Positions 1 to 64,000 of a stretch of DNA of 64,000 nucleotides are shown in pieces; positions within the stretch are counted from its first letter, which is position 1; every line of letters starts with the position of its first letter. The notes under the pieces are model-generated. The model saw nothing but the letters and a program-made list of their open reading frames with translations. It had not been told where the DNA came from and did not search any database. Source of the DNA: Nymphaea colorata (taxonomy: Eukaryota); contig NC_045138.2 in NCBI RefSeq assembly GCF_008831285.2, forward strand, positions 5,208,001 to 5,272,000, read 5' to 3'. Made by a program: the position numbers and the translations under genes.

Positions 1-2
1 AC

Positions 3-3000
3 TTCCTCCCTTAAATCACCATGAAGAAAAGCATTCTTCACGTCCATTTGATGTAGTCTCCATCCATATTCAACTGCCAATGATATAATCACGCGAATTG
101 TTCCCATTTTGATCACAGGGCTGAATGTCTCATCATAATCTTCTCCATATTGTTGTGTAAACCCTTTTGCTACTAACCTTGCTTTGTGTCTTTCTATGCT
201 GCCGTCAGGTTTGTATTTAATTTTGTATACCCATTTGGAGCCCACTACGTTCTTTTCGTGTGGCCTCGGAACGATCTCCCATGTTCCACATTCATGCAAG
301 GCATCCATTTCTTCTTTCATAGCCTTTCTCCAATGATGTGATTTTGATGCTTCATCAAATGAAGTAGGTTCTTCCTCCTTGCCAACTTTTGCCATGAATA
401 ACTGAAAATCAAGTGATAAAGAATCATAGCTAACCCACCTGTGAATGGGATGACGAATGCGTTGGGATCTTCTAAGGTGGGGCATGTTGTCTTCTTCACT
501 GTGAGCATCTCTGTCCCTTAGTCGTCGACTGTAGATAAGACCCGAATACCGATGTGCATCGTTGCTCTGTTCATTATTGTTTTCGTGATGACTTAATGAC
601 TGTGTTGGATCTTCTTGATTTTCACTTTGAGCTATATCCGACGGTTGTATTGCTCTCTCTGAATCTTCACTTTGAGGCACATCATTTTCTATAACAGGAT
701 CTGCATTGAATAACTGTGTACTGGTCCAGGGATCATAAGATTCAATGGTCATAGGCATTTCATTTGTATTATCAAAACTATGTTCATCAAAAATGACATT
801 TCTTGAAGTTTTGATACGTTTAGTTGTTGGATCATAGCATCGAAAACCTTTATATTCATCAGCATATCCAACGAATCTACATTGAATAGCTTTGTCTTGA
901 AACTTGTTCCTCAAGGCAGCATCAACGTGAACATAGCATACACAACCAAAAACCTTCAAGTTCTTGTAATCAGGTTGTTTGCCTAAGAGTGTAAAATATG
1001 GCGATTTAGACATCAAGAGTGTCATAGGCAAACAATTTATTATGTATACAGCAGTATGGAAGGCTTCAGTCCACAAGGAAATGGGCACATTAGTATCATG
1101 CATCATGCTCATGGCGCTTTCAACTATATGTCGATGTTTCCGCTCAACTACACCATTTTGTTGTGGTGTGTAAGGGCAGGAAATTTGTCTAGTTATCCCT
1201 TTTTCACGTAGAAATTCAATAAAATCAAGCGATGAATATTCTCCCCCTCCATCACATTGAAAATGCACCACATTGGATGAAAATTTAGTTTGAATCATGG
1301 CATAGAAGTTTCGAAATATGTGAGGTACTTCTGATTTGTGTTTCATGAAGTAAATCCAGGTGAAACGTGAATAAGAGTCAATGAATAAGATATAATATCT
1401 TGACCCAGACATGGAATCAATAGGGGCTGGCCCCCATACATCAGAAAAAATAGTTTCAAAAGGTTTGGAAGCCCTTTGATTTATATTATGGAAAGGTAAA
1501 ATATGACTCTTACAAAGTCCACAACTTGAACATTTTTTGACACTTGAAGTAAGAGGTAAACTTGATCTTGGAATGAGACTATCTGTGACAAGTTTTTCAA
1601 TGAAATGTCGACCACAGTGTCCTAGCTGACTATGCCACAAATCAGACTCCAAAAATTGGTTAGGGCCCCTTACTTTTGATTGAAAATGGCAAGAACTTGG
1701 CACTGATGACGCATTATGAGAAAGAGAAAATGTCTTCAATCCTATATCAAAAGTGGATGAATCCTTGGGTAGACATTCCTTGAGGACGTACATATTCCCT
1801 TGACGCTCCCCTCTAGCGAACATTTTCTTCGTTTGGAGGTCCTTGACATAGACAGAAGAAGGTGTGAATTCAACAGAAGAGCTTGTATCATCAATGAGTT
1901 TAGAAATGGATATGATGTTCTTTTTTATATTGGGAGCAAGAACAACATTAGACAGTGATAGAGACGAGGATGACAATGGAATATGTGCATTTCCAATATG
2001 TGTAATAGGATGAGATTTTCCATCACCTGTTATAATGCAACTTCTACCGTAATGAGGGGATAAGTTAGTCAATTTACCTGCATTTCCTGTCACATGGGTA
2101 GCTGCACCTGAATCCAAGAACCATTCTCCCTGCTCATTTTGCTTTATAGTCATCTTTGAGAATGCGGCCATCAATAGCTGTTGCATATCTTCAGCGGTGG
2201 ATTTAGAACTTTGTCCTCCTTGTTTATAATCATGTCTTACCCCTTTGTTTTTATTTTGAGGATTAAACCAACATTGTGCCTTCATGTGTCCTTTCTTGTT
2301 GCACTGAAAACAAATTGGTATTTTTCTTGAAGTATCCAAAGGAGACATACCTTGGTTATGTGGTGTTGGTAGAATGCCACGACCACCATGGTTGGAGTTC
2401 CCATGGCTCTTACCAAACTTTACATTCATAGCCAACACATTTTGGGAGTTCCCTTGATCAGTCCTTTCAATGACTCTTTTCATATTCATTTCATGTTGGA
2501 GAAGTTTACCTTGTAGTTCGTTGAAGGAAGGCAGAACAGGAAGGACCTCAAGAGCTGTAATAAAAGCATGATAATCATGCCCAAGTCCATTCAAGGTTTG
2601 CTGCACCTTTTCCTTATCAGAAATGTTATTCCCTGAGGCAGCAAGTTGGTCTGCGACGGCCTTAATACGCCCCAAATAATCCATGATAGACGTTGAACCT
2701 TTGCTCAAATTCTGAAATTCTTTCTTTAAGTACATAATTCGAGCTTCTGATATTTGGGAAAAGGTATCAGCAAGGGTTTCCCATAATTCTTCTGCAGTAC
2801 AATCATCAGAAACTGAAAGTAACACTTGTTGAGATAAAGTGGACAAAATATACGCAACCAGACTTTGATCACGTCTCATCCACATAGCATGTTCAGGATT
2901 GTTGTCTTCATGAACAGCAATAACTTCTCCTGCCTCATTTTTTATTTCCTGTAAGACGGATATTGGTGGAGCCTTTGTTGAACCATCGAGATGTCCAAAG

Positions 3001-3128
3001 AGGCCTTGACTTCTTATGAAAGGCATGATTTGCCTTTTCCAGATCAGATAATTCTCATGGTTGAGTTTTTCGGTAATAAGGTGAGGAAGAAAACTTGAGG
3101 ACATGCCAGAATGCGAAAGGTTTTCCAT
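3..3128 (-). CDS. Copia gag-pol polyprotein, partial (>1040 aa, open to the window edge)
   Basis: ATG at 3128 ([27 protein letters not shown]) is in the same frame as the RT codons at the window start. No piece of this frame appears in the ORF track, as expected if it has no stop before the edge. Confidence 0.85.
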
Positions 3129-3334
3129 GACAGCAGAAAGGAATGGTATATAGGTAGAAGATGAGAGGGAAAGAAGACACGATATAACAAGATGTGTCCT
3201 TGGTAAGCAAGAAGAAAAAGGAACAAGAATTGTGCAAGAGAAAAGTAAATTCAGGATAGAGACAAGATGAGAAAAGAGTTCTAACCAGATCAGACCTGTT
3301 TGGGCATTTCGTTTGGTAGAGATAACGTAACCTG

Positions 3335-3346
3335 GCTCTGATACCA
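3335..3346 (-). promoter_or_regulatory. Primer-binding site (tRNA-iMet)
   Basis: Plus-strand GCTCTGATACCA reads TGGTATCAGAGC on the minus strand, directly next to the LTR end. Confidence 0.92.
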
Positions 3347-3398
3347 TGATAGAAATGTAGCACCAATATCTGTAACCCGAAAACAGCACTCACGCAGG

Positions 3399-3440
<42 letters not shown>

Positions 3441-3798
3441 ACAAGAAGAAACTGAGGAGAAGAAGCCGTAGCCAAAATGGTTTGCACGGCCTCTATTTAT
3501 AATCTCATTTTCAGAATTCTAAGAGTCTCCAATCGTAGAATCCTAGGAGATTTCACAAGCTCCAAGGACATTAATTACATCATAGAAACCTAAGAGACTT
3601 CACATATTACAAGGATATTAACTACAACATAGAATCCTAGGAGACTTCCCATATAACAAGGATATTAACTATAACATAGAATCCTAGGAGACTCTTCACA
3701 TGTTACAAGGACATTAAATATTTTAACACATTCTACAAGGAGGTGGAATCCTAAGAGACTCCTCTTCAACGTGCTGGTGAAGGATTTATATTTTAACA
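3347..3798 (-). repeat. 5' LTR of the copia element (~450 bp)
   Basis: TG...CA termini on the minus strand (TGTTAAAA at 3798; 3728 is an alternative end). TATAAATA at 3494-3501 (minus), a (GA)n tract, and tandem U3 repeats. Confidence 0.75.
3537..3720. repeat. Four tandem ~47-bp repeats in LTR U3
   Basis: Unit AGAATCCTAGGAGACTTC...ACAAGGA(C/T)ATTAA...CAT occurs four times, with a further partial copy near 3746-3762. Confidence 0.85.
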
Positions 3799-4028
3799 CT
3801 TTGGATCATGATGGATCTTGTAGAAGTGTGAATATCAGGCACAATTACGAAACATACGGAAAAGATATTTCACTTACCACCAGGAGTATCATTTGTTTCA
3901 CTTGGAAACTCAACGTTGCATTTCAATCTAATTATTGTTTCCTGGTTGTCATACCTTTATTTCTTTCTACTTCTGGATCAGAGAGCTTTTGTTCACTTCT
4001 AACAGAAATATATATCTTTTATTTGCAG

Positions 4029-6945
4029 TTATCATATTAAACGTAGGCTTCTTTTGACTGGAACTCCAATACAAAATAGTTTACAGGAGTTGTGGTCCTT
4101 ACTCAACTTCTTGCTTCCAAGCATTTTCAATTCAGTAAAGAACTTCGAGGAATGGTTCAATGCACCTTTTGCAGATCGTGGTGATATTTCTCTGACAGAT
4201 GAAGAAGAACTATTGATTATTCGTCGTCTGCATCAGGTAATAATAATTTTTTTTTTATTGTTTAGTTCATTCAGTTCTTTCTCTTATTTTACAATTGGTG
4301 TCTCTCAGGTTATAAGGCCATTTTTACTACGGAGGAAGAAAGATGAAGTAGAAAAGTTCCTTCCAGGAAAAACGCAGGTCATTTTGAAATGTGATCTGTC
4401 AGGCTGGCAGAAAGTTTACTATCAACAGATTACAGATATAGGAAGAGTTGGACTAGATTCAAGTATCGTCTTCTCTGACATTCTTCTTTTCTTCTTCCGG
4501 ATCTGTGTTTATTTATTTCCTTATGAGGATATGGAGTTAATAGTTAGAAAGTTTTTGTTCTTTTATAAAGTCAATAGTACCACATACAGTTCCATTTCTG
4601 CAGTAACCATTGAAAACGTACAGGTACTGGAAAGTCCAAGAGCTTACTGAATTTGTCTATGCAACTAAGGAAATGCTGCAATCATCCTTATCTATTTGTT
4701 GGCGAATACAACATGCATCAGAAAGAAGAGATAGTGAGAGCATCAGGAAAATTTGAGTTGCTTGATCGCTTACTCCCAAAACTGCAAAAATCAGGGCACA
4801 GAGTCCTGCTTTTCTCACAGATGACACGTCTCATGGACATTTTGGAAATCTACCTGTCGCTGCATGGATTCTCATATCTGAGGCTTGATGGTGCAACAAA
4901 GACCGAGGAGCGAGGTGCATTACTCAAAAAGTTCAATGCACCAGATTCCCCCTACTTCATGTTTCTTTTAAGCACTCGAGCTGGTGGTCTTGGCCTTAAT
5001 TTGCAGACTGCAGATACAGTTATATTGTTTGATAGTGACTGGAATCCGCAAATGGACCAGCAGGCTGAAGATCGAGCTCATCGGATTGGGCAAAAGAAGG
5101 AAGTACGTGTTTTTGTATTAGTAAGTGTTGGGTCAATTGAGGAAGAAATCCTGGAACGTGCAAAACAAAAGATGGGGATTGATGCTAAAGTTATTCAGGC
5201 TGGGCTATTCAACACTACTTCAACAGGTTAATATGCTTGTCACTAGTTCTTGTTTATCTTAAAATTTGTGACTCCCGTAGGGATACAACTTTTGGTTGTT
5301 TGAAGGCCAAATGTTAAACTTCCTGCAAGTGTGTTTTGGACAGTTCTGAAGCCTTAAACATACCCCGTGTCTTGGAGAAACTGATGGAACAAAGTCTTTC
5401 TAAATTCATGGGATTGTTTGAAGGCCAAATGTTAAACTTCCTGCAAGTGTGTTTCGGACAGTTCCGAAGCCATAAACATACCCCGTGTCTTGGAGAAACT
5501 GATGGAACAAAGTCTTTCTAAATTCATGGGATCTAGCTGAAACTCATGCCTTCATATGTTTTTTTAAAAATCACCTAATATATGCTTCTCTATAGTACAA
5601 CCAGGGGATTAGCTCTTCAGTAATGCTTCTTGAATGTAGAAATAGAGATTTTCAAGGATCAAACTACAATTGTTCGAAATTTTCCCGCTTGGGTTCCCTT
5701 TTTGTACACTAGAAGAGGCATGATTCAACTTCTAAGGTTTTATTCTCATAGGCATGGCATCGTTTGGTTAAGTTTCATTAGAAAAATAGTCCATATGTGT
5801 TCTTAATGGGTTGGCCATCTAATGTTTGATTTTCAGTATTAATATGTTTCAAAACTATGATGTCATGAAGTGGTACTGGATTTACTAATCCATTCACATT
5901 TGTTTATTTGGGAAAAGGTTTGTTGTCGCCAGTACACTTGTTGAACTCTTGAAATCATGAAGGTAGTTTAATGCATATAATCTATTTTTCCTAGAATTTG
6001 ATGCACACATGAAAAAGAAACAAAAATATCTAGGTTGTAGGTTGACTTTGATCAGTACATGAATTTAGGGATTTCAAAGGGGCTAAATCTGAACGCTTGA
6101 AACGTCAATAAGTTAAGAGATGAACAATAGGTCAATTTTTTCTTTCTTTTTCATTTTGTGGAGATTTCCACCACAACATATACGTATTGGTATGTGATTT
6201 TTTTCAAATTTTTTCCTCTACAGCAAAGGATAGAAGAGAAATGTTGCAGGAGATAATGCGCAGAGGTACAAATTCTCTTGGAACAGATGTACCAAGTGAA
6301 AGAGAAATCAATCGGCTAGCAGCTAGGTCGGATGAGGAATTCTGGCTTTTTGAGAAGATGGATGAAGAGAGGCGACACAGGGAAAATTATCGGTCAAGAC
6401 TAATGGAAGAGCACGAGGTGCCAGAATGGGCTTTTGCTGCGCCAAACAGAAAGGAAGAAAAGACTGTTGGAGATGTGGATAAACATTTAGAGGGCAGCCA
6501 AAGCACAGGGAAACGACGGAGGAAAGAAGTGATTTACACTGACCTGCTTAGTGATGTCCAGTGGATGAAAGCTGTCGAAAGTGGTGAGGATTTAGCACAG
6601 GCAGTTATGAGAAGCAAGAGAAAAGAACAGCTTGTGAGCACGACTGAGTCAACCAGTGAAATGATGCAAATCGAAAGGCAAGAATCAATAAATGGGGAAG
6701 AGGAGGATGAGGGGACGAGCAGCGATCTCTTTTCCAGTGTACCTAGAAAACTGAAATCTACAAAACCGAAGCCCTTTTTTCCTACCAAGGATGAAACTTT
6801 ACCGCTTAACAAGGACGAAGTCGAATATCATGGTGGCAGTGGCTGGCCTGGGGATATTGTTACTTGGAAAGCCCATAAAAGGAGAACTAGTCACCTTGAT
6901 GCGCGAGCACAACAGTGCAGTAATAGGGGAAACGGATGGGTATGA
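4029..6945 (+). CDS. CHR12: SWI2/SNF2 chromatin-remodelling ATPase, CHR12/CHR23 (MINU)-like; 3' exons 4029-4236, 4309-4462, 4624-5226, 6224-6945; 5' exons lie upstream of the window
   Basis: Motifs [90 protein letters not shown] and SnAC-like [16 protein letters not shown] introns keep the frame; stop TGA at 6943-6945. The short C-terminus lacks the BRM bromodomain and the long SYD tail. Confidence 0.92.
5296..5531. repeat. 118-bp tandem duplication in the last intron of the SNF2 gene
   Basis: TTGTTTGAAGGCCAAATG...AAATTCATGGGA starts at 5296 and again at 5414, with about 3 mismatches. Confidence 0.9.
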
Positions 6946-7130
6946 CGGGAAATTCTCTGGGCATATTTGCTTTTAGTGTTCTTTGTAACATGAATCATTT
7001 GGTTGGGGGAGTGCTTTGATCTTGGTTGCGCGGGTACAACAGTGCAGTAATGGAGGAAACGGATGGATATGACGGGAAATTCTCCTGGCATTTTTTTTTT
7101 CTTTAGGGTTCTTTGTAACAAGAATCATTG
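6895..7130 (+). repeat. ~126-bp tandem duplication spanning the SNF2 stop codon and start of the 3' UTR
   Basis: GCGCG..ACAACAGTGCAGTAAT...GGAAACGGATGG.TATGACGGGAAATTCTC occurs at ~6901 and ~7028. Confidence 0.85.
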
Positions 7131-7216
7131 GCCAGAAATGCTTTGATTGCAGTCTTCAATCATTGCGCTTTATGTATTGGCACTTCAACCTTTTGTCACA
7201 TGCAGGATAAGATTTA

Positions 7217-7218
<2 letters not shown>

Positions 7219-7251
<33 letters not shown>
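7219..7251. repeat. (CT)n microsatellite
   Basis: Perfect dinucleotide run. Confidence 0.9.
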
Positions 7252-7254
<3 letters not shown>

Positions 7255-7779
7255 GGGGACTCTGACCCTTGAATTGGTCGTCCGGCCCACCCCGGTCGCA
7301 CCTGGTTTGCAAACCGTCGGAAACACTGCATCTTATCGGAAAAATGATGGAAGTCAGGATTGGAACCATCCCCATCGGTTGACATACTTCTTTCCCAGGC
7401 TGCTGTTTTCGCCTCTTCTCTTGCCCTGATTTTCCATGTCCACCAATCCTTCACTTGCCTTTTTTGCCGACTCCGCCTGTCTTCTTGTCCTACGCCTCTG
7501 CAACTCATCCTACCGTCTCCACCTTGTCCTTAGCCTTCTTTGTTCACCTGCCTTCTTCGCTCCTGCCTCATCCGCTGCCATCTTGTCCTCCTTCGTCCTT
7601 ACCCATTACCCATCCCTTCCTCGTCTCTTTCCCCTGCGTCTATCGTCTTCTCGCTTAACTGCACTTTTGCCCCTTTCCTGAGCTCCCTCCCCTCACTGCT
7701 TTTACTCTTCACTCTTCTTCCTCTCTCTCTCTCTCAATCTGCAGTGGATGCAGTTGATGCTTTACTTGCCGATCTGGTG

Positions 7780-9150
7780 GGCTTAATCGCCCCATTCATA
7801 TTACAAAGTTCTTGAATCCAACAAGGATGCCCTTTATCACCAACGCTATTCAACTTCACCCTTCATGATCTGGTCGTGTTGCTATCTAGAGCATTTGATG
7901 TTGCCATCTTGGATCCGCTCCCTTTTACAACATGCAAATGACATTCTAGTCTCTGAAGGGAAAAGAATGGGCGTGCAAGTATTTTTGATTTTTTTTTTAA
8001 TAAAAGAACATACATTTTAGTCTTTTTTTTTTAACTTCTTTTTGTCTTCCTGAAAAGGGTTTTTTTAAGGTTAAATATAGGGGTATTTTGGTCATTGTGC
8101 TTATCTATGCACAACTTTTTGTGCACATAACCCGTTTCGCCTCTTATGGTTTCTCAAGCTTGCGTCAATAAATAGGATCCAGAGCTCCTAAAGATTCAGG
8201 TCAAGCTACGAAATTGGAAAGCTACTTATCTCTCTCGTTGGCCAGACGAACTGCTATGATCCGATTTCTTGCCTCTCTTCTGTCTCACTTTCTCGCTGTT
8301 CTGAAAATACCCCTTTCGGTCGAAAGGAAAATCATTCCCATGTTCTCCAACTTTTTTTGGAATGAAGTCAAGTCGAATAGAAAGCATTTGATTTCATGGA
8401 ATATGGACTCCATGCCTCTCTCACATCACATGTTCAATGGTTATACATGTAGGGATGTTAAAATATATCTGATTGGATCAGATATCAAATTGAACCCTTC
8501 ATAAAAGTTCAGATATGGAAAAAAAATTAATATCCAATTAAAATCAGATCTAATTCAGGTTTAAGAAAAGATATCTGACTGGATTCGGATATACGTTAAT
8601 ATCTCATTGGATTGGGATTAGGATTCAGATTGGATTTAGTTTTAAATAACTATCACATGTCCTCCAGTGCTCTTACATTTTGAAAATTGGCTAGATTTGG
8701 ATTAAAATTCAGATTAGGATTCAGATATGAATGTGAAACCAAATTCATATTGAATTCGGATTATAAAATCAAAATTTTGGATTCGAATTACGATGTGACT
8801 TTTCTTTATTCATTTTTGAACCCAAATATTTGAATATAAAAAAAGCAGAGCTACTAAGTTATATCCTATTCAAATCAATCCGTTGACATCCATGTGCACA
8901 CGTCTTCTCTCAAGGACAAATATGCTTTATTGGTTTTAGATCAGCATCTCTTCTTGCATGTCATCTGTTTCTTTATCCTGTTACCTGATTCATTTGCCCT
9001 CCACTTTACGTTACAAGACAAGAAGAAATGGATGCTACTTTGGCGTACTTAGCTCTACACCTTCACCTGGACAATTTGGGATGTCTTAAATTCCGTCTTA
9101 TACAGTTATACTGCAGTGCCTCCAATCAATGATTATTCACCACAGCTTCA
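7780..9150 (+). mobile_element. Degenerate L1-like LINE reverse-transcriptase remnant, split by later insertions
   Basis: QQGCPLSPTLFN at ~7820-7855. SLARRTAMI...LKIPLSVERKI...FFWN...HLISWN at 8230-8405 resembles the plant L1 post-RT region. Boundaries are approximate. Confidence 0.6.
8450..8894. mobile_element. hAT-like MITE, TAGGGATG family
   Basis: Ends TAGGGATGTTAA and TTGACATCCATG resemble the Ac/Ds TIR. The interior is rich in GGATTCAGAT-type motifs, and related copies occur elsewhere in the window. Confidence 0.65.
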
Positions 9151-10329
9151 CTAGTATTCAGGTTTGCATAAAAGATCATTTAAACACTCACTCTCTTACA
9201 ACATTTCTCTAATATACAAACTTTGGTTGGTTCACTCTTGTGGGCTCTCTCTCTCTCTCTCAAGATATATATATATATATATATATATATCAACCAGAGT
9301 GATTAAACACAACAAAATGACAGCTGATCTGAGCAATCTGATCTAAACAGATATTGTCTACTTTGTTATCTTTTATTACTTTTTCCTCACTTCCTCGGTT
9401 TCCCTCCCTTCATAGACTTCCTTCCTTCCTTCCTCTGCCTCCCTCCCACCTATGCCAGACCAGGGACGTTGCTGGCAGCATCCCCATGCCGTTGGGGCTC
9501 ACCGGTGGATTATTCCACCCATCCTTTGTTTAACAATAGAGGGGAAGAGAGATTACTCCCCCCATACAAGGGCACCCTCTCTCTTCACTTTTGTTTACTA
9601 TCGTATCGTTGTGTTGTGGGAAATTGTGATCTTGATTAAATTGTGATCAACAGTCGATAATTTAATATAAAAAAGCTTAGTTATAAACACTCTCGGCCAG
9701 CTAGCTTTCACATCAACAATTTTTCACATGGGCTCTGCTCACCTATTTTTATAATTAAACAGAAAGAAGTGAATCAATTGTCCAAACAACACTAAAAATT
9801 TAGCTTGAACTATTTATTATTCACCATAAAAGGCTTCAAAAGCACTTGTTCAGTCCCTTTAGTGTTGCATGTAGAAAAAAAAAAGAAAAAAAAAAGAAAA
9901 AAGAAAACATTGGCCCACAATTGCTCACGAAAATCAAATCTACATTACTAAATTTTTCAAACAAACAAAGCCGCTTATCATGCAAATCTAACTTTAATTT
10001 TCTTTTGATTTGGAAACATGGTACCTACCAAGATGATGTTTTCCACATCACTTAGCTTTTTCATTCATAGTAATATGGGGAACATGGAAAAGTGAGTTGT
10101 GAACAAGGTCCGCATCGAGGAAAAAAAAAAAAAAGTGAAGGATGTGGGCTGGAGGCTGCCTAGCAAATGCTTCACTCCTTCCAGCCAAGCCCGGGTGAGG
10201 TGATGTGAGTTGGCAACTCTTCCAATTTTTTTTTTTTTGGTTTGGGGCACATGGTCTAAAGATAAGGTGCGGTCAACTTTAATCTAAGTTGCAATGCAGC
10301 TCTGGAGCCCGGGCCGGATGAAAGAAGCG

Positions 10330-10525
10330 TAGGGCCAGAGTCTGAAATTTTTCATAAAGAGTGTCAAATTAAAATTTTTAAATTTTGATTAGGGCTGAAA
10401 TATTATTTTTTAAAATTTTTATGTATAACAAGTAAATTTTTTTAAAATTTACGAATAATTTTTTTTGAAAAATAAGTTGTGGTGAGGCCAGGGCCCATGC
10501 GGGCCCTATCGAGACTCGGCCCCTA
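10330..10525. mobile_element. Small MITE with AGGGGC-type TIRs
   Basis: TAGGGCCAGAGT...ACTCGGCCCCTA inverted ends around an AT-rich core. Similar elements lie at ~23767, ~38241 and ~52758. Confidence 0.5.
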
Positions 10526-11151
10526 GTATGGTAGTGTCATGGGTGCCAAATGAGTCTGTGGGCCCCACTAAAGTATGGTAGTGTCATGGGTGAAGCTCCA
10601 AATGAGTAATGATTGATTCTTGAGAAAGGGCACCTTCTTTTCAATTCAGCCTTCTTTGAACATGAGGCAAATGCATACAAGGTCTTTTTTTTCAGTTTTT
10701 TATTTTAAAATCGATTCAAAATAGTTTAAATTATGTCTGAAATTCGTAAAATCGAATCAGATGAGATTGTTTGTTTCATAGAGAACTGATTTAATGAACT
10801 GTATCTTCCCCATGCAAGCAAGAAAGAAGCACGGTTTTCAGATTCATCTGACTTTTGATGCAATTGAAAGATACAAATACATATTAAAAATGTAATTAAG
10901 CGATGAGTTGAATGGTGTGAGTCAGGACGCACAGAAACTAAAGAGGGGAGCAACGGAGCTGTTAAGAGAACAAAGACCAGAGAATGTGCAGCACCTAGCT
11001 TCTAATCAGTCTCACAAATATCTATCGTTCTGAAGTTTTTAACAGCAAATAAGTGTCCAAATTCTATATATTCCTGTCAGATCCATACATCTTCAATTAC
11101 ACTTGGTACAAAATCAAAACCTTCGCCCAGAAATAGAAAGAGACCCAAATC

Positions 11152-11508
11152 CTATGTTACCAGAGTGCGGGGTGCGGGTGCCGAAGCGACACATCTCAAA
11201 AAATTTAGGTGCGGCGGTGCAGTGAGGGTATTTTATTATTATTATTATTATTTTAAATTTATTATATACACATAACAAAATAAACATGTATATATTATTA
11301 TTACAATTTAGTTATTAACGTATATAAGATACTTGAATAATTGTATTGCACAGGAAAATATCAGAACAACACATATTATATAAGTAATTTAGTAATATGA
11401 CATTCAAATTGGGCTCAAGTGTGAGTCGGAGCCGCACCCATGTCCGGTGTGCACACGAATCGATGCGACTCGAGTGCGGCAGTAAAATAGAAGAGTCCGG
11501 TGACTTAG
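11152..11508. mobile_element. hAT-type MITE with a perfect 8-bp TSD
   Basis: CCCAAATC flanks both sides (11144-11151 and 11509-11516). Imperfect TIRs CTATGTTACCAGAG / GTCCGGTGACTTAG, with GC-rich subterminal GGTGCG motifs. Confidence 0.85.
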
Positions 11509-12290
11509 CCCAAATCGTTTGAACAATCGATCAAGAGAGAGAAATCATTGGTAATCGTTTTGTTTTGTCAACAAATCTCTGTTGCTCTTCCCGCTACAAG
11601 TTCAGCCATTCAACATTGGTTCTTCTTCATTTTTTTTTTTCATTATGAAATATCTAAGTGGGTGGTTTAATGGCCGCATCGTTGGTAGGTCAACATGCAT
11701 GCATAAGTAGGTTGCCGATTGTTGGCACATATGGTTCAGGTATCAGCTCTTAATCTTCGTTTGTTAAAACAAAATCCAAACCAAATCCATAAAATTCAGG
11801 TATTCAGGTTTGGATTGAGCTGGATTAATGTGGATCTGAGCGTCCAAGAGGCTTTATCATTAATAATCCATACCCATACATGCGCACTCAAAACTGAAGC
11901 CATATCTAAGATATTTGGAGCTCTTTCTTTAGCTCGTCTCCTTTTCATAATTCATGGGCTTTTTTGTCATTGTTATGATCCAGAAGCTTGATCTTTAACC
12001 TCCAAGATTTAAAGATCTGAGATCCAAATCACGATGCCATTTTCTTGTCCCTGAATGGGCCTCTTCACTTATTTTAGTTTATGCTCTACTCCCGTAAAGA
12101 TTCGCCCAAATTTCATTTGCACATATAGGACAAATGACCCCAGTACCACGATGTCAATGCTTCACAATTAAATTTGATCCTAAGTAAATGGATCGGGTGA
12201 GAAAAAAAATCCAGATCCCATTAGTGTCGTACCTAACTTGATATTATGGTTTCTTGTAATGCAATAAATATTTATTTTTTCACCTGAAAA

Positions 12291-12998
12291 TAGGGCTGCA
12301 CATGAGTCGAGTCGCGCTCGAGTTCAGCTGGCTCGAACTCGGCTCGACTCATGTTTAGTGAGCTCGAGCTCGACTCGAGCTCGTCATGAGCTTGTCATCT
12401 TCAACTTTAGCTCGACTCGAGAAGCTGCCGCCAAGCTCTAGCTCGGCTCGAGCAGCCTTTTTTGTGCTGGTGTCATCGGTAGTCATGAGTAGTGCAAAGT
12501 TTTTTCATATGCTCTTTTCCATTATGGTGATGTCCTCGATAATGGCACCTGCCATGCGAAGTGGTTAAAGGACGTTAAAAACAGTGGGTGAAAAAAGAGG
12601 AAAACAGAAGGGAAGAACAACTTGGTGAAGAAAGAGAAAAAGGAGAGGGAAAATGAAAATGATGATTGATTGATAGGAAAGCAAGATGATGAAATTGAGG
12701 TTTAATAATGAAAAAGAAAAGAAAGTGTGGCTGAGTGGGTAAAAATGAAGGGAAAATTAAAGAATACAAAACAAAAAAGAAGAGGAAAAATAAAAACATG
12801 AAAAAAAAGAGATTGAAGTGGAGCTGAGTCGAGTTTAATCGAGTCGAGTTCGTCTAACTCGAACTCGGCTTGTTAACATACTCGAGTTTACATTTAAGCT
12901 CGAGCTTGACTCGTATAAAAATGAGTCGAGCTCGAGTCGAGTTTACTCGAGCGAGTTCGAGTCGAGCCTGAGTTGGCTCGACTCGTTGTGCAGCCCTA
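12291..12998. mobile_element. Non-autonomous hAT element (708 bp)
   Basis: TIRs TAGGGCTGCACA...TGTGCAGCCCTA. The 8-bp TSD CCTGAAAA / CCTGGAAA matches at 7 of 8 positions. Dense subterminal CTCGAG/GTCGAG repeats. Confidence 0.9.
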
Positions 12999-13245
12999 CC
13001 TGGAAACAACTCTTCACAGCAACGATAGAGATGGATGGAACTCCTGTTTCAAGAGCGGTAGAGGGAGCAAGAGAGAAGGGCAAGAGAATTAGAGATGGAG
13101 GAGAAGGAGAGACAGAGAAGAGGGCTCGAGTAGAGTTCGCCGCGGGGCAGGAGACGGTCCCAAACGTTTTACCTCGGAACAGGAAGGAACAATGGAGCAA
13201 TTTATACTCCTGTCCAGCCATTCACCCAGAACACCATGTTGGCCG

Positions 13246-13653
13246 TCGGGTTGTCAATATATCAGATATTCAACCAAATCGATTTGAAAAAATTCAATAT
13301 AAAAAAAATATCCGATTTAAAAATCAGATCAGTTTCAGATTTAAGAAATGACATCCATTCATATTTGGATTCAGATATACATAAATATTTGATTAGATTC
13401 GGATTTGGATAAGATTTATTTTTAGACAAATATCCTATGATAAAAATTGGCAAAATTTGGTTCAAAATTTGGATTCAGATTTGAATATAAATATAAAAAC
13501 CAGATTCAGATCAGATTCGAATTCTAAAATTGAATTTCAGATTCAGAATCTGATATGATTTTTCTTTATTTGAATCCGAATATGTGAATATCTGAAAAAA
13601 GCGGATATGATTAAGGGTACAACCGACCAAAATCTGATCCGTTGACATCCCTA
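13246..13653. mobile_element. hAT-like MITE, TAGGGATG family
   Basis: TCGGGTTGTCAATATATC...GATCCGTTGACATCCCTA, same family as 8450-8894. No TSD is recognisable. Confidence 0.65.
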
Positions 13654-14707
13654 TCCCCCGGGCAGAGTTTGATTTAAAAATCATTTAAATAGAATGTGTG
13701 TGTTCTCTTCCACACTTTCCATGGCAATTGAACGATCTCTTAGAGTGCAACCTTATCAAGTGTTCATGAAAGAAGCCAATTTTGTAAGTATTTGACCCTG
13801 CTTAGAGGGAACTGAATCGCCACCTCCCCCATTTGGTGGAGCCACCTTCTGGCTTCTATGATGCCGCAAACACTTCTTGGAAAGCCTTAGAGGACTAACC
13901 TTAAGGAGGCGTTTGACGACCTTGAATTTTGATATTAAAATTGAAATTATAAAAACAAAATTCCAGGTTCAGCTATAATTGGAATGAAAATTCAAAATTT
14001 AGTTTCCTTTTATATTCCCCAGAATTAAAAGACAAACTATAAAATGCATGAGTTATAAATGATTGTGAATGAATGTATATCGTGCTAGCTAGTGCATCTT
14101 CCCAAGAGTTAAGAATACAAGCCCATTTTTCAAATTGTGTGTATGTGTTTTAAACTTGTGCATGTCATTAGATGAATATTAATGGCTGAACCAAACCAGA
14201 CCCATTGACATGCACCTATTTGCAACCCCAGTGGTATGTAAGTTTTTTTTTAACGTGCAACAAAAAAGGGCGAAGGTGGGCCGAACCGATTTTCGCTTTC
14301 ATCTCAGCCATCCATTTTCTTTGATAATTGGTTATGAGGTGAAGGTATTGACTACTTGTAGCTTTTAAATACGGTCACGTTAAATACGTTTGCCCTTTTT
14401 AAATTTTCAACTTCTTTTTTTTTTTTTTTTTCAATTTAATATATATATATATATATATAAAGTAAAACTGTCTATTCTATCATGATGGACAGTCAAGAGA
14501 AATAAATGAAGAAAAATATTTTGTGGATGCATGAAAATTAAATGGTGATTGGATAAGCTAATAACTAATAGACCAAATGTGTGGTGGTTGAAAGAGCAAA
14601 TGGAAAACATGGCAAAACAAATTTGCAAGACCTAAATAAAACAAGGGAGAAAAAGAAAAGATCCAACAAAATGCAAAAATATCCACGTTTAACCAAAAAA
14701 ATTAGTT

Positions 14708-17700
14708 TCAATCTATTAACATCTGACAATTGTTAACATTCTTCCAACAAGGCAGTGCAGGACATCTGAAAATAATTAACGATTGAAGATTGGAGAGGCA
14801 GGCGGTTTGCTGCTGTGCATCCGTGGGACATGTTTCATTTTGTTGGGGAGTAATACTATTCACGTCCACCAGAGACTTGAGATTGGGGAAGTACCAAAGG
14901 GATAGCTCTCTCAGTTTTGGGAGGCATTGCCAGTGGCCTCTCAAGCAGATGTCCTCAGTGAAACCAGACAGACTCAAGTAGTTCAGTTGGGAGAGACCCC
15001 ACACCCACTCCGGCACCCTTCCCCATTTGACCTCATCAACATTGGTGCCCTCCAGATACAGTGTCTTCAGGGAGGGTAGAAATGTCGATACCTGTGATGG
15101 CAATGGCGATGGCACTACTACTGCTGATTCTGAATCCAACCCCATGTGAATGACAGCTTTCGGAGCTGAATCGCTTCACCGCCATGCCCCAGCAGCTCCG
15201 ATAGAGAATAAATCGAGCTTTCTGTCTACACCTTTGGACAATTCTTAAAATGCGCCACTCTTAAGCATGGCATAGAAGTAAATGTTGTTTCCCCTGATCC
15301 ACCTGCTGGCCAAATCATCCATCTCCTCCCAGTTGGCCAAATCATCCATCTCCAACTCCTCAAGTAAAGGAAGGCGAGATGGGAGCCACTTCAAAGTGTT
15401 CAGATCCCGCAAGCTTAACCGCTTTAAAGCTGGCATGTCAGTGACAGTCTTCAACATATTACATCCTTTCACCTTCAACTGAATGAGAGCAGGCATGTGA
15501 TGAGAGATTTCATTCTCTTACATTCATACACCTTCAACGACTAGATACCAGGCATGTGATGAGGTAATTGCTCTAGGCTGTCACACCAACTCACCTCCAA
15601 CGACTCCAATGCAGGCATGTTAACAAGAGCCATCATGCTATTACATCCCAACACCCTCAACGACTTGAGGGCAGGCATGTGATGAGGCAATTCTCTAGGC
15701 TGCCACAATCTTTCACCTCCAACCACTCCAAGGTAGACATGTGATGAGGTAATTGCTCTAGTCTGCCACAATCTATCACCTCCAATGACTTGAGAGCAGG
15801 CATGTGATGAGGTAATTGCTCTAGTCTGCACCAATCTTTCACCTCCAAGGACTCCAAGGCAGGCATGCTAGCTATTTCACGCAGTGCTTGGCAATTGATG
15901 ACATATAGTACCTTCAACAAAGTAATGCTTATTAGTGTTTCCCATAAAGGGCATCTTTCCAATGCCAAGCTGGCATCTGTCCTTTATAATGACGTATCTT
16001 CAAGCACTCCAGCCCAAGTGGAGGTTCCAATTCCTCCAGCACACCAGTCTGTTTGTCATCACCACTCTGTTTGTCATCACCTCCAATAATTCCAAAGTCT
16101 AATCGCAAACTGATTATACCATGCTTCTCCTTAAGCAATTGTGCATTTCTTGCACAATCGATTGCTTTTCTAGCCCCCCCAAACATTCTATTGACAATTC
16201 TCCGCTTAGTTTCTTCAAGTCTTTTAGTTCCCTAATATCGCATCCCTTTGTGTCCATTTTGTCATCGCATACCAGAAACCGATGCAAGGTCTATTGGTAA
16301 GCTTCCCCAAGCCTTTAGCTATAAATTTCAATTCCCGTGTACATTTCAGTCCAAGATATCTCAAGTTACACATTTCACCAATTTCCCTAGGCAACTCTTC
16401 AATATAACGATCATTTAAATCCAATGTTTGCAAGTTACAAAGTCTGCCGATTGAACTGGGCAATTTTTTCACATAAGAGGAGCTTAGATGAAGAAATTTT
16501 AGAAGTGCATGGCATTGAATGGAATTTGGCAACTCATCCATCCTATATCCTCACAAAGACAACACCCTCAACCACTTGAAATTGATCAAGTGTTCAATAT
16601 AAACCTGAAAGTAAGAATCGTAATCAGCCAACAATGTGCACACCTTATTTGCAGTTTCCAAGGCATTATGCTTGTGTACCTCTGCATCGTGTACACCAAG
16701 TAATGACAGATGGAGGGTGTTCTCAGTAGTAGAGGCATGACTATATTCCCATCCACCTATATAGAAGACAAGGTCATGCAAAATGTCATGCAATTTGATT
16801 CTCTTCAAATCAATTTCTTCAATCAAACACCGCTTTATCAAATCTTCAATGTATTGGTTTGCTGTCACTTCCACATCTATGTATTTCTTTTCATCAATCA
16901 ATCCATGTGCCATCCATTGCATGATGAATCTCTCCCTTTCAATCTCATAATCCTTTGGATAAATGCAGCAATACACAAAACAACTCTTCAAATAATATGG
17001 CAAGTCATCGTAGCTTAGTATGAGACCAGGAAGAATATGGCCCCCCATTTCATATGACAATGTTGTTGCTGCATGCGTCTTCCATTCCCATATCTTACTA
17101 TGCTCAACGAACTTCCAGTCGTCGCTACTCATTTTCTTGGTAGGCATCATGGACCCTACTGTCTTAAAAGCGGCAACCCACCACACTTCTTTGTTATTCT
17201 CTCTGCAGCATCTTTGATCTTATGCATCACCAAATCTTCTGTTTGGCCTTCTCTTTATGCCTCCTTTAGAAATAACTCCCAGCTTTGGTCAAAACTAAAT
17301 TTTCGTAATTCATGCATATAAGAAGCACACATCCCATCCGACACATCTTTCTTTCTATTGGTAATCAAAATATTGCTCCCGGTTCCCTCCACCTCTTCCC
17401 CCCACCATTTTACTTCCCACACATCATCAAGGACCAACAAAAAATTTTCCCTTGAGAGCTCGTTCCGTAATTGTGTGCACAACTTACTCAAGGAACAATC
17501 AGGGTTTTCTCCTGGCACTTCCCTTAGTATCTCCCGCATCAAGCCCTTACGGTTTGACCTCTCCTAAACACAAACCCATCATCTATGTTTCCCAAAATGT
17601 TTGTTCGTTTCTTTAAAGACCATTTTTGCAAGAGTTGTTTTGCCGATTCCGCCTTTTCGTACAATAGAAATAATAGAAACTCCACCCTCATGTGTCATAC

Positions 17701-18232
17701 AACCCTCTATAGAGTCATTTGACAAGAGCCTTTTTACTATCTCATTTTTATCATCCTCCCTGCCTGTGGGTGGTTGTATGCCCAAGTGATGGGTTGTCTC
17801 GCGGGGGTTGTCATGTTTACCATGAACAGAGTCCTCACCACCCCCTATTGGCGTTGTCATGTTTCAAGCTTTCTTTATTTCATCAAGCCTTTCATAGATT
17901 TTCTTGATTTTGTTACCAAGTTGGTAGCGAGAACAAACATCTTCGTAATGGGAAGAGAATGTAGTGGTCCAAGATCGCTTTCATACCTTGTCCCTATTGC
18001 TGGCCTCAATTTTGCTTTGATATTCATCGATGATGTCCTTGGCATCATAAAGAACATCCTTGAGCTCAACCTCTAGATCTCTGTCACACAGCTTGCTGAA
18101 AAATGGCTCGCGATCAGCATCTTTGATGGGCTTTTGGAAGATTGTCAGCAAGTTGGTTACAAAAGCCCACAGCTTGGAAATGGCTGTTTGCGCAAGAACG
18201 TCTATTTCTACCGCCATCTCTTCTGACCACAT
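14708..18232 (-). pseudogene. CC-NB-ARC-LRR (NLR) pseudogene, copy A
   Basis: EDVID-like YDAKDIID, P-loop KGGIGKTTLA, kinase-2 LLVLDDVW, RNBS-B GSNILITNR, CGGLPL, RNBS-D LKSCFVYCCIYP, MHD-like LHDILHD and LRRs, spread over many frameshifted ORFs. Confidence 0.9.
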
Positions 18233-18758
18233 GGCCAGTTTCTTGGTAGATTAAAGAGCAGAGGAAGAGAAGCAATTTTCAGATGGATACAAAAAAAAGG
18301 AAAAAAACATAAAGACCAGGCTGCCAACAATTATGGTTGACTTGTAGATTCCCATCCCCCATCGGTCCTCTCCTCATAAAAATCAAATCAAGCTGAGTGA
18401 TTGGGTCCATTTAATCACCACCACCGCCACATTAACATGTTGCGAGTGGTAAAGAGTAATGCAATGACTCGCCCACTCCCTATTCAATATGATTTCTTCA
18501 TTCACATGCAGTTTGATTGATGTCAGTCGTGGCGTGATCTGTTTTTCTCTTCAATCTAAAGAAACATGTTTCTAATACTAGAATACGAGAAAAAAATACT
18601 CAATGGTACACTTTTAATTTATAGGTTGTGTTAAAGAAGAAATTCAATTTCTTAATTTACTTTCTCCTAAATAAATCTGGTAGAAAGATCCTCAAAGCCA
18701 AGCCTTCTACATACCCTAGAGTTTCCCCTATCGGGATTGTCAGATTTCTTGTTAATCT

Positions 18759-21700
18759 CATTCTACCTTACCAGAGTCCCTCTGGGGAGAGGCATTAAAG
18801 ACTGCAACTTATATTCTAAATAGAGTGCCATCAAAAGCAGTACCAAAAACCCCATATGAATTATGGACAGGCAAAACGCCTAGTATGAGGCATTTTCATA
18901 TTTGGGGATGTCCAGCTGAAGCAAGGCCATATAGGCCAAGCGAAAGAAAACTGGACTCTAAGACGGTTAGCTGTTACTTTGTTGGGTATTCTGAAAGGTC
19001 AAGGGGTTATAAGTTTTATAATCTATCCAGTAAGTCTTTCTTTGAAACGGGAAATGCCCATTTCTTTGAGGATATTGAGTTTGGGGGAGGTGATCAGGTT
19101 AGAAACATTGCCTTTGAAGAGGGACATGAGTCCACTCATACAGGTGTTGTAAGCAACAGTCAGGTATTCATTCCTGCAATTGTTTCATCAACATATTCAG
19201 AAGAAGGCAATGATGTCGATCTCCATACTGAAGAACAAACTCAACAACCTCAAGAAAATCAAGTAGAAGTGCCACTGAGGAGATCCATCAGAGAGAGGAG
19301 AAATACAATTTCAAATGATTTTGTCTATCTCCAAGAACATGATGTTGATAAAGGCTTAATGGAAGATGATCCTATTAACTTCCAGCAAGCAATAAAGAGT
19401 TCTAAATCTCATAAGTGGATAGATGCCATGAGTGAGGAAATAAAGTCCATGATGGACAATGACGTATGAGATGTTGTTCCCTTGCCTGAAGGTGTGAAAC
19501 CCATTGGTTGTAAATGGATATTTAAAACTAAGAGGGATTCATTAGGAAACATCGAAAGGTATAAGGCACGTCTTGTTGCAAAGGGCTTTATTCAAAAGGA
19601 AGACATTGATTATACAGAGACTTTCTCTCCAGTTTCGTCGAAAGACTCTTTCAGGACCATAATGGCACTTGTGGCTCATTTTGACTTAGAGCTGGCATCA
19701 GATGGATGTTAAGACAGCATTTCTAAATGGAGACATTGATGAAACGATATATATGGTGCAACCAGAAAACTTTGCTTCAGGAAATGCAAAGAAAATGGTT
19801 TGCAAACTTAAGAAATCCATCTATGGGCTAAAGCAAGCTTCCCGTCAATGGTATTACAAATTTCATCAAGGTATAGTTTCATTTGGCTTTGAGACCAATA
19901 TGGTTGATGAATGTGTGTACCATAAGTTCAGTAAGGGCAAATTTATTTTTCTGGTTCTATATGTCGATGATATATTGCTGGCAAGTAATGATGTGGGCAC
20001 ATTACATGAAACTAAGAAATTTTTGTCATCAAAGTTTGACATGAAGGATCTTGGTTGTGCATCTTTTGTATTAGGAATCCAAATATTTCGAGATCGTTCT
20101 CGGGGTATTCTTGGATTATCACAAAAGACCTACATTGATAAGGTGCTTCAGCGATATGACATGAAGGATTGTAAACCAGGAGATACTCCAGTTGCTAAAG
20201 GAGACAAGTTTAGTCTCAAACAGTGCCCTAAAAGTGAAATCGAATCTAAGGAAATGGAAAGGATTCCCTATTCGTCTGTTGTGGGAAGCCTTATGTATGC
20301 TTAGGTTTGTACTTGTCCGGATATTGCATTTATCGTGGGAATGTTAGGCAGATACTTAAGTAATCCAGGTTTGGATCATTGGAAAGCAGCCAAAAGGGTA
20401 TTGAGGTACTTACAAAGAACAAAAAATTTTATGCTCACATACAAGAAGTCAGACCAGTTGGAGATCATTGGGTATTCAGATTTTGACTTTGCTGGGTGCC
20501 AAGACAGTCGTAAGTCTACTTCAGGCTATGTATTTATGTTGGCTGGAGGAGCTATATCATGGAAAAGTGTCAAACAGACACTTGTAGCTACTTCAAGCAG
20601 CAGAATTCATAGCATGTTACGAAGCATCCAATCATGCTTTGTGGTTGCGGAATTTTGTCACGGGGCTGCGCATTATGAATGGTGTAGAAAGACCACTAAG
20701 ATTGTTGTGTGACAATAATTCAACAGTCATGTACTCTAATAACAGCCGCAGTTTGTCAAAGTCGAAGCACATCGACATAAAGTTTCTGGCTGTTAAAGAG
20801 AGGATACAGAATGGTCAGGTGTCTTTAGAGCACATTGGGACAAACTCTATGATTGCGGATCCGCTTACTAAGGGTTTAACACCTAAGGTCTTTCATGAAC
20901 ATGTTGTTCATATGGGGATCTTATCCTTAGATGATGTGCTGGTTTAGTGAGAGTTTGTATTTTGTTTGCTCTAATGTATGAACACATATTCAGTTTTCTG
21001 CAGAATAAAGTTTAAAGTTCTTTGGTTCCATTCTGTGTTTATGTTTTGATCTCCATAAGGTTTTAAAGTTGGACCAGTTGAGAATAGACATGTTGTAATC
21101 ACATTGTATGTAATTCTCATGCTATACATCCATATCAGATCTATGTCATTGGTTATGTTAACATTTGTGATCATTGAAGGTTTAGCTAACTTTTGATATA
21201 GCGAAAGCCGCTTTGGTTCTGTGTTGATATGATCATGGACGAGATTGGTGAAATGACGTTTAATAAGATAGCAGTTATGGGCTCTTAAGGTTTTGTATAA
21301 TGTCTGAATGTATTAAAACATATTTGGCCCAAATGGGAGATTGTAAGATCATTTGGTGGGCCTGCATATGTCTATGAGGAATTTCAGACATTATGGCTGT
21401 CTTAATGTAAATATCCGCTTAAGTGATTGCATTTTGGGATATTACGTCATTTTAGATGGTATGGGGTAATTTTGAAATGTATAGATACCAGTACGGAATT
21501 ACAGACTCTTTGATGGGTTGAATCCGTAATTGTCCTTGTTATATAATGGTAGTGGTCCCTAGGGTCGTGAAATGGTTGCCTGAAACATTGGTTTCTAGGG
21601 TTTTCCTCTTCCCCATCTGAGAGAGACCTCAAGCGCGCCGCACGTACCCTGAAAGACCCTGCTGCGATCTTCCCGTGCACCAGATCAGATGGATTCAGGT

Positions 21701-21815
21701 ACGCTTCCGCTTCAGTTTAAGGTTTCGTTTATTTCAATGATTTAGCATGAGCATAATCCTGTTTAGGGTATATACGTTTGGTTTTGTATATGCGTTATGG
21801 GGAGAAATCCCAACA
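18759..21815 (+). mobile_element. 5'-truncated Ty1/copia element (integrase C-terminus, RT, RNase H, PPT, 3' LTR), disrupted
   Basis: [51 protein letters not shown] and IADPLTKGL, with several stops and frameshifts. PPT AAATGGGAGAT at 21331-21341. Confidence 0.92.
21342..21815 (+). repeat. 3' LTR of the truncated copia element
   Basis: Starts TGTAAG right after the PPT and ends ...CCCAACA. Host sequence homologous to ~37217 resumes immediately after. Confidence 0.8.
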
Positions 21816-23199
21816 TTCAATTCTCTCTCTCCCTTTTTAAAAGTCTTTCTCTCCCTCTCTTTCTTTTACATGACTTTTAATCTCTCTTTTTTCTTTTTTC
21901 TTTTTTAAACCCCCCCTCTCTCTCTCCACCCCTTTTAAACAAATGATGGGTAGGACAATGGTTGGGTTAGGCAGCATGTTACAGCCATGTCTTCAGTTTG
22001 ATTACTTGGAGGGTGCTATCCTAATGGTATTGAGAAACAACCTTGATTTTGAGATTAGGGGTGCCATTATGAGGTCAACTGGACTGGTTCTTGTCTCCTC
22101 CCCCACCCACTTTTACTCCCCTCCTTTAAGACTTCTCTCCCTTTTACTGTCTCTTCTATTTTTTTCTTTTCTCCCTCTCTCTCTCTCTATTTATATATTA
22201 AGCAAAAAAAATCTCCCATTTTGCATGCCCCAAAATCATTCAACTTCACCAAGGCCAATATGAAGGTGCAATACCCATGATCCTTATCATTCGGACTACA
22301 TTTGAATGACATACAACTCATTTTTGAAAACCTTTTTTTTAATATGCATGTTGTGGTATGAATGACTTATCTAATTTTCTTTCAAGCATAGAGAATTCTT
22401 TCTCTTTTCATTTGACTTTCATATTCACCATGCATTCATAAGATTCACGGATACCCACAACCACTCCTTTAGGAAACCTAAGCAAAACATGATCGAGCCT
22501 TAATAATATGGTAATAGAGTTAGGCTAAAACTTGAGATTAACTTGTGTTTCAAAAGATATCTATTCACTTTCTTTACTTTACAAATGATCATTTCATTAA
22601 AGCATTTTTATAAAATTTTATCAAAACTCTTATTTCAAAAATTGACTTAATTTTTTTTTTACTTTAAATGATTATTACAAATCAAATGATTCATTAGTTA
22701 AGATTATTTCTTCTAAAACGTATCTCTTACGATTTTATCAAACAAAAATTATCGAACTTTCTTTTCCAGTGCATAATGAACAATTTTCTTATTTTAAGGA
22801 TTGACTCTTACATCTTTTTTTACTTTATAAAATTTTAAATTCTAAAACACTTTGACATCTTTAACATCCACCACATTGCATTTAAGTTGAGGAAATGCAC
22901 CAAGAATGAAGAACGCCACAGAAAAACTAAGCCTCATACCAATGGCTGGTGGACCCCTTTTCTAGTTCGCAAAACAAATTCTCACTAGTGAATGAAAAGA
23001 AATTTTGGGATGCAAATAATATGGCTCTGGTGGTGAGAAATTTCTTCTCACAAACAAGCTTGTAAGGTCTGTAAATGGAACACATATGATATTGATTCTT
23101 AATTCTATATCATTATGGATATAAAAATTTTGACTTATATCATTATGCAATGTGATCTATAAACTAGTTGTACTTCTGATCTCCCCAGTAGAATTATTC

Positions 23200-23470
23200 A
23201 CCATCCATGCATCTTGCTCTTGTAGTGGTCCACAGCTAGGATAAGGTCATATAGGACAATTTTTTCTTCTCAAATTAGATGTTTCAAAGGCTTATCACAA
23301 AGTGAGATTGTCTTTCTGCACTTTGGGATTTCTTATTTGGGATTTGATGAGGAAAAATATGACTTGTGTTTCTACTGCTTTCTTTGTTGTTGCCTTTAAG
23401 AAGTGAGGGATCCACTTTTTGCAGCCATAGAGGTTGATAACAAGGGGACCCTCTCTCTCCTCTAGCGGTG
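23200..23470 (+). mobile_element. Degenerate LINE RT fragment
   Basis: KLDVSKAYHKV at ~23272 and RG**QGDPLSP at ~23430-23461. Confidence 0.65.
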
Positions 23471-23766
23471 TTTGGGTAACAGTATGAAGGTGAAAATTTG
23501 GTATGAGTATTGGGGATAGGGGATTCTAGAACAACTACTCAAGGAAGATGATCTTATGAAATTATACAGTCACATGCAAGCTACAGAGGAGGCAGTTCTT
23601 ACCCACAAGGAAGAATTTCTTGCTGGAGATATATTTTCTATGTCAGTCTAGTTTCTTATTAGTTCTTCTCTTATTGATTGTGATGATGTTCTGACATGAG
23701 GTACTCATAATTTCATTAACTTGAGATGAAATGGATATGAAAACAAAAACAGTAGACCGCGAGATC

Positions 23767-23970
23767 CAGGGGTGAAGCCATCAATTTTTTAAAGGATGGG
23801 CTGAACAGTATTTGCAAAAATTATACAAGGGCCAAACAATATTTTTCAAAATTTTTACGTAGGCCAATTTAAATTTTTTTAAAAATGTAAGTGTCATTTT
23901 TTCTTTTCCAAAACAATACGGGGGAGGGGCCATGGCTCATGCCAGCTCCGCCTCCTTCTGCCCCAGCCTA
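23767..23970. mobile_element. Small MITE (CAGGGGTGAAGCC...); copies at ~38241-38440 and ~52758-52958
   Basis: GC-rich inverted ends around an AT-rich core, repeated in the paralogous segments. Confidence 0.45.
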
Positions 23971-24419
23971 GATCCTTACAATAAGATTATTTGGCAAATG
24001 ATACTTACTATCATGGGTGTCGCTGGTACATTGATGTATCACCAGGATTGGCTTCCTTGTAATGGGCCATACTTGTGTTCATACATCCATAATTTGGAAT
24101 TTAAGGTGACGGTGCAAATATTCACTAATCTTGATTAAATTATGATTAGATATTCACTAATCTTAATTTAAGGCGACGGCACAAAAAACTCTTGGCTGTC
24201 TAGTTATCAATCACTAATTTTCACTTGGGCTATGCTCACCTATTTTTATAATTGAACAGAAAAAAGTGGATCAATGGCAAAAAAATTCGAAAATTTTAAC
24301 TTCCCATATTTATTCTTCACCATGAAAGGCTTCAAAACCACTTGTCCAGTCGCTTTAGTGTTGCATGTAGAAAAGAAAGAAAGAAAGAAAGAAAAAAAGA
24401 TTGGCCAACAAATTTTAAT

Positions 24420-25408
24420 AGATTTAATGAATACTGAATATACCAAGCTACATTCACCAAAGCTAGAAAGATGCCATTTATGAGAAAAACTAATAAGCCT
24501 TACCTCGTTGAAAGTACTAAATGCCATCAATTGCCCAGCACTATGTGAAATAGCTAGCATAAAGCTGTCTTGGAGTCGTTGAAGGTGGAGGAATGCTAGA
24601 GCAATTACCTCATCACATGCCAGGTCTCAAGTCATTGAAGGTGTACGGACCTAATGGCTTGAAGGCTCTTGTTAACGTTCCTTTACTTGAGGAGTTGATG
24701 GTGGAAGGGTTGCTCAACTGGGAAGGGTGGCCAGCAGACGGAATAGGGGAAACAACATTGACTTCTATGCCAAGGTTAAGAGGCGAATTTTATGAATGTC
24801 CAAAGATGGAGACAGAAGGCTTGCTTGATGCTCTATTGGAGCTGGTGGGGCATGACGGTCAAGTGACTCATCTCCACAGTCTGTCAGTGATTTGTTGCCT
24901 AAGTGCAAGATTGGGATGGAAATTCCTTGAGCAACTGCCTAACTTCATTGAGTTAAGGTTGGATCCAGACTCAGCAGTACTACTGCCATCGCCATTGCCA
25001 TCGGCTGTATCAACATTTCTACCATCCCTCAAGTCTCTGTCTTTGAGTGACACGAATGTTGATGAGGTCTAATTGGATAGGGTGCCGCAGTGGTTGTGGG
25101 GACTCTCCCAGCTGGAGACATTGTACCTAAACTATTTCTATGAGGACATCAGCTTGGGAGGCCACAGGAAATGCCTCTCAAAACTGAGATACCTAGAGCT
25201 TCAATACTTCCCCAAGCTGAATTCTCTGGTGGACATTACTACCCACCAAAATGAAAATGATGCAGTAGCAACATGTCCCACGGATACAAATGAACAGATC
25301 ACCTGCCTCTTGAAGCTTCAAAAGTTGGTAATTTACTTTTGTCCAGCACCCCATCTGCCACAGGAACTCAGAGACCATCTTGGGGAAAGGTTATCCATCC
25401 TAGGCTAA
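24420..25408 (+). pseudogene. Inverted NLR LRR / C-terminal fragment, copy B
   Basis: Closely matches the reverse complement of 30542-31450 (QLPHHMP..., RVPQWLWGLSQLETLYL...ERLSILG). Internal TAA at 25070-25072; no NB-ARC. Confidence 0.85.
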
Positions 25409-25789
25409 AGTGGTTGAGGTGCTGTTATATCATGTTACGGAACGGAACCTTTTCTGTTTCATAGGCTGAAGCCGTCAGTATTTACATATGTCCTGCACTT
25501 GATCTGCTGCAGGAGTTAAGATGCCATCTTAGAGGAAAGGTAAAAATTATCCGATATGTTGTAGTGTTTAAAATCGGTGACAGATTGTAACTATATTTTT
25601 TTGTGGTCAAGTATGAATCTTTTGCATTCAGTCGGCTCTTTTTTTCTCTCCCCTGTTTGATTTAGGTATTGTACATTTTTTATGTCATGTTTTCCATCTG
25701 CATAAGTAGAGTGAATATGTAAAAATCAATAGATTGCAACTGCTTTCAGCAAACATGACAGAAGTCAATAGGACTTCGTCATGTTGGTG

Positions 25790-26297
25790 TGCTTTCACTG
25801 AGAACATCAGCTTGGGAGGCCACAGGAAATGACTCCTGAAACTGAGAAAGCCAGTTCTTTTTTACTTCCCCAATGTCAAGTCTTTTGGTGGGCGTAAATA
25901 GTATTACTTCTCAACAAAATGATGCAGTAGCAAATACATTTCTCATAGATAAACTGGAACAGATTGCCTCCTTCTAGAAGTTTCAATGGTTGAGCAGCTA
26001 AGAGACCATCTTGGAGAAAGGTTTACAATTACTAAAATGTTTTAGTTTGTTAAAATCGGTGACAGATTGAAACTAATTTTTTTTTTTTTAAACATGAATC
26101 TTTTTTGCTTTTCGTCGGCTCTTTTCTTTCGCTCCCTTGCTTGATTTAGGACTTGTAAAATTTTTTATGCCATGCTTTCCATTTTCTCTTTCACCCACCA
26201 CACATTTGGTCTATTTGTTCTTAGCCGATCCAACCACCATTTAATTTTTATGCATCCACATAATATTTTTCTTCCTTTATTTTTCTTGACTGTCTTA

Positions 26298-26360
<63 letters not shown>

Positions 26361-26620
26361 CAAAATCTGTTGGATCCATATCCAAAACCTGTAAGGTTGT
26401 TAGCAGAGATGCTCTCTTCCTATTGTATTGCTGAGTCCTCCACCTAAGGCTAATATTGGCAAATATTAAAATCTCTAAGTAAGTGGGCTTGTATTCTTAA
26501 CTCTTGAGAAGATGCACTAGCCAGTACTATATACATTCCTTCATAATCATTTATAGCTCATGCATCTTAAAATTTCCTTTTCATTCAGGGGGATATATGG
26601 AAGTATTAAAATTTTAAATT
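25790..26620 (+). pseudogene. Second inverted NLR C-terminal remnant plus 3' flank
   Basis: GAGAACATCAGCTTGGGAGGCCACAGG repeats the last LRRs. The downstream part is the reverse complement of ~14000-14960, the copy A 3' flank. Confidence 0.7.
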
Positions 26621-26949
26621 GTTTGCAATGTGTAAGGTTTTAAGAAATCACACCAACATGTCCATATGAAGCTTTTTGGCATCGCTTGTTTTATAAGGAA
26701 GCAGGCCCTACCTGCTGGGTCATTCTTGAATAAAAATTTCCGAATTATTATTTTATCATATGGGTAGAATTATGAGTCGAGAATCTTCTTGCAAATACTA
26801 TTCTACCCTTCCTAAAAAAAAATTGCTGGCTTCGCCCTTGTATCGAGGGTCTTCTTTTTTTTTATTTCAAGTCCATTTCATCTCAAGTTAATGAAATTAT
26901 GAGTACCCCATTCCTCACACCAAATTTTCACCTTTACTGTAACCCAAAC

Positions 26950-27800
26950 ACCCCTAAAGTAAGTAACAAACCTCTTCTCAACCCCAAAAGGCAGCTTTTC
27001 CATATCCAAGAGAAATAAACATTACTTTACAGTGTTCACAAGAGAAATAAGTATTGGTGTCTGACCAAAAGAGTACATAAGGAGTTGGTGACGTCAAGAA
27101 GGCCAAGACCACCTTCTTGCATCGGAGCAAGCAGACTTCCAACTAAGTAAGTGACGTTTCCTAATATGATGAGAATCCCCCCAAATAAAATGACAATTTC
27201 TTCTCTACAAAGTTTAGTACAATAAGTGGAAGTCTAAATGCTCTCACCCAATAACCCACCACTTGCTTCAGAACATGCTTCTCATATAAGTAAGTGGATG
27301 GTCCACCTTTCTACAAAGCTTCTCACACAAGTCATGGGTGAGAGTACCAACAAATAATGGAACCCAAATAAGTAAAGGGAAGTTTAGACAACTGTCAATG
27401 AAATCAGTTTGCAATGACCATTGTGTTGTCAAGAACATTAAAATGAATAAAAAAATGAAATGAATTTATAGTCAAACTGGCTTTGGAAGTGAAATAAGGT
27501 AAAACGTGGTTTAAACAAGAAGTGGATTTTCACAACAGCCCAAAAAAATAAAAGGATGTCATTTGCAGAGAAGAAGCACCCCAGGTAAGAAGTAAATTGA
27601 GAAAGTCATTTTAGGGGCTTCCTGCTCTGCCAAAAAATTTTGAAACTATATTTGGCCCGTAAAACTCGCCATTGAAGGTTTTCAGATAAAACTTCCACAA
27701 CACAACAATAGTAAACAAAAGTGGAGAGAGAGGGTGCATTTGTCATCGGCCTCCATGGCAACAAAAAGTGGTTTCCTCCCTTCTTAAAGTTGACAACTAG
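26950..27800 (-). mobile_element. Degenerate LINE remnant, minus strand
   Basis: 27720-27790 is the reverse complement of the QGDPLSP region at 23395-23460. KLPFTYLG-like and FADD-like remnants are present on the minus strand. Confidence 0.55.
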
Positions 27801-29683
27801 AAATAATCGAGAACAGATTCATTGTCCTTAAAATACTCTTAGGGGTTGTTCGACAACATGCATGAACATTATTATGTGAGTGTTCGATGAAGGATAACAC
27901 ATAAATTTTAGTACTTTTTCATGATGCCCTAATCTTTAGAGTGGATTTATTAGACACTCATATAACATCCCAGCAAACAAATGATATCTTGACAACGCAC
28001 ACTAAATTATTGTAAGGTCTAGAAATATTAAGGAAAATTAACTCTTTCAGAGGCTTGGATTTTTAACTGCCCTTGTTTAATATAATTGGATGAAATGTCG
28101 GTTAGGCTTGTATCTTTACGTTGTCTGATGATTTTCTAAAAAAAACATTTGTGAATAGTAAACATTTATGGTTGTGGAAACCATCTTGTGAGGGTTTAGT
28201 TTATATTTTTTTAAACACTGCTATTGCACAAATCATACTTACATGGAATCAAATCAATCAAGCTGGTCAATTCAGTAAAATTGGCTATTTTAACAATTCA
28301 ATTGATTCAACTGTGAATCGGCAAAGCACTATATAAAATTTACCTTTTTTAAAACGATAATACCAAAAACATATATGTACAATTAAATGTGAGTTCGCGA
28401 CACTTAAGCTGAAATGTATGATGGGCCCTTGGGTCTTTTCTAGGTAGTGTGGTTGTTAACCTCCTGCTCTGCCAAAAATTTGGCTTAACAGTGATTCGGG
28501 TAGGATAGGTTAACTTCAGTTTGATTCCAATAATTTTGCTTTAAAGGCATTGATCCAAAGATATACATGAAAAAGTTATGAACTTCCAATAGAATCCTGT
28601 TAAGGAGGAGGCCTGAAGTGTACAAGAAGAATAGCAACAAAAACTTACACACACTTTAGAGGGTGTTTGATAATATGAACATTGTGTTCTTTGGAACCCA
28701 AACTTTCCTGTTAGAATGAGATGTCAAAAACAGAAGAGAGTTCTTAAAAGAAAACTCCAAAAGAAGAAGAATTCAACAATTCTGATTCATAATTGAATTC
28801 GGATTTGGTACAGTATTGTAACTGTGTCCGATGGATACCAGATTCCAATGGATCTGAAACCCAGCGACATGCAAAATTAACGTTGGCAAATATGGTCTGT
28901 CTCTATAGCAGAATGAGTGAGCTGTCTTACGGCATGATGGTGAGGGACTCTAGAGAAGGTAGACATGCATGCTATGATTTCTTGCTGGTTTCACACAAAT
29001 TTAAGTTTTAATTTTGACGTGGAACAACTGATACGAGCAAAGAGGCCACTGACTGAATAAAACTAGCTAATGAAGCAAGAAATACTTGGGTAGAATATTT
29101 GCCTCAAGTGCCAAGTGTCCTCGACTACTGGGCAGATTGGAGCTCTTCTTACAAGACCCCCACAACTACTTTTCTTCCTTGATGTCGGACTATTTATCTG
29201 CAAATAGCATCTCCCTCCCCCTGTCTCTCTTCATTAACACAAATAAACAATGCCACAAGTTGAAGAGAAGATGTGGGTGTCTTTTTTATCATTCTAAAAG
29301 CAATTCCATTCTCTCCTCTACTTTGTGTGAGTGTATGGCCAGCAGACAAAAGGTACTCCGTTGCAACAAATTCAAACCAAATTTACAGTATTATCATATT
29401 GGGTTTATTAGAAGTTCACATACTTAGATTCAAAATTAAGATTTGAATGCTAATGGAAGACAAGTTTATGTGAATGCAAATTTTAAATTTACAGTCTAGA
29501 TCTAATCGGATATCTAGCTTTTACATTAACATGATTGAAGTCGGAATCCAACCTTTAATTATACAATGAAATCCAGACCATATTTTCGTATGTGAAAGCA
29601 GAATTTTTTTTGTCGCAAGGACCAAATATTGTTTCAAAATTTTAAGAGGGGCTGAAATAAAAAATTTTCAAATTATATATATG

Positions 29684-29729
<46 letters not shown>

Positions 29730-30541
29730 CTTGAATTTTATACATTTACATACAAATTTTTAAAGTTTTTCAAATTTGTTACATTTACATATAAATTCAC
29801 ATCCAAATCTGATCTAGTGACATTTTTAAAATCCAAATACATCCAATTTCTTAATCGGATGTCAATTTTTTTTTTTTGTTTCCATGTCTAATGCAGTCGG
29901 ATATTGGATCCATCGACAACCTTAGCTCTAAATAGAGATTATTCATCCTCAAAAAAGAAATACCCTTATTTATTCTTGAAGAAATTCGTTGTCCTTAAAG
30001 AATAGGGTGCTTTGAGCTAATGAGAAAAAAATAAAGATACGTTGCTTGTGCCACTAGTACAGTATAGCCAAGGCAAATAATCTTACATCCCTTCCGCTCT
30101 GAATTAAAATGATAACCACTTGTAGCTTCTAAATGCGGTCACCTTAAATACGTTCGGCCTTTCTATAATTTCTATCAATGTCTATAAGTACTTTTATAAA
30201 CAAACACTTCTTGGCCTTTTTTCCTTTTCGTTTTACCCCAATTTTAAAATTCGTTCCTGAGGACATACATTTCCTTTTTTCCTATACAAAGAATTTCAGC
30301 AACTCACAAGAATACATTGGAAACTTTTCGAACACAAACTCATTTGGACAAGGACATGTTCAAAAATATTATATATAACGAAACTATTTTCTCTCTCTTA
30401 AACAAATAAATAAATTAAACAAAGTATAGGATGATTTAATAAAATGTTGTTGATCAAGTTAATTAATGTGTAAATACTGAAGGCTTCAGCCTACGAAACA
30501 GAAAAGGTTCCATAACATGATATAACAGCACCTCAACCACT

Positions 30542-33497
30542 TTAGCCTAGGATGGATAACCTCTCCCCAAGATGGTCTCTGAGTTCCTGCGGCAGATGGA
30601 GTGCTGGACAAAAGTAAATTACCAACTTTTCAAGCTTCGAGAGGCCGGCAATCTGTTCGTTTGCATCCGTGGGACATGTTGTTGCTACTGCATCATTTTC
30701 ATTTTGGTGGGTAGTAATGTCCTCCAGAGACTTCAGCTTGGGGAAGTATTGAAGCTCTAGGTATCTCAGTTTTGGGAGGCATTGCCAGTGGCCTCCCAAG
30801 CTGATGTCCTCATAGAAATAGTTTAGGTACAATGTTTCCAGTTGGGAGAGACCCCACACCCACTGAGGCACCCTTTCCAATTAGACCTCATCAACATTCG
30901 TGTCGCTCAAAGACAGAGACTTGAAGGAGGGTAGAAATGTTGATACCTCCTAAGGCTTGCACTTAGGCAGCAACTCACTGACAGACTTTGGAGCTGAGTC
31001 ACTTGACCGTCATCCCCCACCAGCTCCAATAGAGCATCAAGCAAGCCTTCTGTCTGCATCTTTGGACATTCATAAACTTCGCCTCTCTTAACCTTGGCAT
31101 TGAAGTCAATGTTGTTTCCCCTATTCCGTCTGCTGGCCACCCTTCCCAGTTGAGCAATCCTTCCGCCATCAACTCCTCAAGTAAAGGAACGTTAACAAGA
31201 GCCTTCAAGCCATTAGGTCCGTACACCTTCAACGACTTGAGAGCAGGCATGTGATGAGGTATTTGCTCTAGGCTGCAGCATTCCTCCACCTTCAATGACT
31301 CCAAGGCAGGCATGCTAGCTATTTCAAATAGTGCTGGGCAATTGATGACATTTAGTACTTTCAACGAGGTAATGCTTGTATGTTTTTCTCATAAATGGCA
31401 TCTTTCTAGCTTTAGTGAATGTAGCTTGGTATGCTCAGTATTCAAATGCCAAGATGGCATCTTTCCTTTATAATTACCTATCTCCAAGCACTCCAGCCCA
31501 AGTAGAGGTTCCAATGCCTCCAGCGCACCACTCCGTTCAGAAGCACCACACTGTTCGTCATTACTCTGTTCAGAAACACCTCCAGTAATTCGAAAGTAGA
31601 ATTCCAAACTAATTATGCCATGCTTCTCCTTAAGCAATTGCACATTTCTTGCACAACCAATTGCCTTTCTTGTCACCCCTAACCCTTGTGTCCCCTTTGT
31701 CATCCGTAAATTGGTAAGCTTCCCCAGGCCTTCCACTATAAATTTCAATTCCCACATCCATTTCATCCCAAGATACCTCAAGTTGCAGAGTTCGTCCATT
31801 TCCTTGGGCAACTCTTCAATTTTACTATAATTTGAAACCAATGTTTGCAAGTTACAGAGTCTGCAGATTGAACTGGGCAACCGTCTCACTTTAGAATTGC
31901 TTAGATTGAGATATTTTACAAGTGAAAGGTATTCAATGGACTTTGGCAGCTCATCCATTTCGCACCCCCTCAATGACAACACCCTCAACCACTTGAAATT
32001 GGTCAAGTGTTCAATATAAACCTGCAAGTAATGATTGGAATCAGCAAACAATGTGGACACCTTATTTGCTGTTTCCAAGGTATTATGCTTGTGTGCCTCT
32101 GCATTGTGTACACCAAGTAATGACAGATGGTGGGTGTGCTGAGTAGTAGAGGCATGGACATATTCCCTTCCACCTATATATAAGACAAGGTCATGCAAAA
32201 TGTGATGCAATTTGATGCTCATCAAATCAATTTCTTCAATCAAACACCGCCTTATCAAATCTTCAATGTATTGGTTTGCTGTCGCTTCAACATCTTTGCC
32301 TTACTCAATGAATCCCTACTCATTTTCTTGGTGTGCATCATGGACCCCACCATCTTAATCAGAAGTGGCAACGCACCACACTTCTTTACTAATCCCTCTC
32401 CAACAAATTTGATCTTATGCATCACCCAATCTTCGTCTGTTTACCCTTCTCTTAAAACCTCCTTCAGAAACAAGTCCCAACTTTGGTGGAAAATAAATTC
32501 TTGTAATTCATGCATATAAAAATCACCCATCCCCTCCGACACATATTTCTTTCTACTGGTAATCAAAATTTTGCTCCCATTGCACCCGCCATCAACGTAC
32601 ACCCTATCTATTCCTCCCACCATTTTAGTTCCCATACATCATCTAGGACCAACAAAATTTTTTCCTTTGAGAGCTCGTTCTGTAATTGTGTGCATAAGTC
32701 AGTCAAGGAACAATCAGTGTTTCCTCCAAAACTCTTGCACACATCCCTTAGTATCAGCCACACCAAATCCTTATGGTTTGAACTTTCCGAAACACAAACC
32801 CACCACCTGCGTTCCCAAACTATTGTTCAACTTCATTAATACCATGTTAGCAAGAGTCGTTTTACCGATCCCTCCCTTTCCAACAATGGAGATAATAGAA
32901 GCACCACCCTTCTCAGTCTTACTACAAAAGTCATTCGATGAGAGCATTTCTACTAACACCTTTTTATCATTTTCCCTGCCTATGGGCAGTTGTACACCTA
33001 TGTGATGGGTTGCCTCTTTGGGGTTGTCATGTTTACCATGAACAGGGTCCTTACCACCCCCTTGTGGTGTTGTTTTGAAACTATCCACCATGTCCCAATC
33101 TTTCTTTATTTTATCAAGCATTTCATTGATTTTCTTCATTTTGTTAACTAGTTGGTAACGAAAAGAAACATCTTCATAATAGGAAGAGGGCGCTGTGGTC
33201 AAAGACCGCTTCCGTAGCTGATCCCTCTTGCTGGCCTCAATTTTGCTTTGATATCCTTTGATGATGTCCTCGGCATCATAAAGAACATCCTTGTGCTCAA
33301 ACTCTAGTTCTCTATCGCACTCCTTGCTGAAAAAGGACTTGATCAGCATCTTTGATGGCCTTTAGGAAGATATTCAGGATCCTTTGGAGCTTCTTCAGAT
33401 CGTCTTTGGCATTCAATAAGTAGTCTTTCATCTCTTTCAACAAATTGGTTGCAGTAGAAATGGATATTTGCACAAGAGCGTCTATTACTGCCCCCAT
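30542..33497 (-). pseudogene. CC-NB-ARC-LRR (NLR) pseudogene, copy C
   Basis: CC MGAVIDALVQ...NAKDDLKKLQR, YDAEDII, P-loop GKGGIGKTTLA, GSKILITSR, CGALPL and LRRs. Frameshifts, deleted RNBS-D region, TAA at ~30881-30883. Confidence 0.9.
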
Positions 33498-36400
33498 CTC
33501 CTGCAACCCCACTCCCAGTTTCTCGGTAGATTGAAGGGCAGAGGAAGAGAAGTAATTGTCAGAAGGCTGCGAACAAAATAGGCAAAAAACTGCACATAAA
33601 GACCAGGCTGCCGAAAATTTTTCGTTGACTTATAGATTTCCACCTCCCATTGGTCTTCTCCTATTAAAATTCAAATTGAGCAGGTGGGTCCGTTTGATCA
33701 CCACCACCACCACATTATCCTCTTGCGAGTGGTAGAGCACTGAAGTAATCAACTTATGGAAGAAATTCGGCCCTTGACTGCTCAAGAAATTCCGCCTTCA
33801 ATTCTGTCAGTTGTAACTCATTGGCTTCAGTCCTTTCACGCTGTTTTGTCAATTCCTTACACTGTATTCTTCTTCTCTTCCAGAATAGCTACGTTCATAT
33901 TGCTGCTTCTTTTCTCTCTCCATTTCATTATATTTTCTTCATTCACATTAACTTTAATTCCCATCAATCGTGGTGTGATCTGTTATAATACGAGAATACA
34001 TGAGAAAAATACTCATCGGCACATTTTTTATAGGTTGTGTTAAAGAAGAAATTCAATTTCTTAATTTACTTGCTCGTAAATAATTCTGGAAGAAAATCCC
34101 CAAAGCCAAGCCTTCTACATCCCCTAGAGTTCCCCCTTTCGGACTTGTCAGATTTCTTGTTAATCTTTTATTTCATTGATTTTATTATGTAAAAATACTT
34201 TACATATATGATCTGCAATCCAAATTTATTTAGCATAAAGTTCATATTGGACTCGTTGCAAAAATACATATTGAGTCAAACAGCCATATCTTAACCTTTG
34301 TCATAATGGTAAGATTCACATAAAGTAATATGAGAGAGAGAGAGAGATAGAGGAGACCAGAAGATGATGGTTGAACCAAGTGGACAATTATATACATCTA
34401 AACGCAATGTTCAAAACTATTTTTTTGAATAACAATCTAACCTTTTAGATATTATCTTAAGAGTATTTTAGTTGTTACTAGTTGAGATTGTAAGTCTGAA
34501 GCCTTTGTACCCCATCTAATGTCATTAACAAACACACACACATACACATTACCACTTGGCTAAGGGATAAAGCCAAACGTCTTAAATTTATATTAAAAGA
34601 TATTTTAACTACACGGGCTTGGACCCTGCTAGCCTGCTACCCGGACCACTATTAACAGGTCAAGCCGCACCCGGTACCGGGTGATGAAAAGAATGCATGA
34701 GGCCTGGCCCATTTTTGCAGCCTCCGTGGCATCGCTTCTGCCAGACTGCCACTTCCTCCTGCTTCTTTCCTCCACCACTTCACACTCCGATTGGACCGGC
34801 CAAACCCAACATGCTCTTCAACCACCATCCCGCCTTCCCCATCTTACGAATGTCACCTGATTCAGCCCAACGGAGAACAGTCATTCACATCAGATTCTTT
34901 CCAATGTAGAACAACCATCCACAGAGAGAGAGAGAGAGGGAGAGAGAGAGAGAGACACGGTAGACTCGTGATAATGGAATTGATGAGTCCTCAAGCTGAG
35001 CAGTAGTTGGGCGGCGACAAATGGTTTGGATTTGGAACAAGAGGCAACAAATTGGTGATGGCATGGAAGGCACGGCCGCGCAAGCCTGGAGGTCCGATGA
35101 CGGCGATGCAGCCTGGTGAGACCCCAACGGCGAAGGAAGAAAACGAATACTAAATCGAACTTTCAATTTTTGAAAGTTTGAAACCCTTACAAATTAAACA
35201 GACTTCAAAATGTATTTAAAAATTTAAAATAAAAAAATTGTTGGGCTTACCAGGCCAGCGACTTGCTGCATGTAATGTCCGATACCTGGCCCGCAAAGTT
35301 ACCGGGCTGGGTCTGATCATACCAGCCCATGCATATGCTCGACTCCGTCAAGGGTGGCAATGACTCCTCCTCCTCCTCCCCCCAACCCAACTTTCTATTC
35401 TTGTTCCTTTTTTCCTTTTTTTTTAGGTAGGGGAGGTGATTGCCCAATGCACTGGATGTGTCAGAAGCTGGAGCATTTTAGTTTTGTTTCTTTACCATTG
35501 CCAAGTGCAGCCACTTCAGTTTTGATCTTTTGCATTCATTTTTTCATTATGAAATGTCAAAGGTGGTGGTTGGATGATTCAGTTATTTGGACGTCGAATA
35601 TTTGTTGTAGTAAGAATTCTCTAGAAGCAACTTCATGTATGTATTCACATCTATTTTGAAGTAATGAATTTGAATGCACATTCATTACTCTGAAAAAGTT
35701 AGTTGATATGAAAAAAGAAAAAAACAACACTTTAATTAAAAAAACTGAATGGGATTTATACTTAGGAAATGACTTTTGATTGGATTCGAATACGGGTTCA
35801 GTTTTAACTAAATATCCCATCATATTCTGATTCAGGTTTCTTTCGAATTCAATTTTAAATGAATTATCATACACCCAATTTATACGTTTTGAATATCTGT
35901 ACATTCTTAACATATCATAATGTGGTTTTGCTTCTTGTAGTTAAAAGTTGGATTCAGGTGTGGATCTAAATCTAAAATCAAATTTGAATTGTGAATTTAA
36001 ATCAAATTTGAATGTGGATACACCATGGATTTTTCTTCCTTAGTATTTAAATCCAAATTCAAAATCGAATTATGAATATCCGATAAATTTGATATGGTAA
36101 CATGAGATTTTATTTGAAGCCAATCCTTTAACATTCACGTGTTACTGCAATTTATTTTTTTTCTTTTTCTCATTAACAAATTGTTTAGAGTCTTTGGTAC
36201 TGAACCACATCAAGAATGCTCTGCCAAAAATCCTATTGAAGCTATCACATAGCTTTGTCGTTCATCAAAAATCCATAAATCCATTATCAAGGGAGGAAGT
36301 CAGATTCAAGATCGGTACCTTTTATCTAGTCAGGTTCAAGATCGGTACTTTTTATCTAGTCAGGTTCAAGATTAATACATACCTCGCTATTAGTTTTAGA

Positions 36401-36849
36401 CCACTACTTTAGCGACCTTTGAATCCTTCTTCTCTTGATAAAGCATTTATTTGTCATTATATTAGCAATCCCAAAAGAGTGATTTTCCTTCAGAAATGCT
36501 CCTTCGACGGGATTTGAGTACAAGAGGATTAGGGGAGGAGCTTCCTTCATCTACTTCTTCTAAAGTAGACGATTCTTCCTCATTATCTAGGCTTCATCTT
36601 ATACCTAATGATGGGAGGGGCGTCTTCTCATAATTGCCAAGATTAGATAGGATGTCTTCTTTACTATTTATACATGCAAACAAAGATTTTTTTGATAGTT
36701 TCAAAAGCATTTCAAACTTTTGAAATTAAAGGCATTGGAGACTTTGCTTAGACTCTTTCTTTATCAGCTTAAGTTTCTCTCTGACCTACAACAAATGTAA
36801 TGATGTTGTTATAATATTTAAATCATTCTCCAAACTCATTAATCCTAGT

Positions 36850-37340
36850 TTCCATCCAGGAAAGAGAATTTAAAAACGCAAAATCTCTCTTTTAATATCT
36901 CTATTTCTCTCTCCAATTTTTCTTTCTCTCTCTCTCTCTGATTTCTCTCTCTTTTTAGATCTGTCTCTCTAAAATTTCTCTTTTTTCTCTCTCTCACTCT
37001 CTCTTCAGTTCTCTCTCTCCCTTTTTTAAAATCTCTTTCTTTTTCTCTCTTTATTTTACCTCTCTTTTAATCTCACTTTTTTCTTTTTTCTTTTTTAATA
37101 TTTCTCTCTTGGATTTCTCTATTTCTCTCTCCTATTTTTCTCTATCTCTCTCTCTCTATGATTTCTCTTTCTTTTTAGATCTCTCTCTCTAAAATTTTTC
37201 TTTTTTCTTTATGTCTTCAATTCTCTCTCTCCCTTTTTAAAAATCTTTCTTTCTCTCTCTCTCTCTCTTTTACCTCTCTTTTAATCTCTCTTTTTTCTTT
37301 TTTAAACCCCCCTCTCTTTTTCTCTCTCTCCACCCCCTTT
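36850..37340. repeat. CT-rich low-complexity tract with an internal ~217-bp tandem duplication (paralog at ~51430-51900)
   Basis: The plus strand is almost purely pyrimidine; the unit containing TTTTAGATCT..CTCTAAAATTT occurs twice. Confidence 0.75.
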
Positions 37341-37564
37341 AAACAAATAATGGGTAGGACAATGGTTGAGTTAGGCAGCGTGTTACAGCCATGTCTTCAG
37401 TTTGATTCTTGGAGGGTGTTATCCTAATGGTATTGAAAAACAATGTCGATTTTAAGATTAGTGGTGCCATTATGAGGTCAACTGGACTGGTTCTTGTCTC
37501 CTCCCCCACCCACCTTTACTCCCCTCCTTTTAGACTTCTCTCCCTTTTACTCTCTCTTCTAATT

Positions 37565-37602
<38 letters not shown>

Positions 37603-40487
37603 TATATATTAAACAAAAAAGCTCCCATTTTGCATTCCCCAAAATCATTTGACTTCACCCAGGCCAATATTAAGGTGCAATACCCATGATCCTTATCATT
37701 CGGACTACACTTGGATGGCATACAACTCATTTTTGAAAACCTTTTTTTTTTAATACGCATGTTGTGGTATGAATGACTTATCTAATTTTCTTTCATGCAT
37801 AGAGAATTCTTTCTCTTTTCATTTAACTTTCATATTCACTATGCATCCAAAACATTCTTGGATACCCACAACCACTGCTTTAGGAAACCTAAGCAAAACA
37901 TGATCGAGCCTTAATAATATGGTAATGGAGTTAATAGCGGTGTTTGGGTAACAGTAAGAAGGTGAAAATTTGGTATGAGTATTGGGGATAGGGGATTCTA
38001 GAACAACTACTCAAGCAAGATGATCTTATGAAATTACACAGTCACATGCAAGCTACAGTGGAGGCAGTTCTTACCCACAAGCAAGAATTTCCTGCTAGAG
38101 ATATATTTTCTATGTCAGTCTAGTTTCTTATTAGCTCTTCTTCTCCTATTGATTGTGATGACGTTCTGACATGAGGTACTCATAATTTCATTAACTTGAG
38201 ATGAAATGGATATGAAAAAAAAACAGTAGACCATGAGATCCGGGGGTGAAGCCAGCAATTTTTTGTAGGATGGGCTGAACAGTATTTGCAAAAACTATAC
38301 AATGGCTAAACAATATTTTTCAAAAATTTTAAATCGGCCAATTTAAAAATTTATTAAAATGTAGGTATCAATTTTTTTTTCCCCAAAACATGAGGGGGAG
38401 GGGCCATGGCTCCTGCCAGTTCCCCCTCCTTCTGCCCCAGCCTACATCCTTACAATAAGATTATTTGGTAAATGAAACTTACTATCATGAGTGTCGCTGG
38501 TACATTGATGTATCAGCAGGATTGGCTTCCTAGTAATGGGCCATACTTGTGTTCATACATCCAGATTTTGGAATTTAAGACGACGGCGCAAATATTCACT
38601 AATCTTGATTAAATTGTGATGAACAGTCAACAATTTATAGAAAAAAGCTTAGTTAAAAAAACTCTCGGCTGTCTTGTTATCAATCACTAATTTTTACACG
38701 GGCTTTGCTCACCTATTTGTATAATTGAAAAGAAAGAAGTGGATCAATGGCAAAAACATTAAAAAATTTTAACTGTACAAATTTAAATAGATTTAATTTT
38801 AGGCCATTGACATGTCCACGATTGCCAAATCCCAACCATGAAAATGCAATCTACATTATTAAATTTTTCAAACAAACAAAGCTGCTTATCATGCATATCA
38901 AACTTTAGTTTTCTTTTGATTTGGAAACATGGTTTCTACCAAGATAATATTTTCCACAAATCACTTTCTTTTTCATTCATAATAATATGGGGAAAATGGA
39001 AAAGTGAGTTGTGAACAAGGTTGGCATCGAGAAAAAAGAAAGAAGTGAGAGAAATGTTTGAAAATGGAAATAAATCGGCTTGTTGTTCACTCTACGATAA
39101 TGGAAAGAGAAGGAAAATGAAGGTAGTGCGCTACAGGCATGGTCTATGATTGGTGTTAAATAAATCCGGAAAAATTCCCAATCCACAAACTTCTACATCA
39201 CCTACACTTCCTCTTTCTCACATTTGTCGGATTTCTCATTGTATTATGTAAAAGTTTGGATGCATGATTTTTCTTTTCCAAATCCAAAATTTTATTTATC
39301 CCATCCAAGTTTCATGATCTGACCATTGACTAGAAGTACAACTTGTTCGTGCCGCGAGGGAATGCCATCGACCTTGCCAAACGTAAGGCTGAACATCCCT
39401 GTTATGAAGAGACAAAGCTGATGATGTCCAGGACTGATATTAATCCAGTTGAGCTGTTTTATTTCAACAAACTCTGTTTGACAGAACCAAGAGCTCAGAA
39501 TGGAATGTGAAAGGTCTCTCTAACCATAGCAACAGGGCATGATCAAGTGGCACTAGCCACGCAAAGTTGGCTCAGACCAATTACGTACTCATGGTTAGGT
39601 TTTGTTATTAGTCTTTTGACCTATTTCATTTCAAGTGGGCTTTTTTTTTATTTCATTTCGTAGAAGTTAGAGCAAAAGAAGAGAGAAAAGCTTCACTTTG
39701 GATGCTTTCTTGATAAGTGTGTAAAATTTCTGATTTTGACTCCCTAAAGTCTATCGATAGTGGCCCCTCTTTTTTTTTTTCAAGACAGTCATTCTTTTTT
39801 TTTTAAGAAATTATTTGTTTTAAAATTTTAATGGTGTCTCAGCATTAATCAGTTTTCTTGCTTTAAAACATTAAAAAAATCAAATACCAATAATTTAACA
39901 AATATGACATAGTGTTATAAGAGAAATTATCGCTATGGTGAGAATATAATATACATGATGGGTATTATAGAATGTCTCAGAATGAGAACGTAAGTCAAAC
40001 TGTTGAGAGTGAGTCCTTATGGTCTCTTATTTGTCTAATATGTGGCTTATAGCTAGAGTATTTCTAATTTTTCAACAAAACCAGATTAGCTAAATTTAAA
40101 TTTGATTCCACCAGTAAAAAAGACAAAGTGACGAGAACATCACTTTCTTTATGAAAAAAGAAGAAGAAGAAAAATTTAGCATATTTTTATAATTAAAATT
40201 TATTAAAAAAATTGCCTCCACCATTTTCTAGGTTGGGCACATCTGATTATGGACCTGATTTTGAACTGTAGCTAGTAAAAAAGCATTGTGCCATTACTAA
40301 TCAAATTTGTGTTCCTTTATGTTTTATGCCATATTCAGGCCCGAGTCCACTTAGTGTTACGGAGATGCAACCCAATATATTTGGGATCATATGCTTCTTC
40401 GATCCAAATTCAGTTTTGAAAAGTAGAGCCCACATCTGAATCCCAAGTCCTCCCTAAATCCAAACCACTGGCACCCATAGTTGCGCA

Positions 40488-40857
40488 TAGGGATGCCTAT
40501 ATATCAGCTTTGGATAGAAAATCTAATCGATCTGTTTCGAAGAAATTGGATATGAAAAAGAAAAAAATATCCTATTAAGAAGTAGGATTGAATTCAGCTT
40601 TAATAATTGGCTTCCAATCAGATTTTCAGATATACATGAACATCCGGTTGGATTTGCATATGGATTGAATCAGATTTGTTATTATGCAAATATCCTATTC
40701 AGTTCAAAATGGGTCAATTTCAGTTCAAAATTCGTATTCAGATATGAATATGAAAATTATATTCAAATCAAATAGAATTTCTGAAATAGGATTCTAGATT
40801 TGGATTAGATATGGCTAAAGGTAAATCCAATTTGACTATGATCCATTGACATCCCTA
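40488..40857. mobile_element. hAT-like MITE, TAGGGATG family, upstream of TPS copy 1
   Basis: TAGGGATGCC...CATTGACATCCCTA. Confidence 0.7.
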
Positions 40858-41249
40858 ATTGTGGTTGAAGGGGTGGGTAGCTTTGTCCTTCCTTCCTTTC
40901 TTTCTCCTTGGCATATGACCAGTAGTGAGGTTAGTGGTTTCTTTTTGTGAAAGAGGCCTTAAAGATAGTTGGGTCTGCCACATGTTTCATCGTTCTATTC
41001 TTTTTCCTCTTCTCCCTTACATGCTTTGCTCAGAACATTGGCAGAAACACATGGTGGCTGGTGTGGGCCAGCTGCGACACCAACCCATTAAAATTTTCAT
41101 TGAAGCAATGAATACATTCCACATTTATACAAAGAATTATAACTTACACAAACACCATCTTTTAGTGCATTTTATTTTTGCTCAAAGAAAGTGTGTCAAA
41201 CGACTATAGCTTATGTAAGCAACATAATGTAAGATGTCACTCGTCATTC

Positions 41250-42095
41250 AAATTCTCTAACCATTATTGACACGCAATGTGCACTCGATTACGGCTCTCT
41301 ATAAGGTAGCAAACCATGTTCATAATAATGTTGAAAGGACATGTTGCACCACTTAAAGGTGAAGGGGTGCAATTACTCAAAAACGTGTAAAAAATAAACA
41401 TGGTCTTTCATAAAAATGGTTTTTAGTGGTGAGCATTAACAAATAAGTGTCGGATATAATGCCGTCAAAAACGTGAAGAAAGAATGCATTCTATCTATAC
41501 ACAAATAAAATAAAAGTACCAAATAACTATGGCTTAGGCAAGTGTCATAGTTTAATGCATTCCATTTATATAGAAAGAAAAAAGTATCAAACATTTATAG
41601 CTTACGCAAATAGCATATTTTTAAGAGATTGAAACTTATTAAAATTCTTTAACCATTATAGACACGCAATATACACTTGGATGCAGCTCTTTATAAGCTA
41701 GCAAACCATGTTCATAATATTGTTGAAACGGCAAGTAGCACCACTTAAAGGTGAAGGGGTGCAATTACTCAAATACTTGTAAAAAATAAACATGGTCTTT
41801 CATAAAAATGGTTTTTAGTGGTGAGCATTAACAAATAAGTGTCGGATTATAATGCATATCAAAAACTTGAAGAAAGAATGCATTCTATCTATAAAATAAA
41901 AGTGCCAAATAATTATGGCTTGGCCAAGTGTCATAGTTTAATGCTTTCTATTTATATACAAAGAAAAAAGCATTAAACATTTATAGGTTATGCAAACACC
42001 ATATTTTAATAGATTGAACCTAATTAAAATTCTCAAACCATTATAGACACGCAATCCACACTCGGATGCAGCTCTATATAAATTAGCAAACCAAT
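41250..42095 (+). repeat. ~390-bp tandem repeat (two full units plus a partial third) upstream of TPS copy 1
   Basis: AACCATTAT.GACACGCAAT...TATAA..TAGCAAACCA recurs at 41259, 41651 and 42036. Confidence 0.85.
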
Positions 42096-42162
42096 CCTGA
42101 GCTAAGTCATCCGAGAGGCAGTGAAAGCATTCAGCATTCAACAACAAACACACACTGTTCTA

Positions 42163-42723
42163 ATGGCTGCTCATCTTGCCTCCCTTTCCACTCTTTTTGT
42201 TACTTCCCCCAAGCTTGCTTCTAATAGCAAGGCTGGGTTCAAGCCATGGAGCACCACCCTGGTGAGATGTGAGCCAAGGGCTGAGGGCTGCGGTAGGTCT
42301 GCTGCTCAAAGGAGGCCTTCCAGATACCAGCCAAGTACATGGAACTATGACTTCATCCAGTCCATTACCAGCGCAACATCAGTAATTTTCCATACCTCTG
42401 ATCTGACTATTATTTTGTTTATTTGGGTGTGATGATGTGATCATAATTGAAAGACATGAAAATCAAAGCAGATCGAAACACAAAGGACCAGAGTCGAAGA
42501 ATTGAGAAGAGAAGTCCGACAACTTATAACATCTACAACTGAGCAAGTGGCTCAGTTGGAGCTCATCATTCACTTGAACGTTTAGGTGTAGCGTATCACT
42601 TTGAGAGTGAGATCAGGCGATCGCTAGATGCCATATCCACGAGCACTAGAGGATTTGAGGACCTCTACTCCTCTTCACTTCGGTTCAGAATTCTGAGGCA
42701 ACATGGCTATAATGTTTCTGCAG
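42163..42723 (+). CDS. Terpene-synthase-like gene, copy 1, partial (exon 1 42163-42381, exon 2 42472-42723), cut by the assembly gap
   Basis: Essentially identical to 56688-57249 except for a 1-bp deletion at ~42568 near the contig end. Confidence 0.75.
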
Positions 42724-42770
42724 GTATACATATATATATACACATGTGTTAATTCCAAAAATTGACTCAA

Positions 42771-42870
42771 NNNNNNNNNNNNNNNNNNNNNNNNNNNNNN
42801 NNNNNNNNNNNNNNNNNNNNNNNNNNNNNNNNNNNNNNNNNNNNNNNNNNNNNNNNNNNNNNNNNNNNNN
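42771..42870. other. Assembly gap (100 N)
   Basis: Run of exactly 100 N, a typical placeholder for a gap of unknown size. Confidence 1.
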
Positions 42871-45045
42871 GGAATCAAATCAATCAAGCTGGTCAATTCA
42901 GTAAAATTGGCTATTTTACAATTCAATTGATTCAAACTGTGAATCGGCAAAGGTCTATATAAAATTTACCTATTTTAAACGATAATACCAAAAACATATA
43001 TGTACAATTAAATAGGTAGTGTGGTTGTTAACCTCCTGTTCTGCCAAAATTTGGCTTAACAGTGATTCGGGTAGGATAGGTAACTTCAGTTTGATTCCAA
43101 TAATTTTGCTTTAAAGGCATTGATCCAAAGATATACATGAAAAAAGTTATGAACTTTCCAATAGAATCCTGCTAGGGAGGAGGCCTGAAGTGTACAAGAA
43201 GAAATAGCAACAAAAACTTACACACACTTTAGACGGTGTTTGATAATATGACACATTGTGTTCTTTGGAACCCAAACTTTCCTGTTCGAATGAGATGTCA
43301 AAAACAGAAGAGAGTTCTTAAAAGAAAACTCCAAAAGAAAGAAGAATTCAACAATTCTGATTCATAATTGAATTCGGATTTGGTACAGTTTTGTAACTGG
43401 GTCCGATGGATACCAGATTCCAATGGATCTGAAACCCAGCGACATGCAAAAACAACGTTGGCAGATATGGTCTGTCTCCATAGCAGAATGAATGAGCTGT
43501 CTTACGGCATGATGGTGAGGGTCTCTAGAGAAGGTAGACATGCATACAAGGATTTCTTGCTGGTTTCACACAAATTTAAGTTTTAATAATTTGACGTGGA
43601 ACAACTGATACGAGCAAAGAGGCCACTGACTGAACAAAACTAGCTAAAAGAAGCAAGAAATACTTGGGTAGAATATTTGCCTCAAGTGCAATTGTCCTCG
43701 ACTACTGGGCAGATTGGAGCTCTTCTTACAAGACCACCACAACTACTTTTCTTCCTTGATGTCGGACTATTTGTCTGCACATAGCATCTCCCTCCCCTGT
43801 CTCTCTTCATTAACACAAATAAACAATGCCACAAGTTGAAGAGAAGATGTGGGTGTGTTTTTTATCATTCTAAAAGCAATTCCATTCTCTCCTCTACTTT
43901 GCGTGAGTGTATGGCCAGCAGACAAAAGGTACTCCGTTGCAACAAATTCAAACCAAATTTACAGTATTATCATATTGGGTTTATTAGAAGTTCACATACT
44001 TAGATTCAAAATTAAGATTTGAATGCTAATGAAAGACAAGTTTATGTGAATGCAATTTTAAATTTACAGTCTGATCTAATCGATATCAGCTTTTACATTA
44101 ACATGATCGAAGTCGGAATCCAACCTTTAATTATACAATGAAATCCAGACCATATTTTCATATGTGAAAGCAGAAATTTTTTTTGTAGCAAGGGCCAAAT
44201 ATAGTTTCAAAATTTAAGAGGGGCTGAAATAAAAAAAACTTCAAATTATATATATGTAATATATATATATAATATATATATATCAAATCTGTCTAGTGAC
44301 ATTTTTAAAATCCAAATACATCCAATTTCTTAATCAGACATCAATTTTTTTTTCTTTTTTGTTTCCTTGTCTAATGCAGTCGGATATTGGATCCATCGAC
44401 AACCTTAGCTCTACCCTTAAATAGAGATTATTCATCCTCAAAAAAGAAATACCCTCTTTATTCTTGAGAATTCGTCGTCCTTAAAGAATAGGGTGCTTTG
44501 AGCTAATGAGAAAAAATAAAGATACGTTGCTTGTGCCAGTAGTACAGTATAGCCAGGGGAAAAAATTTTACATCCCTTCTGCTCTGAATTAAAATGATAA
44601 CCACTTGTAGCTTTTAAATGCGGTCACCTTAAATACGTTTGGCCTTTCTATAATTAATATCAATGTGTACAAGTACTTTTATAAACAAACACTTCTTGGC
44701 CTTTTTTCCTTTTCTTTTTACCCCAATTTTAAATTTGTTCATGAGGACATACATTTCCTTTTTCTTATACAAAGAATTTCAGCAACTCACAAGAATACAT
44801 TGGAAACTTTTCGAACACAAACTCATTTGGACAAGGACATGTTGAAAAATATTATATATAACAAAACTATTTTCTCTTTCTTAATAAATTAAACAAAGTT
44901 AGGATGATTTAAGTCAACTGCAAGTGTTTATGTGTTTTTTTAATAAAATGTTGTTGATCATGTTAATTAATGTGTAAACACTGAAGGCTTCAGCCTATGA
45001 AACAGAAAAGGTTCCATAACATGATATAACAGCACCTCAACCACT

Positions 45046-48000
45046 TTAGCCTAGGATGGATAACCTTTCCCCAAGATGGTCTCTGAGTTCGTGCGGCAGA
45101 TGGAGTGCTGGACAAAAGTAAATTACCAACTTTTCAAGCTTCAAGAGGCAGGCAATCTGTTCGTTTGCATCCATGGGACATGTTGTTGCTACTGCATCAT
45201 TTTCATTTTGGTGGGTAGTAATGTCCTCCAGAGACTTCAGCTTGGGGAAGTATTGAAGCTCTAGGTATCTCAGTTTTGGGAGGCATTGCCAGTGGCCTCC
45301 CAAGCTGATGTCCTCATAGAAATAGTTTAGGTACAATGTTTCCAGTTGGGAGAGACCCCACACCCACTGAGGCACCCTTTCCAATTAGACCTCATCAACA
45401 TTCGTGTCGCTCAAAGACAGAGACTTGAAGGAGGGTAGAAATGTTGATTCCTACGATGGCAATGGCAATGGCAGTAGTACTGCTGAGTCTGGTTCCAACC
45501 TTAACTCAATGAGGTTAGGCAGTTGCTCAAGGAATTTCCATCCCAATCTTGCACTTAGGCAACAACACACTGACAGACTTTGGAGCTGAGTCACTTGACC
45601 GTCATCCCCCACCAGCTCCAATAGAGTATCAAGCAAGGCTTCTGTCTGCATCTTTGGACATCCATAAAATTCGCCTCCCTTAACCTTGGCATAGAAGTCA
45701 ATGTTGTTTCCCCTATTCCGTCTGCTGGCCTCCCTTCCCAGTTGAGCAATCCTTCCACCATCAACTCCTCAAGTAAAGGAACGTTAACAAGAGCCTTCAA
45801 GCCATTAGGTCCGTACACCTTCAATGACTTGAGAGCAGGCATGTGATGAGGTATTTGCTCTAGGCTGCAGCATTCCTCCACCTTCAATGACTCCAAGGCA
45901 GGCATGCTAGCTATTTCACATACTGCTGGGCAATTGATGACATTTAGTACTTTCAACAAGGTAATGCTTATTAGTTTTCCTCATAAATGGCATCTTTCTG
46001 GCTTTAGTGAATGTAGCTTGGTATACTCAGCATTCAAATGCCAAGCTGGCATCTTTCCTTTATAATCACCTATCTCCCAGCACTCCAGCGCAAGTGGAGA
46101 TTCCAAGGCCTCCAGCGCACCACTCCATTCAGAAGCACCACACTGTTCGTCATTACTCTCTTCAGAAGTACCACTCTGTTCAGAAACACCTCCAGTAATT
46201 CGAAAGTAGAATTCCAAACTAATTATGCCATGCTTCTCCTTAAGCAATTGCACATTTCTTGCAAAATCAATTGCCTTTCTTGTCACCCCTAACCCTTGTG
46301 TCCCCTTTGTCATCCGTAAATTGGTAAACTTCCCCAGGCCTTCTGCTATAAATTTTAATTCCCACGTCCATTTCATCCCAAGATACCTCAAGTTGCAGAG
46401 TTTGTCCATTTCCTTGGGCAACTCTTCAATTTTACTATAATTTGAATCCAATGTTTGCAAGATACAGAGTCTGCAGATTGAACTGGGCAACCGTCCCACT
46501 TTAGAATTGCTTAGATTGAGATATTTTACAAGTGAAAGGTATTCAATGGACTTTGGCAGCTCATCCATTTCGCACCCCTCAATGACAACACTCTCAACCA
46601 CTTGAAATTGGTCAAGTGTTCAATATAAACCTGCAAGTAAGAATTGGAATCAGCCAACAATGTGCACACCTTATTTGCTGTTTCCAATTATGCTTGTGTG
46701 CCTCTGCATTGTGTACACCAAGTAATGACAGATGGCGGGTGTGCTTAGTAGTAGAGGCATGGCCATATTCCCTTCCACCTATATATAAGGCAAGGTCATG
46801 CAAAATGTGATGCAATTGGATGCTCTTCAAATCAATTTCTTCACTCAAACACCACCTTATCAAATCTTCAATGTATTGGTTTGCTGTTGCTTCAACATCT
46901 AGGCCTTCCTCAATCAATCCCTACTCATTTTCTTGGTGTGCATCATGGACCCACCATCTTAATCACAAGTGGCAACCCACCACACTTCTTTACTAATCCC
47001 TCTCCAACAAATTTGATCTTATGCATCACCAAATCTTCTTCTGTTTAGCCTTCTCTGAGAACCTCCTTCAGAAACAAGTCCCAACTTTGGTGGAAAATAA
47101 ATTCTTGTAATTCATGCATATAAAAAGCACCCATCCCCTCCGACACATATTTCTTTCTACTGGTAATCAAAATTTTCCTCCCATTGCACCCACCATCAAT
47201 GTACCCCCTATCTTTTCCTTGCACCATTTTACTTCCCATACATCATGTAGGACCAACAAAATTTTTTCCTTTCAGAGCTCGTTCTGTAATTGTGTGCATA
47301 AGTCAGTCAAGGAACAATCAGTGTTTTCTCCAGAACTCTTGCACACATCCCTTTGTATCAGCCACACCAAATCCTTATGGTTTGAACTTTCCAAAACACA
47401 AACCCACCACCTGCGTTCCCGAACTGTTGTTCAACTTCATTAATACCATGTTAGCAAGAGTCGTTTAACTGATCCCTCCCTTTCCAACAATGGAGATAAT
47501 AGAAGCACCACCCTTCTCAGTCTTACTACAAAAGTCATTCGATGAGAGCATTTCTACTAACACCTTTTTATCATTTTCCCTGCCTATGGGCAGTTGTACA
47601 CCTACGTGATGGGTTACCTCTTTGGGGTTGTCATGTTTACCATGAACAGGGTCCTTACCACCCCCTTGTGGTGTTGTTTTGAAACTATCCACCATGTCCC
47701 AATCTTTCTTTATTTTATCAAGCATTTCATTGATTTTCTTCATTTTGTTAACAAGTTGGTAACAAAAAGAAACATCTTCATAATAGGAAGAGGGCGCAGT
47801 GGTCAAAGCCCACTTCCGTAGCTGATCCCTCTTGCTGGCCTCAATTTTGCTTTGATATCCTTTGATGATGTCCTCGGCATCATAAAGAACATCCTTGTGC
47901 TCAAACTCTAGTTCTCTGTCGCAATCCTTGCTGAAAAAAGACTTGATCAGCATCTTTGATGGCCTTTAGGAAGATTTTCAGGATCCTTTGGAGCTTCTTC

Positions 48001-48101
48001 AGATCGTCTTTGGCATTCAATAAGTAGTCTTTCATCTCTTTCAACAAATTGGTTGCAGTAGAAATGGCTATTTGCACAGGAGCGTCTATTAATGCCCCCA
48101 T
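45046..48101 (-). pseudogene. CC-NB-ARC-LRR (NLR) pseudogene, copy D
   Basis: Paralog or allele of copy C with the same RNBS-D deletion and LRR TAA. It has an extra frameshift in the P-loop (GKGGIS*). Confidence 0.9.
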
Positions 48102-51100
48102 CTCCTGCAACCCCACTCCCAGTTTCTCGGTAGATTGAAGGGCAGAGGAAGAGAAGTAATTGTAAGAAGGCTGCGAACAAAATAGGCAAAAAACTGCACA
48201 TAAAGACCAGGCTGCCGAAAATTTTTCGTTGACTTATAGATTTCCACCTCCCAATGGTCTTCTCCTCAAAAAATTCAAATTGAGCAGGTAGGTCCGTTTG
48301 ATCACCACCACCACCACATTATCCTCTTGCAAGTGGTAGAGCGCTGAAGTAATCAAGTTACGGAAGAAATTCCGTCCTCAATTAGGTCAGCTGTTACTCA
48401 TTGGCTTCAGTCCTTTCACCCTGTTTTGTCAATTCCTTACACTGTGTTCTTCTTCTCTTCCAGAATAGCTACATTCATATTGCTGCTTCTTTTCTCTCTC
48501 CATTTCATTATATTTTCTTCATTCACATTAACTTTAATTCCCATCAATCATGGTGTGATCTGTTATAATACGAGAAAACATGAGAAAAATACTCATCGGC
48601 ACATTTTTTATAGGTTGTGTTAAAGAAGAAATTCAATTTCTTAATTTACTTGCTCCTAAATAATTCTGGTAGAAAATCCCCAAAGCCAAGCCTTCTACAT
48701 CCCCTAGAGTTCCCCCTTTCGGACTTGTCAGATTTCTTGTTAATCTTTTATTTCATTGATTTTATTATGTAAAAATAATTTACATATATGATCTGCAATC
48801 CAAATTTATTTAGCATAAAGTTCATATTGGACTCAGTTGCAAAAATACATATTGAGTCCAACAGCCATATCTTGACCTTTATCATAATGTTAAGATTCAC
48901 ATAAAGTAATATGAGAGAGAGAGAGAGAATGAGAACAGAAGATGATGGTTGAACCAAGTGGACAATTATATACATCTAAACGCAATGTTCAAAACTATTT
49001 TTTTATATAACAATCTAACCTTTTAGGTATTATCTTAAGAGTATTTTAGTTGTTAATAGTTGAGATTGTAAGTCTGAAGCCTTTGTACCCCATCCCTATT
49101 GTCATTAACAAACACACACACACACATTACCACTTGGCTAAGGGATAATGCCAAACCTCTTAAATTTATATTAAAAGATATTTTAACTACCCGGGCTTGG
49201 ACCCGGCCCACTATTAACAGGTCAAGCCGCACCCGGTACCGGGCGATGATAAGAATGCATGAGGCCTGGCCCATTTTTGCAGCCTCCGTGGCATCGCTTC
49301 TGCCAGACTGCCACTTCCTCCTTCTTCTTTCCTCCACCACTTCACGCTCCGATTGGACAGGCCAAACCCAACATGCTCTTCAACCACCATCCCACCTTCC
49401 CCATCTTACGAATGTCACCTGATTCAGCCCAATGGGGAACAGTCATTCACATCAGATTCATTCCAATGTAGAACAACCATCCACAAAGAGAGAGAGAGGG
49501 AGAGAGAGAGAGACAGGGTAGACTCGTGATAATGGAATCGATGAGTCCTCAAGCTGAGCAGTAGTTGGGTGGCGTCAAATGGTTTGGTTTTAAAACAAGA
49601 GGCAACAAATTGGCGATGGCATGGAAGGCACGGCCGCGCAAGCTAGGAGGTGCGATGATGGTGATGCAGCCTGGTGAGATGCCGTCGGTGAAGGAAGAAA
49701 ACGAATACTAAATCGAACTTTCAATTTTTGAAAGTTTGAAACCTTTACAAAGTAAACAGACTTCAAAATGTATTTTAAAATTAAAAATAAAAAAAATTGT
49801 TGGGCTTACCAGGCCAGCGACGAGCTGCATGTAATGTCCGATACCTGGCCCAAAAGTTACCGTGCCGGGTCTGATCATACAGGCCCATGCATATGCTCGA
49901 CTCCGTCAAGGTTGGCAATGACTCCTCCTCCTCCTCCCCCCAACCCAACTTTCTATTTTTGTTCCTTTTTTCCTTTTTTTTTTAGGTAGGGGAGGTGATT
50001 GCCCAATGCACTGGATGTGTCAGAAGCTGGAGAATTTTAGTTTTGTTTCTTTACCATTGCCAAGTGCAGCCACTTCAGTTTTGATCTTTTGCATTCATTT
50101 TTTCATTATGAAATGTCAAAGGTGGTTGTTGGATGATTCAGTTATTTGGACATTGAATATTTGTTGTAGTAAGAATTCTCTAGAAGCAACTTCATGTATG
50201 TATTCACATCTATTTTGAAGTAATGAATTTGAATGCACATTCATTACTCTGAAAAAGTTAGTTGATATGAAAAAAAGAAAAAAGCAGCACTTTAATTAAA
50301 AAAACTGAATGGGATTTATACTTAGGAAATGACTTTTGATTGGATTCGAATACGGGTTCAGTTTTAACTAAATATCCCATCATATTCTGATTCAGGTTTC
50401 CTTTCTAATTCAATTTCAAATGAATTATCATACACCCAATTTGTACGTTTTGAATATCTGTACATTCTTAACATATCATAATGTGGTTTTGCTTCTTGTA
50501 GTTAAAAGTTGGATTCAGGTGTGGATGTAAATCTAAAATCAAATTTGAATTGTGAATTTAAATCAAATTTGAATGTGGATACGGCATGGATTTTTCTTCC
50601 TTAGTATTGAAATCCAAATTCAAATTCGAATTATGAATATCTGATAAATTTGATATGGTAACATGAGATTTTGTTTGAATAAAATCCTTTAACATTCACG
50701 TGTTACTGCAATTTATTTTATTTCTTTTTCTCATTAACAAATTGTTTAGAGTCTTGGTACTGAACCACATCAAGAAAGCTCCCTCAAAAATCCTATTGAA
50801 GCTATCACATAGCTTTGTCGTTCATCAAAAATCCATAAACCTTAATTTTATTGTAGTGTGGCCAACACAAGCTTACATGCTCATTCATTATCAAGTGAGG
50901 AAGTCAAATTCAAGATCGGTACCTTTTATCTAGTCAGGTCCAAGATTAATACATACCTTGCTATTAGTTTTAGACCACTACTTTAGCCACCTTTGAATCC
51001 TTCTTCTCTTTATAAAGCATTTATTTGTCATTATATTAGCAATCCCAAAATACTGATTTTCCTTCAGAAATGCTCCTTCGACGGGATTTGAGTACAAGAG

Positions 51101-54100
51101 GATCAGGGGAGGAGCTTCCTTCATCTACTTCTTCTAGAGTAGACGATTCTTCCTCATTATCTAGGCTTCATCTTATACCTAATGATGGGAGGGGCGTCTT
51201 CTCATAATTGCCAAGATTAGATAGGATGTCTTCTTTACTATTTACACATGCAAACAAAGATTTTTTGATAGTTTCAAAAGCATTTCAAACTTTTGAAATT
51301 AAAGGCATTGGAGACTTTGCTTAGACTCTTTCTTTATGAGCTTAAGTTATTCTCTGACCTACAACAAATGTAATGATGTTGTTATAATATTTAAATCATT
51401 TTCCAAACTCGTTAATCCTAGTTTCCATCCAGGAAAGAGAATTTAAAAACGCAAAATCTCTCTTTTAATCTCTCTCCAATTTTTCTTTCTCTCTCTCTCT
51501 CTGATTTCTCTCTTTTTTTAGATCTATCTCTCTAAAATTTCTCTTTTTTCTCTCTCTCGCTCTCTCTTCAGTTCTCTCTCTCCCTTTTTTAAAATCTCTT
51601 TCTTTCTCTCTATTTATTTTACCTCTCTTTTAATCTCTCTTTTTTCTTTTTCTTTTTTTAATATTTATATCTTGGATTTCTCTATTTCTCTCTCCTATTT
51701 TTCTCTCTCTCTCTATGATTTCTCTCTCTTTTTAGATCTCTCTCTCTAAAATTTCTCTTTTTTCTCTGTCTTCAATTCTCTCTCTCCCTTTTTAAAAATC
51801 TTTCTGTCTCTCTCTCTTTCTTTTACCTCTCTTTTAATCTCTCTTTTTTCTTTTTAAACCCCCCCCCTCTTTTTCCCTCTCTCCACCCCCTTTAAACAAA
51901 TAATGGGTAGGACAATGGTTGCGTTAGGCAGCGTGTTGCAGCCATGTCTTCAGTTTGATTCTTGGAGGGTGTTATCCTAATGGTATTGAAAAACAATGTT
52001 GATTTTAAGATTAGGGTTGCCATTATGAGGTCAACTGGACTGGTTCTTGTCTCCTCCCCCACCCACCTTTACTCCCCTCCTTTTAGACTTCTCTCCATTT
52101 TACTCTCTCTTCTAATTTCTCTCTCTTTCTATTTGTATATTAAACAAAAAAAGCTCCCATTTTGCATGCCCCAAAATCATTCGACTTCACCAAGGCCAAT
52201 ACCCATGATCCTTATCATTCGGACTACACTTGGATGGCATAAAACTCATTTTTGAAAACCTTTTTTTTTAATACGCATGTTGTGGTATGAATGACTTATC
52301 TAATTTTCTTTCAAGCATAGAGAATTCTTTCTCTTTTCATTTCTTTCATATTCACCATGCATCCATAACATTCATGGATACCCACAACCACTGCTTTAGG
52401 AAACCTAAGCAAAACATGATCGAGCCTTAATAATACGGTAATAGAGTTAATAGCGGTGTTTGATTAACAGTAAGAAGGTGAAAATTTGGTATGAGTATCG
52501 GGGATAGGGGATTCCAGAACAACTACTCAAGCAAGATGATCTTATGAAATTACACAGTCACATGAAAGCTACAGTGGAGGCAGTTCTTACCCACAAGCAA
52601 GAATTTCCTGCTAGAGATATATTTTCTATGTCAGTCTAGTTTCTTATTAGCTCTTCTTCTCCTATTGATTGTGATGACGTTCTGACATGAGGTACTCATA
52701 ATTTCATTAACTTGAGATGAAATGGATATGAAAAAAAAACAGTAGACCATGAGATCCAGGGGTGAAGCCAGCAATTTTTTGTAGGATGGGCTGAACAGTA
52801 TTTGCAAAAACTATACAAGGGCTAAACAATATTTTTCAAAAATTTTACATAGGCCAATTTAAAAATTTATTAAAATGTAGGTATCAATTTTTTTTTCCCC
52901 AAAACATGAAGGGGAGGGGCCATGGCTCCTGCCAGTTCCCCCTCCTTCTGCCCCAGCCTACATCCTTACAATAAGATTATTTGGTAAATGATACTTACTA
53001 TCATGAGTGTCGCTGGTACATTGATGTATCAGCAGGATTGGCTTCCTAGTAATGCGCCATACTTGTGTTCATACATCCAGAATTTGGAATTTAAGACGAT
53101 GGCGCAAATATTCACTAATCTTGATTAAATTGTGATGAACAGTCAATAATTTATAGAAAAAAGCTTAGTTAAAAAAACTCTCGGCTGTCTTGTTATCAAT
53201 CACTAATTTTTACACGGGCTTTGCTCACCTATTTGTAAAATTGAAAAGAAAGAAGTGGATCAATGGCAAAAACATTAAAAAATTTTAACTGTACAAATTT
53301 AAATAGATTTAATTTTAGGCCATTGACATTTCCACGATTGCCAAATCCCAACCATGAAAATGCAATCTACATTATTAAATTTTTCAAACCAACAAAGCTG
53401 CTTATCATGCATATCAAACTTTAGTTTTCTTTTGATTTGGAAACATGGTTTCTACCAAGATAATATTTTCCACAAATCACTTTCTTTTTCATTCATAATA
53501 ATATGGGGAAAATGGAAAAGTGAGTTGTGAACAAGGTTGGCATCGAGAAAAAAGAAAGAAGTGAGAGAAATGTTTGAAAATGGAAATAAATCGGCTTGTT
53601 GTTCACTCTACGATAATGGAAAGAGAAGGAAAATGAAGGTAGTGCGCTACAGGCATGGTCTATGATTGGTGTTAAATAAATCCGGAAAAATTCCCAATCC
53701 ACAAACTTCTACATCACCTACACTTCCTCTTTCTCACATTTGTCGGATTTCTCATTGTATTATGTAAAAGTTTGGATGCATGATTTTTCTTTTCCAAATC
53801 CAAAATTTTATTTATCCCATCCAAGTTTCATGATCTGACCATTGACTAGAAGTACAACTTGTTCGTGCCGCGAGGGAATGCCATCGACCTTGCCAAACGT
53901 AAGGCTGAACATCCCTGTTATGAAGAGACAAAGCTGATGATGTCCAGGACTGATATTAATCCAGTTGAGCTGTTTTATTTCAACAAACTCTGTTTGACAG
54001 AACCAAGAGCTCAGAATGGAATGTGAAAGGTCTCTCTAACCATAGCAACAGGGCATGATCAAGTGGCACTAGCCACGCAAAGTTGGCTCAGACCAATTAC

Positions 54101-55007
54101 GTACTCATGGTTAGGTTTTGTTATTAGTCTTTTGACCTATTTCATTTCAAGTGGGCTTTTTTTTTTATTTCATTTCGTAGAAGTTAGAGCAAAAGAAGAG
54201 AGAAAAGCTTCACTTTGGATGCTTTCTTGATAAGTGTGTAAAATTTCTGATTTTGACTCCCTAAAGTCTATCGATAGTGGCCCCTCTTTTTTTTTTTCAA
54301 GACAGTCATTCTTTTTTTTTAAGAAATTATTTGTTTTAAAATTTTAATGGTGTCTCAGCATTAATCAGTTTTCTTGCTTTAAAACATTAAAAAAATCAAA
54401 TACCAATAATTTAACAAATATGACATAGTGTTATAAGCGAAATTATCGCTATGGTGAGAATATAATATACATGATGGGTATTATTGAATGTCTCAGAATG
54501 AGAACGTAAGTCAAACTGTTGAGAGATCAGTGAGTCCTTATGGTCTCTTATTTGTCTAATATGTGGCTTATAGCTAGAGTATTTCTAATTTTTCAACAAA
54601 ACCAGATTAGCTAAATTTAAATTTGATTCCACCAGTAAAAAAGACAAAGTGACGAGAACATCACTTTCTTTATGAAAAAAGAAGAAGAAGAAAAATTTAG
54701 CATATTTTTATAATTAAAATTTATTAAAAAATTGCCTCCACCATTTTCTAGGTTGGGCACATCTGATTATGGACCTGATTTTGAACTGTAGCTAGTAAAA
54801 AAGCATTGTGCCATTACTAATCAAATTTGTGTTCCTTTATGTTTTATGCCATATTCAGGCCCGAGTCCACTTAGTGTTACGGAGATGCAACCCAATATAT
54901 TTGGGATCATATGCTTCTTCGATCCAAATTCAGTTTTGAAAAGTAGAGCCCACATCTGAATCCCAAGTCCTCCCTAAATCCAAACCACTGGCACCCATAG
55001 TTGCGCA

Positions 55008-55379
55008 TAGGGATGCCTATATATCAGCTTTGGATAGAAAATCTAATCGATCTGTTTCGAAGAAATTGGATATGAAAAAGAAAAAAATATCCTATTAAAA
55101 AGGAGGATTGAATTCAGCTTTAATAATTGGCTTCCAATCAGATTTTCGGATATACATGAACATCCGGTTGGATTTGCATATGGATTTGAATCAGATTTGT
55201 TATTATGCAAATATCCTATTCAGTTCAAAATGGGTCAATTTCAGTTCAAAATTCGTATTCAGATATGAATATGAAAATTATATTCAAATCAAATAGAATT
55301 TCTGAAATAGGATTCTAGATTTGGATTTAGATATTGCTAAAGGTAAATCCAGTTTGACTATGATCCATTGACATCCCTA
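55008..55379. mobile_element. hAT-like MITE, TAGGGATG family, upstream of TPS copy 2
   Basis: Duplicate of 40488-40857. Confidence 0.7.
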
Positions 55380-55774
55380 ATTGTGGTTGAAGGGGTGGGT
55401 AGCTTTGTCCTTCCTTCCTTTCTTTCTCCTTTGGCATATGACCAGTAGTGAGGTTAGTGGTTTCTTTTTGTGAAAGAGGCCTTAAAGATAGTTGGGTCTG
55501 CCACATGTTTTCATCATTTTTTTCTTTTTCCTCTTCTCCCTTACATGCTTTGTTCAGAACATTGGCAGAAACACATGGTGGCTGGTGTGGGCCAGCTGCG
55601 ACACCAACCCATTAAAATTTTCATTGAAGCAATGAATACATTCCACATTTATACAAAGAATTATAACTTACACAAACACCATCTTTTAGTGCATTTTATT
55701 TTTGCTCAAAGAAAGTGTGTCAAACGACTATAGCTTATGTAAGCAACATAATGTAAGATGTCACTCGTCATTCA

Positions 55775-56620
55775 AATTCTCTAACCATTATTGACACGCA
55801 ATGTGCACTCGATTACGGCTCTCTATAAGGTAGCAAACCATGTTCATAATAATGTTGAAAGGACATGTTGCACCACTTAAAGGTGAAGGGGTGCAAATAC
55901 TCAAAAACGTGTAAAAAATAAACATGGTCTTTCATAAAAATGGTTTTTAGTGGTGAGCATTAACAAATAAGTGTCGGATATAATGCCCGTCAAAAACGTG
56001 AAGAAAGAATGCATTCTATCTATACACAAATAAAATAAAAGTACCAAATAACTATGGCTTAGGCAAGTGTCATAGTTTAATGCATTCCATTTATATAGAA
56101 AGAAAAAAGTATCAAACATTTATAGCTTACGCAAATAGCATATTTTTAAGAGATTGAAACTTATTAAAATTCTTTAACCATTATAGACACGCAATATACA
56201 CTTGGATGCAGCTCTTTATAAGCTAGCAAACCATGTTCATAATATTGTTGAAACGGCAAGTAGCACCACTTAAAGGTGAAGGCGTGCAATTACTCAAATA
56301 CTTGTAAAAAATAAACATGGTCTTTCATAAAAATGGTTTTTAGTGGTGAGCATTAACAAATAAGTGTCGGATTATAATGCATATCAAAAACTTGAAGAAA
56401 GAATGCATTCTATCTATAAAATAAAAGTGCCAAATAATTATGGCTTGGCCAAGTGTCATAGTTTAATGCTTTCTATTTATATACAAAGAAAAAAGCATTA
56501 AACATTTATAGGTTATGCAAACACCATATTTTAATAGATTGAACCTAATTAAAATTCTCAAACCATTATAGACACGCAATCCACACTCGGATGCAGCTCT
56601 ATATAAATTAGCAAACCAAT
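55775..56620 (+). promoter_or_regulatory. TPS proximal promoter built from ~390-bp tandem units; TATA box TATATAAA at 56600-56607
   Basis: Units start at 55783, 56176 and 56561. The last unit carries a canonical TATA 88 bp upstream of the ATG. Confidence 0.65.
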
Positions 56621-56687
56621 CCTGAGCTAAGTCATCCGAGAGGCAGTGAAAGCATTCAGCATTCAACAACAAACACACACTGTTCTA

Positions 56688-59193
56688 ATGGCTGCTCATC
56701 TTGCCTCCCTTTCCACTCTTTTTGTTACTTCCCCCAAGCTTGCTTCTAATAGCAAGGCTGGGTTCAAGCCATGGAGCACCACCCTGGTGAGATGTGAGCC
56801 AAGGGCTGAGGGCTGCGGTAGGTCTGCTGCTCAAAGGAGGCCTTCCAGATACCAGCCAAGTACATGGAACTATGACTTCATCCAGTCCATTACCAGCGCA
56901 ACATCAGTAATTTTCCATACCTCTGATCTGACTATTATTTTGTTTATTTGGGTGTGATGATGTGATCATAATTGAAAGACATGAAAATCAAAGCAGATCG
57001 AAACACAAAGGACCAGAGTCGAAGAATTGAGAAGAGAAGTCCGACAACTTATAACATCTACAACTGAGCAAGTGGCTCAGTTGGAGCTCATCAATTCACT
57101 TGAACGTTTAGGTGTAGCGTATCACTTTGAGAGTGAGATCAGGCGATCGCTAGATGCCATATCCACGAGCACTAGAGGATTTGAGGACCTCTACTCCTCT
57201 TCACTTCGGTTCAGAATTCTGAGGCAACATGGCTATAATGTTTCTGCAGGTATACATATATATATACACATGTGTTAATTCCAAAAAACTGACTCAATAA
57301 TTAGTTCTTAATCTAGACTGTCTATTACGAATGTGTTAATTGACACTAACCATTAAAGTTTCTTTTTGCATTTCGTAGAGTGCTTTAGTAGATTTAGGGA
57401 ACAGTCAGGCCGGTTCTCTGAGAATCTTCGTGAGGACGTGAGAGGGTTGCTGAGCCTCTACGAAGCATCACAACTAGCCTGTGAAGGAGAAACTGTGTTG
57501 GAAGAAGCTACGGCCTTCTCTTCAGAGCATCTTAGAGCAAGGATAAGCCGCATGGACCAGAGGATGTCTCGACAGGTACAGCGTGCTCTGCAGGTTCCGC
57601 TCCACAGAAGGGTTCGCAGGGTCGAGGCCCGAGAGTATATTGAGACATTCGAGAGGACGGACCGCAGAAGCCAAGTGCTGCATGAGTTTGCTAGGCTGGA
57701 CTTCAACATGGTGCAGACAATCCACCAAAGAGAGCTCAGGGAGTTATCCGGGTACAATTCATTCTTGCACTTTTGCCTAAATAACTTGGTTAATAGTTGA
57801 TAATAATGCAGCAACTAATGTCATTCTATGTATATATGTATATCAGTAATGAATATCTTGTATGTTACATTGTTGCTGGCCTGCATCATTGGGTCCATGA
57901 ATAATCAACCATGAGTCCTTTGTTTTGGGTGTTTGCAGGTGGTGGAGGGACTTGGGCTTGGGCGAGCACATTAGCTTCGCCAGAGATAGGCTGGTGGAGA
58001 GCTACTTCATGGCGGTGGGGAAGATGCATGAGCCACAGTTCTCACAGTACAGGATGCAACTCGCCAGGGTCTCGTACTTGATGGCCACCGTTGAGGACAT
58101 CTTCAGCGAGCATCAGTCTGTTGAGGAGCTCGAACGCTTTGTGCAAGTTGTTGAGAGGTAAAGGATGATCATGGTTGATGAATTAGAGAGAGCAACTCTG
58201 TCTCTAGTTTCTGCTTCACATTGTTAGGAGCCAATGAGGATGCTCTATATTGTATATACGCAGGTGGGATCTTCAAGCGGCAGAGCAGCTGCCTCAGTCA
58301 CTGAGGGTCTTCTATGCGGCTGTCTACAACACAACCAACCAGATCAGCTACACTGTTCTTAGGAGGCATGGCCGTGATATCACTTCACACATGAGGAGAG
58401 CGGTACGACACTTTCTCTATGAAATATTTCTTCTACTCTTCACATCATCACATTAGTATATTAGCTTCACTTTCTAATTGACTTGCTCTCTTCTACTCTT
58501 GGGCAGTGGGTGAGTGTGTGCAGAGCTTACTTGGTTGAAGCAAGGTGGCACCGTGCCCGGCAGACACCAAGGCTAGAGGAATATTTGAGCAACATCCGGG
58601 CAGCCATGACCGGCCCTATTCTCCTCCCTGCCTACTTCTTCCTCTCCCAAAACATTGAGGAACAAGCAATCCAGCAGCTGCAGAATGACTCCAACATCAT
58701 CAACTTCTCATCGATGATAGTTCGTCTCTCGGCAGACCTCCAGAGATCCAGGGTTAGTTTAGTGTATTTTCTGCTGGTTAACTAGTATTAGCTTCTGAGT
58801 TGACAATGTTCTTGTTCTGTTTTTTTTTATTTGATTGGCTGATGATCTTCTCTTTATATGTTGAACACTTGATCGAAGGTTGGATTCGGGAGAGGGAACC
58901 TGCCTAGATCGGTCCAGATTTATATGAACGAGGCAAGGGTAGCGGAGGAGCAAGCACGGCAGCACATAAGGAAGTTGCTAAGGGATGCATGGAGGAGGCT
59001 GAACAGGGAGCTGCTCTCTGCTCAGCAGCAGCAGCAACAGACCGCCTTCTCTCGTTCCTTCATGAACGTGGCTCTCAACATTGCGAGGGTCTCCCAGTGC
59101 ATGTACGACTATGAAGATGGCGTCGGTGTCTTGGAGCATGAGTCCATGGACCGTATCTACTCTCTCATTGCCGAGCCCATCCAGACTGCCTAA
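56688..59193 (+). CDS. Terpene-synthase-like protein (TPS-b-like, predicted plastid transit peptide, 587 aa) lacking DDxxD and NSE/DTE; exons 56688-56906, 56997-57249, 57379-57751, 57939-58157, 58264-58402, 58507-58752, 58879-59193
   Basis: RRx8W (RRPSRYQPSTW), LELINSLERLGVAYHFESEI, LRFRILRQHGY, GLLSLYEAS, ARLDFNMVQ, FARDRLVE, AYLVEARW and LEEYL. Class III 7-exon layout with GT-AG introns; exons total 1764 nt, in frame to TAA. Confidence 0.92.
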
Positions 59194-59589
59194 GCAACTG
59201 TTTCCCAATCTATCAACCATGTTGGTGCCCATTAACCGAATCCTACTTATGATGCTATGTATCATCATGTAATAAAATGGGTACATTAATAAATTAAATT
59301 CAGTACTCTCTCTCTCTTTATCTTTATCTCTCTCTCTCTCTCGCGGTCACATGTATGCACACAGTCATAATTTCCCTTATATCTATACACCTCATAAAGC
59401 ACTTCTTGTGGTCGTCTCTAAAGATTTGGAACCATCCTCCCTTGCTCAAGCCGTTAAGCATCAATGTTGGTGTGACGCCATGGCTGCTTAATTTAAAGCA
59501 CAATAAGAGAATGAAACATTAGATTTGGTGCAAACTCTAAAAAACGTAAAACCATGGGGAATAAGAGGGATGCATTCTAAGGCTTTCTT

Positions 59590-59780
59590 ACCTTGCATCC
59601 TTGAGGGCAGCCGGCAATAGTTCCAGCTTCCTCTGGAGGTTGATGAGATCGTCTTTCGCATTCAAGATGAGGCCGACCTTTTCTTTCAATAAACTGGTGA
59701 CGGCTTCCAAAATAACAGAAAGAGCGCTTCTGCAAGTAGGTCCATTACTAACGCCAACCTCCTCTGTTTCTTGGTGGACG
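59590..59780 (-). pseudogene. NLR N-terminal coiled-coil fragment
   Basis: SVILEAVTSLLKEKVGLILNAKDDLINLQRKLELLPAALKDA matches the copy C/D N-terminus (NAKDDLKKLQR...AIKDAD). It is frameshifted relative to the ATG at 59745, and the upstream leader is also similar. Confidence 0.7.
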
Positions 59781-61522
59781 GGAAGAGCAGAGGAAAAGAA
59801 TCAGAAGTGAAGAAATTCGGCAAATTAAGGAAGAGATCAAACTTATAAAGGTGAGCAAGTGGACTCTCGCTTTCTTTTAACTCAGAAAATTAAATTTCTC
59901 AAGTTGCTGAGTTTATGAGAGAATATATCTTTAAGGGTCCATTTGTTTGCTTCCAATCAGAAGCTTTACCGATTTGGACTATGGTGAGCCCATAGGCTTC
60001 TATGCACACCGGCAAAGTTTCATATATTTTTTCTGCCAAACAAATCTGGGAAAAATGTCTCAATCCCAATCTTGTACAATTCCCTTTTCTCACGTTTGCA
60101 TATTTCTTTTTCGAGGGTTTTCTTCTATCCTATTTTTTCTCTTCTCAAAATCACAAAGCTTATTTAGATATCAGGCTTGGGCAATTTATGGTTCTTGCAC
60201 CAAGGATTGGATAATAAGATACAACTCTAACCTTCTGCCCAAAATTGCTGACCCAAGACGAGACAGGAGAGGAATGGATATGTAAATTACTTGATGTTAA
60301 AAATATTTTCTTCCCATGCTTCCTAACTTTTAACATATCGAATTAAAATTAAGTAATTTGGTATATATCCAATTGGATAGTAAATTCAAAATAAAATAAA
60401 GCTAAATTTATATATCCAAATCCAAATTTAAATATCTGAGTCCAATCCATAGTTAAAATCGGAGTTTCAATATACATCAAATCCAAAGTTATTACAACTA
60501 AAAATGTTCTCAAAGTTCTAGATCTGGACCCGGTTCAAAGTAAGGGTGTTTTCATATACAACAACCGTCCTTTATGTTTTTATGATGTAATCTTCTCACC
60601 CACCGTTTTGCATAGGGCTAAGTATATAAACTCCCTCAGCGCCTTATGTTGCCCTTTAGTTTATAAAAGGAGCTAAGAGGGCATTTGGCAATAGAGACAC
60701 TTTGTGAGTGACCTACAAATCTACACCAAAATTATAGAAGGTTCATTGGACACTAGAGCTATTGGTTCATGACCTTTATCAATTTTCTGGGCAGATTCAT
60801 GGAACCTTCACAATCAATGCTACCCCTCAAAGGAACACATTGCTCACATGCAGTCATTCATTATTTATTAAAATATTAGAATGACATTTTTCAATTAATA
60901 AATTTTGTTTCCATAACAATTTAAGAGCAACAATATTTCCTAATCAACGTCCTAATAGTTTGAAAATTCTTAGAAGGAGTAATCACCCCAAATTTCCTAA
61001 AATTCAATATTTATCATTTTCCAAACATTTCATGATAACAACTGCCTCAGCCCCTGCCCCACTTCCAACTCTATAGCAAACTTGGCCATGCACCCACCAA
61101 ATGGGTGTCGCTTTCAAACATACACCTGCCATCGCCACTGTCTCCACAAGAAGTGGAGAAATCCTGCATTTCTTCACCACTCGCACAGCCCAGTTCTTTC
61201 TTTTGACCATGTCCTGCAAGGTTATCTGAAGATCCCGGGAGAAGACGGCATTTTAGAACTGCCGCATCTGCTGTCGTAGGCACAAACCTCGCCAGAGAGG
61301 GCATTCCAAGCGTGATTTTCTCTGGAGCGCATTTTTGGCTGGAGGCGATTCAGAGGTCGAGTAAGGTGGCGTTGGATTTGGGCACGTGTCTAGTATTCTT
61401 TATCTATTTTTCAGATTTTTTGGACAGTCTGTGAAGAGATACAGAATTTACAAGTGCCACAGATTTCTAAAGGACCCTGCGACCCAGACTCTCTTCAGCT
61501 GGGAATCTGCAGTGTCAATATC

Positions 61523-63640
61523 ATGGCTGACACTGCTGGATCAAATCAAAGAGATAAAACATTCAAGGGAGCCAAGTCCACCGAGCATAATACCCTGAAA
61601 ATCAAAGAGATAAAACATTCATGGGAGTTTTGCGAAGGCTGCTCAATTGGTTCTTAGTGGAAAATCAAAGGCATGATATATTAATGGGAAAATCAAAGCT
61701 CCAACCACTACTGATCCCAACTATCATGAGTGGGAATCAGAGAATGGCATGGTTATGGCGTGGCTGCTCAACTCTATGGAACCATCCATAGCAAATCTGT
61801 TTACATATCAAGATACTGCTTGCGGAATATGGGAGGCTTTAAAAGAACTTTACAGTGAGCAAAATAATCTTGCTCAAGTATACCAGATACAATGCAAGAT
61901 TCCCAATCTCACCCTCCATGACCAAGATGTGCAGCAGTACATTGGGATACTCAGGATTCCATATGATGAGCTCCTCCAATATCGACCAGCGACCTCTGAT
62001 CCAGTCATTTACGAACAACATTTTGAAGAAGATCAAATCTTCAAGGTCCTCGTTGGATTGAGTGAGGACTATGAAGCCATAAGGACTCAAATCCTGAATA
62101 CTATGCCGCTGCCAAAATTCAATGCTGTTTGTCAAATGATTCAGAGAGAGGTGTCAAGGCGAAGAGTCATGAGCGTCCCTCCTAAAATGGACGCCATAGA
62201 AGACAGCCAAAAAAGAATGGTGTGTCTTTCACAATCGGGCACTAATCAAGGCATACAAAGGTACCACTCAAACACACAGAAAAATCACAGCAAACTTAAG
62301 TGTACTCACTGCAGGAAATTGGGTCACACACGCGATCGCCGCAGGGAACTTGTGTTTCTACCAGGGAAGGAAAAGGGATCTTCTTCAATACCAGACAAAG
62401 ACATCAACCTTGCAAACTTTGTCAGCAAAGATGAGTGACGTCTCAGAAGGTAAGTTCTGTGCCTTATTGACTGACACTAAAAATAAATCCTCGATAGTTG
62501 ATTCTAGTGCCACTGATCACATGACTAATGATCCCACAAGACTTGCCGATCTAAATAAGGATCTTCATCGTTCTGTTTTTTCTGCTGTTGGGTCATCTAT
62601 GGTTGTTCCTGGCATTGGAAAAACATTCTTCGAGAAAAATATTAGTTCCGCTTTACTTGTTCCTTAGCTTGCTATCAACCTTATGTATGTTAGCAAAATC
62701 ACTGAAGATTATAATTGTGTGGTTATTTTCTCCAAGAAGGTTGTAACATTTCAGGACCCGAGCACGAAGAAGGTGACTGGTAAGGTTCGATGCCATGGTG
62801 AACCCTACACTTTGGACACCGACAGTTTGAGTTGATTCACCAAACCAAAATCTACTCCAAGGAAGGACTATCAAATTTGACATGATTGATTAGGACACAT
62901 ATATGAATGGAACCTCAGTTCCCTCATCACTTCCCTCACCATTGATGATAATAAAGAATGTAATGCATGCGAATTCGCCAAATTCACATGCCTCACCTTC
63001 TTGCCGATTCATGAAAGGTCTGAAAAAGATTTCAATCTCATTCACTCGGATGTTTGGGGACCTGCTCCAGAGGACTCTCATGCCGGTTTTAAGTTTTATG
63101 TCTCTTTCATTGATGATAAGACTCGTGTAACTTCGATTTATTTTTTCAAAAATAAGAGTGAAGTTCCAAAAAATTTTGTAGAATTCTGTGCCCTCATTCT
63201 CCCTCAATATGTTGCTAAGATTAAAATGCTTCGCTTTGACAATGGTTGTGAATATGTGAATGATGCATTGAAAAACTTTATGAGGAAGCATGGAATACAG
63301 CCCCAATGTACCTGCACCGGGATGCCTCCGCAAAACGGCATTGCAGAAAGAAAAAACCGACAACTTCTGAATATTGCTCGGGCTTTTATGATGCACATGA
63401 ACGTACCTCAGACAACTTCTGAATATTGCTCGGGCTCTTATGATGCACATGAACGTACCTCAGATTTTTTGGAGCGAAGCCATTGGGACAGCATGTTATG
63501 TATCCAATCGAGTTCCAAACTCTAGAATAGAAGGAAAAATTCCCCTTGAGCAACTTCTCAATAAGCAGCTGTCACTTGAACACCTCAGGGTATTTGGGTG
63601 CAAATGTTTCGTACTTGTGCAAGAAAGATTTAGAAAAAAT
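61523..63640 (+). mobile_element. Degenerate Ty1/copia element (gag, protease, integrase), truncated before RT
   Basis: gag VMAWLLNSMEPSI, broken zinc knuckle CTHCRKLGH, protease IVDSSATDHMT and integrase LIHSDVWGP...PPQNGIAERKNR, with multiple stops and frameshifts. Confidence 0.88.
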
Positions 63641-63859
63641 TCCAGTGATTACATGGTCTACTTTAACTACTATATTGTTTGTCAAGTATTGCTTCAAACT
63701 TAAATTATTGTTATCTATACATTCATTTTTTTTTTTGGGTCTGTGATGTAATATATTGTAGTCAACTATTTAGAATCAAGTAGTAGTATCACGTGCATAT
63801 CATTGTGCATCTTTGGACTCCCATTTCCAGTGGTGGAGATAGGAATTTCTGGTTAAGTA

Positions 63860-64000
63860 ATGATGTCAATATATTCGATTTGAATCAGATGTCCAGCCAA
63901 ACCATTCTGAAAAACCAGTTATAGAAAAAAAATATAATGTCCAATGGAAAAATGAGATCAGGTTTGGATTTAAGAAATGACATTCTATTGGATTCAGATT
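63860..64000. mobile_element. Start of another TAGGGATG-family MITE, running off the right edge
   Basis: GATGTCAATATAT...GGATTTAAGAAATGACAT...GGATTCAGAT resembles 13246-13380. Confidence 0.55.

Follow-up and report, generated by a model that had tools for sequence, protein, structure and literature searches.

We report an intact terpene-synthase-type gene of the water lily Nymphaea colorata whose mature product is almost free of lysine and unusually rich in nitrogen. With moderate confidence we read this product as a catalytically dead TPS-b pseudo-enzyme in which the perisperm stores nitrogen, probably within its amyloplasts. The gene lies on the forward strand at positions 56688–59193 of the stretch of DNA that was analysed (64,000 nucleotides; the window). 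It is of the TPS-b type, with seven exons, a spliced length of 1764 nt, 587 encoded amino acids, zero internal stops and six introns that are all GT–AG in the spliced model (Table 1). Spliced contigs from close relatives skip introns 1–4 and 6 (joint table) and intron 5 (record 12 of run X12) at the same places. Matches to Pfam terpene-synthase domains fall in six of the seven exons, the N-terminal PF01397 and the C-terminal PF03936 both being present. Only terpene-synthase domains passed the Pfam cut-offs, with no cupin or prolamin-superfamily domain found, and neither the sequence nor Pfam gave a signal peptide or an extra domain. The presumed transit peptide is plausible by length, position and composition, as judged from sequence. 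A scan of the 1.5 kb upstream detected no GCN4-like, prolamin-box, RY or G-box element, seed-storage elements being not above chance, and no tandem repeats were reported in 54500–60000.

Table 1 Features of the gene and of a partial second copy in the window.
Feature	Positions	Strand	Remarks
TATA-like box	56600..56607	+	88 nt 5′ of ATG; motif scan; X1 coverage starts in bin 56600-56690
Presumed plastid transit peptide, 49 aa	56688..56834	+	Ser/Thr/Ala-rich; 3 Lys, 3 Arg
Exon 1	56688..56906	+	RRx8W at 56835-56867, intact
Exon 2	56997..57249	+	Terpene_synth N-terminal domain, PF01397 E 8.5e-24; zero Lys
Exon 3	57379..57751	+	Terpene_synth N-terminal domain, PF01397 E 2.8e-19; zero Lys
Exon 4	57939..58157	+	RxR kept, 57982-57990; Met306 at active-site Trp column; Lys310, 58021-58023
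Degenerate DDxxD, exon 4	58093-58107	+	reads E-D-x-x-S
Exon 5	58264..58402	+	zero Lys
Exon 6	58507..58752	+	zero Lys; degenerate NSE/DTE starts 58732 (Ala477, Asp478, Arg481)
Exon 7 and stop	58879..59193	+	Gly485 replaces NSE/DTE Glu; copy-specific Lys515, 58972-58974
Gln run, exon 7	59023-59040	+	six Gln, inserted
Partial second copy, exons 1-2	42163..42770	+	near-identical; 1-nt frameshift; stops at 100-N gap

The closest proteins all come from N. colorata and N. thermarum. P0010 matches this locus (identical over residues 216–483), P0051 and P0303 each differ from the window protein at 2 positions, and 42 differences separate it from P0304, a full-length N. thermarum protein. They belong to a clade of 27 Nymphaea gene models, a multi-gene family, many of whose models are partial or redundant and so do not count as independent. 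Most of the models are fragments. In a tree whose set held no TPS-a or TPS-g outgroup, the clade had support of 1.0 and sat among monoterpene-synthase-like proteins, with no firm sister group and not as sister to P0126, an intact Nymphaea TPS-b protein with 40 Lys, 27 Arg and intact motifs. Its stem measures 0.76 substitutions per site and its root-to-tip length is within the range of enzymes; P0304 and P0126 share 39% identity with few gaps. None of the named matches placed a clade member outside Nymphaea, a weak negative given that the rest of the Nymphaeaceae may be sparsely sampled.

The original prediction, made from the letters of the DNA, had held that the mature region contains two lysines, about 13% Arg and about 8% Gln, and a recount reproduced its numbers and coordinates exactly. 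From the RR at residue 50 (nt 56835) to the stop there are 538 residues with 2 Lys (58021–58023 and 58972–58974), 71 Arg (13.2%) and 43 Gln (8.0%); exons 2, 3, 5 and 6 are Lys-free, and 3 Lys remain in the first 49 residues. As background we took the aligned mature regions of 281 more distant TPS proteins, which include the partly frameshifted Nymphaea model P0046 and have a mean of 6.0% Lys and a minimum of 2.7%. The binomial probability of two or fewer Lys in 538 residues is 1.7e-12 at the background mean and 6e-5 at the minimum. A second comparison used 119 reference enzymes, namely those of the 150 matches P0011–P0160 that are 520–640 residues long and contain DDxxD. The longest Lys-free stretch spans 282 residues, against a maximum of 112 among the references. 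In 20 columns half or more of the references have Lys, and the window protein has kept none of these lysines; 15 are now Arg and the other five are E, E, S, M and H, four of those five being poorer in nitrogen. Conserved Arg columns are kept in 19 of 21 cases. Catalytically intact paralogs equally poor in lysine, which had been named as evidence against the prediction, were not what P0126 represents (40 Lys, 27 Arg). None of its 40 Lys positions is retained, and half of them now carry residues other than Arg.

The depletion extends through the clade, whose 27 models contribute 57 Lys and 731 Arg in 6360 well-aligned mature residues. Of the two lysines in the window protein, K310 is shared by 16 of 18 clade proteins, in a column that is Lys in just 3% of enzymes, whereas at the column of K515 Asn stands in 9 of the 11 clade proteins aligned there. 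N-terminal lysines have been kept, with 2–4 in the window gene and in each of the six clade proteins examined, and the transit region differs from the mature region in Lys content (Fisher p 0.005).

A neutral origin is conceivable in principle, through GC-biased mutation or conversion that turned AAR into AGR while the amplified gene array decayed. GC3 is 0.62 in the gene against 0.38 in the window's SNF2 pieces, AGR accounts for 50 of the 71 Arg codons and many copies are fragments, all of which fit a neutral origin. However, the reading frame contains AAA or AAG just twice, while the two alternative frames contain 19 and 14 such triplets, and the position-wise base content of the gene itself predicts 24.7 Lys. 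Gly+Ala+Pro is not raised (z −0.7), FYMIN is just slightly low (z −1.7), and the codons of Glu and Gln, with A at the second position, are enriched. The kept lysines of the transit region also count against neutrality. Moreover, 28 of 252 variants within the clade are new lysines, more than for any other residue and mostly confined to one copy each; mutation or drift thus appears to push toward lysine. Other open reading frames of the window have 43 Lys and 45 Arg (SNF2 pieces), 69 and 48 (copia) and 48 and 22 (NLR). A neutral origin is therefore largely refuted and we rate it as very improbable, in agreement with the doubt that the original prediction had cast on GC bias. Its suggestion of selection on the mature protein draws support from the Lys columns, the in-frame scarcity of AAR and the Lys-keeping N terminus. 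We conclude that the lysine loss acts at the level of the protein and not through simple GC bias.

Composition is shifted well beyond lysine. Relative to the 119 references, the window protein has 0.4% Lys versus 5.9% (z −6), 13.2% Arg versus 5.5% (z +12) and 8.0% Gln versus 3.5% (z +7), with Asp at z −4.2; Arg and Gln lie above, and Lys and Asp below, every reference. It carries 1.576 nitrogen atoms per residue, against 1.384 ± 0.018 in the references and a reference maximum of 1.428, or 18.7% nitrogen by mass against 16.7%. The N. thermarum protein P0304 shows the same shift (6 Lys, 63 Arg, 1.534 N per residue). Glu-family residues make up 32.3% versus 20.0% and Asp-family residues 19.1% versus 30.7%, and the net charge is +5 versus −18 ± 5; the computed pI is 9.0 and the expected size about 63 kDa. 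A Lys-to-Arg swap adds two nitrogen atoms and keeps the charge. Relative to expectation the protein has 41 more Arg and 30 fewer Lys, so Arg has been gained at non-Lys sites as well; together with the inserted Gln run, this surplus exceeds a charge-keeping swap. A nitrogen-rich composition high in Arg, Gln and Glu and low in Lys is that expected of a storage protein. Trp, Gly and Cys (0.7% versus 1.55%) are low. Asn is slightly reduced (z −1.8), the share of His has not changed and four of the conserved Lys columns became poorer in nitrogen, so that a pure gain of nitrogen does not predict the pattern.

The same figures bear on a defensive or anti-nutritive seed protein, which would hold nitrogen in a form poor for animals or use a lysine desert to block ubiquitin-driven breakdown. 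Animal-essential residues (HIKLMFTWV) make up 36.8% of the window protein versus 45.5 ± 1.5% of the references, lower than in all 119. Its 282-residue Lys-free stretch resembles the lysine deserts described in toxins and ubiquitin-system proteins (PMC13696103). The cases reviewed there concern evasion of ubiquitin or Pup, and the words ‘storage’ and ‘glycation’ do not occur in the main text (PMC13696103). However, a plastid-imported mature chain would be mostly beyond the reach of cytosolic ubiquitin, the part exposed before import keeps its lysines, and neither a signal peptide nor an extra domain was seen. Arg, the residue most enriched here, is itself essential for many insects, fish and birds. 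We regard a defensive role as improbable.

The catalytic apparatus is altered across the clade. Compared with the 119 references, RRx8W, RxR and R474 are kept, whereas DDxxD reads E334/D335/S338 in place of the D/D/D present in 119 of 119 (a set selected for DDxxD), and NSE/DTE reads A-D-x-x-R-x-x-x-G (A477/D478/R481/G485) in place of D or N/D/T/E. The conserved active-site Trp column 306 is Met. Four of six metal ligands are changed, and neither motif of an active enzyme is intact. These changes recur throughout the clade (E334 in 20 of 20 aligned proteins, A477 in 17 of 17, R481 in 15 of 15), the clade version of DDxxD being E-D-x-x-G/S. The diphosphate-binding Arg columns R297, R299 and R474 are kept, and T481 is now Arg. 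In class I terpene synthases, such changes to the metal ligands should abolish substrate ionisation; with four of the six lost, the clade protein is likely to be catalytically dead.

The class I helical fold is nevertheless predicted to be retained. A model of the C-terminal domain of P0051 built from a 105-row alignment, mostly of enzymes that draw it toward the synthase fold, had a pLDDT of 86 and TM scores of 0.89 to 3n0f and 0.89–0.93 to solved synthases; a single-sequence fold of P0304 reached a pLDDT of 41. The kept RRx8W, RxR and R474 and the predicted fold would also suit a working enzyme of seed or seed-coat metabolism whose chemistry is new or needs no metal and whose composition is of secondary importance. 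The authors of an N. thermarum seed transcriptome likewise read the transcripts described below as terpene synthesis or modification (10.1101/2021.04.04.438399). Such an enzyme is hard to reconcile with the clade-wide change of metal ligands and does not predict the compositional sweep, and we consider it improbable.

Close relatives of the gene show a transcript depth that is very high but very uneven between runs. In run X1, which is RNA by the tool's guess, 3027 of 150515 contigs fell on the gene; the mean summed depth over 12 exon-only bins was 5.3e5, a poor measure of expression on a scale with no housekeeping reference, the depth in a bin wholly within intron 3 was 0, and spliced joints were present. 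Run X12, RNA on record, gave spliced contigs with a depth of 6.3 over the same 12 bins. Both runs are of unstated tissue, and their contigs derive from close relatives that differ from the window copy. Run X19 had even intron and exon depth, as DNA would, and run X21 yielded 30 partial reads; these four were the runs examined of 24 listed. A silent gene had been named as a further objection to the prediction, and the spliced and abundant transcripts, which belong to relatives and not to this exact copy, speak against it.

Published data connect terpene synthases with water-lily seeds. The N. colorata genome has more than 80 TPS-b genes, most without both catalytic motifs (PMC7015852). Chromosome 1 has three curated TPS-b genes, and the curated chromosome-1 member NC1G0288560, with 588 aa, fits 587 aa plus stop by size (PMC7015852). 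The available text and tables of that paper mention neither a role for the motif-less copies nor lysine. The ten most abundant transcripts of N. thermarum seeds include a TPS10 homologue at 7 days and several that relate to terpenes at 15 days; the authors tie them to nutrient import and storage and to seed-coat differentiation and maturation (10.1101/2021.04.04.438399). In situ signal for ‘a subfamily of terpene synthases’ was reported in perisperm and endosperm (PMC12619087).

Quantitative values come from N. caerulea microdissection reads that were mapped to N. colorata (PMC12825398; values presumably log2). Four TPS loci score 14.8–16.0 in perisperm, 7.3–8.1 in endosperm, 9.9–10.6 in embryo and 0–0.85 in leaf. 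They rank 2–5 among 150 perisperm-preferential rows, behind one unannotated gene and on a par with granule-bound starch synthase (15.9). Among other TPS loci, one reaches 10.9 in perisperm and three score 0. The four profiles are nearly parallel (perisperm minus endosperm, 7.5–7.8), as expected for near-identical copies that share reads. Near-identical clade copies sit on small scaffolds, and three of the published loci carry very high locus numbers. Given the parallel profiles, these high locus numbers and the fact that the clade is the only near-identical multi-copy TPS set found in this analysis, the perisperm-high loci are likely to be this clade. MSTRG.260 and MSTRG.19641 were absent from the single-nucleus marker tables in the part of the supplement covered (PMC12825398). 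LKR/SDH is also perisperm-preferential (10.7 versus 5.6 in leaf), as are glutamine synthetase and PPDK. The perisperm sheet, in the part available, lists no cupin storage protein, vicilin-like genes marking embryo and endosperm instead (PMC12825398). The perisperm has been described as packed with starch and oil and as rich in flavonoid and phenylpropanoid pathways (10.1101/2023.11.30.569347); ‘terpen’ was not found in the available part of that source. In the parts available, a Euryale seed paper gave no composition figures and PMC12177460 and PMC9407493 offered nothing relevant; the literature searched yielded no water-lily seed proteome.

The original prediction had offered three explanations, namely storage, avoidance of amine chemistry and poor nutritional value. 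Storage fits best, owing to the extra Arg and Gln beyond Lys-to-Arg exchange, the lost metal motifs and the published perisperm expression of TPS loci, and chemical or nutritional avoidance of lysine may add to it. Selection, as the prediction had proposed, thus stands; storage is not proven, and the prediction had missed both the loss of the catalytic motifs and the existence of a whole gene family. We envisage that the gene of a plastid monoterpene synthase became strongly expressed in the perisperm and that its product may have lost Mg2+ binding while retaining a compact helical fold and an import peptide. Selection would have raised the nitrogen per residue through fold-neutral swaps, Lys to Arg and further Arg and Gln elsewhere, and would have moved the demand for amino acids away from the Asp family and toward the Glu family, in a tissue where Lys catabolism is expressed. 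Additional gene copies would have increased the dose, and at germination the embryo would live on the degraded protein. Because the near-total loss of lysine exceeds what a gain in nitrogen would explain, a second, Lys-specific pressure on top is probable, which could be a short supply of lysine or the avoidance of amine cross-linking. Some observations count against storage: a perisperm of starch and oil, the seed-coat link drawn by the transcriptome authors, the lack of seed-storage promoter elements and gene models that are mostly fragments. Chromosome 1 with its three curated TPS-b genes, and the motif-intact P0126 on a contig equal in length to that of this locus, likewise weigh against tying the seed loci to this clade.

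Cross-linking could alternatively have been the main pressure. A non-catalytic binder or structural protein may work amid amine attack from reducing sugars, aldehydes and tannin quinones, or coat starch granules or membranes; lysines would be removed against cross-linking, Arg would keep the charge and the nitrogen gain would be a by-product. The flavonoid and phenylpropanoid richness of the perisperm (10.1101/2023.11.30.569347) is in its favour. Such a role accords with the loss of all 40 lysines of P0126, half of them to residues other than Arg, with the low Cys and Trp and with the reversed net charge; the kept R297, R299 and R474, the gained Arg481 and Lys310 in 16 of 18 clade proteins hint at a retained site. 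It leaves unexplained the doubling of Gln, the Gln run and the Arg at non-Lys sites, and Arg is itself attacked by dicarbonyls. On balance we find a binder or structural role unlikely, and retain the perisperm nitrogen store as our preferred reading.

The storage reading can be taken further. The clade may be the water lilies' own TPS-derived seed storage protein, imported into perisperm amyloplasts, where it forms the chief nitrogen reserve of that maternal tissue, and rebuilt residue by residue on an unchanged fold (all ancestral Lys out, Arg and Gln doubled), with the more than 80 TPS-b genes largely a dosage amplification; for this full version we put the chances slightly below even. Known seed storage proteins usually enter the endoplasmic reticulum and vacuole, not plastids. 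To our knowledge, none of the storage proteins recruited from enzymes or inhibitors derives from a terpene synthase or shows a near-complete Lys-to-Arg sweep on a kept fold. Neither a TPS-derived storage protein nor the Lys depletion of this clade was found in the literature searched, most subscription papers lying outside the search. Motif loss and seed expression have each been published on their own; neither the compositional sweep nor a combination of all three turned up in that literature. A storage role would give a testable answer to the published puzzle of more than 80 mostly motif-less TPS-b genes in N. colorata. If true, a new origin of seed storage proteins would lie in an early-diverging angiosperm, in a maternal tissue described as storing starch and oil, and possibly in plastids. 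The TPS gene counts used for water-lily scent would then need correcting, the expansion not being a diversification of scent chemistry. The clade also offers a clear natural case of selection on the composition of an entire folded protein, for which the intact paralogs and the transit peptide serve as internal controls.

The protein resembles angiosperm TPS-b enzymes (citrus limonene synthase 5uv0, poplar isoprene synthase 3n0f, P0126) in its seven exons, RRx8W, RxR, both Pfam domains and presumed transit peptide, with up to 45% identity over the mature region and best PDB sequence matches at E 1e-70. It differs from them in its degenerate DDxxD and NSE/DTE, the changed Trp column, the shifted Lys, Arg and Gln and the reversed charge. 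Storage proteins derived from enzymes or inhibitors include patatin, soybean VSP (acid-phosphatase homologues), poplar bark storage protein, narbonin, concanavalin B and the cupin globulins. Like the enzyme-derived ones, the clade would combine an enzyme fold, reduced or lost catalysis, a multi-gene family and very high expression in a reserve tissue; unlike it, those proteins have other folds and are mostly secretory or vacuolar, and the window protein falls into none of their families. Zeins are likewise Lys-poor and Gln-rich. Prolamins, however, are repetitive, Pro-rich and hydrophobic and enter the endoplasmic reticulum, whereas the window protein is globular, charged, Arg-rich and Pro-poor, and its gene lacks prolamin-type boxes. 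The perisperm, with LKR/SDH and PPDK in its sheet (PMC12825398), resembles maize endosperm. By a table of amino-acid costs, the protein's biosynthetic cost is at the cheap end, yet within the reference range. The protein also contains few of the ageing-prone dipeptides NG, DG, NS, DP and DS.

The TPS-like gene lies in a tract rich in NLR genes and retrotransposons, where broken NB-ARC/LRR copies are interspersed with a direct duplication of 11.8 kb within the window (30956-42770 versus 45548-57297, 95.9% identity). The first copy of this duplication is terminated inside the TPS gene by a gap of 100 N (42771-42870). Over the roughly 1 kb surrounding exons 1-2 the two copies show three differences, one of which is a frameshift. 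The duplication may represent an assembly overlap or a haplotype instead of a true tandem copy. The region upstream of the TPS gene carries a direct repeat with 82% identity between units, which ends at the TATA box.

Repeats and other features of the window that holds the TPS-like gene
Feature	Position	Strand
Upstream direct repeat, ~390-nt period	55654-56618 (and 41130-42093)	
Copia-type element, immediately before the SWI2/SNF2 gene part	3-3389	-
SWI2/SNF2 chromatin-remodelling ATPase gene, 3' part (SNF2, Helicase_C, SnAC)	4003-6942	+
Broken NB-ARC/LRR resistance-gene copies, several	~14700-18100, 24500-25500, 30500-33700, 45000-48300	
Degenerate copia-type retrotransposons	18756-20944 and 61499-63700	

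The database gene model P0010 joins residues 216-483 of the window protein to gag sequence that is 75-83% like the gag at 61499-61961. The TPS-gag fusion is probably a gene-model error.

In the window protein, Lys310 (58021-58023), located four residues past the lost active-site Trp, is the sole Lys retained across the Nymphaea clade of Lys-poor TPS-b-like proteins (16 of 18 aligned clade proteins), and the same column holds Lys in 3% of enzymes; the residue may have a retained function. At 59023-59040 a CAG run encodes six Gln inserted in comparison with enzymes; in a contig from sequencing run X12 this run has one more unit.

In the microdissected-seed data of PMC12825398, as given in its Tables S3 and S4, the perisperm-preferential sheet is headed by an unannotated gene, Nycol.F01219 (MSTRG.10122), at 18.5. 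Together with two further unannotated perisperm genes, Nycol.K00358 (MSTRG.15567) and MSTRG.6710, it has zero leaf expression there and a profile matching that of the TPS loci. The three may be additional copies or different reserve proteins. Beyond Nymphaea, Table S21 of PMC7015852 lists 26 TPS-b transcripts for Nuphar advena and one for Euryale ferox.

Follow-up and report, generated by a model that had tools for sequence, protein, structure and literature searches.

Why would a plant keep, in dozens of copies, a terpene synthase (TPS) gene that has lost both of the metal-binding motifs that define the enzyme? The question is raised by a gene of subfamily TPS-b in Nymphaea colorata, found in the window analysed here, which is the whole of a 64,000-nucleotide stretch of contig NC_045138.2. 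Zhang et al. (Nature 577:79, PMC7015852) put the number of TPS-b genes in N. colorata above 80, and the legend to Extended Data Fig. 7 of that paper states that most of them lack both catalytic motifs. The water-lily precedent to which an earlier, sequence-only reading of this DNA had pointed is therefore real, as far as that legend goes. Table S20 of the same paper holds 85 TPS-b entries, of which 27 are at least 500 aa long, 4 at least 570 aa and 39 less than 400 aa, and the text describes one motif-bearing TPS-b as the sole gene highly expressed in the petal. This is the largest TPS expansion in an early-diverging flowering plant; its members have been counted and annotated as scent enzymes, and most copies are motif-less.

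The published expansion and the window gene are alike in genus, subfamily and the loss of both motifs. Motif loss is thus already published and common to dozens of copies, so that the finding as first worded is not new. A role for these copies is not proposed in the main text of PMC7015852, where a term search for lysine, arginine, storage and pseudogene found no occurrence, and no reason for keeping them is proposed in the literature we searched. What goes beyond the published motif loss is a purge of lysine from the protein, a signal of selection and a hint of abundance. With the purge in hand, together with the sign of selection and a transcript depth that varies by sample, the question of retention becomes directly testable.

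Gene structure and loss of the metal site

The gene lies on the + strand at 56688-59193, and its seven exons splice into 1764 nt encoding 587 aa with a single terminal stop (Table 1). All six introns (90, 129, 187, 106, 104 and 126 nt) have GT..AG ends, and every one of these lengths recurs as a joint in RNA-type contigs of relatives; the seven-exon, six-intron organization is that of TPS-b genes. An alternative acceptor 3 nt upstream of exon 2 would add one Gln, giving 588 aa. Both Pfam domains of plant TPS-b proteins were found when five of the exons were scanned individually, PF01397 in exons 2 and 3 and PF03936 in exons 4, 6 and 7. RRx8W (residues 50-60) and RDR (297-299), the latter being the RxR motif, are also present. 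The spliced translation thus agrees with the earlier claim of an intact seven-exon frame with its splice sites, RRx8W and RDR. The motif positions given then were also right, but the accompanying span, 58093-58900, covers exons 4-7 only and misses the gene start at 56688. The composition of the N-terminus, which resembles that of a plastid transit peptide, suggests plastid targeting.

Table 1. Features of the TPS-b gene and its upstream region (window coordinates)
Feature	Position	Strand	Details
Near-identical upstream copy of TPS exons 1-2	42163-42770	+	1-bp deletion in exon 2
Promoter region, ~2.5 tandem units of ~390 bp	55655-56618	+	TATAAA at 56602
Exon 1, 73 aa	56688-56906	+	RRx8W at 56835-56867
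Residues 1-36, plastid-transit-peptide-like N-terminus	56688-56795	+	10 S/T, no D/E, 3 Lys
Exon 2, PF01397 N-terminal domain	56997-57249	+	
Exon 3, PF01397	57379-57751	+	
Exon 4, PF03936	57939-58157	+	RDR 57982-57990, Met306 58009-58011, Lys310 58021-58023
Degenerate DDxxD position, EDIFS	58093-58107	+	D334E, D335 kept, D338S
Exon 5	58264-58402	+	
Exon 6, PF03936	58507-58752	+	Arg474 kept
NSE/DTE position, first part, exon 6	58732-58752	+	N/D477A, D478 kept, T481R
Exon 7	58879-59193	+	K493R, Tyr559 and Asp563 kept, G562E, H565V, stop codon
E485G, end of NSE/DTE position, exon 7	58882-58884	+	
Poly-Gln tract, exon 7	59023-59040	+	

Judged from its sequence, the protein is TPS-b by descent; as an enzyme it has neither of the defining metal motifs, DDxxD and NSE/DTE. 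The five Mg2+ ligands are all lost (D334E, D338S, N/D477A, T481R and E485G), and no match to a DDxxD-like motif or to (N/D)Dxx(S/T)xxxE occurs anywhere in the 587 aa. The codons and the homologue alignment both give EDIFS at the DDxxD position, as the sequence-only reading had it. They also bear out its second claim, that NSE/DTE is lost across the junction of exons 6 and 7: this position (58732-58884) spans intron 6 and reads Ala477, Arg481 and Gly485. The absence of the motifs is not a matter of chance, since DDxxD is carried by 124 and the second motif by 122 of the 128 non-Nymphaea homologues (480-640 aa). With five ligands changed, loss of binding of the usual three-metal cluster, as proposed earlier, is supported, and without that Mg2+ cluster the protein very probably cannot ionise prenyl diphosphates. 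We also considered whether motifs might have been hidden by mis-splicing or misalignment, and rejected this on the transcript joints and the homologue alignments.

Among the 93 columns that are highly conserved (at least 90%) in homologues, 75 are kept in this protein and 18 changed, the median number of deviations in canonical TPS proteins being 3. The metal-ligand columns within this set were changed in 4 of 4 cases against 14 of the 89 others (Fisher p=0.001), the fifth ligand, N/D477 (Ala here), lying outside the set. Two pocket aromatics are gone (Trp at 306 is Met, and the His or aromatic at 565 is Val), as are Ser434 of helix G and Gly562. R297, R299, D335, R474, D478, Y559 and D563 are kept, and position 493 is still basic. 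Exon 4 aligns without gaps to tobacco epi-aristolochene synthase (R297=R264, M306=W273, K310=V277, E334=D301, S338=D305), which puts Lys310 four residues past W273 of that enzyme. The roles of these residues in metal binding, diphosphate binding and cation stabilisation are well established, and were assigned here with the help of PDB alignments. Some of them are stated in the parts of PMC10600500 drawn on here.

The replacements are shared by the Nymphaea copies covering each site: E334 is found in 21/21, A477 in 18/18, R481 in 17/17, and M306 and K310 each in 19/20, with position 338 non-Asp in 18/19 and position 485 non-Glu in 7/8. Lys310 is a clade-fixed gain, its column being occupied by hydrophobic residues in 86% of canonical TPS proteins. 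From these alignments, R481 and K310, both newly fixed, may represent gains of function.

Such gains could be accommodated if the protein worked without metal, as an enzyme or a binder of ligands, in a compartment where quinones or aldehydes attack lysine, an alternative that we consider unlikely but the strongest of those weighed here against our preferred reading. Arg481 would then replace one Mg2+ beside Arg297, Arg474 and Arg493. Lys310, the one conserved lysine, lies a single turn of helix away from the residue where Trp has become Met, and its place of action would be a widened pocket. The remaining lysines and some of the cysteines would have been lost to escape cross-linking by phenolic quinones or aldehydes. 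The near-complete fixation of R481 and K310 and the retention of R297, R474, D478, Y559, D563 and RRx8W are what such a protein should display; the loss of the pocket aromatics W306 and H565 and of helix-G Ser434 is not. The retained arginines are poor evidence of diphosphate binding, because Arg is seldom lost anywhere in the protein (see below).

Fold and relatives

An AlphaFold model of the N. thermarum orthologue P0164 (KAF3787809.1, 588 aa; 545/587 residues identical overall), based on a 111-sequence alignment, had a mean pLDDT of 85.7 and matched solved monoterpene synthases at a target TM of 0.90-0.95. The two-domain helical TPS fold is thus predicted to be kept, the modelled protein being 93% identical to that of the window. 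All of the nearest matches belong to N. colorata or N. thermarum; for example, P0051 of N. colorata (XP_031472856.2/XP_031505920.2) is identical at 318/320 residues over the C-terminal domain. Identities above 52% were seen in these two species only, other Nymphaeales being perhaps absent from the library. No intermediates outside Nymphaea occurred among the 150 top-ranked of 3615 representatives, identity dropping from 82-93% to 43% or less. The ESM Atlas returned ordinary TPS clusters only, and a metagenome scan found three loci at 36-39% identity that fall outside the motif-less clade. Most database relatives of the protein are fragments or fusions. The motif-less Nymphaea proteins are called alpha-terpineol or thujene synthase in the databases.

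A quick tree, built on 58 rows and rooted at the midpoint, placed all 11 motif-less rows on one Nymphaea branch with an SH-aLRT of 100. The stem of this clade measures 1.1 changes/site, a length that compositional bias may have increased; its crown is below 0.1 and its end branches are below 0.08. With both motifs gone and its place among the N. colorata copies, the window protein is a member of the motif-less Nymphaea TPS-b clade of Zhang 2020.

Genomic context

The TPS gene stands head-to-head with a fragmented NLR of the CC-NB-LRR type, about 8 kb away on the opposite strand, and is followed by a Copia element. The upstream copy of exons 1-2 ends at a 100-N gap (42771-42870). This gap is the exact boundary of a larger repeat, in which 28245-42770 recurs as 42871-57297 at 96-97% identity, rising above 99% in the last 4 kb, where exons 1-2 of the second copy sit. 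The repeat at 28245-57297 arose by tandem duplication, or else the gap joins two haplotypes. A role as an integrated NLR decoy found no support, the TPS being a separate gene on the strand opposite to that of the broken NLR.

Transcripts and selection

Eight of the 24 listed sequencing runs were examined, most of them only presumed to be RNA. Exon-confined contigs with matching joints were detected in six (X1, X5, X8, X9, X12 and X15, from organisms A-E and G and six studies), and together these cover all six introns. The contigs are transcripts of relatives, 92-99% alike to the window copy, and include rearranged ones. In raw reads from about 6% of each of two further runs, X21 gave 23 divergent reads, none of them 99% alike to the window copy, and X22 gave no reads matching the gene. 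Contig depth was ~5-20 in X8, X9 and X12, ~60 in X15 and 4,000-6,400 per contig in X5. In X1 it summed to 2e5-8e5 over most exon bins and was 0 to either side of the gene; where short contigs overlap, this sum may be too high by up to an estimated ~31-fold, which still leaves roughly 1e4 or more. The clade may thus reach a high, sample-specific transcript abundance, as suggested by contig depth, a poor measure of expression that is here uncalibrated by any reference gene.

Among the differences listed between the window gene and these contigs (40 of 96 and 40 of 72 rows, with one intronic and five UTR rows dropped), 52 are distinct exonic changes, 36 synonymous and 16 non-synonymous. Against a neutral expectation of 1:2.3-3.3, this corresponds to an omega of about 0.14-0.19 (p<=1e-8). 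No frameshifting gap in an exon occurs among the differences listed, which take in X9, X12 and X15 with their long spliced contigs, and such indels as are listed in coding sequence alter the poly-Gln tract by 3 nt. At the protein level a weak test gave a mismatch of 4.3% in conserved and 6.2% in variable columns (p=0.03; p=0.18 when applied to P0164 alone). The synonymous excess supports purifying selection on the frame at the level of the clade. The protein thus has the characteristics of a pseudoenzyme, namely a fold that is kept, catalytic residues that are lost, and purifying selection between the gene and the transcripts of its relatives. Fifteen differences are common to all four runs of the second set, and these most likely arose on the window gene's own lineage. 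Eight of them are synonymous and seven non-synonymous (omega ~0.3-0.4 by hand count), and constraint therefore appears weaker on that lineage.

Could the copies simply be duplicates in decay that travel with clusters of NLRs and with Copia elements, with the window copy merely unbroken so far? Fragmentation gives this view some substance: 39 of the 85 N. colorata entries fall short of 400 aa and just 4 reach 570 aa, database relatives are mostly fragments or fusions, some transcripts are rearranged, the flanking NLRs are broken, and neither raw-read run held a read 99% alike to the window copy. It is nonetheless improbable. The 36:16 excess of synonymous changes among the differences listed, the long contigs of X9, X12 and X15 with no exon frameshift listed, and an open frame and fold that outlasted 1.1 changes/site on the stem all run counter to it, and neutral decay removes no single amino acid selectively. 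Decay is largely refuted for the clade and may hold for many individual copies. At the level of the clade, the outcome of a young pseudogene, which the sequence-only reading had defined by dN/dS near 1 and no transcripts, is contradicted by the omega given above and by the spliced transcripts of relatives in six of the eight runs.

That reading had also contrasted the intact frame with the frameshifted NLRs nearby. The NLR copies are indeed split over many short frames; as evidence of maintenance, however, the contrast is weak, because so many copies of the TPS clade are themselves fragments. Its broader proposal, that the protein is maintained for another role, fared better, in that selection at the clade level speaks for maintenance, but five roles were offered without a choice among them and the lysine purge was missed. 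We consider it highly probable that the clade is kept for the sake of its protein.

Amino-acid composition

The mature part of the protein (RRx8W onward, 538 residues) contains 2 lysines, or 0.4%, compared with 5.8+-0.9% in 87 full-motif homologues; the binomial chance of two or fewer is 6e-12. Relative to these 87 canonical TPS proteins, Arg is raised to 13.2% (5.6+-0.6%) and Gln to 8.0% (3.6%), and there is less Asp (3.3% vs 6.6%), Asn (3.2% vs 4.6%), Cys (0.7% vs 1.6%) and Trp (1.3% vs 2.2%). The pI is 9.0 instead of 5.4 (range 4.9-6.5), and the protein carries 1.58 nitrogen atoms per residue instead of 1.39, the maximum among the 87 being 1.43. All 19 majority-Lys columns are changed, 15 of them to Arg, compared with just 2 of the 21 majority-Arg columns.

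The purge extends over the clade, with 64 Lys in 7002 (0.9%) in the well-aligned columns of 29 clade proteins and 1.1% in P0164; the lowest value among 132 canonical TPS proteins is 3.1%. One of the two mature lysines is K310; at the position of the other, K515, most relatives have Asn. The replacement of Lys is confined to the mature part, since the stretch of 36 residues at the N-terminus that resembles a transit peptide holds 3 Lys in the window protein and 2-4 in seven relatives. Avoidance of lysine throughout the genome or genus was rejected, since the canonical N. colorata TPS P0126 has 7.4% Lys and other proteins of the window have 7.6% (SNF2), 8.8% (NLR) and 6.7% (Copia). GC3 is raised in the TPS gene (0.61, vs 0.39 in the SNF2 exon). 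GC-biased drift was nevertheless rejected as the cause, as Gly and Pro are down and the GAP/FYMIN proxy, a regression on the 132 canonical TPS proteins, predicts 5.8% Lys. No earlier report of the purge was found in the literature searched, a limited search with subscription journals mostly outside it, and the passages of PMC10753166 and PMC12899119 drawn on here do not mention it.

A purge of Lys in favour of Arg points to a bulk role, in storage or defence, or to a lysine-reactive compartment, over a scaffold or an NLR decoy. For the metal-free enzyme or binder introduced above, the change in all 19 majority-Lys columns and the lowered Cys and Trp are as expected for a protein exposed to quinones or aldehydes. 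The very high contig depth and the dozens of near-identical copies would be odd in an enzyme of specialised metabolism, but a binder acting in stoichiometric amounts could well show them. The purge could conceivably also reflect escape from ubiquitin during import or a gain in the stability of helices.

A different possibility is a partner subunit with no catalysis of its own. It would bind a terpene synthase or prenyltransferase that is active and modulate it, in the way that TSB-like acts on tryptophan synthase alpha. The fold and the plastid-type N-terminus are kept, a canonical TPS-b (P0126) exists in the same genus, and there is a documented precedent among plant pseudoenzymes in the sections of PMC12727527 consulted. 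This option is nevertheless improbable: with the surface charge so rewired (pI 9.0 vs 5.4), inherited interfaces would tend to break, and both the lysine purge and the explosion in copy number are left without explanation. In addition, PMC7015852, where it deals with petals, the terpene-emitting organ, has only the motif-bearing member highly expressed there.

The explanation that we prefer, tentatively and at somewhat less than an even chance, is that the TPS-fold protein no longer catalyses anything and serves, targeted to plastids, as a nitrogen store made in bulk, one that would be of little food value to herbivores. Its evolutionary counterpart, held with slightly less conviction, is that a monoterpene synthase was turned into a lysine-free, arginine-rich bulk protein of plastids, present in dozens of copies, transcribed very strongly in some tissue and both storing and anti-nutritive. 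The amino-acid purge, an outlier in the proteome, would then be the mark of this new function. One component, import into plastids and abundance in particular tissues or conditions, is by itself probable. Under the proposed mechanism, catalysis would have been lost first, after which selection could act on the composition of a very abundant protein. It would favour Arg (4 N) over Lys (2 N), together with more Gln, and would remove the reactive, nutritionally limiting Lys. Tandem amplification would raise the dosage and leave many broken copies behind. Storage proteins form homogeneous multi-gene families and are often poor in Lys and Trp, according to the sections of PMC6222612 used here, and Arg is the main nitrogen store in those of PMC12598765.

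The storage reading has its weak points, which are the plastid location, the fact that Asn is not gained, and the near-completeness of the purge. Classical storage proteins reside in protein bodies and not in plastids (PMC6222612, in the part cited), and a purge this complete probably exceeds what the small nitrogen gain per site predicts. The kept residues on the diphosphate side, R297, R474, R493 and Y559/D563, along with the newly fixed R481 and K310, also count against a bulk protein. If storage or defence is the true role, the TPS fold joins the enzyme folds that have been recruited as bulk proteins, and the clade becomes a clear example from nature of selection acting on the amino-acid composition of a whole protein. 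TPS gene counts would also overstate terpene capacity in Nymphaea.

Comparison with known systems

The nearest comparators by descent are the TPS-b monoterpene synthases of angiosperms, for example (+)-limonene synthase (5UV0), isoprene synthase (3N0F) and bornyl diphosphate synthase (1N1Z). The window protein has in common with them PF01397 and PF03936, the seven exons, RRx8W, RxR and the two-domain helical fold. Unlike them, it has no DDxxD, NSE/DTE, pocket Trp or His, and it has 0.4% Lys and a pI of 9.0.

By presumed function, the comparison is with vegetative storage proteins, here patatin, sporamin, ocatin and the poplar bark storage protein. Soybean VSP and the bark storage protein are derived from enzymes with weak or lost activity. 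Vegetative storage proteins are homogeneous multi-gene products, enzyme- or defence-related and rich in nitrogen, and some have roles in defence, as described in portions of PMC6222612 and PMC12598765. The nitrogen-rich composition and the homogeneous multi-gene family are both found in the Nymphaea clade. The differences are that the fold is another one and that vegetative storage proteins go to protein bodies, whereas the TPS N-terminus is plastid-like by its composition.

As a pseudoenzyme, the window protein can be compared with TSB-like of eudicots (PMC12727527, in part), likewise a plant paralogue that has lost catalytic residues and been kept by selection. In TSB-like two residues are lost and the protein activates a partner, whereas in the Nymphaea protein the changes extend to the entire metal site and to the chemistry of the surface.

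Relatives of the TPS gene

Lys310 (codon 58021-58023) is a new lysine in a hydrophobic column; it is fixed across the clade of motif-less Nymphaea TPS-b proteins and is the only conserved lysine in the mature protein. Among database relatives, P0010 (XP_049931518.1) is identical to the TPS gene across exons 3-6, but its model is spliced into a Copia gag that is just 66-75% like the window Copia at 61400-63500. P0010 is probably another near-identical gene copy or a mis-annotation. Two further models, P0215 and P0217, are clade fragments fused with PF03468-bearing proteins.

In sequencing runs X1 and X5 of relatives, the contigs at 58330-58374 and 58072-58586 are deep and their joints are rearranged (back 70, skip 42, skip 513), which suggests that rearranged paralogues are expressed. 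Reads of the RNA run X21 likewise connect exon 3 with sequence resembling exon 7. At the tandem acceptor of intron 1, either site is used among the gene models of relatives, giving 587 or 588 residues. The promoter-proximal units, which carry ACACG elements, could raise expression.

Genomic setting

The two copies of the direct repeat are 96-97% identical, rising to >99% over the final 4 kb; the repeat may be a false (haplotype) duplication of the assembly instead of a tandem copy. Most breaks in the NB-ARC/LRR genes inside it are common to both copies, and the fragment at 24428-25489 runs in the opposite orientation to the rest of the cluster.

Features of the window
Feature	Position	Strand	Remarks
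Copia element	3-3100	-	
SNF2-type chromatin remodeller gene (Helicase_C)	3675-6942	+	apparently intact
Fragmented NB-ARC/LRR genes, clustered	14700-18500 (-), 24400-26300 (+), 30500-33750 (-), 45000-48300 (-)		
Copia element	18750-20950	+	
Direct repeat, 14.5 kb	28245-42770 and 42871-57297		edges coincide exactly with the 100-N gap
Tandem units, ~390 bp each, promoter-proximal to the TPS gene	55655-56618		ACACG element in every unit
Tandem acceptor AAG-CAG, TPS gene intron 1	56991-56996		
Copia element	61400-63700	+
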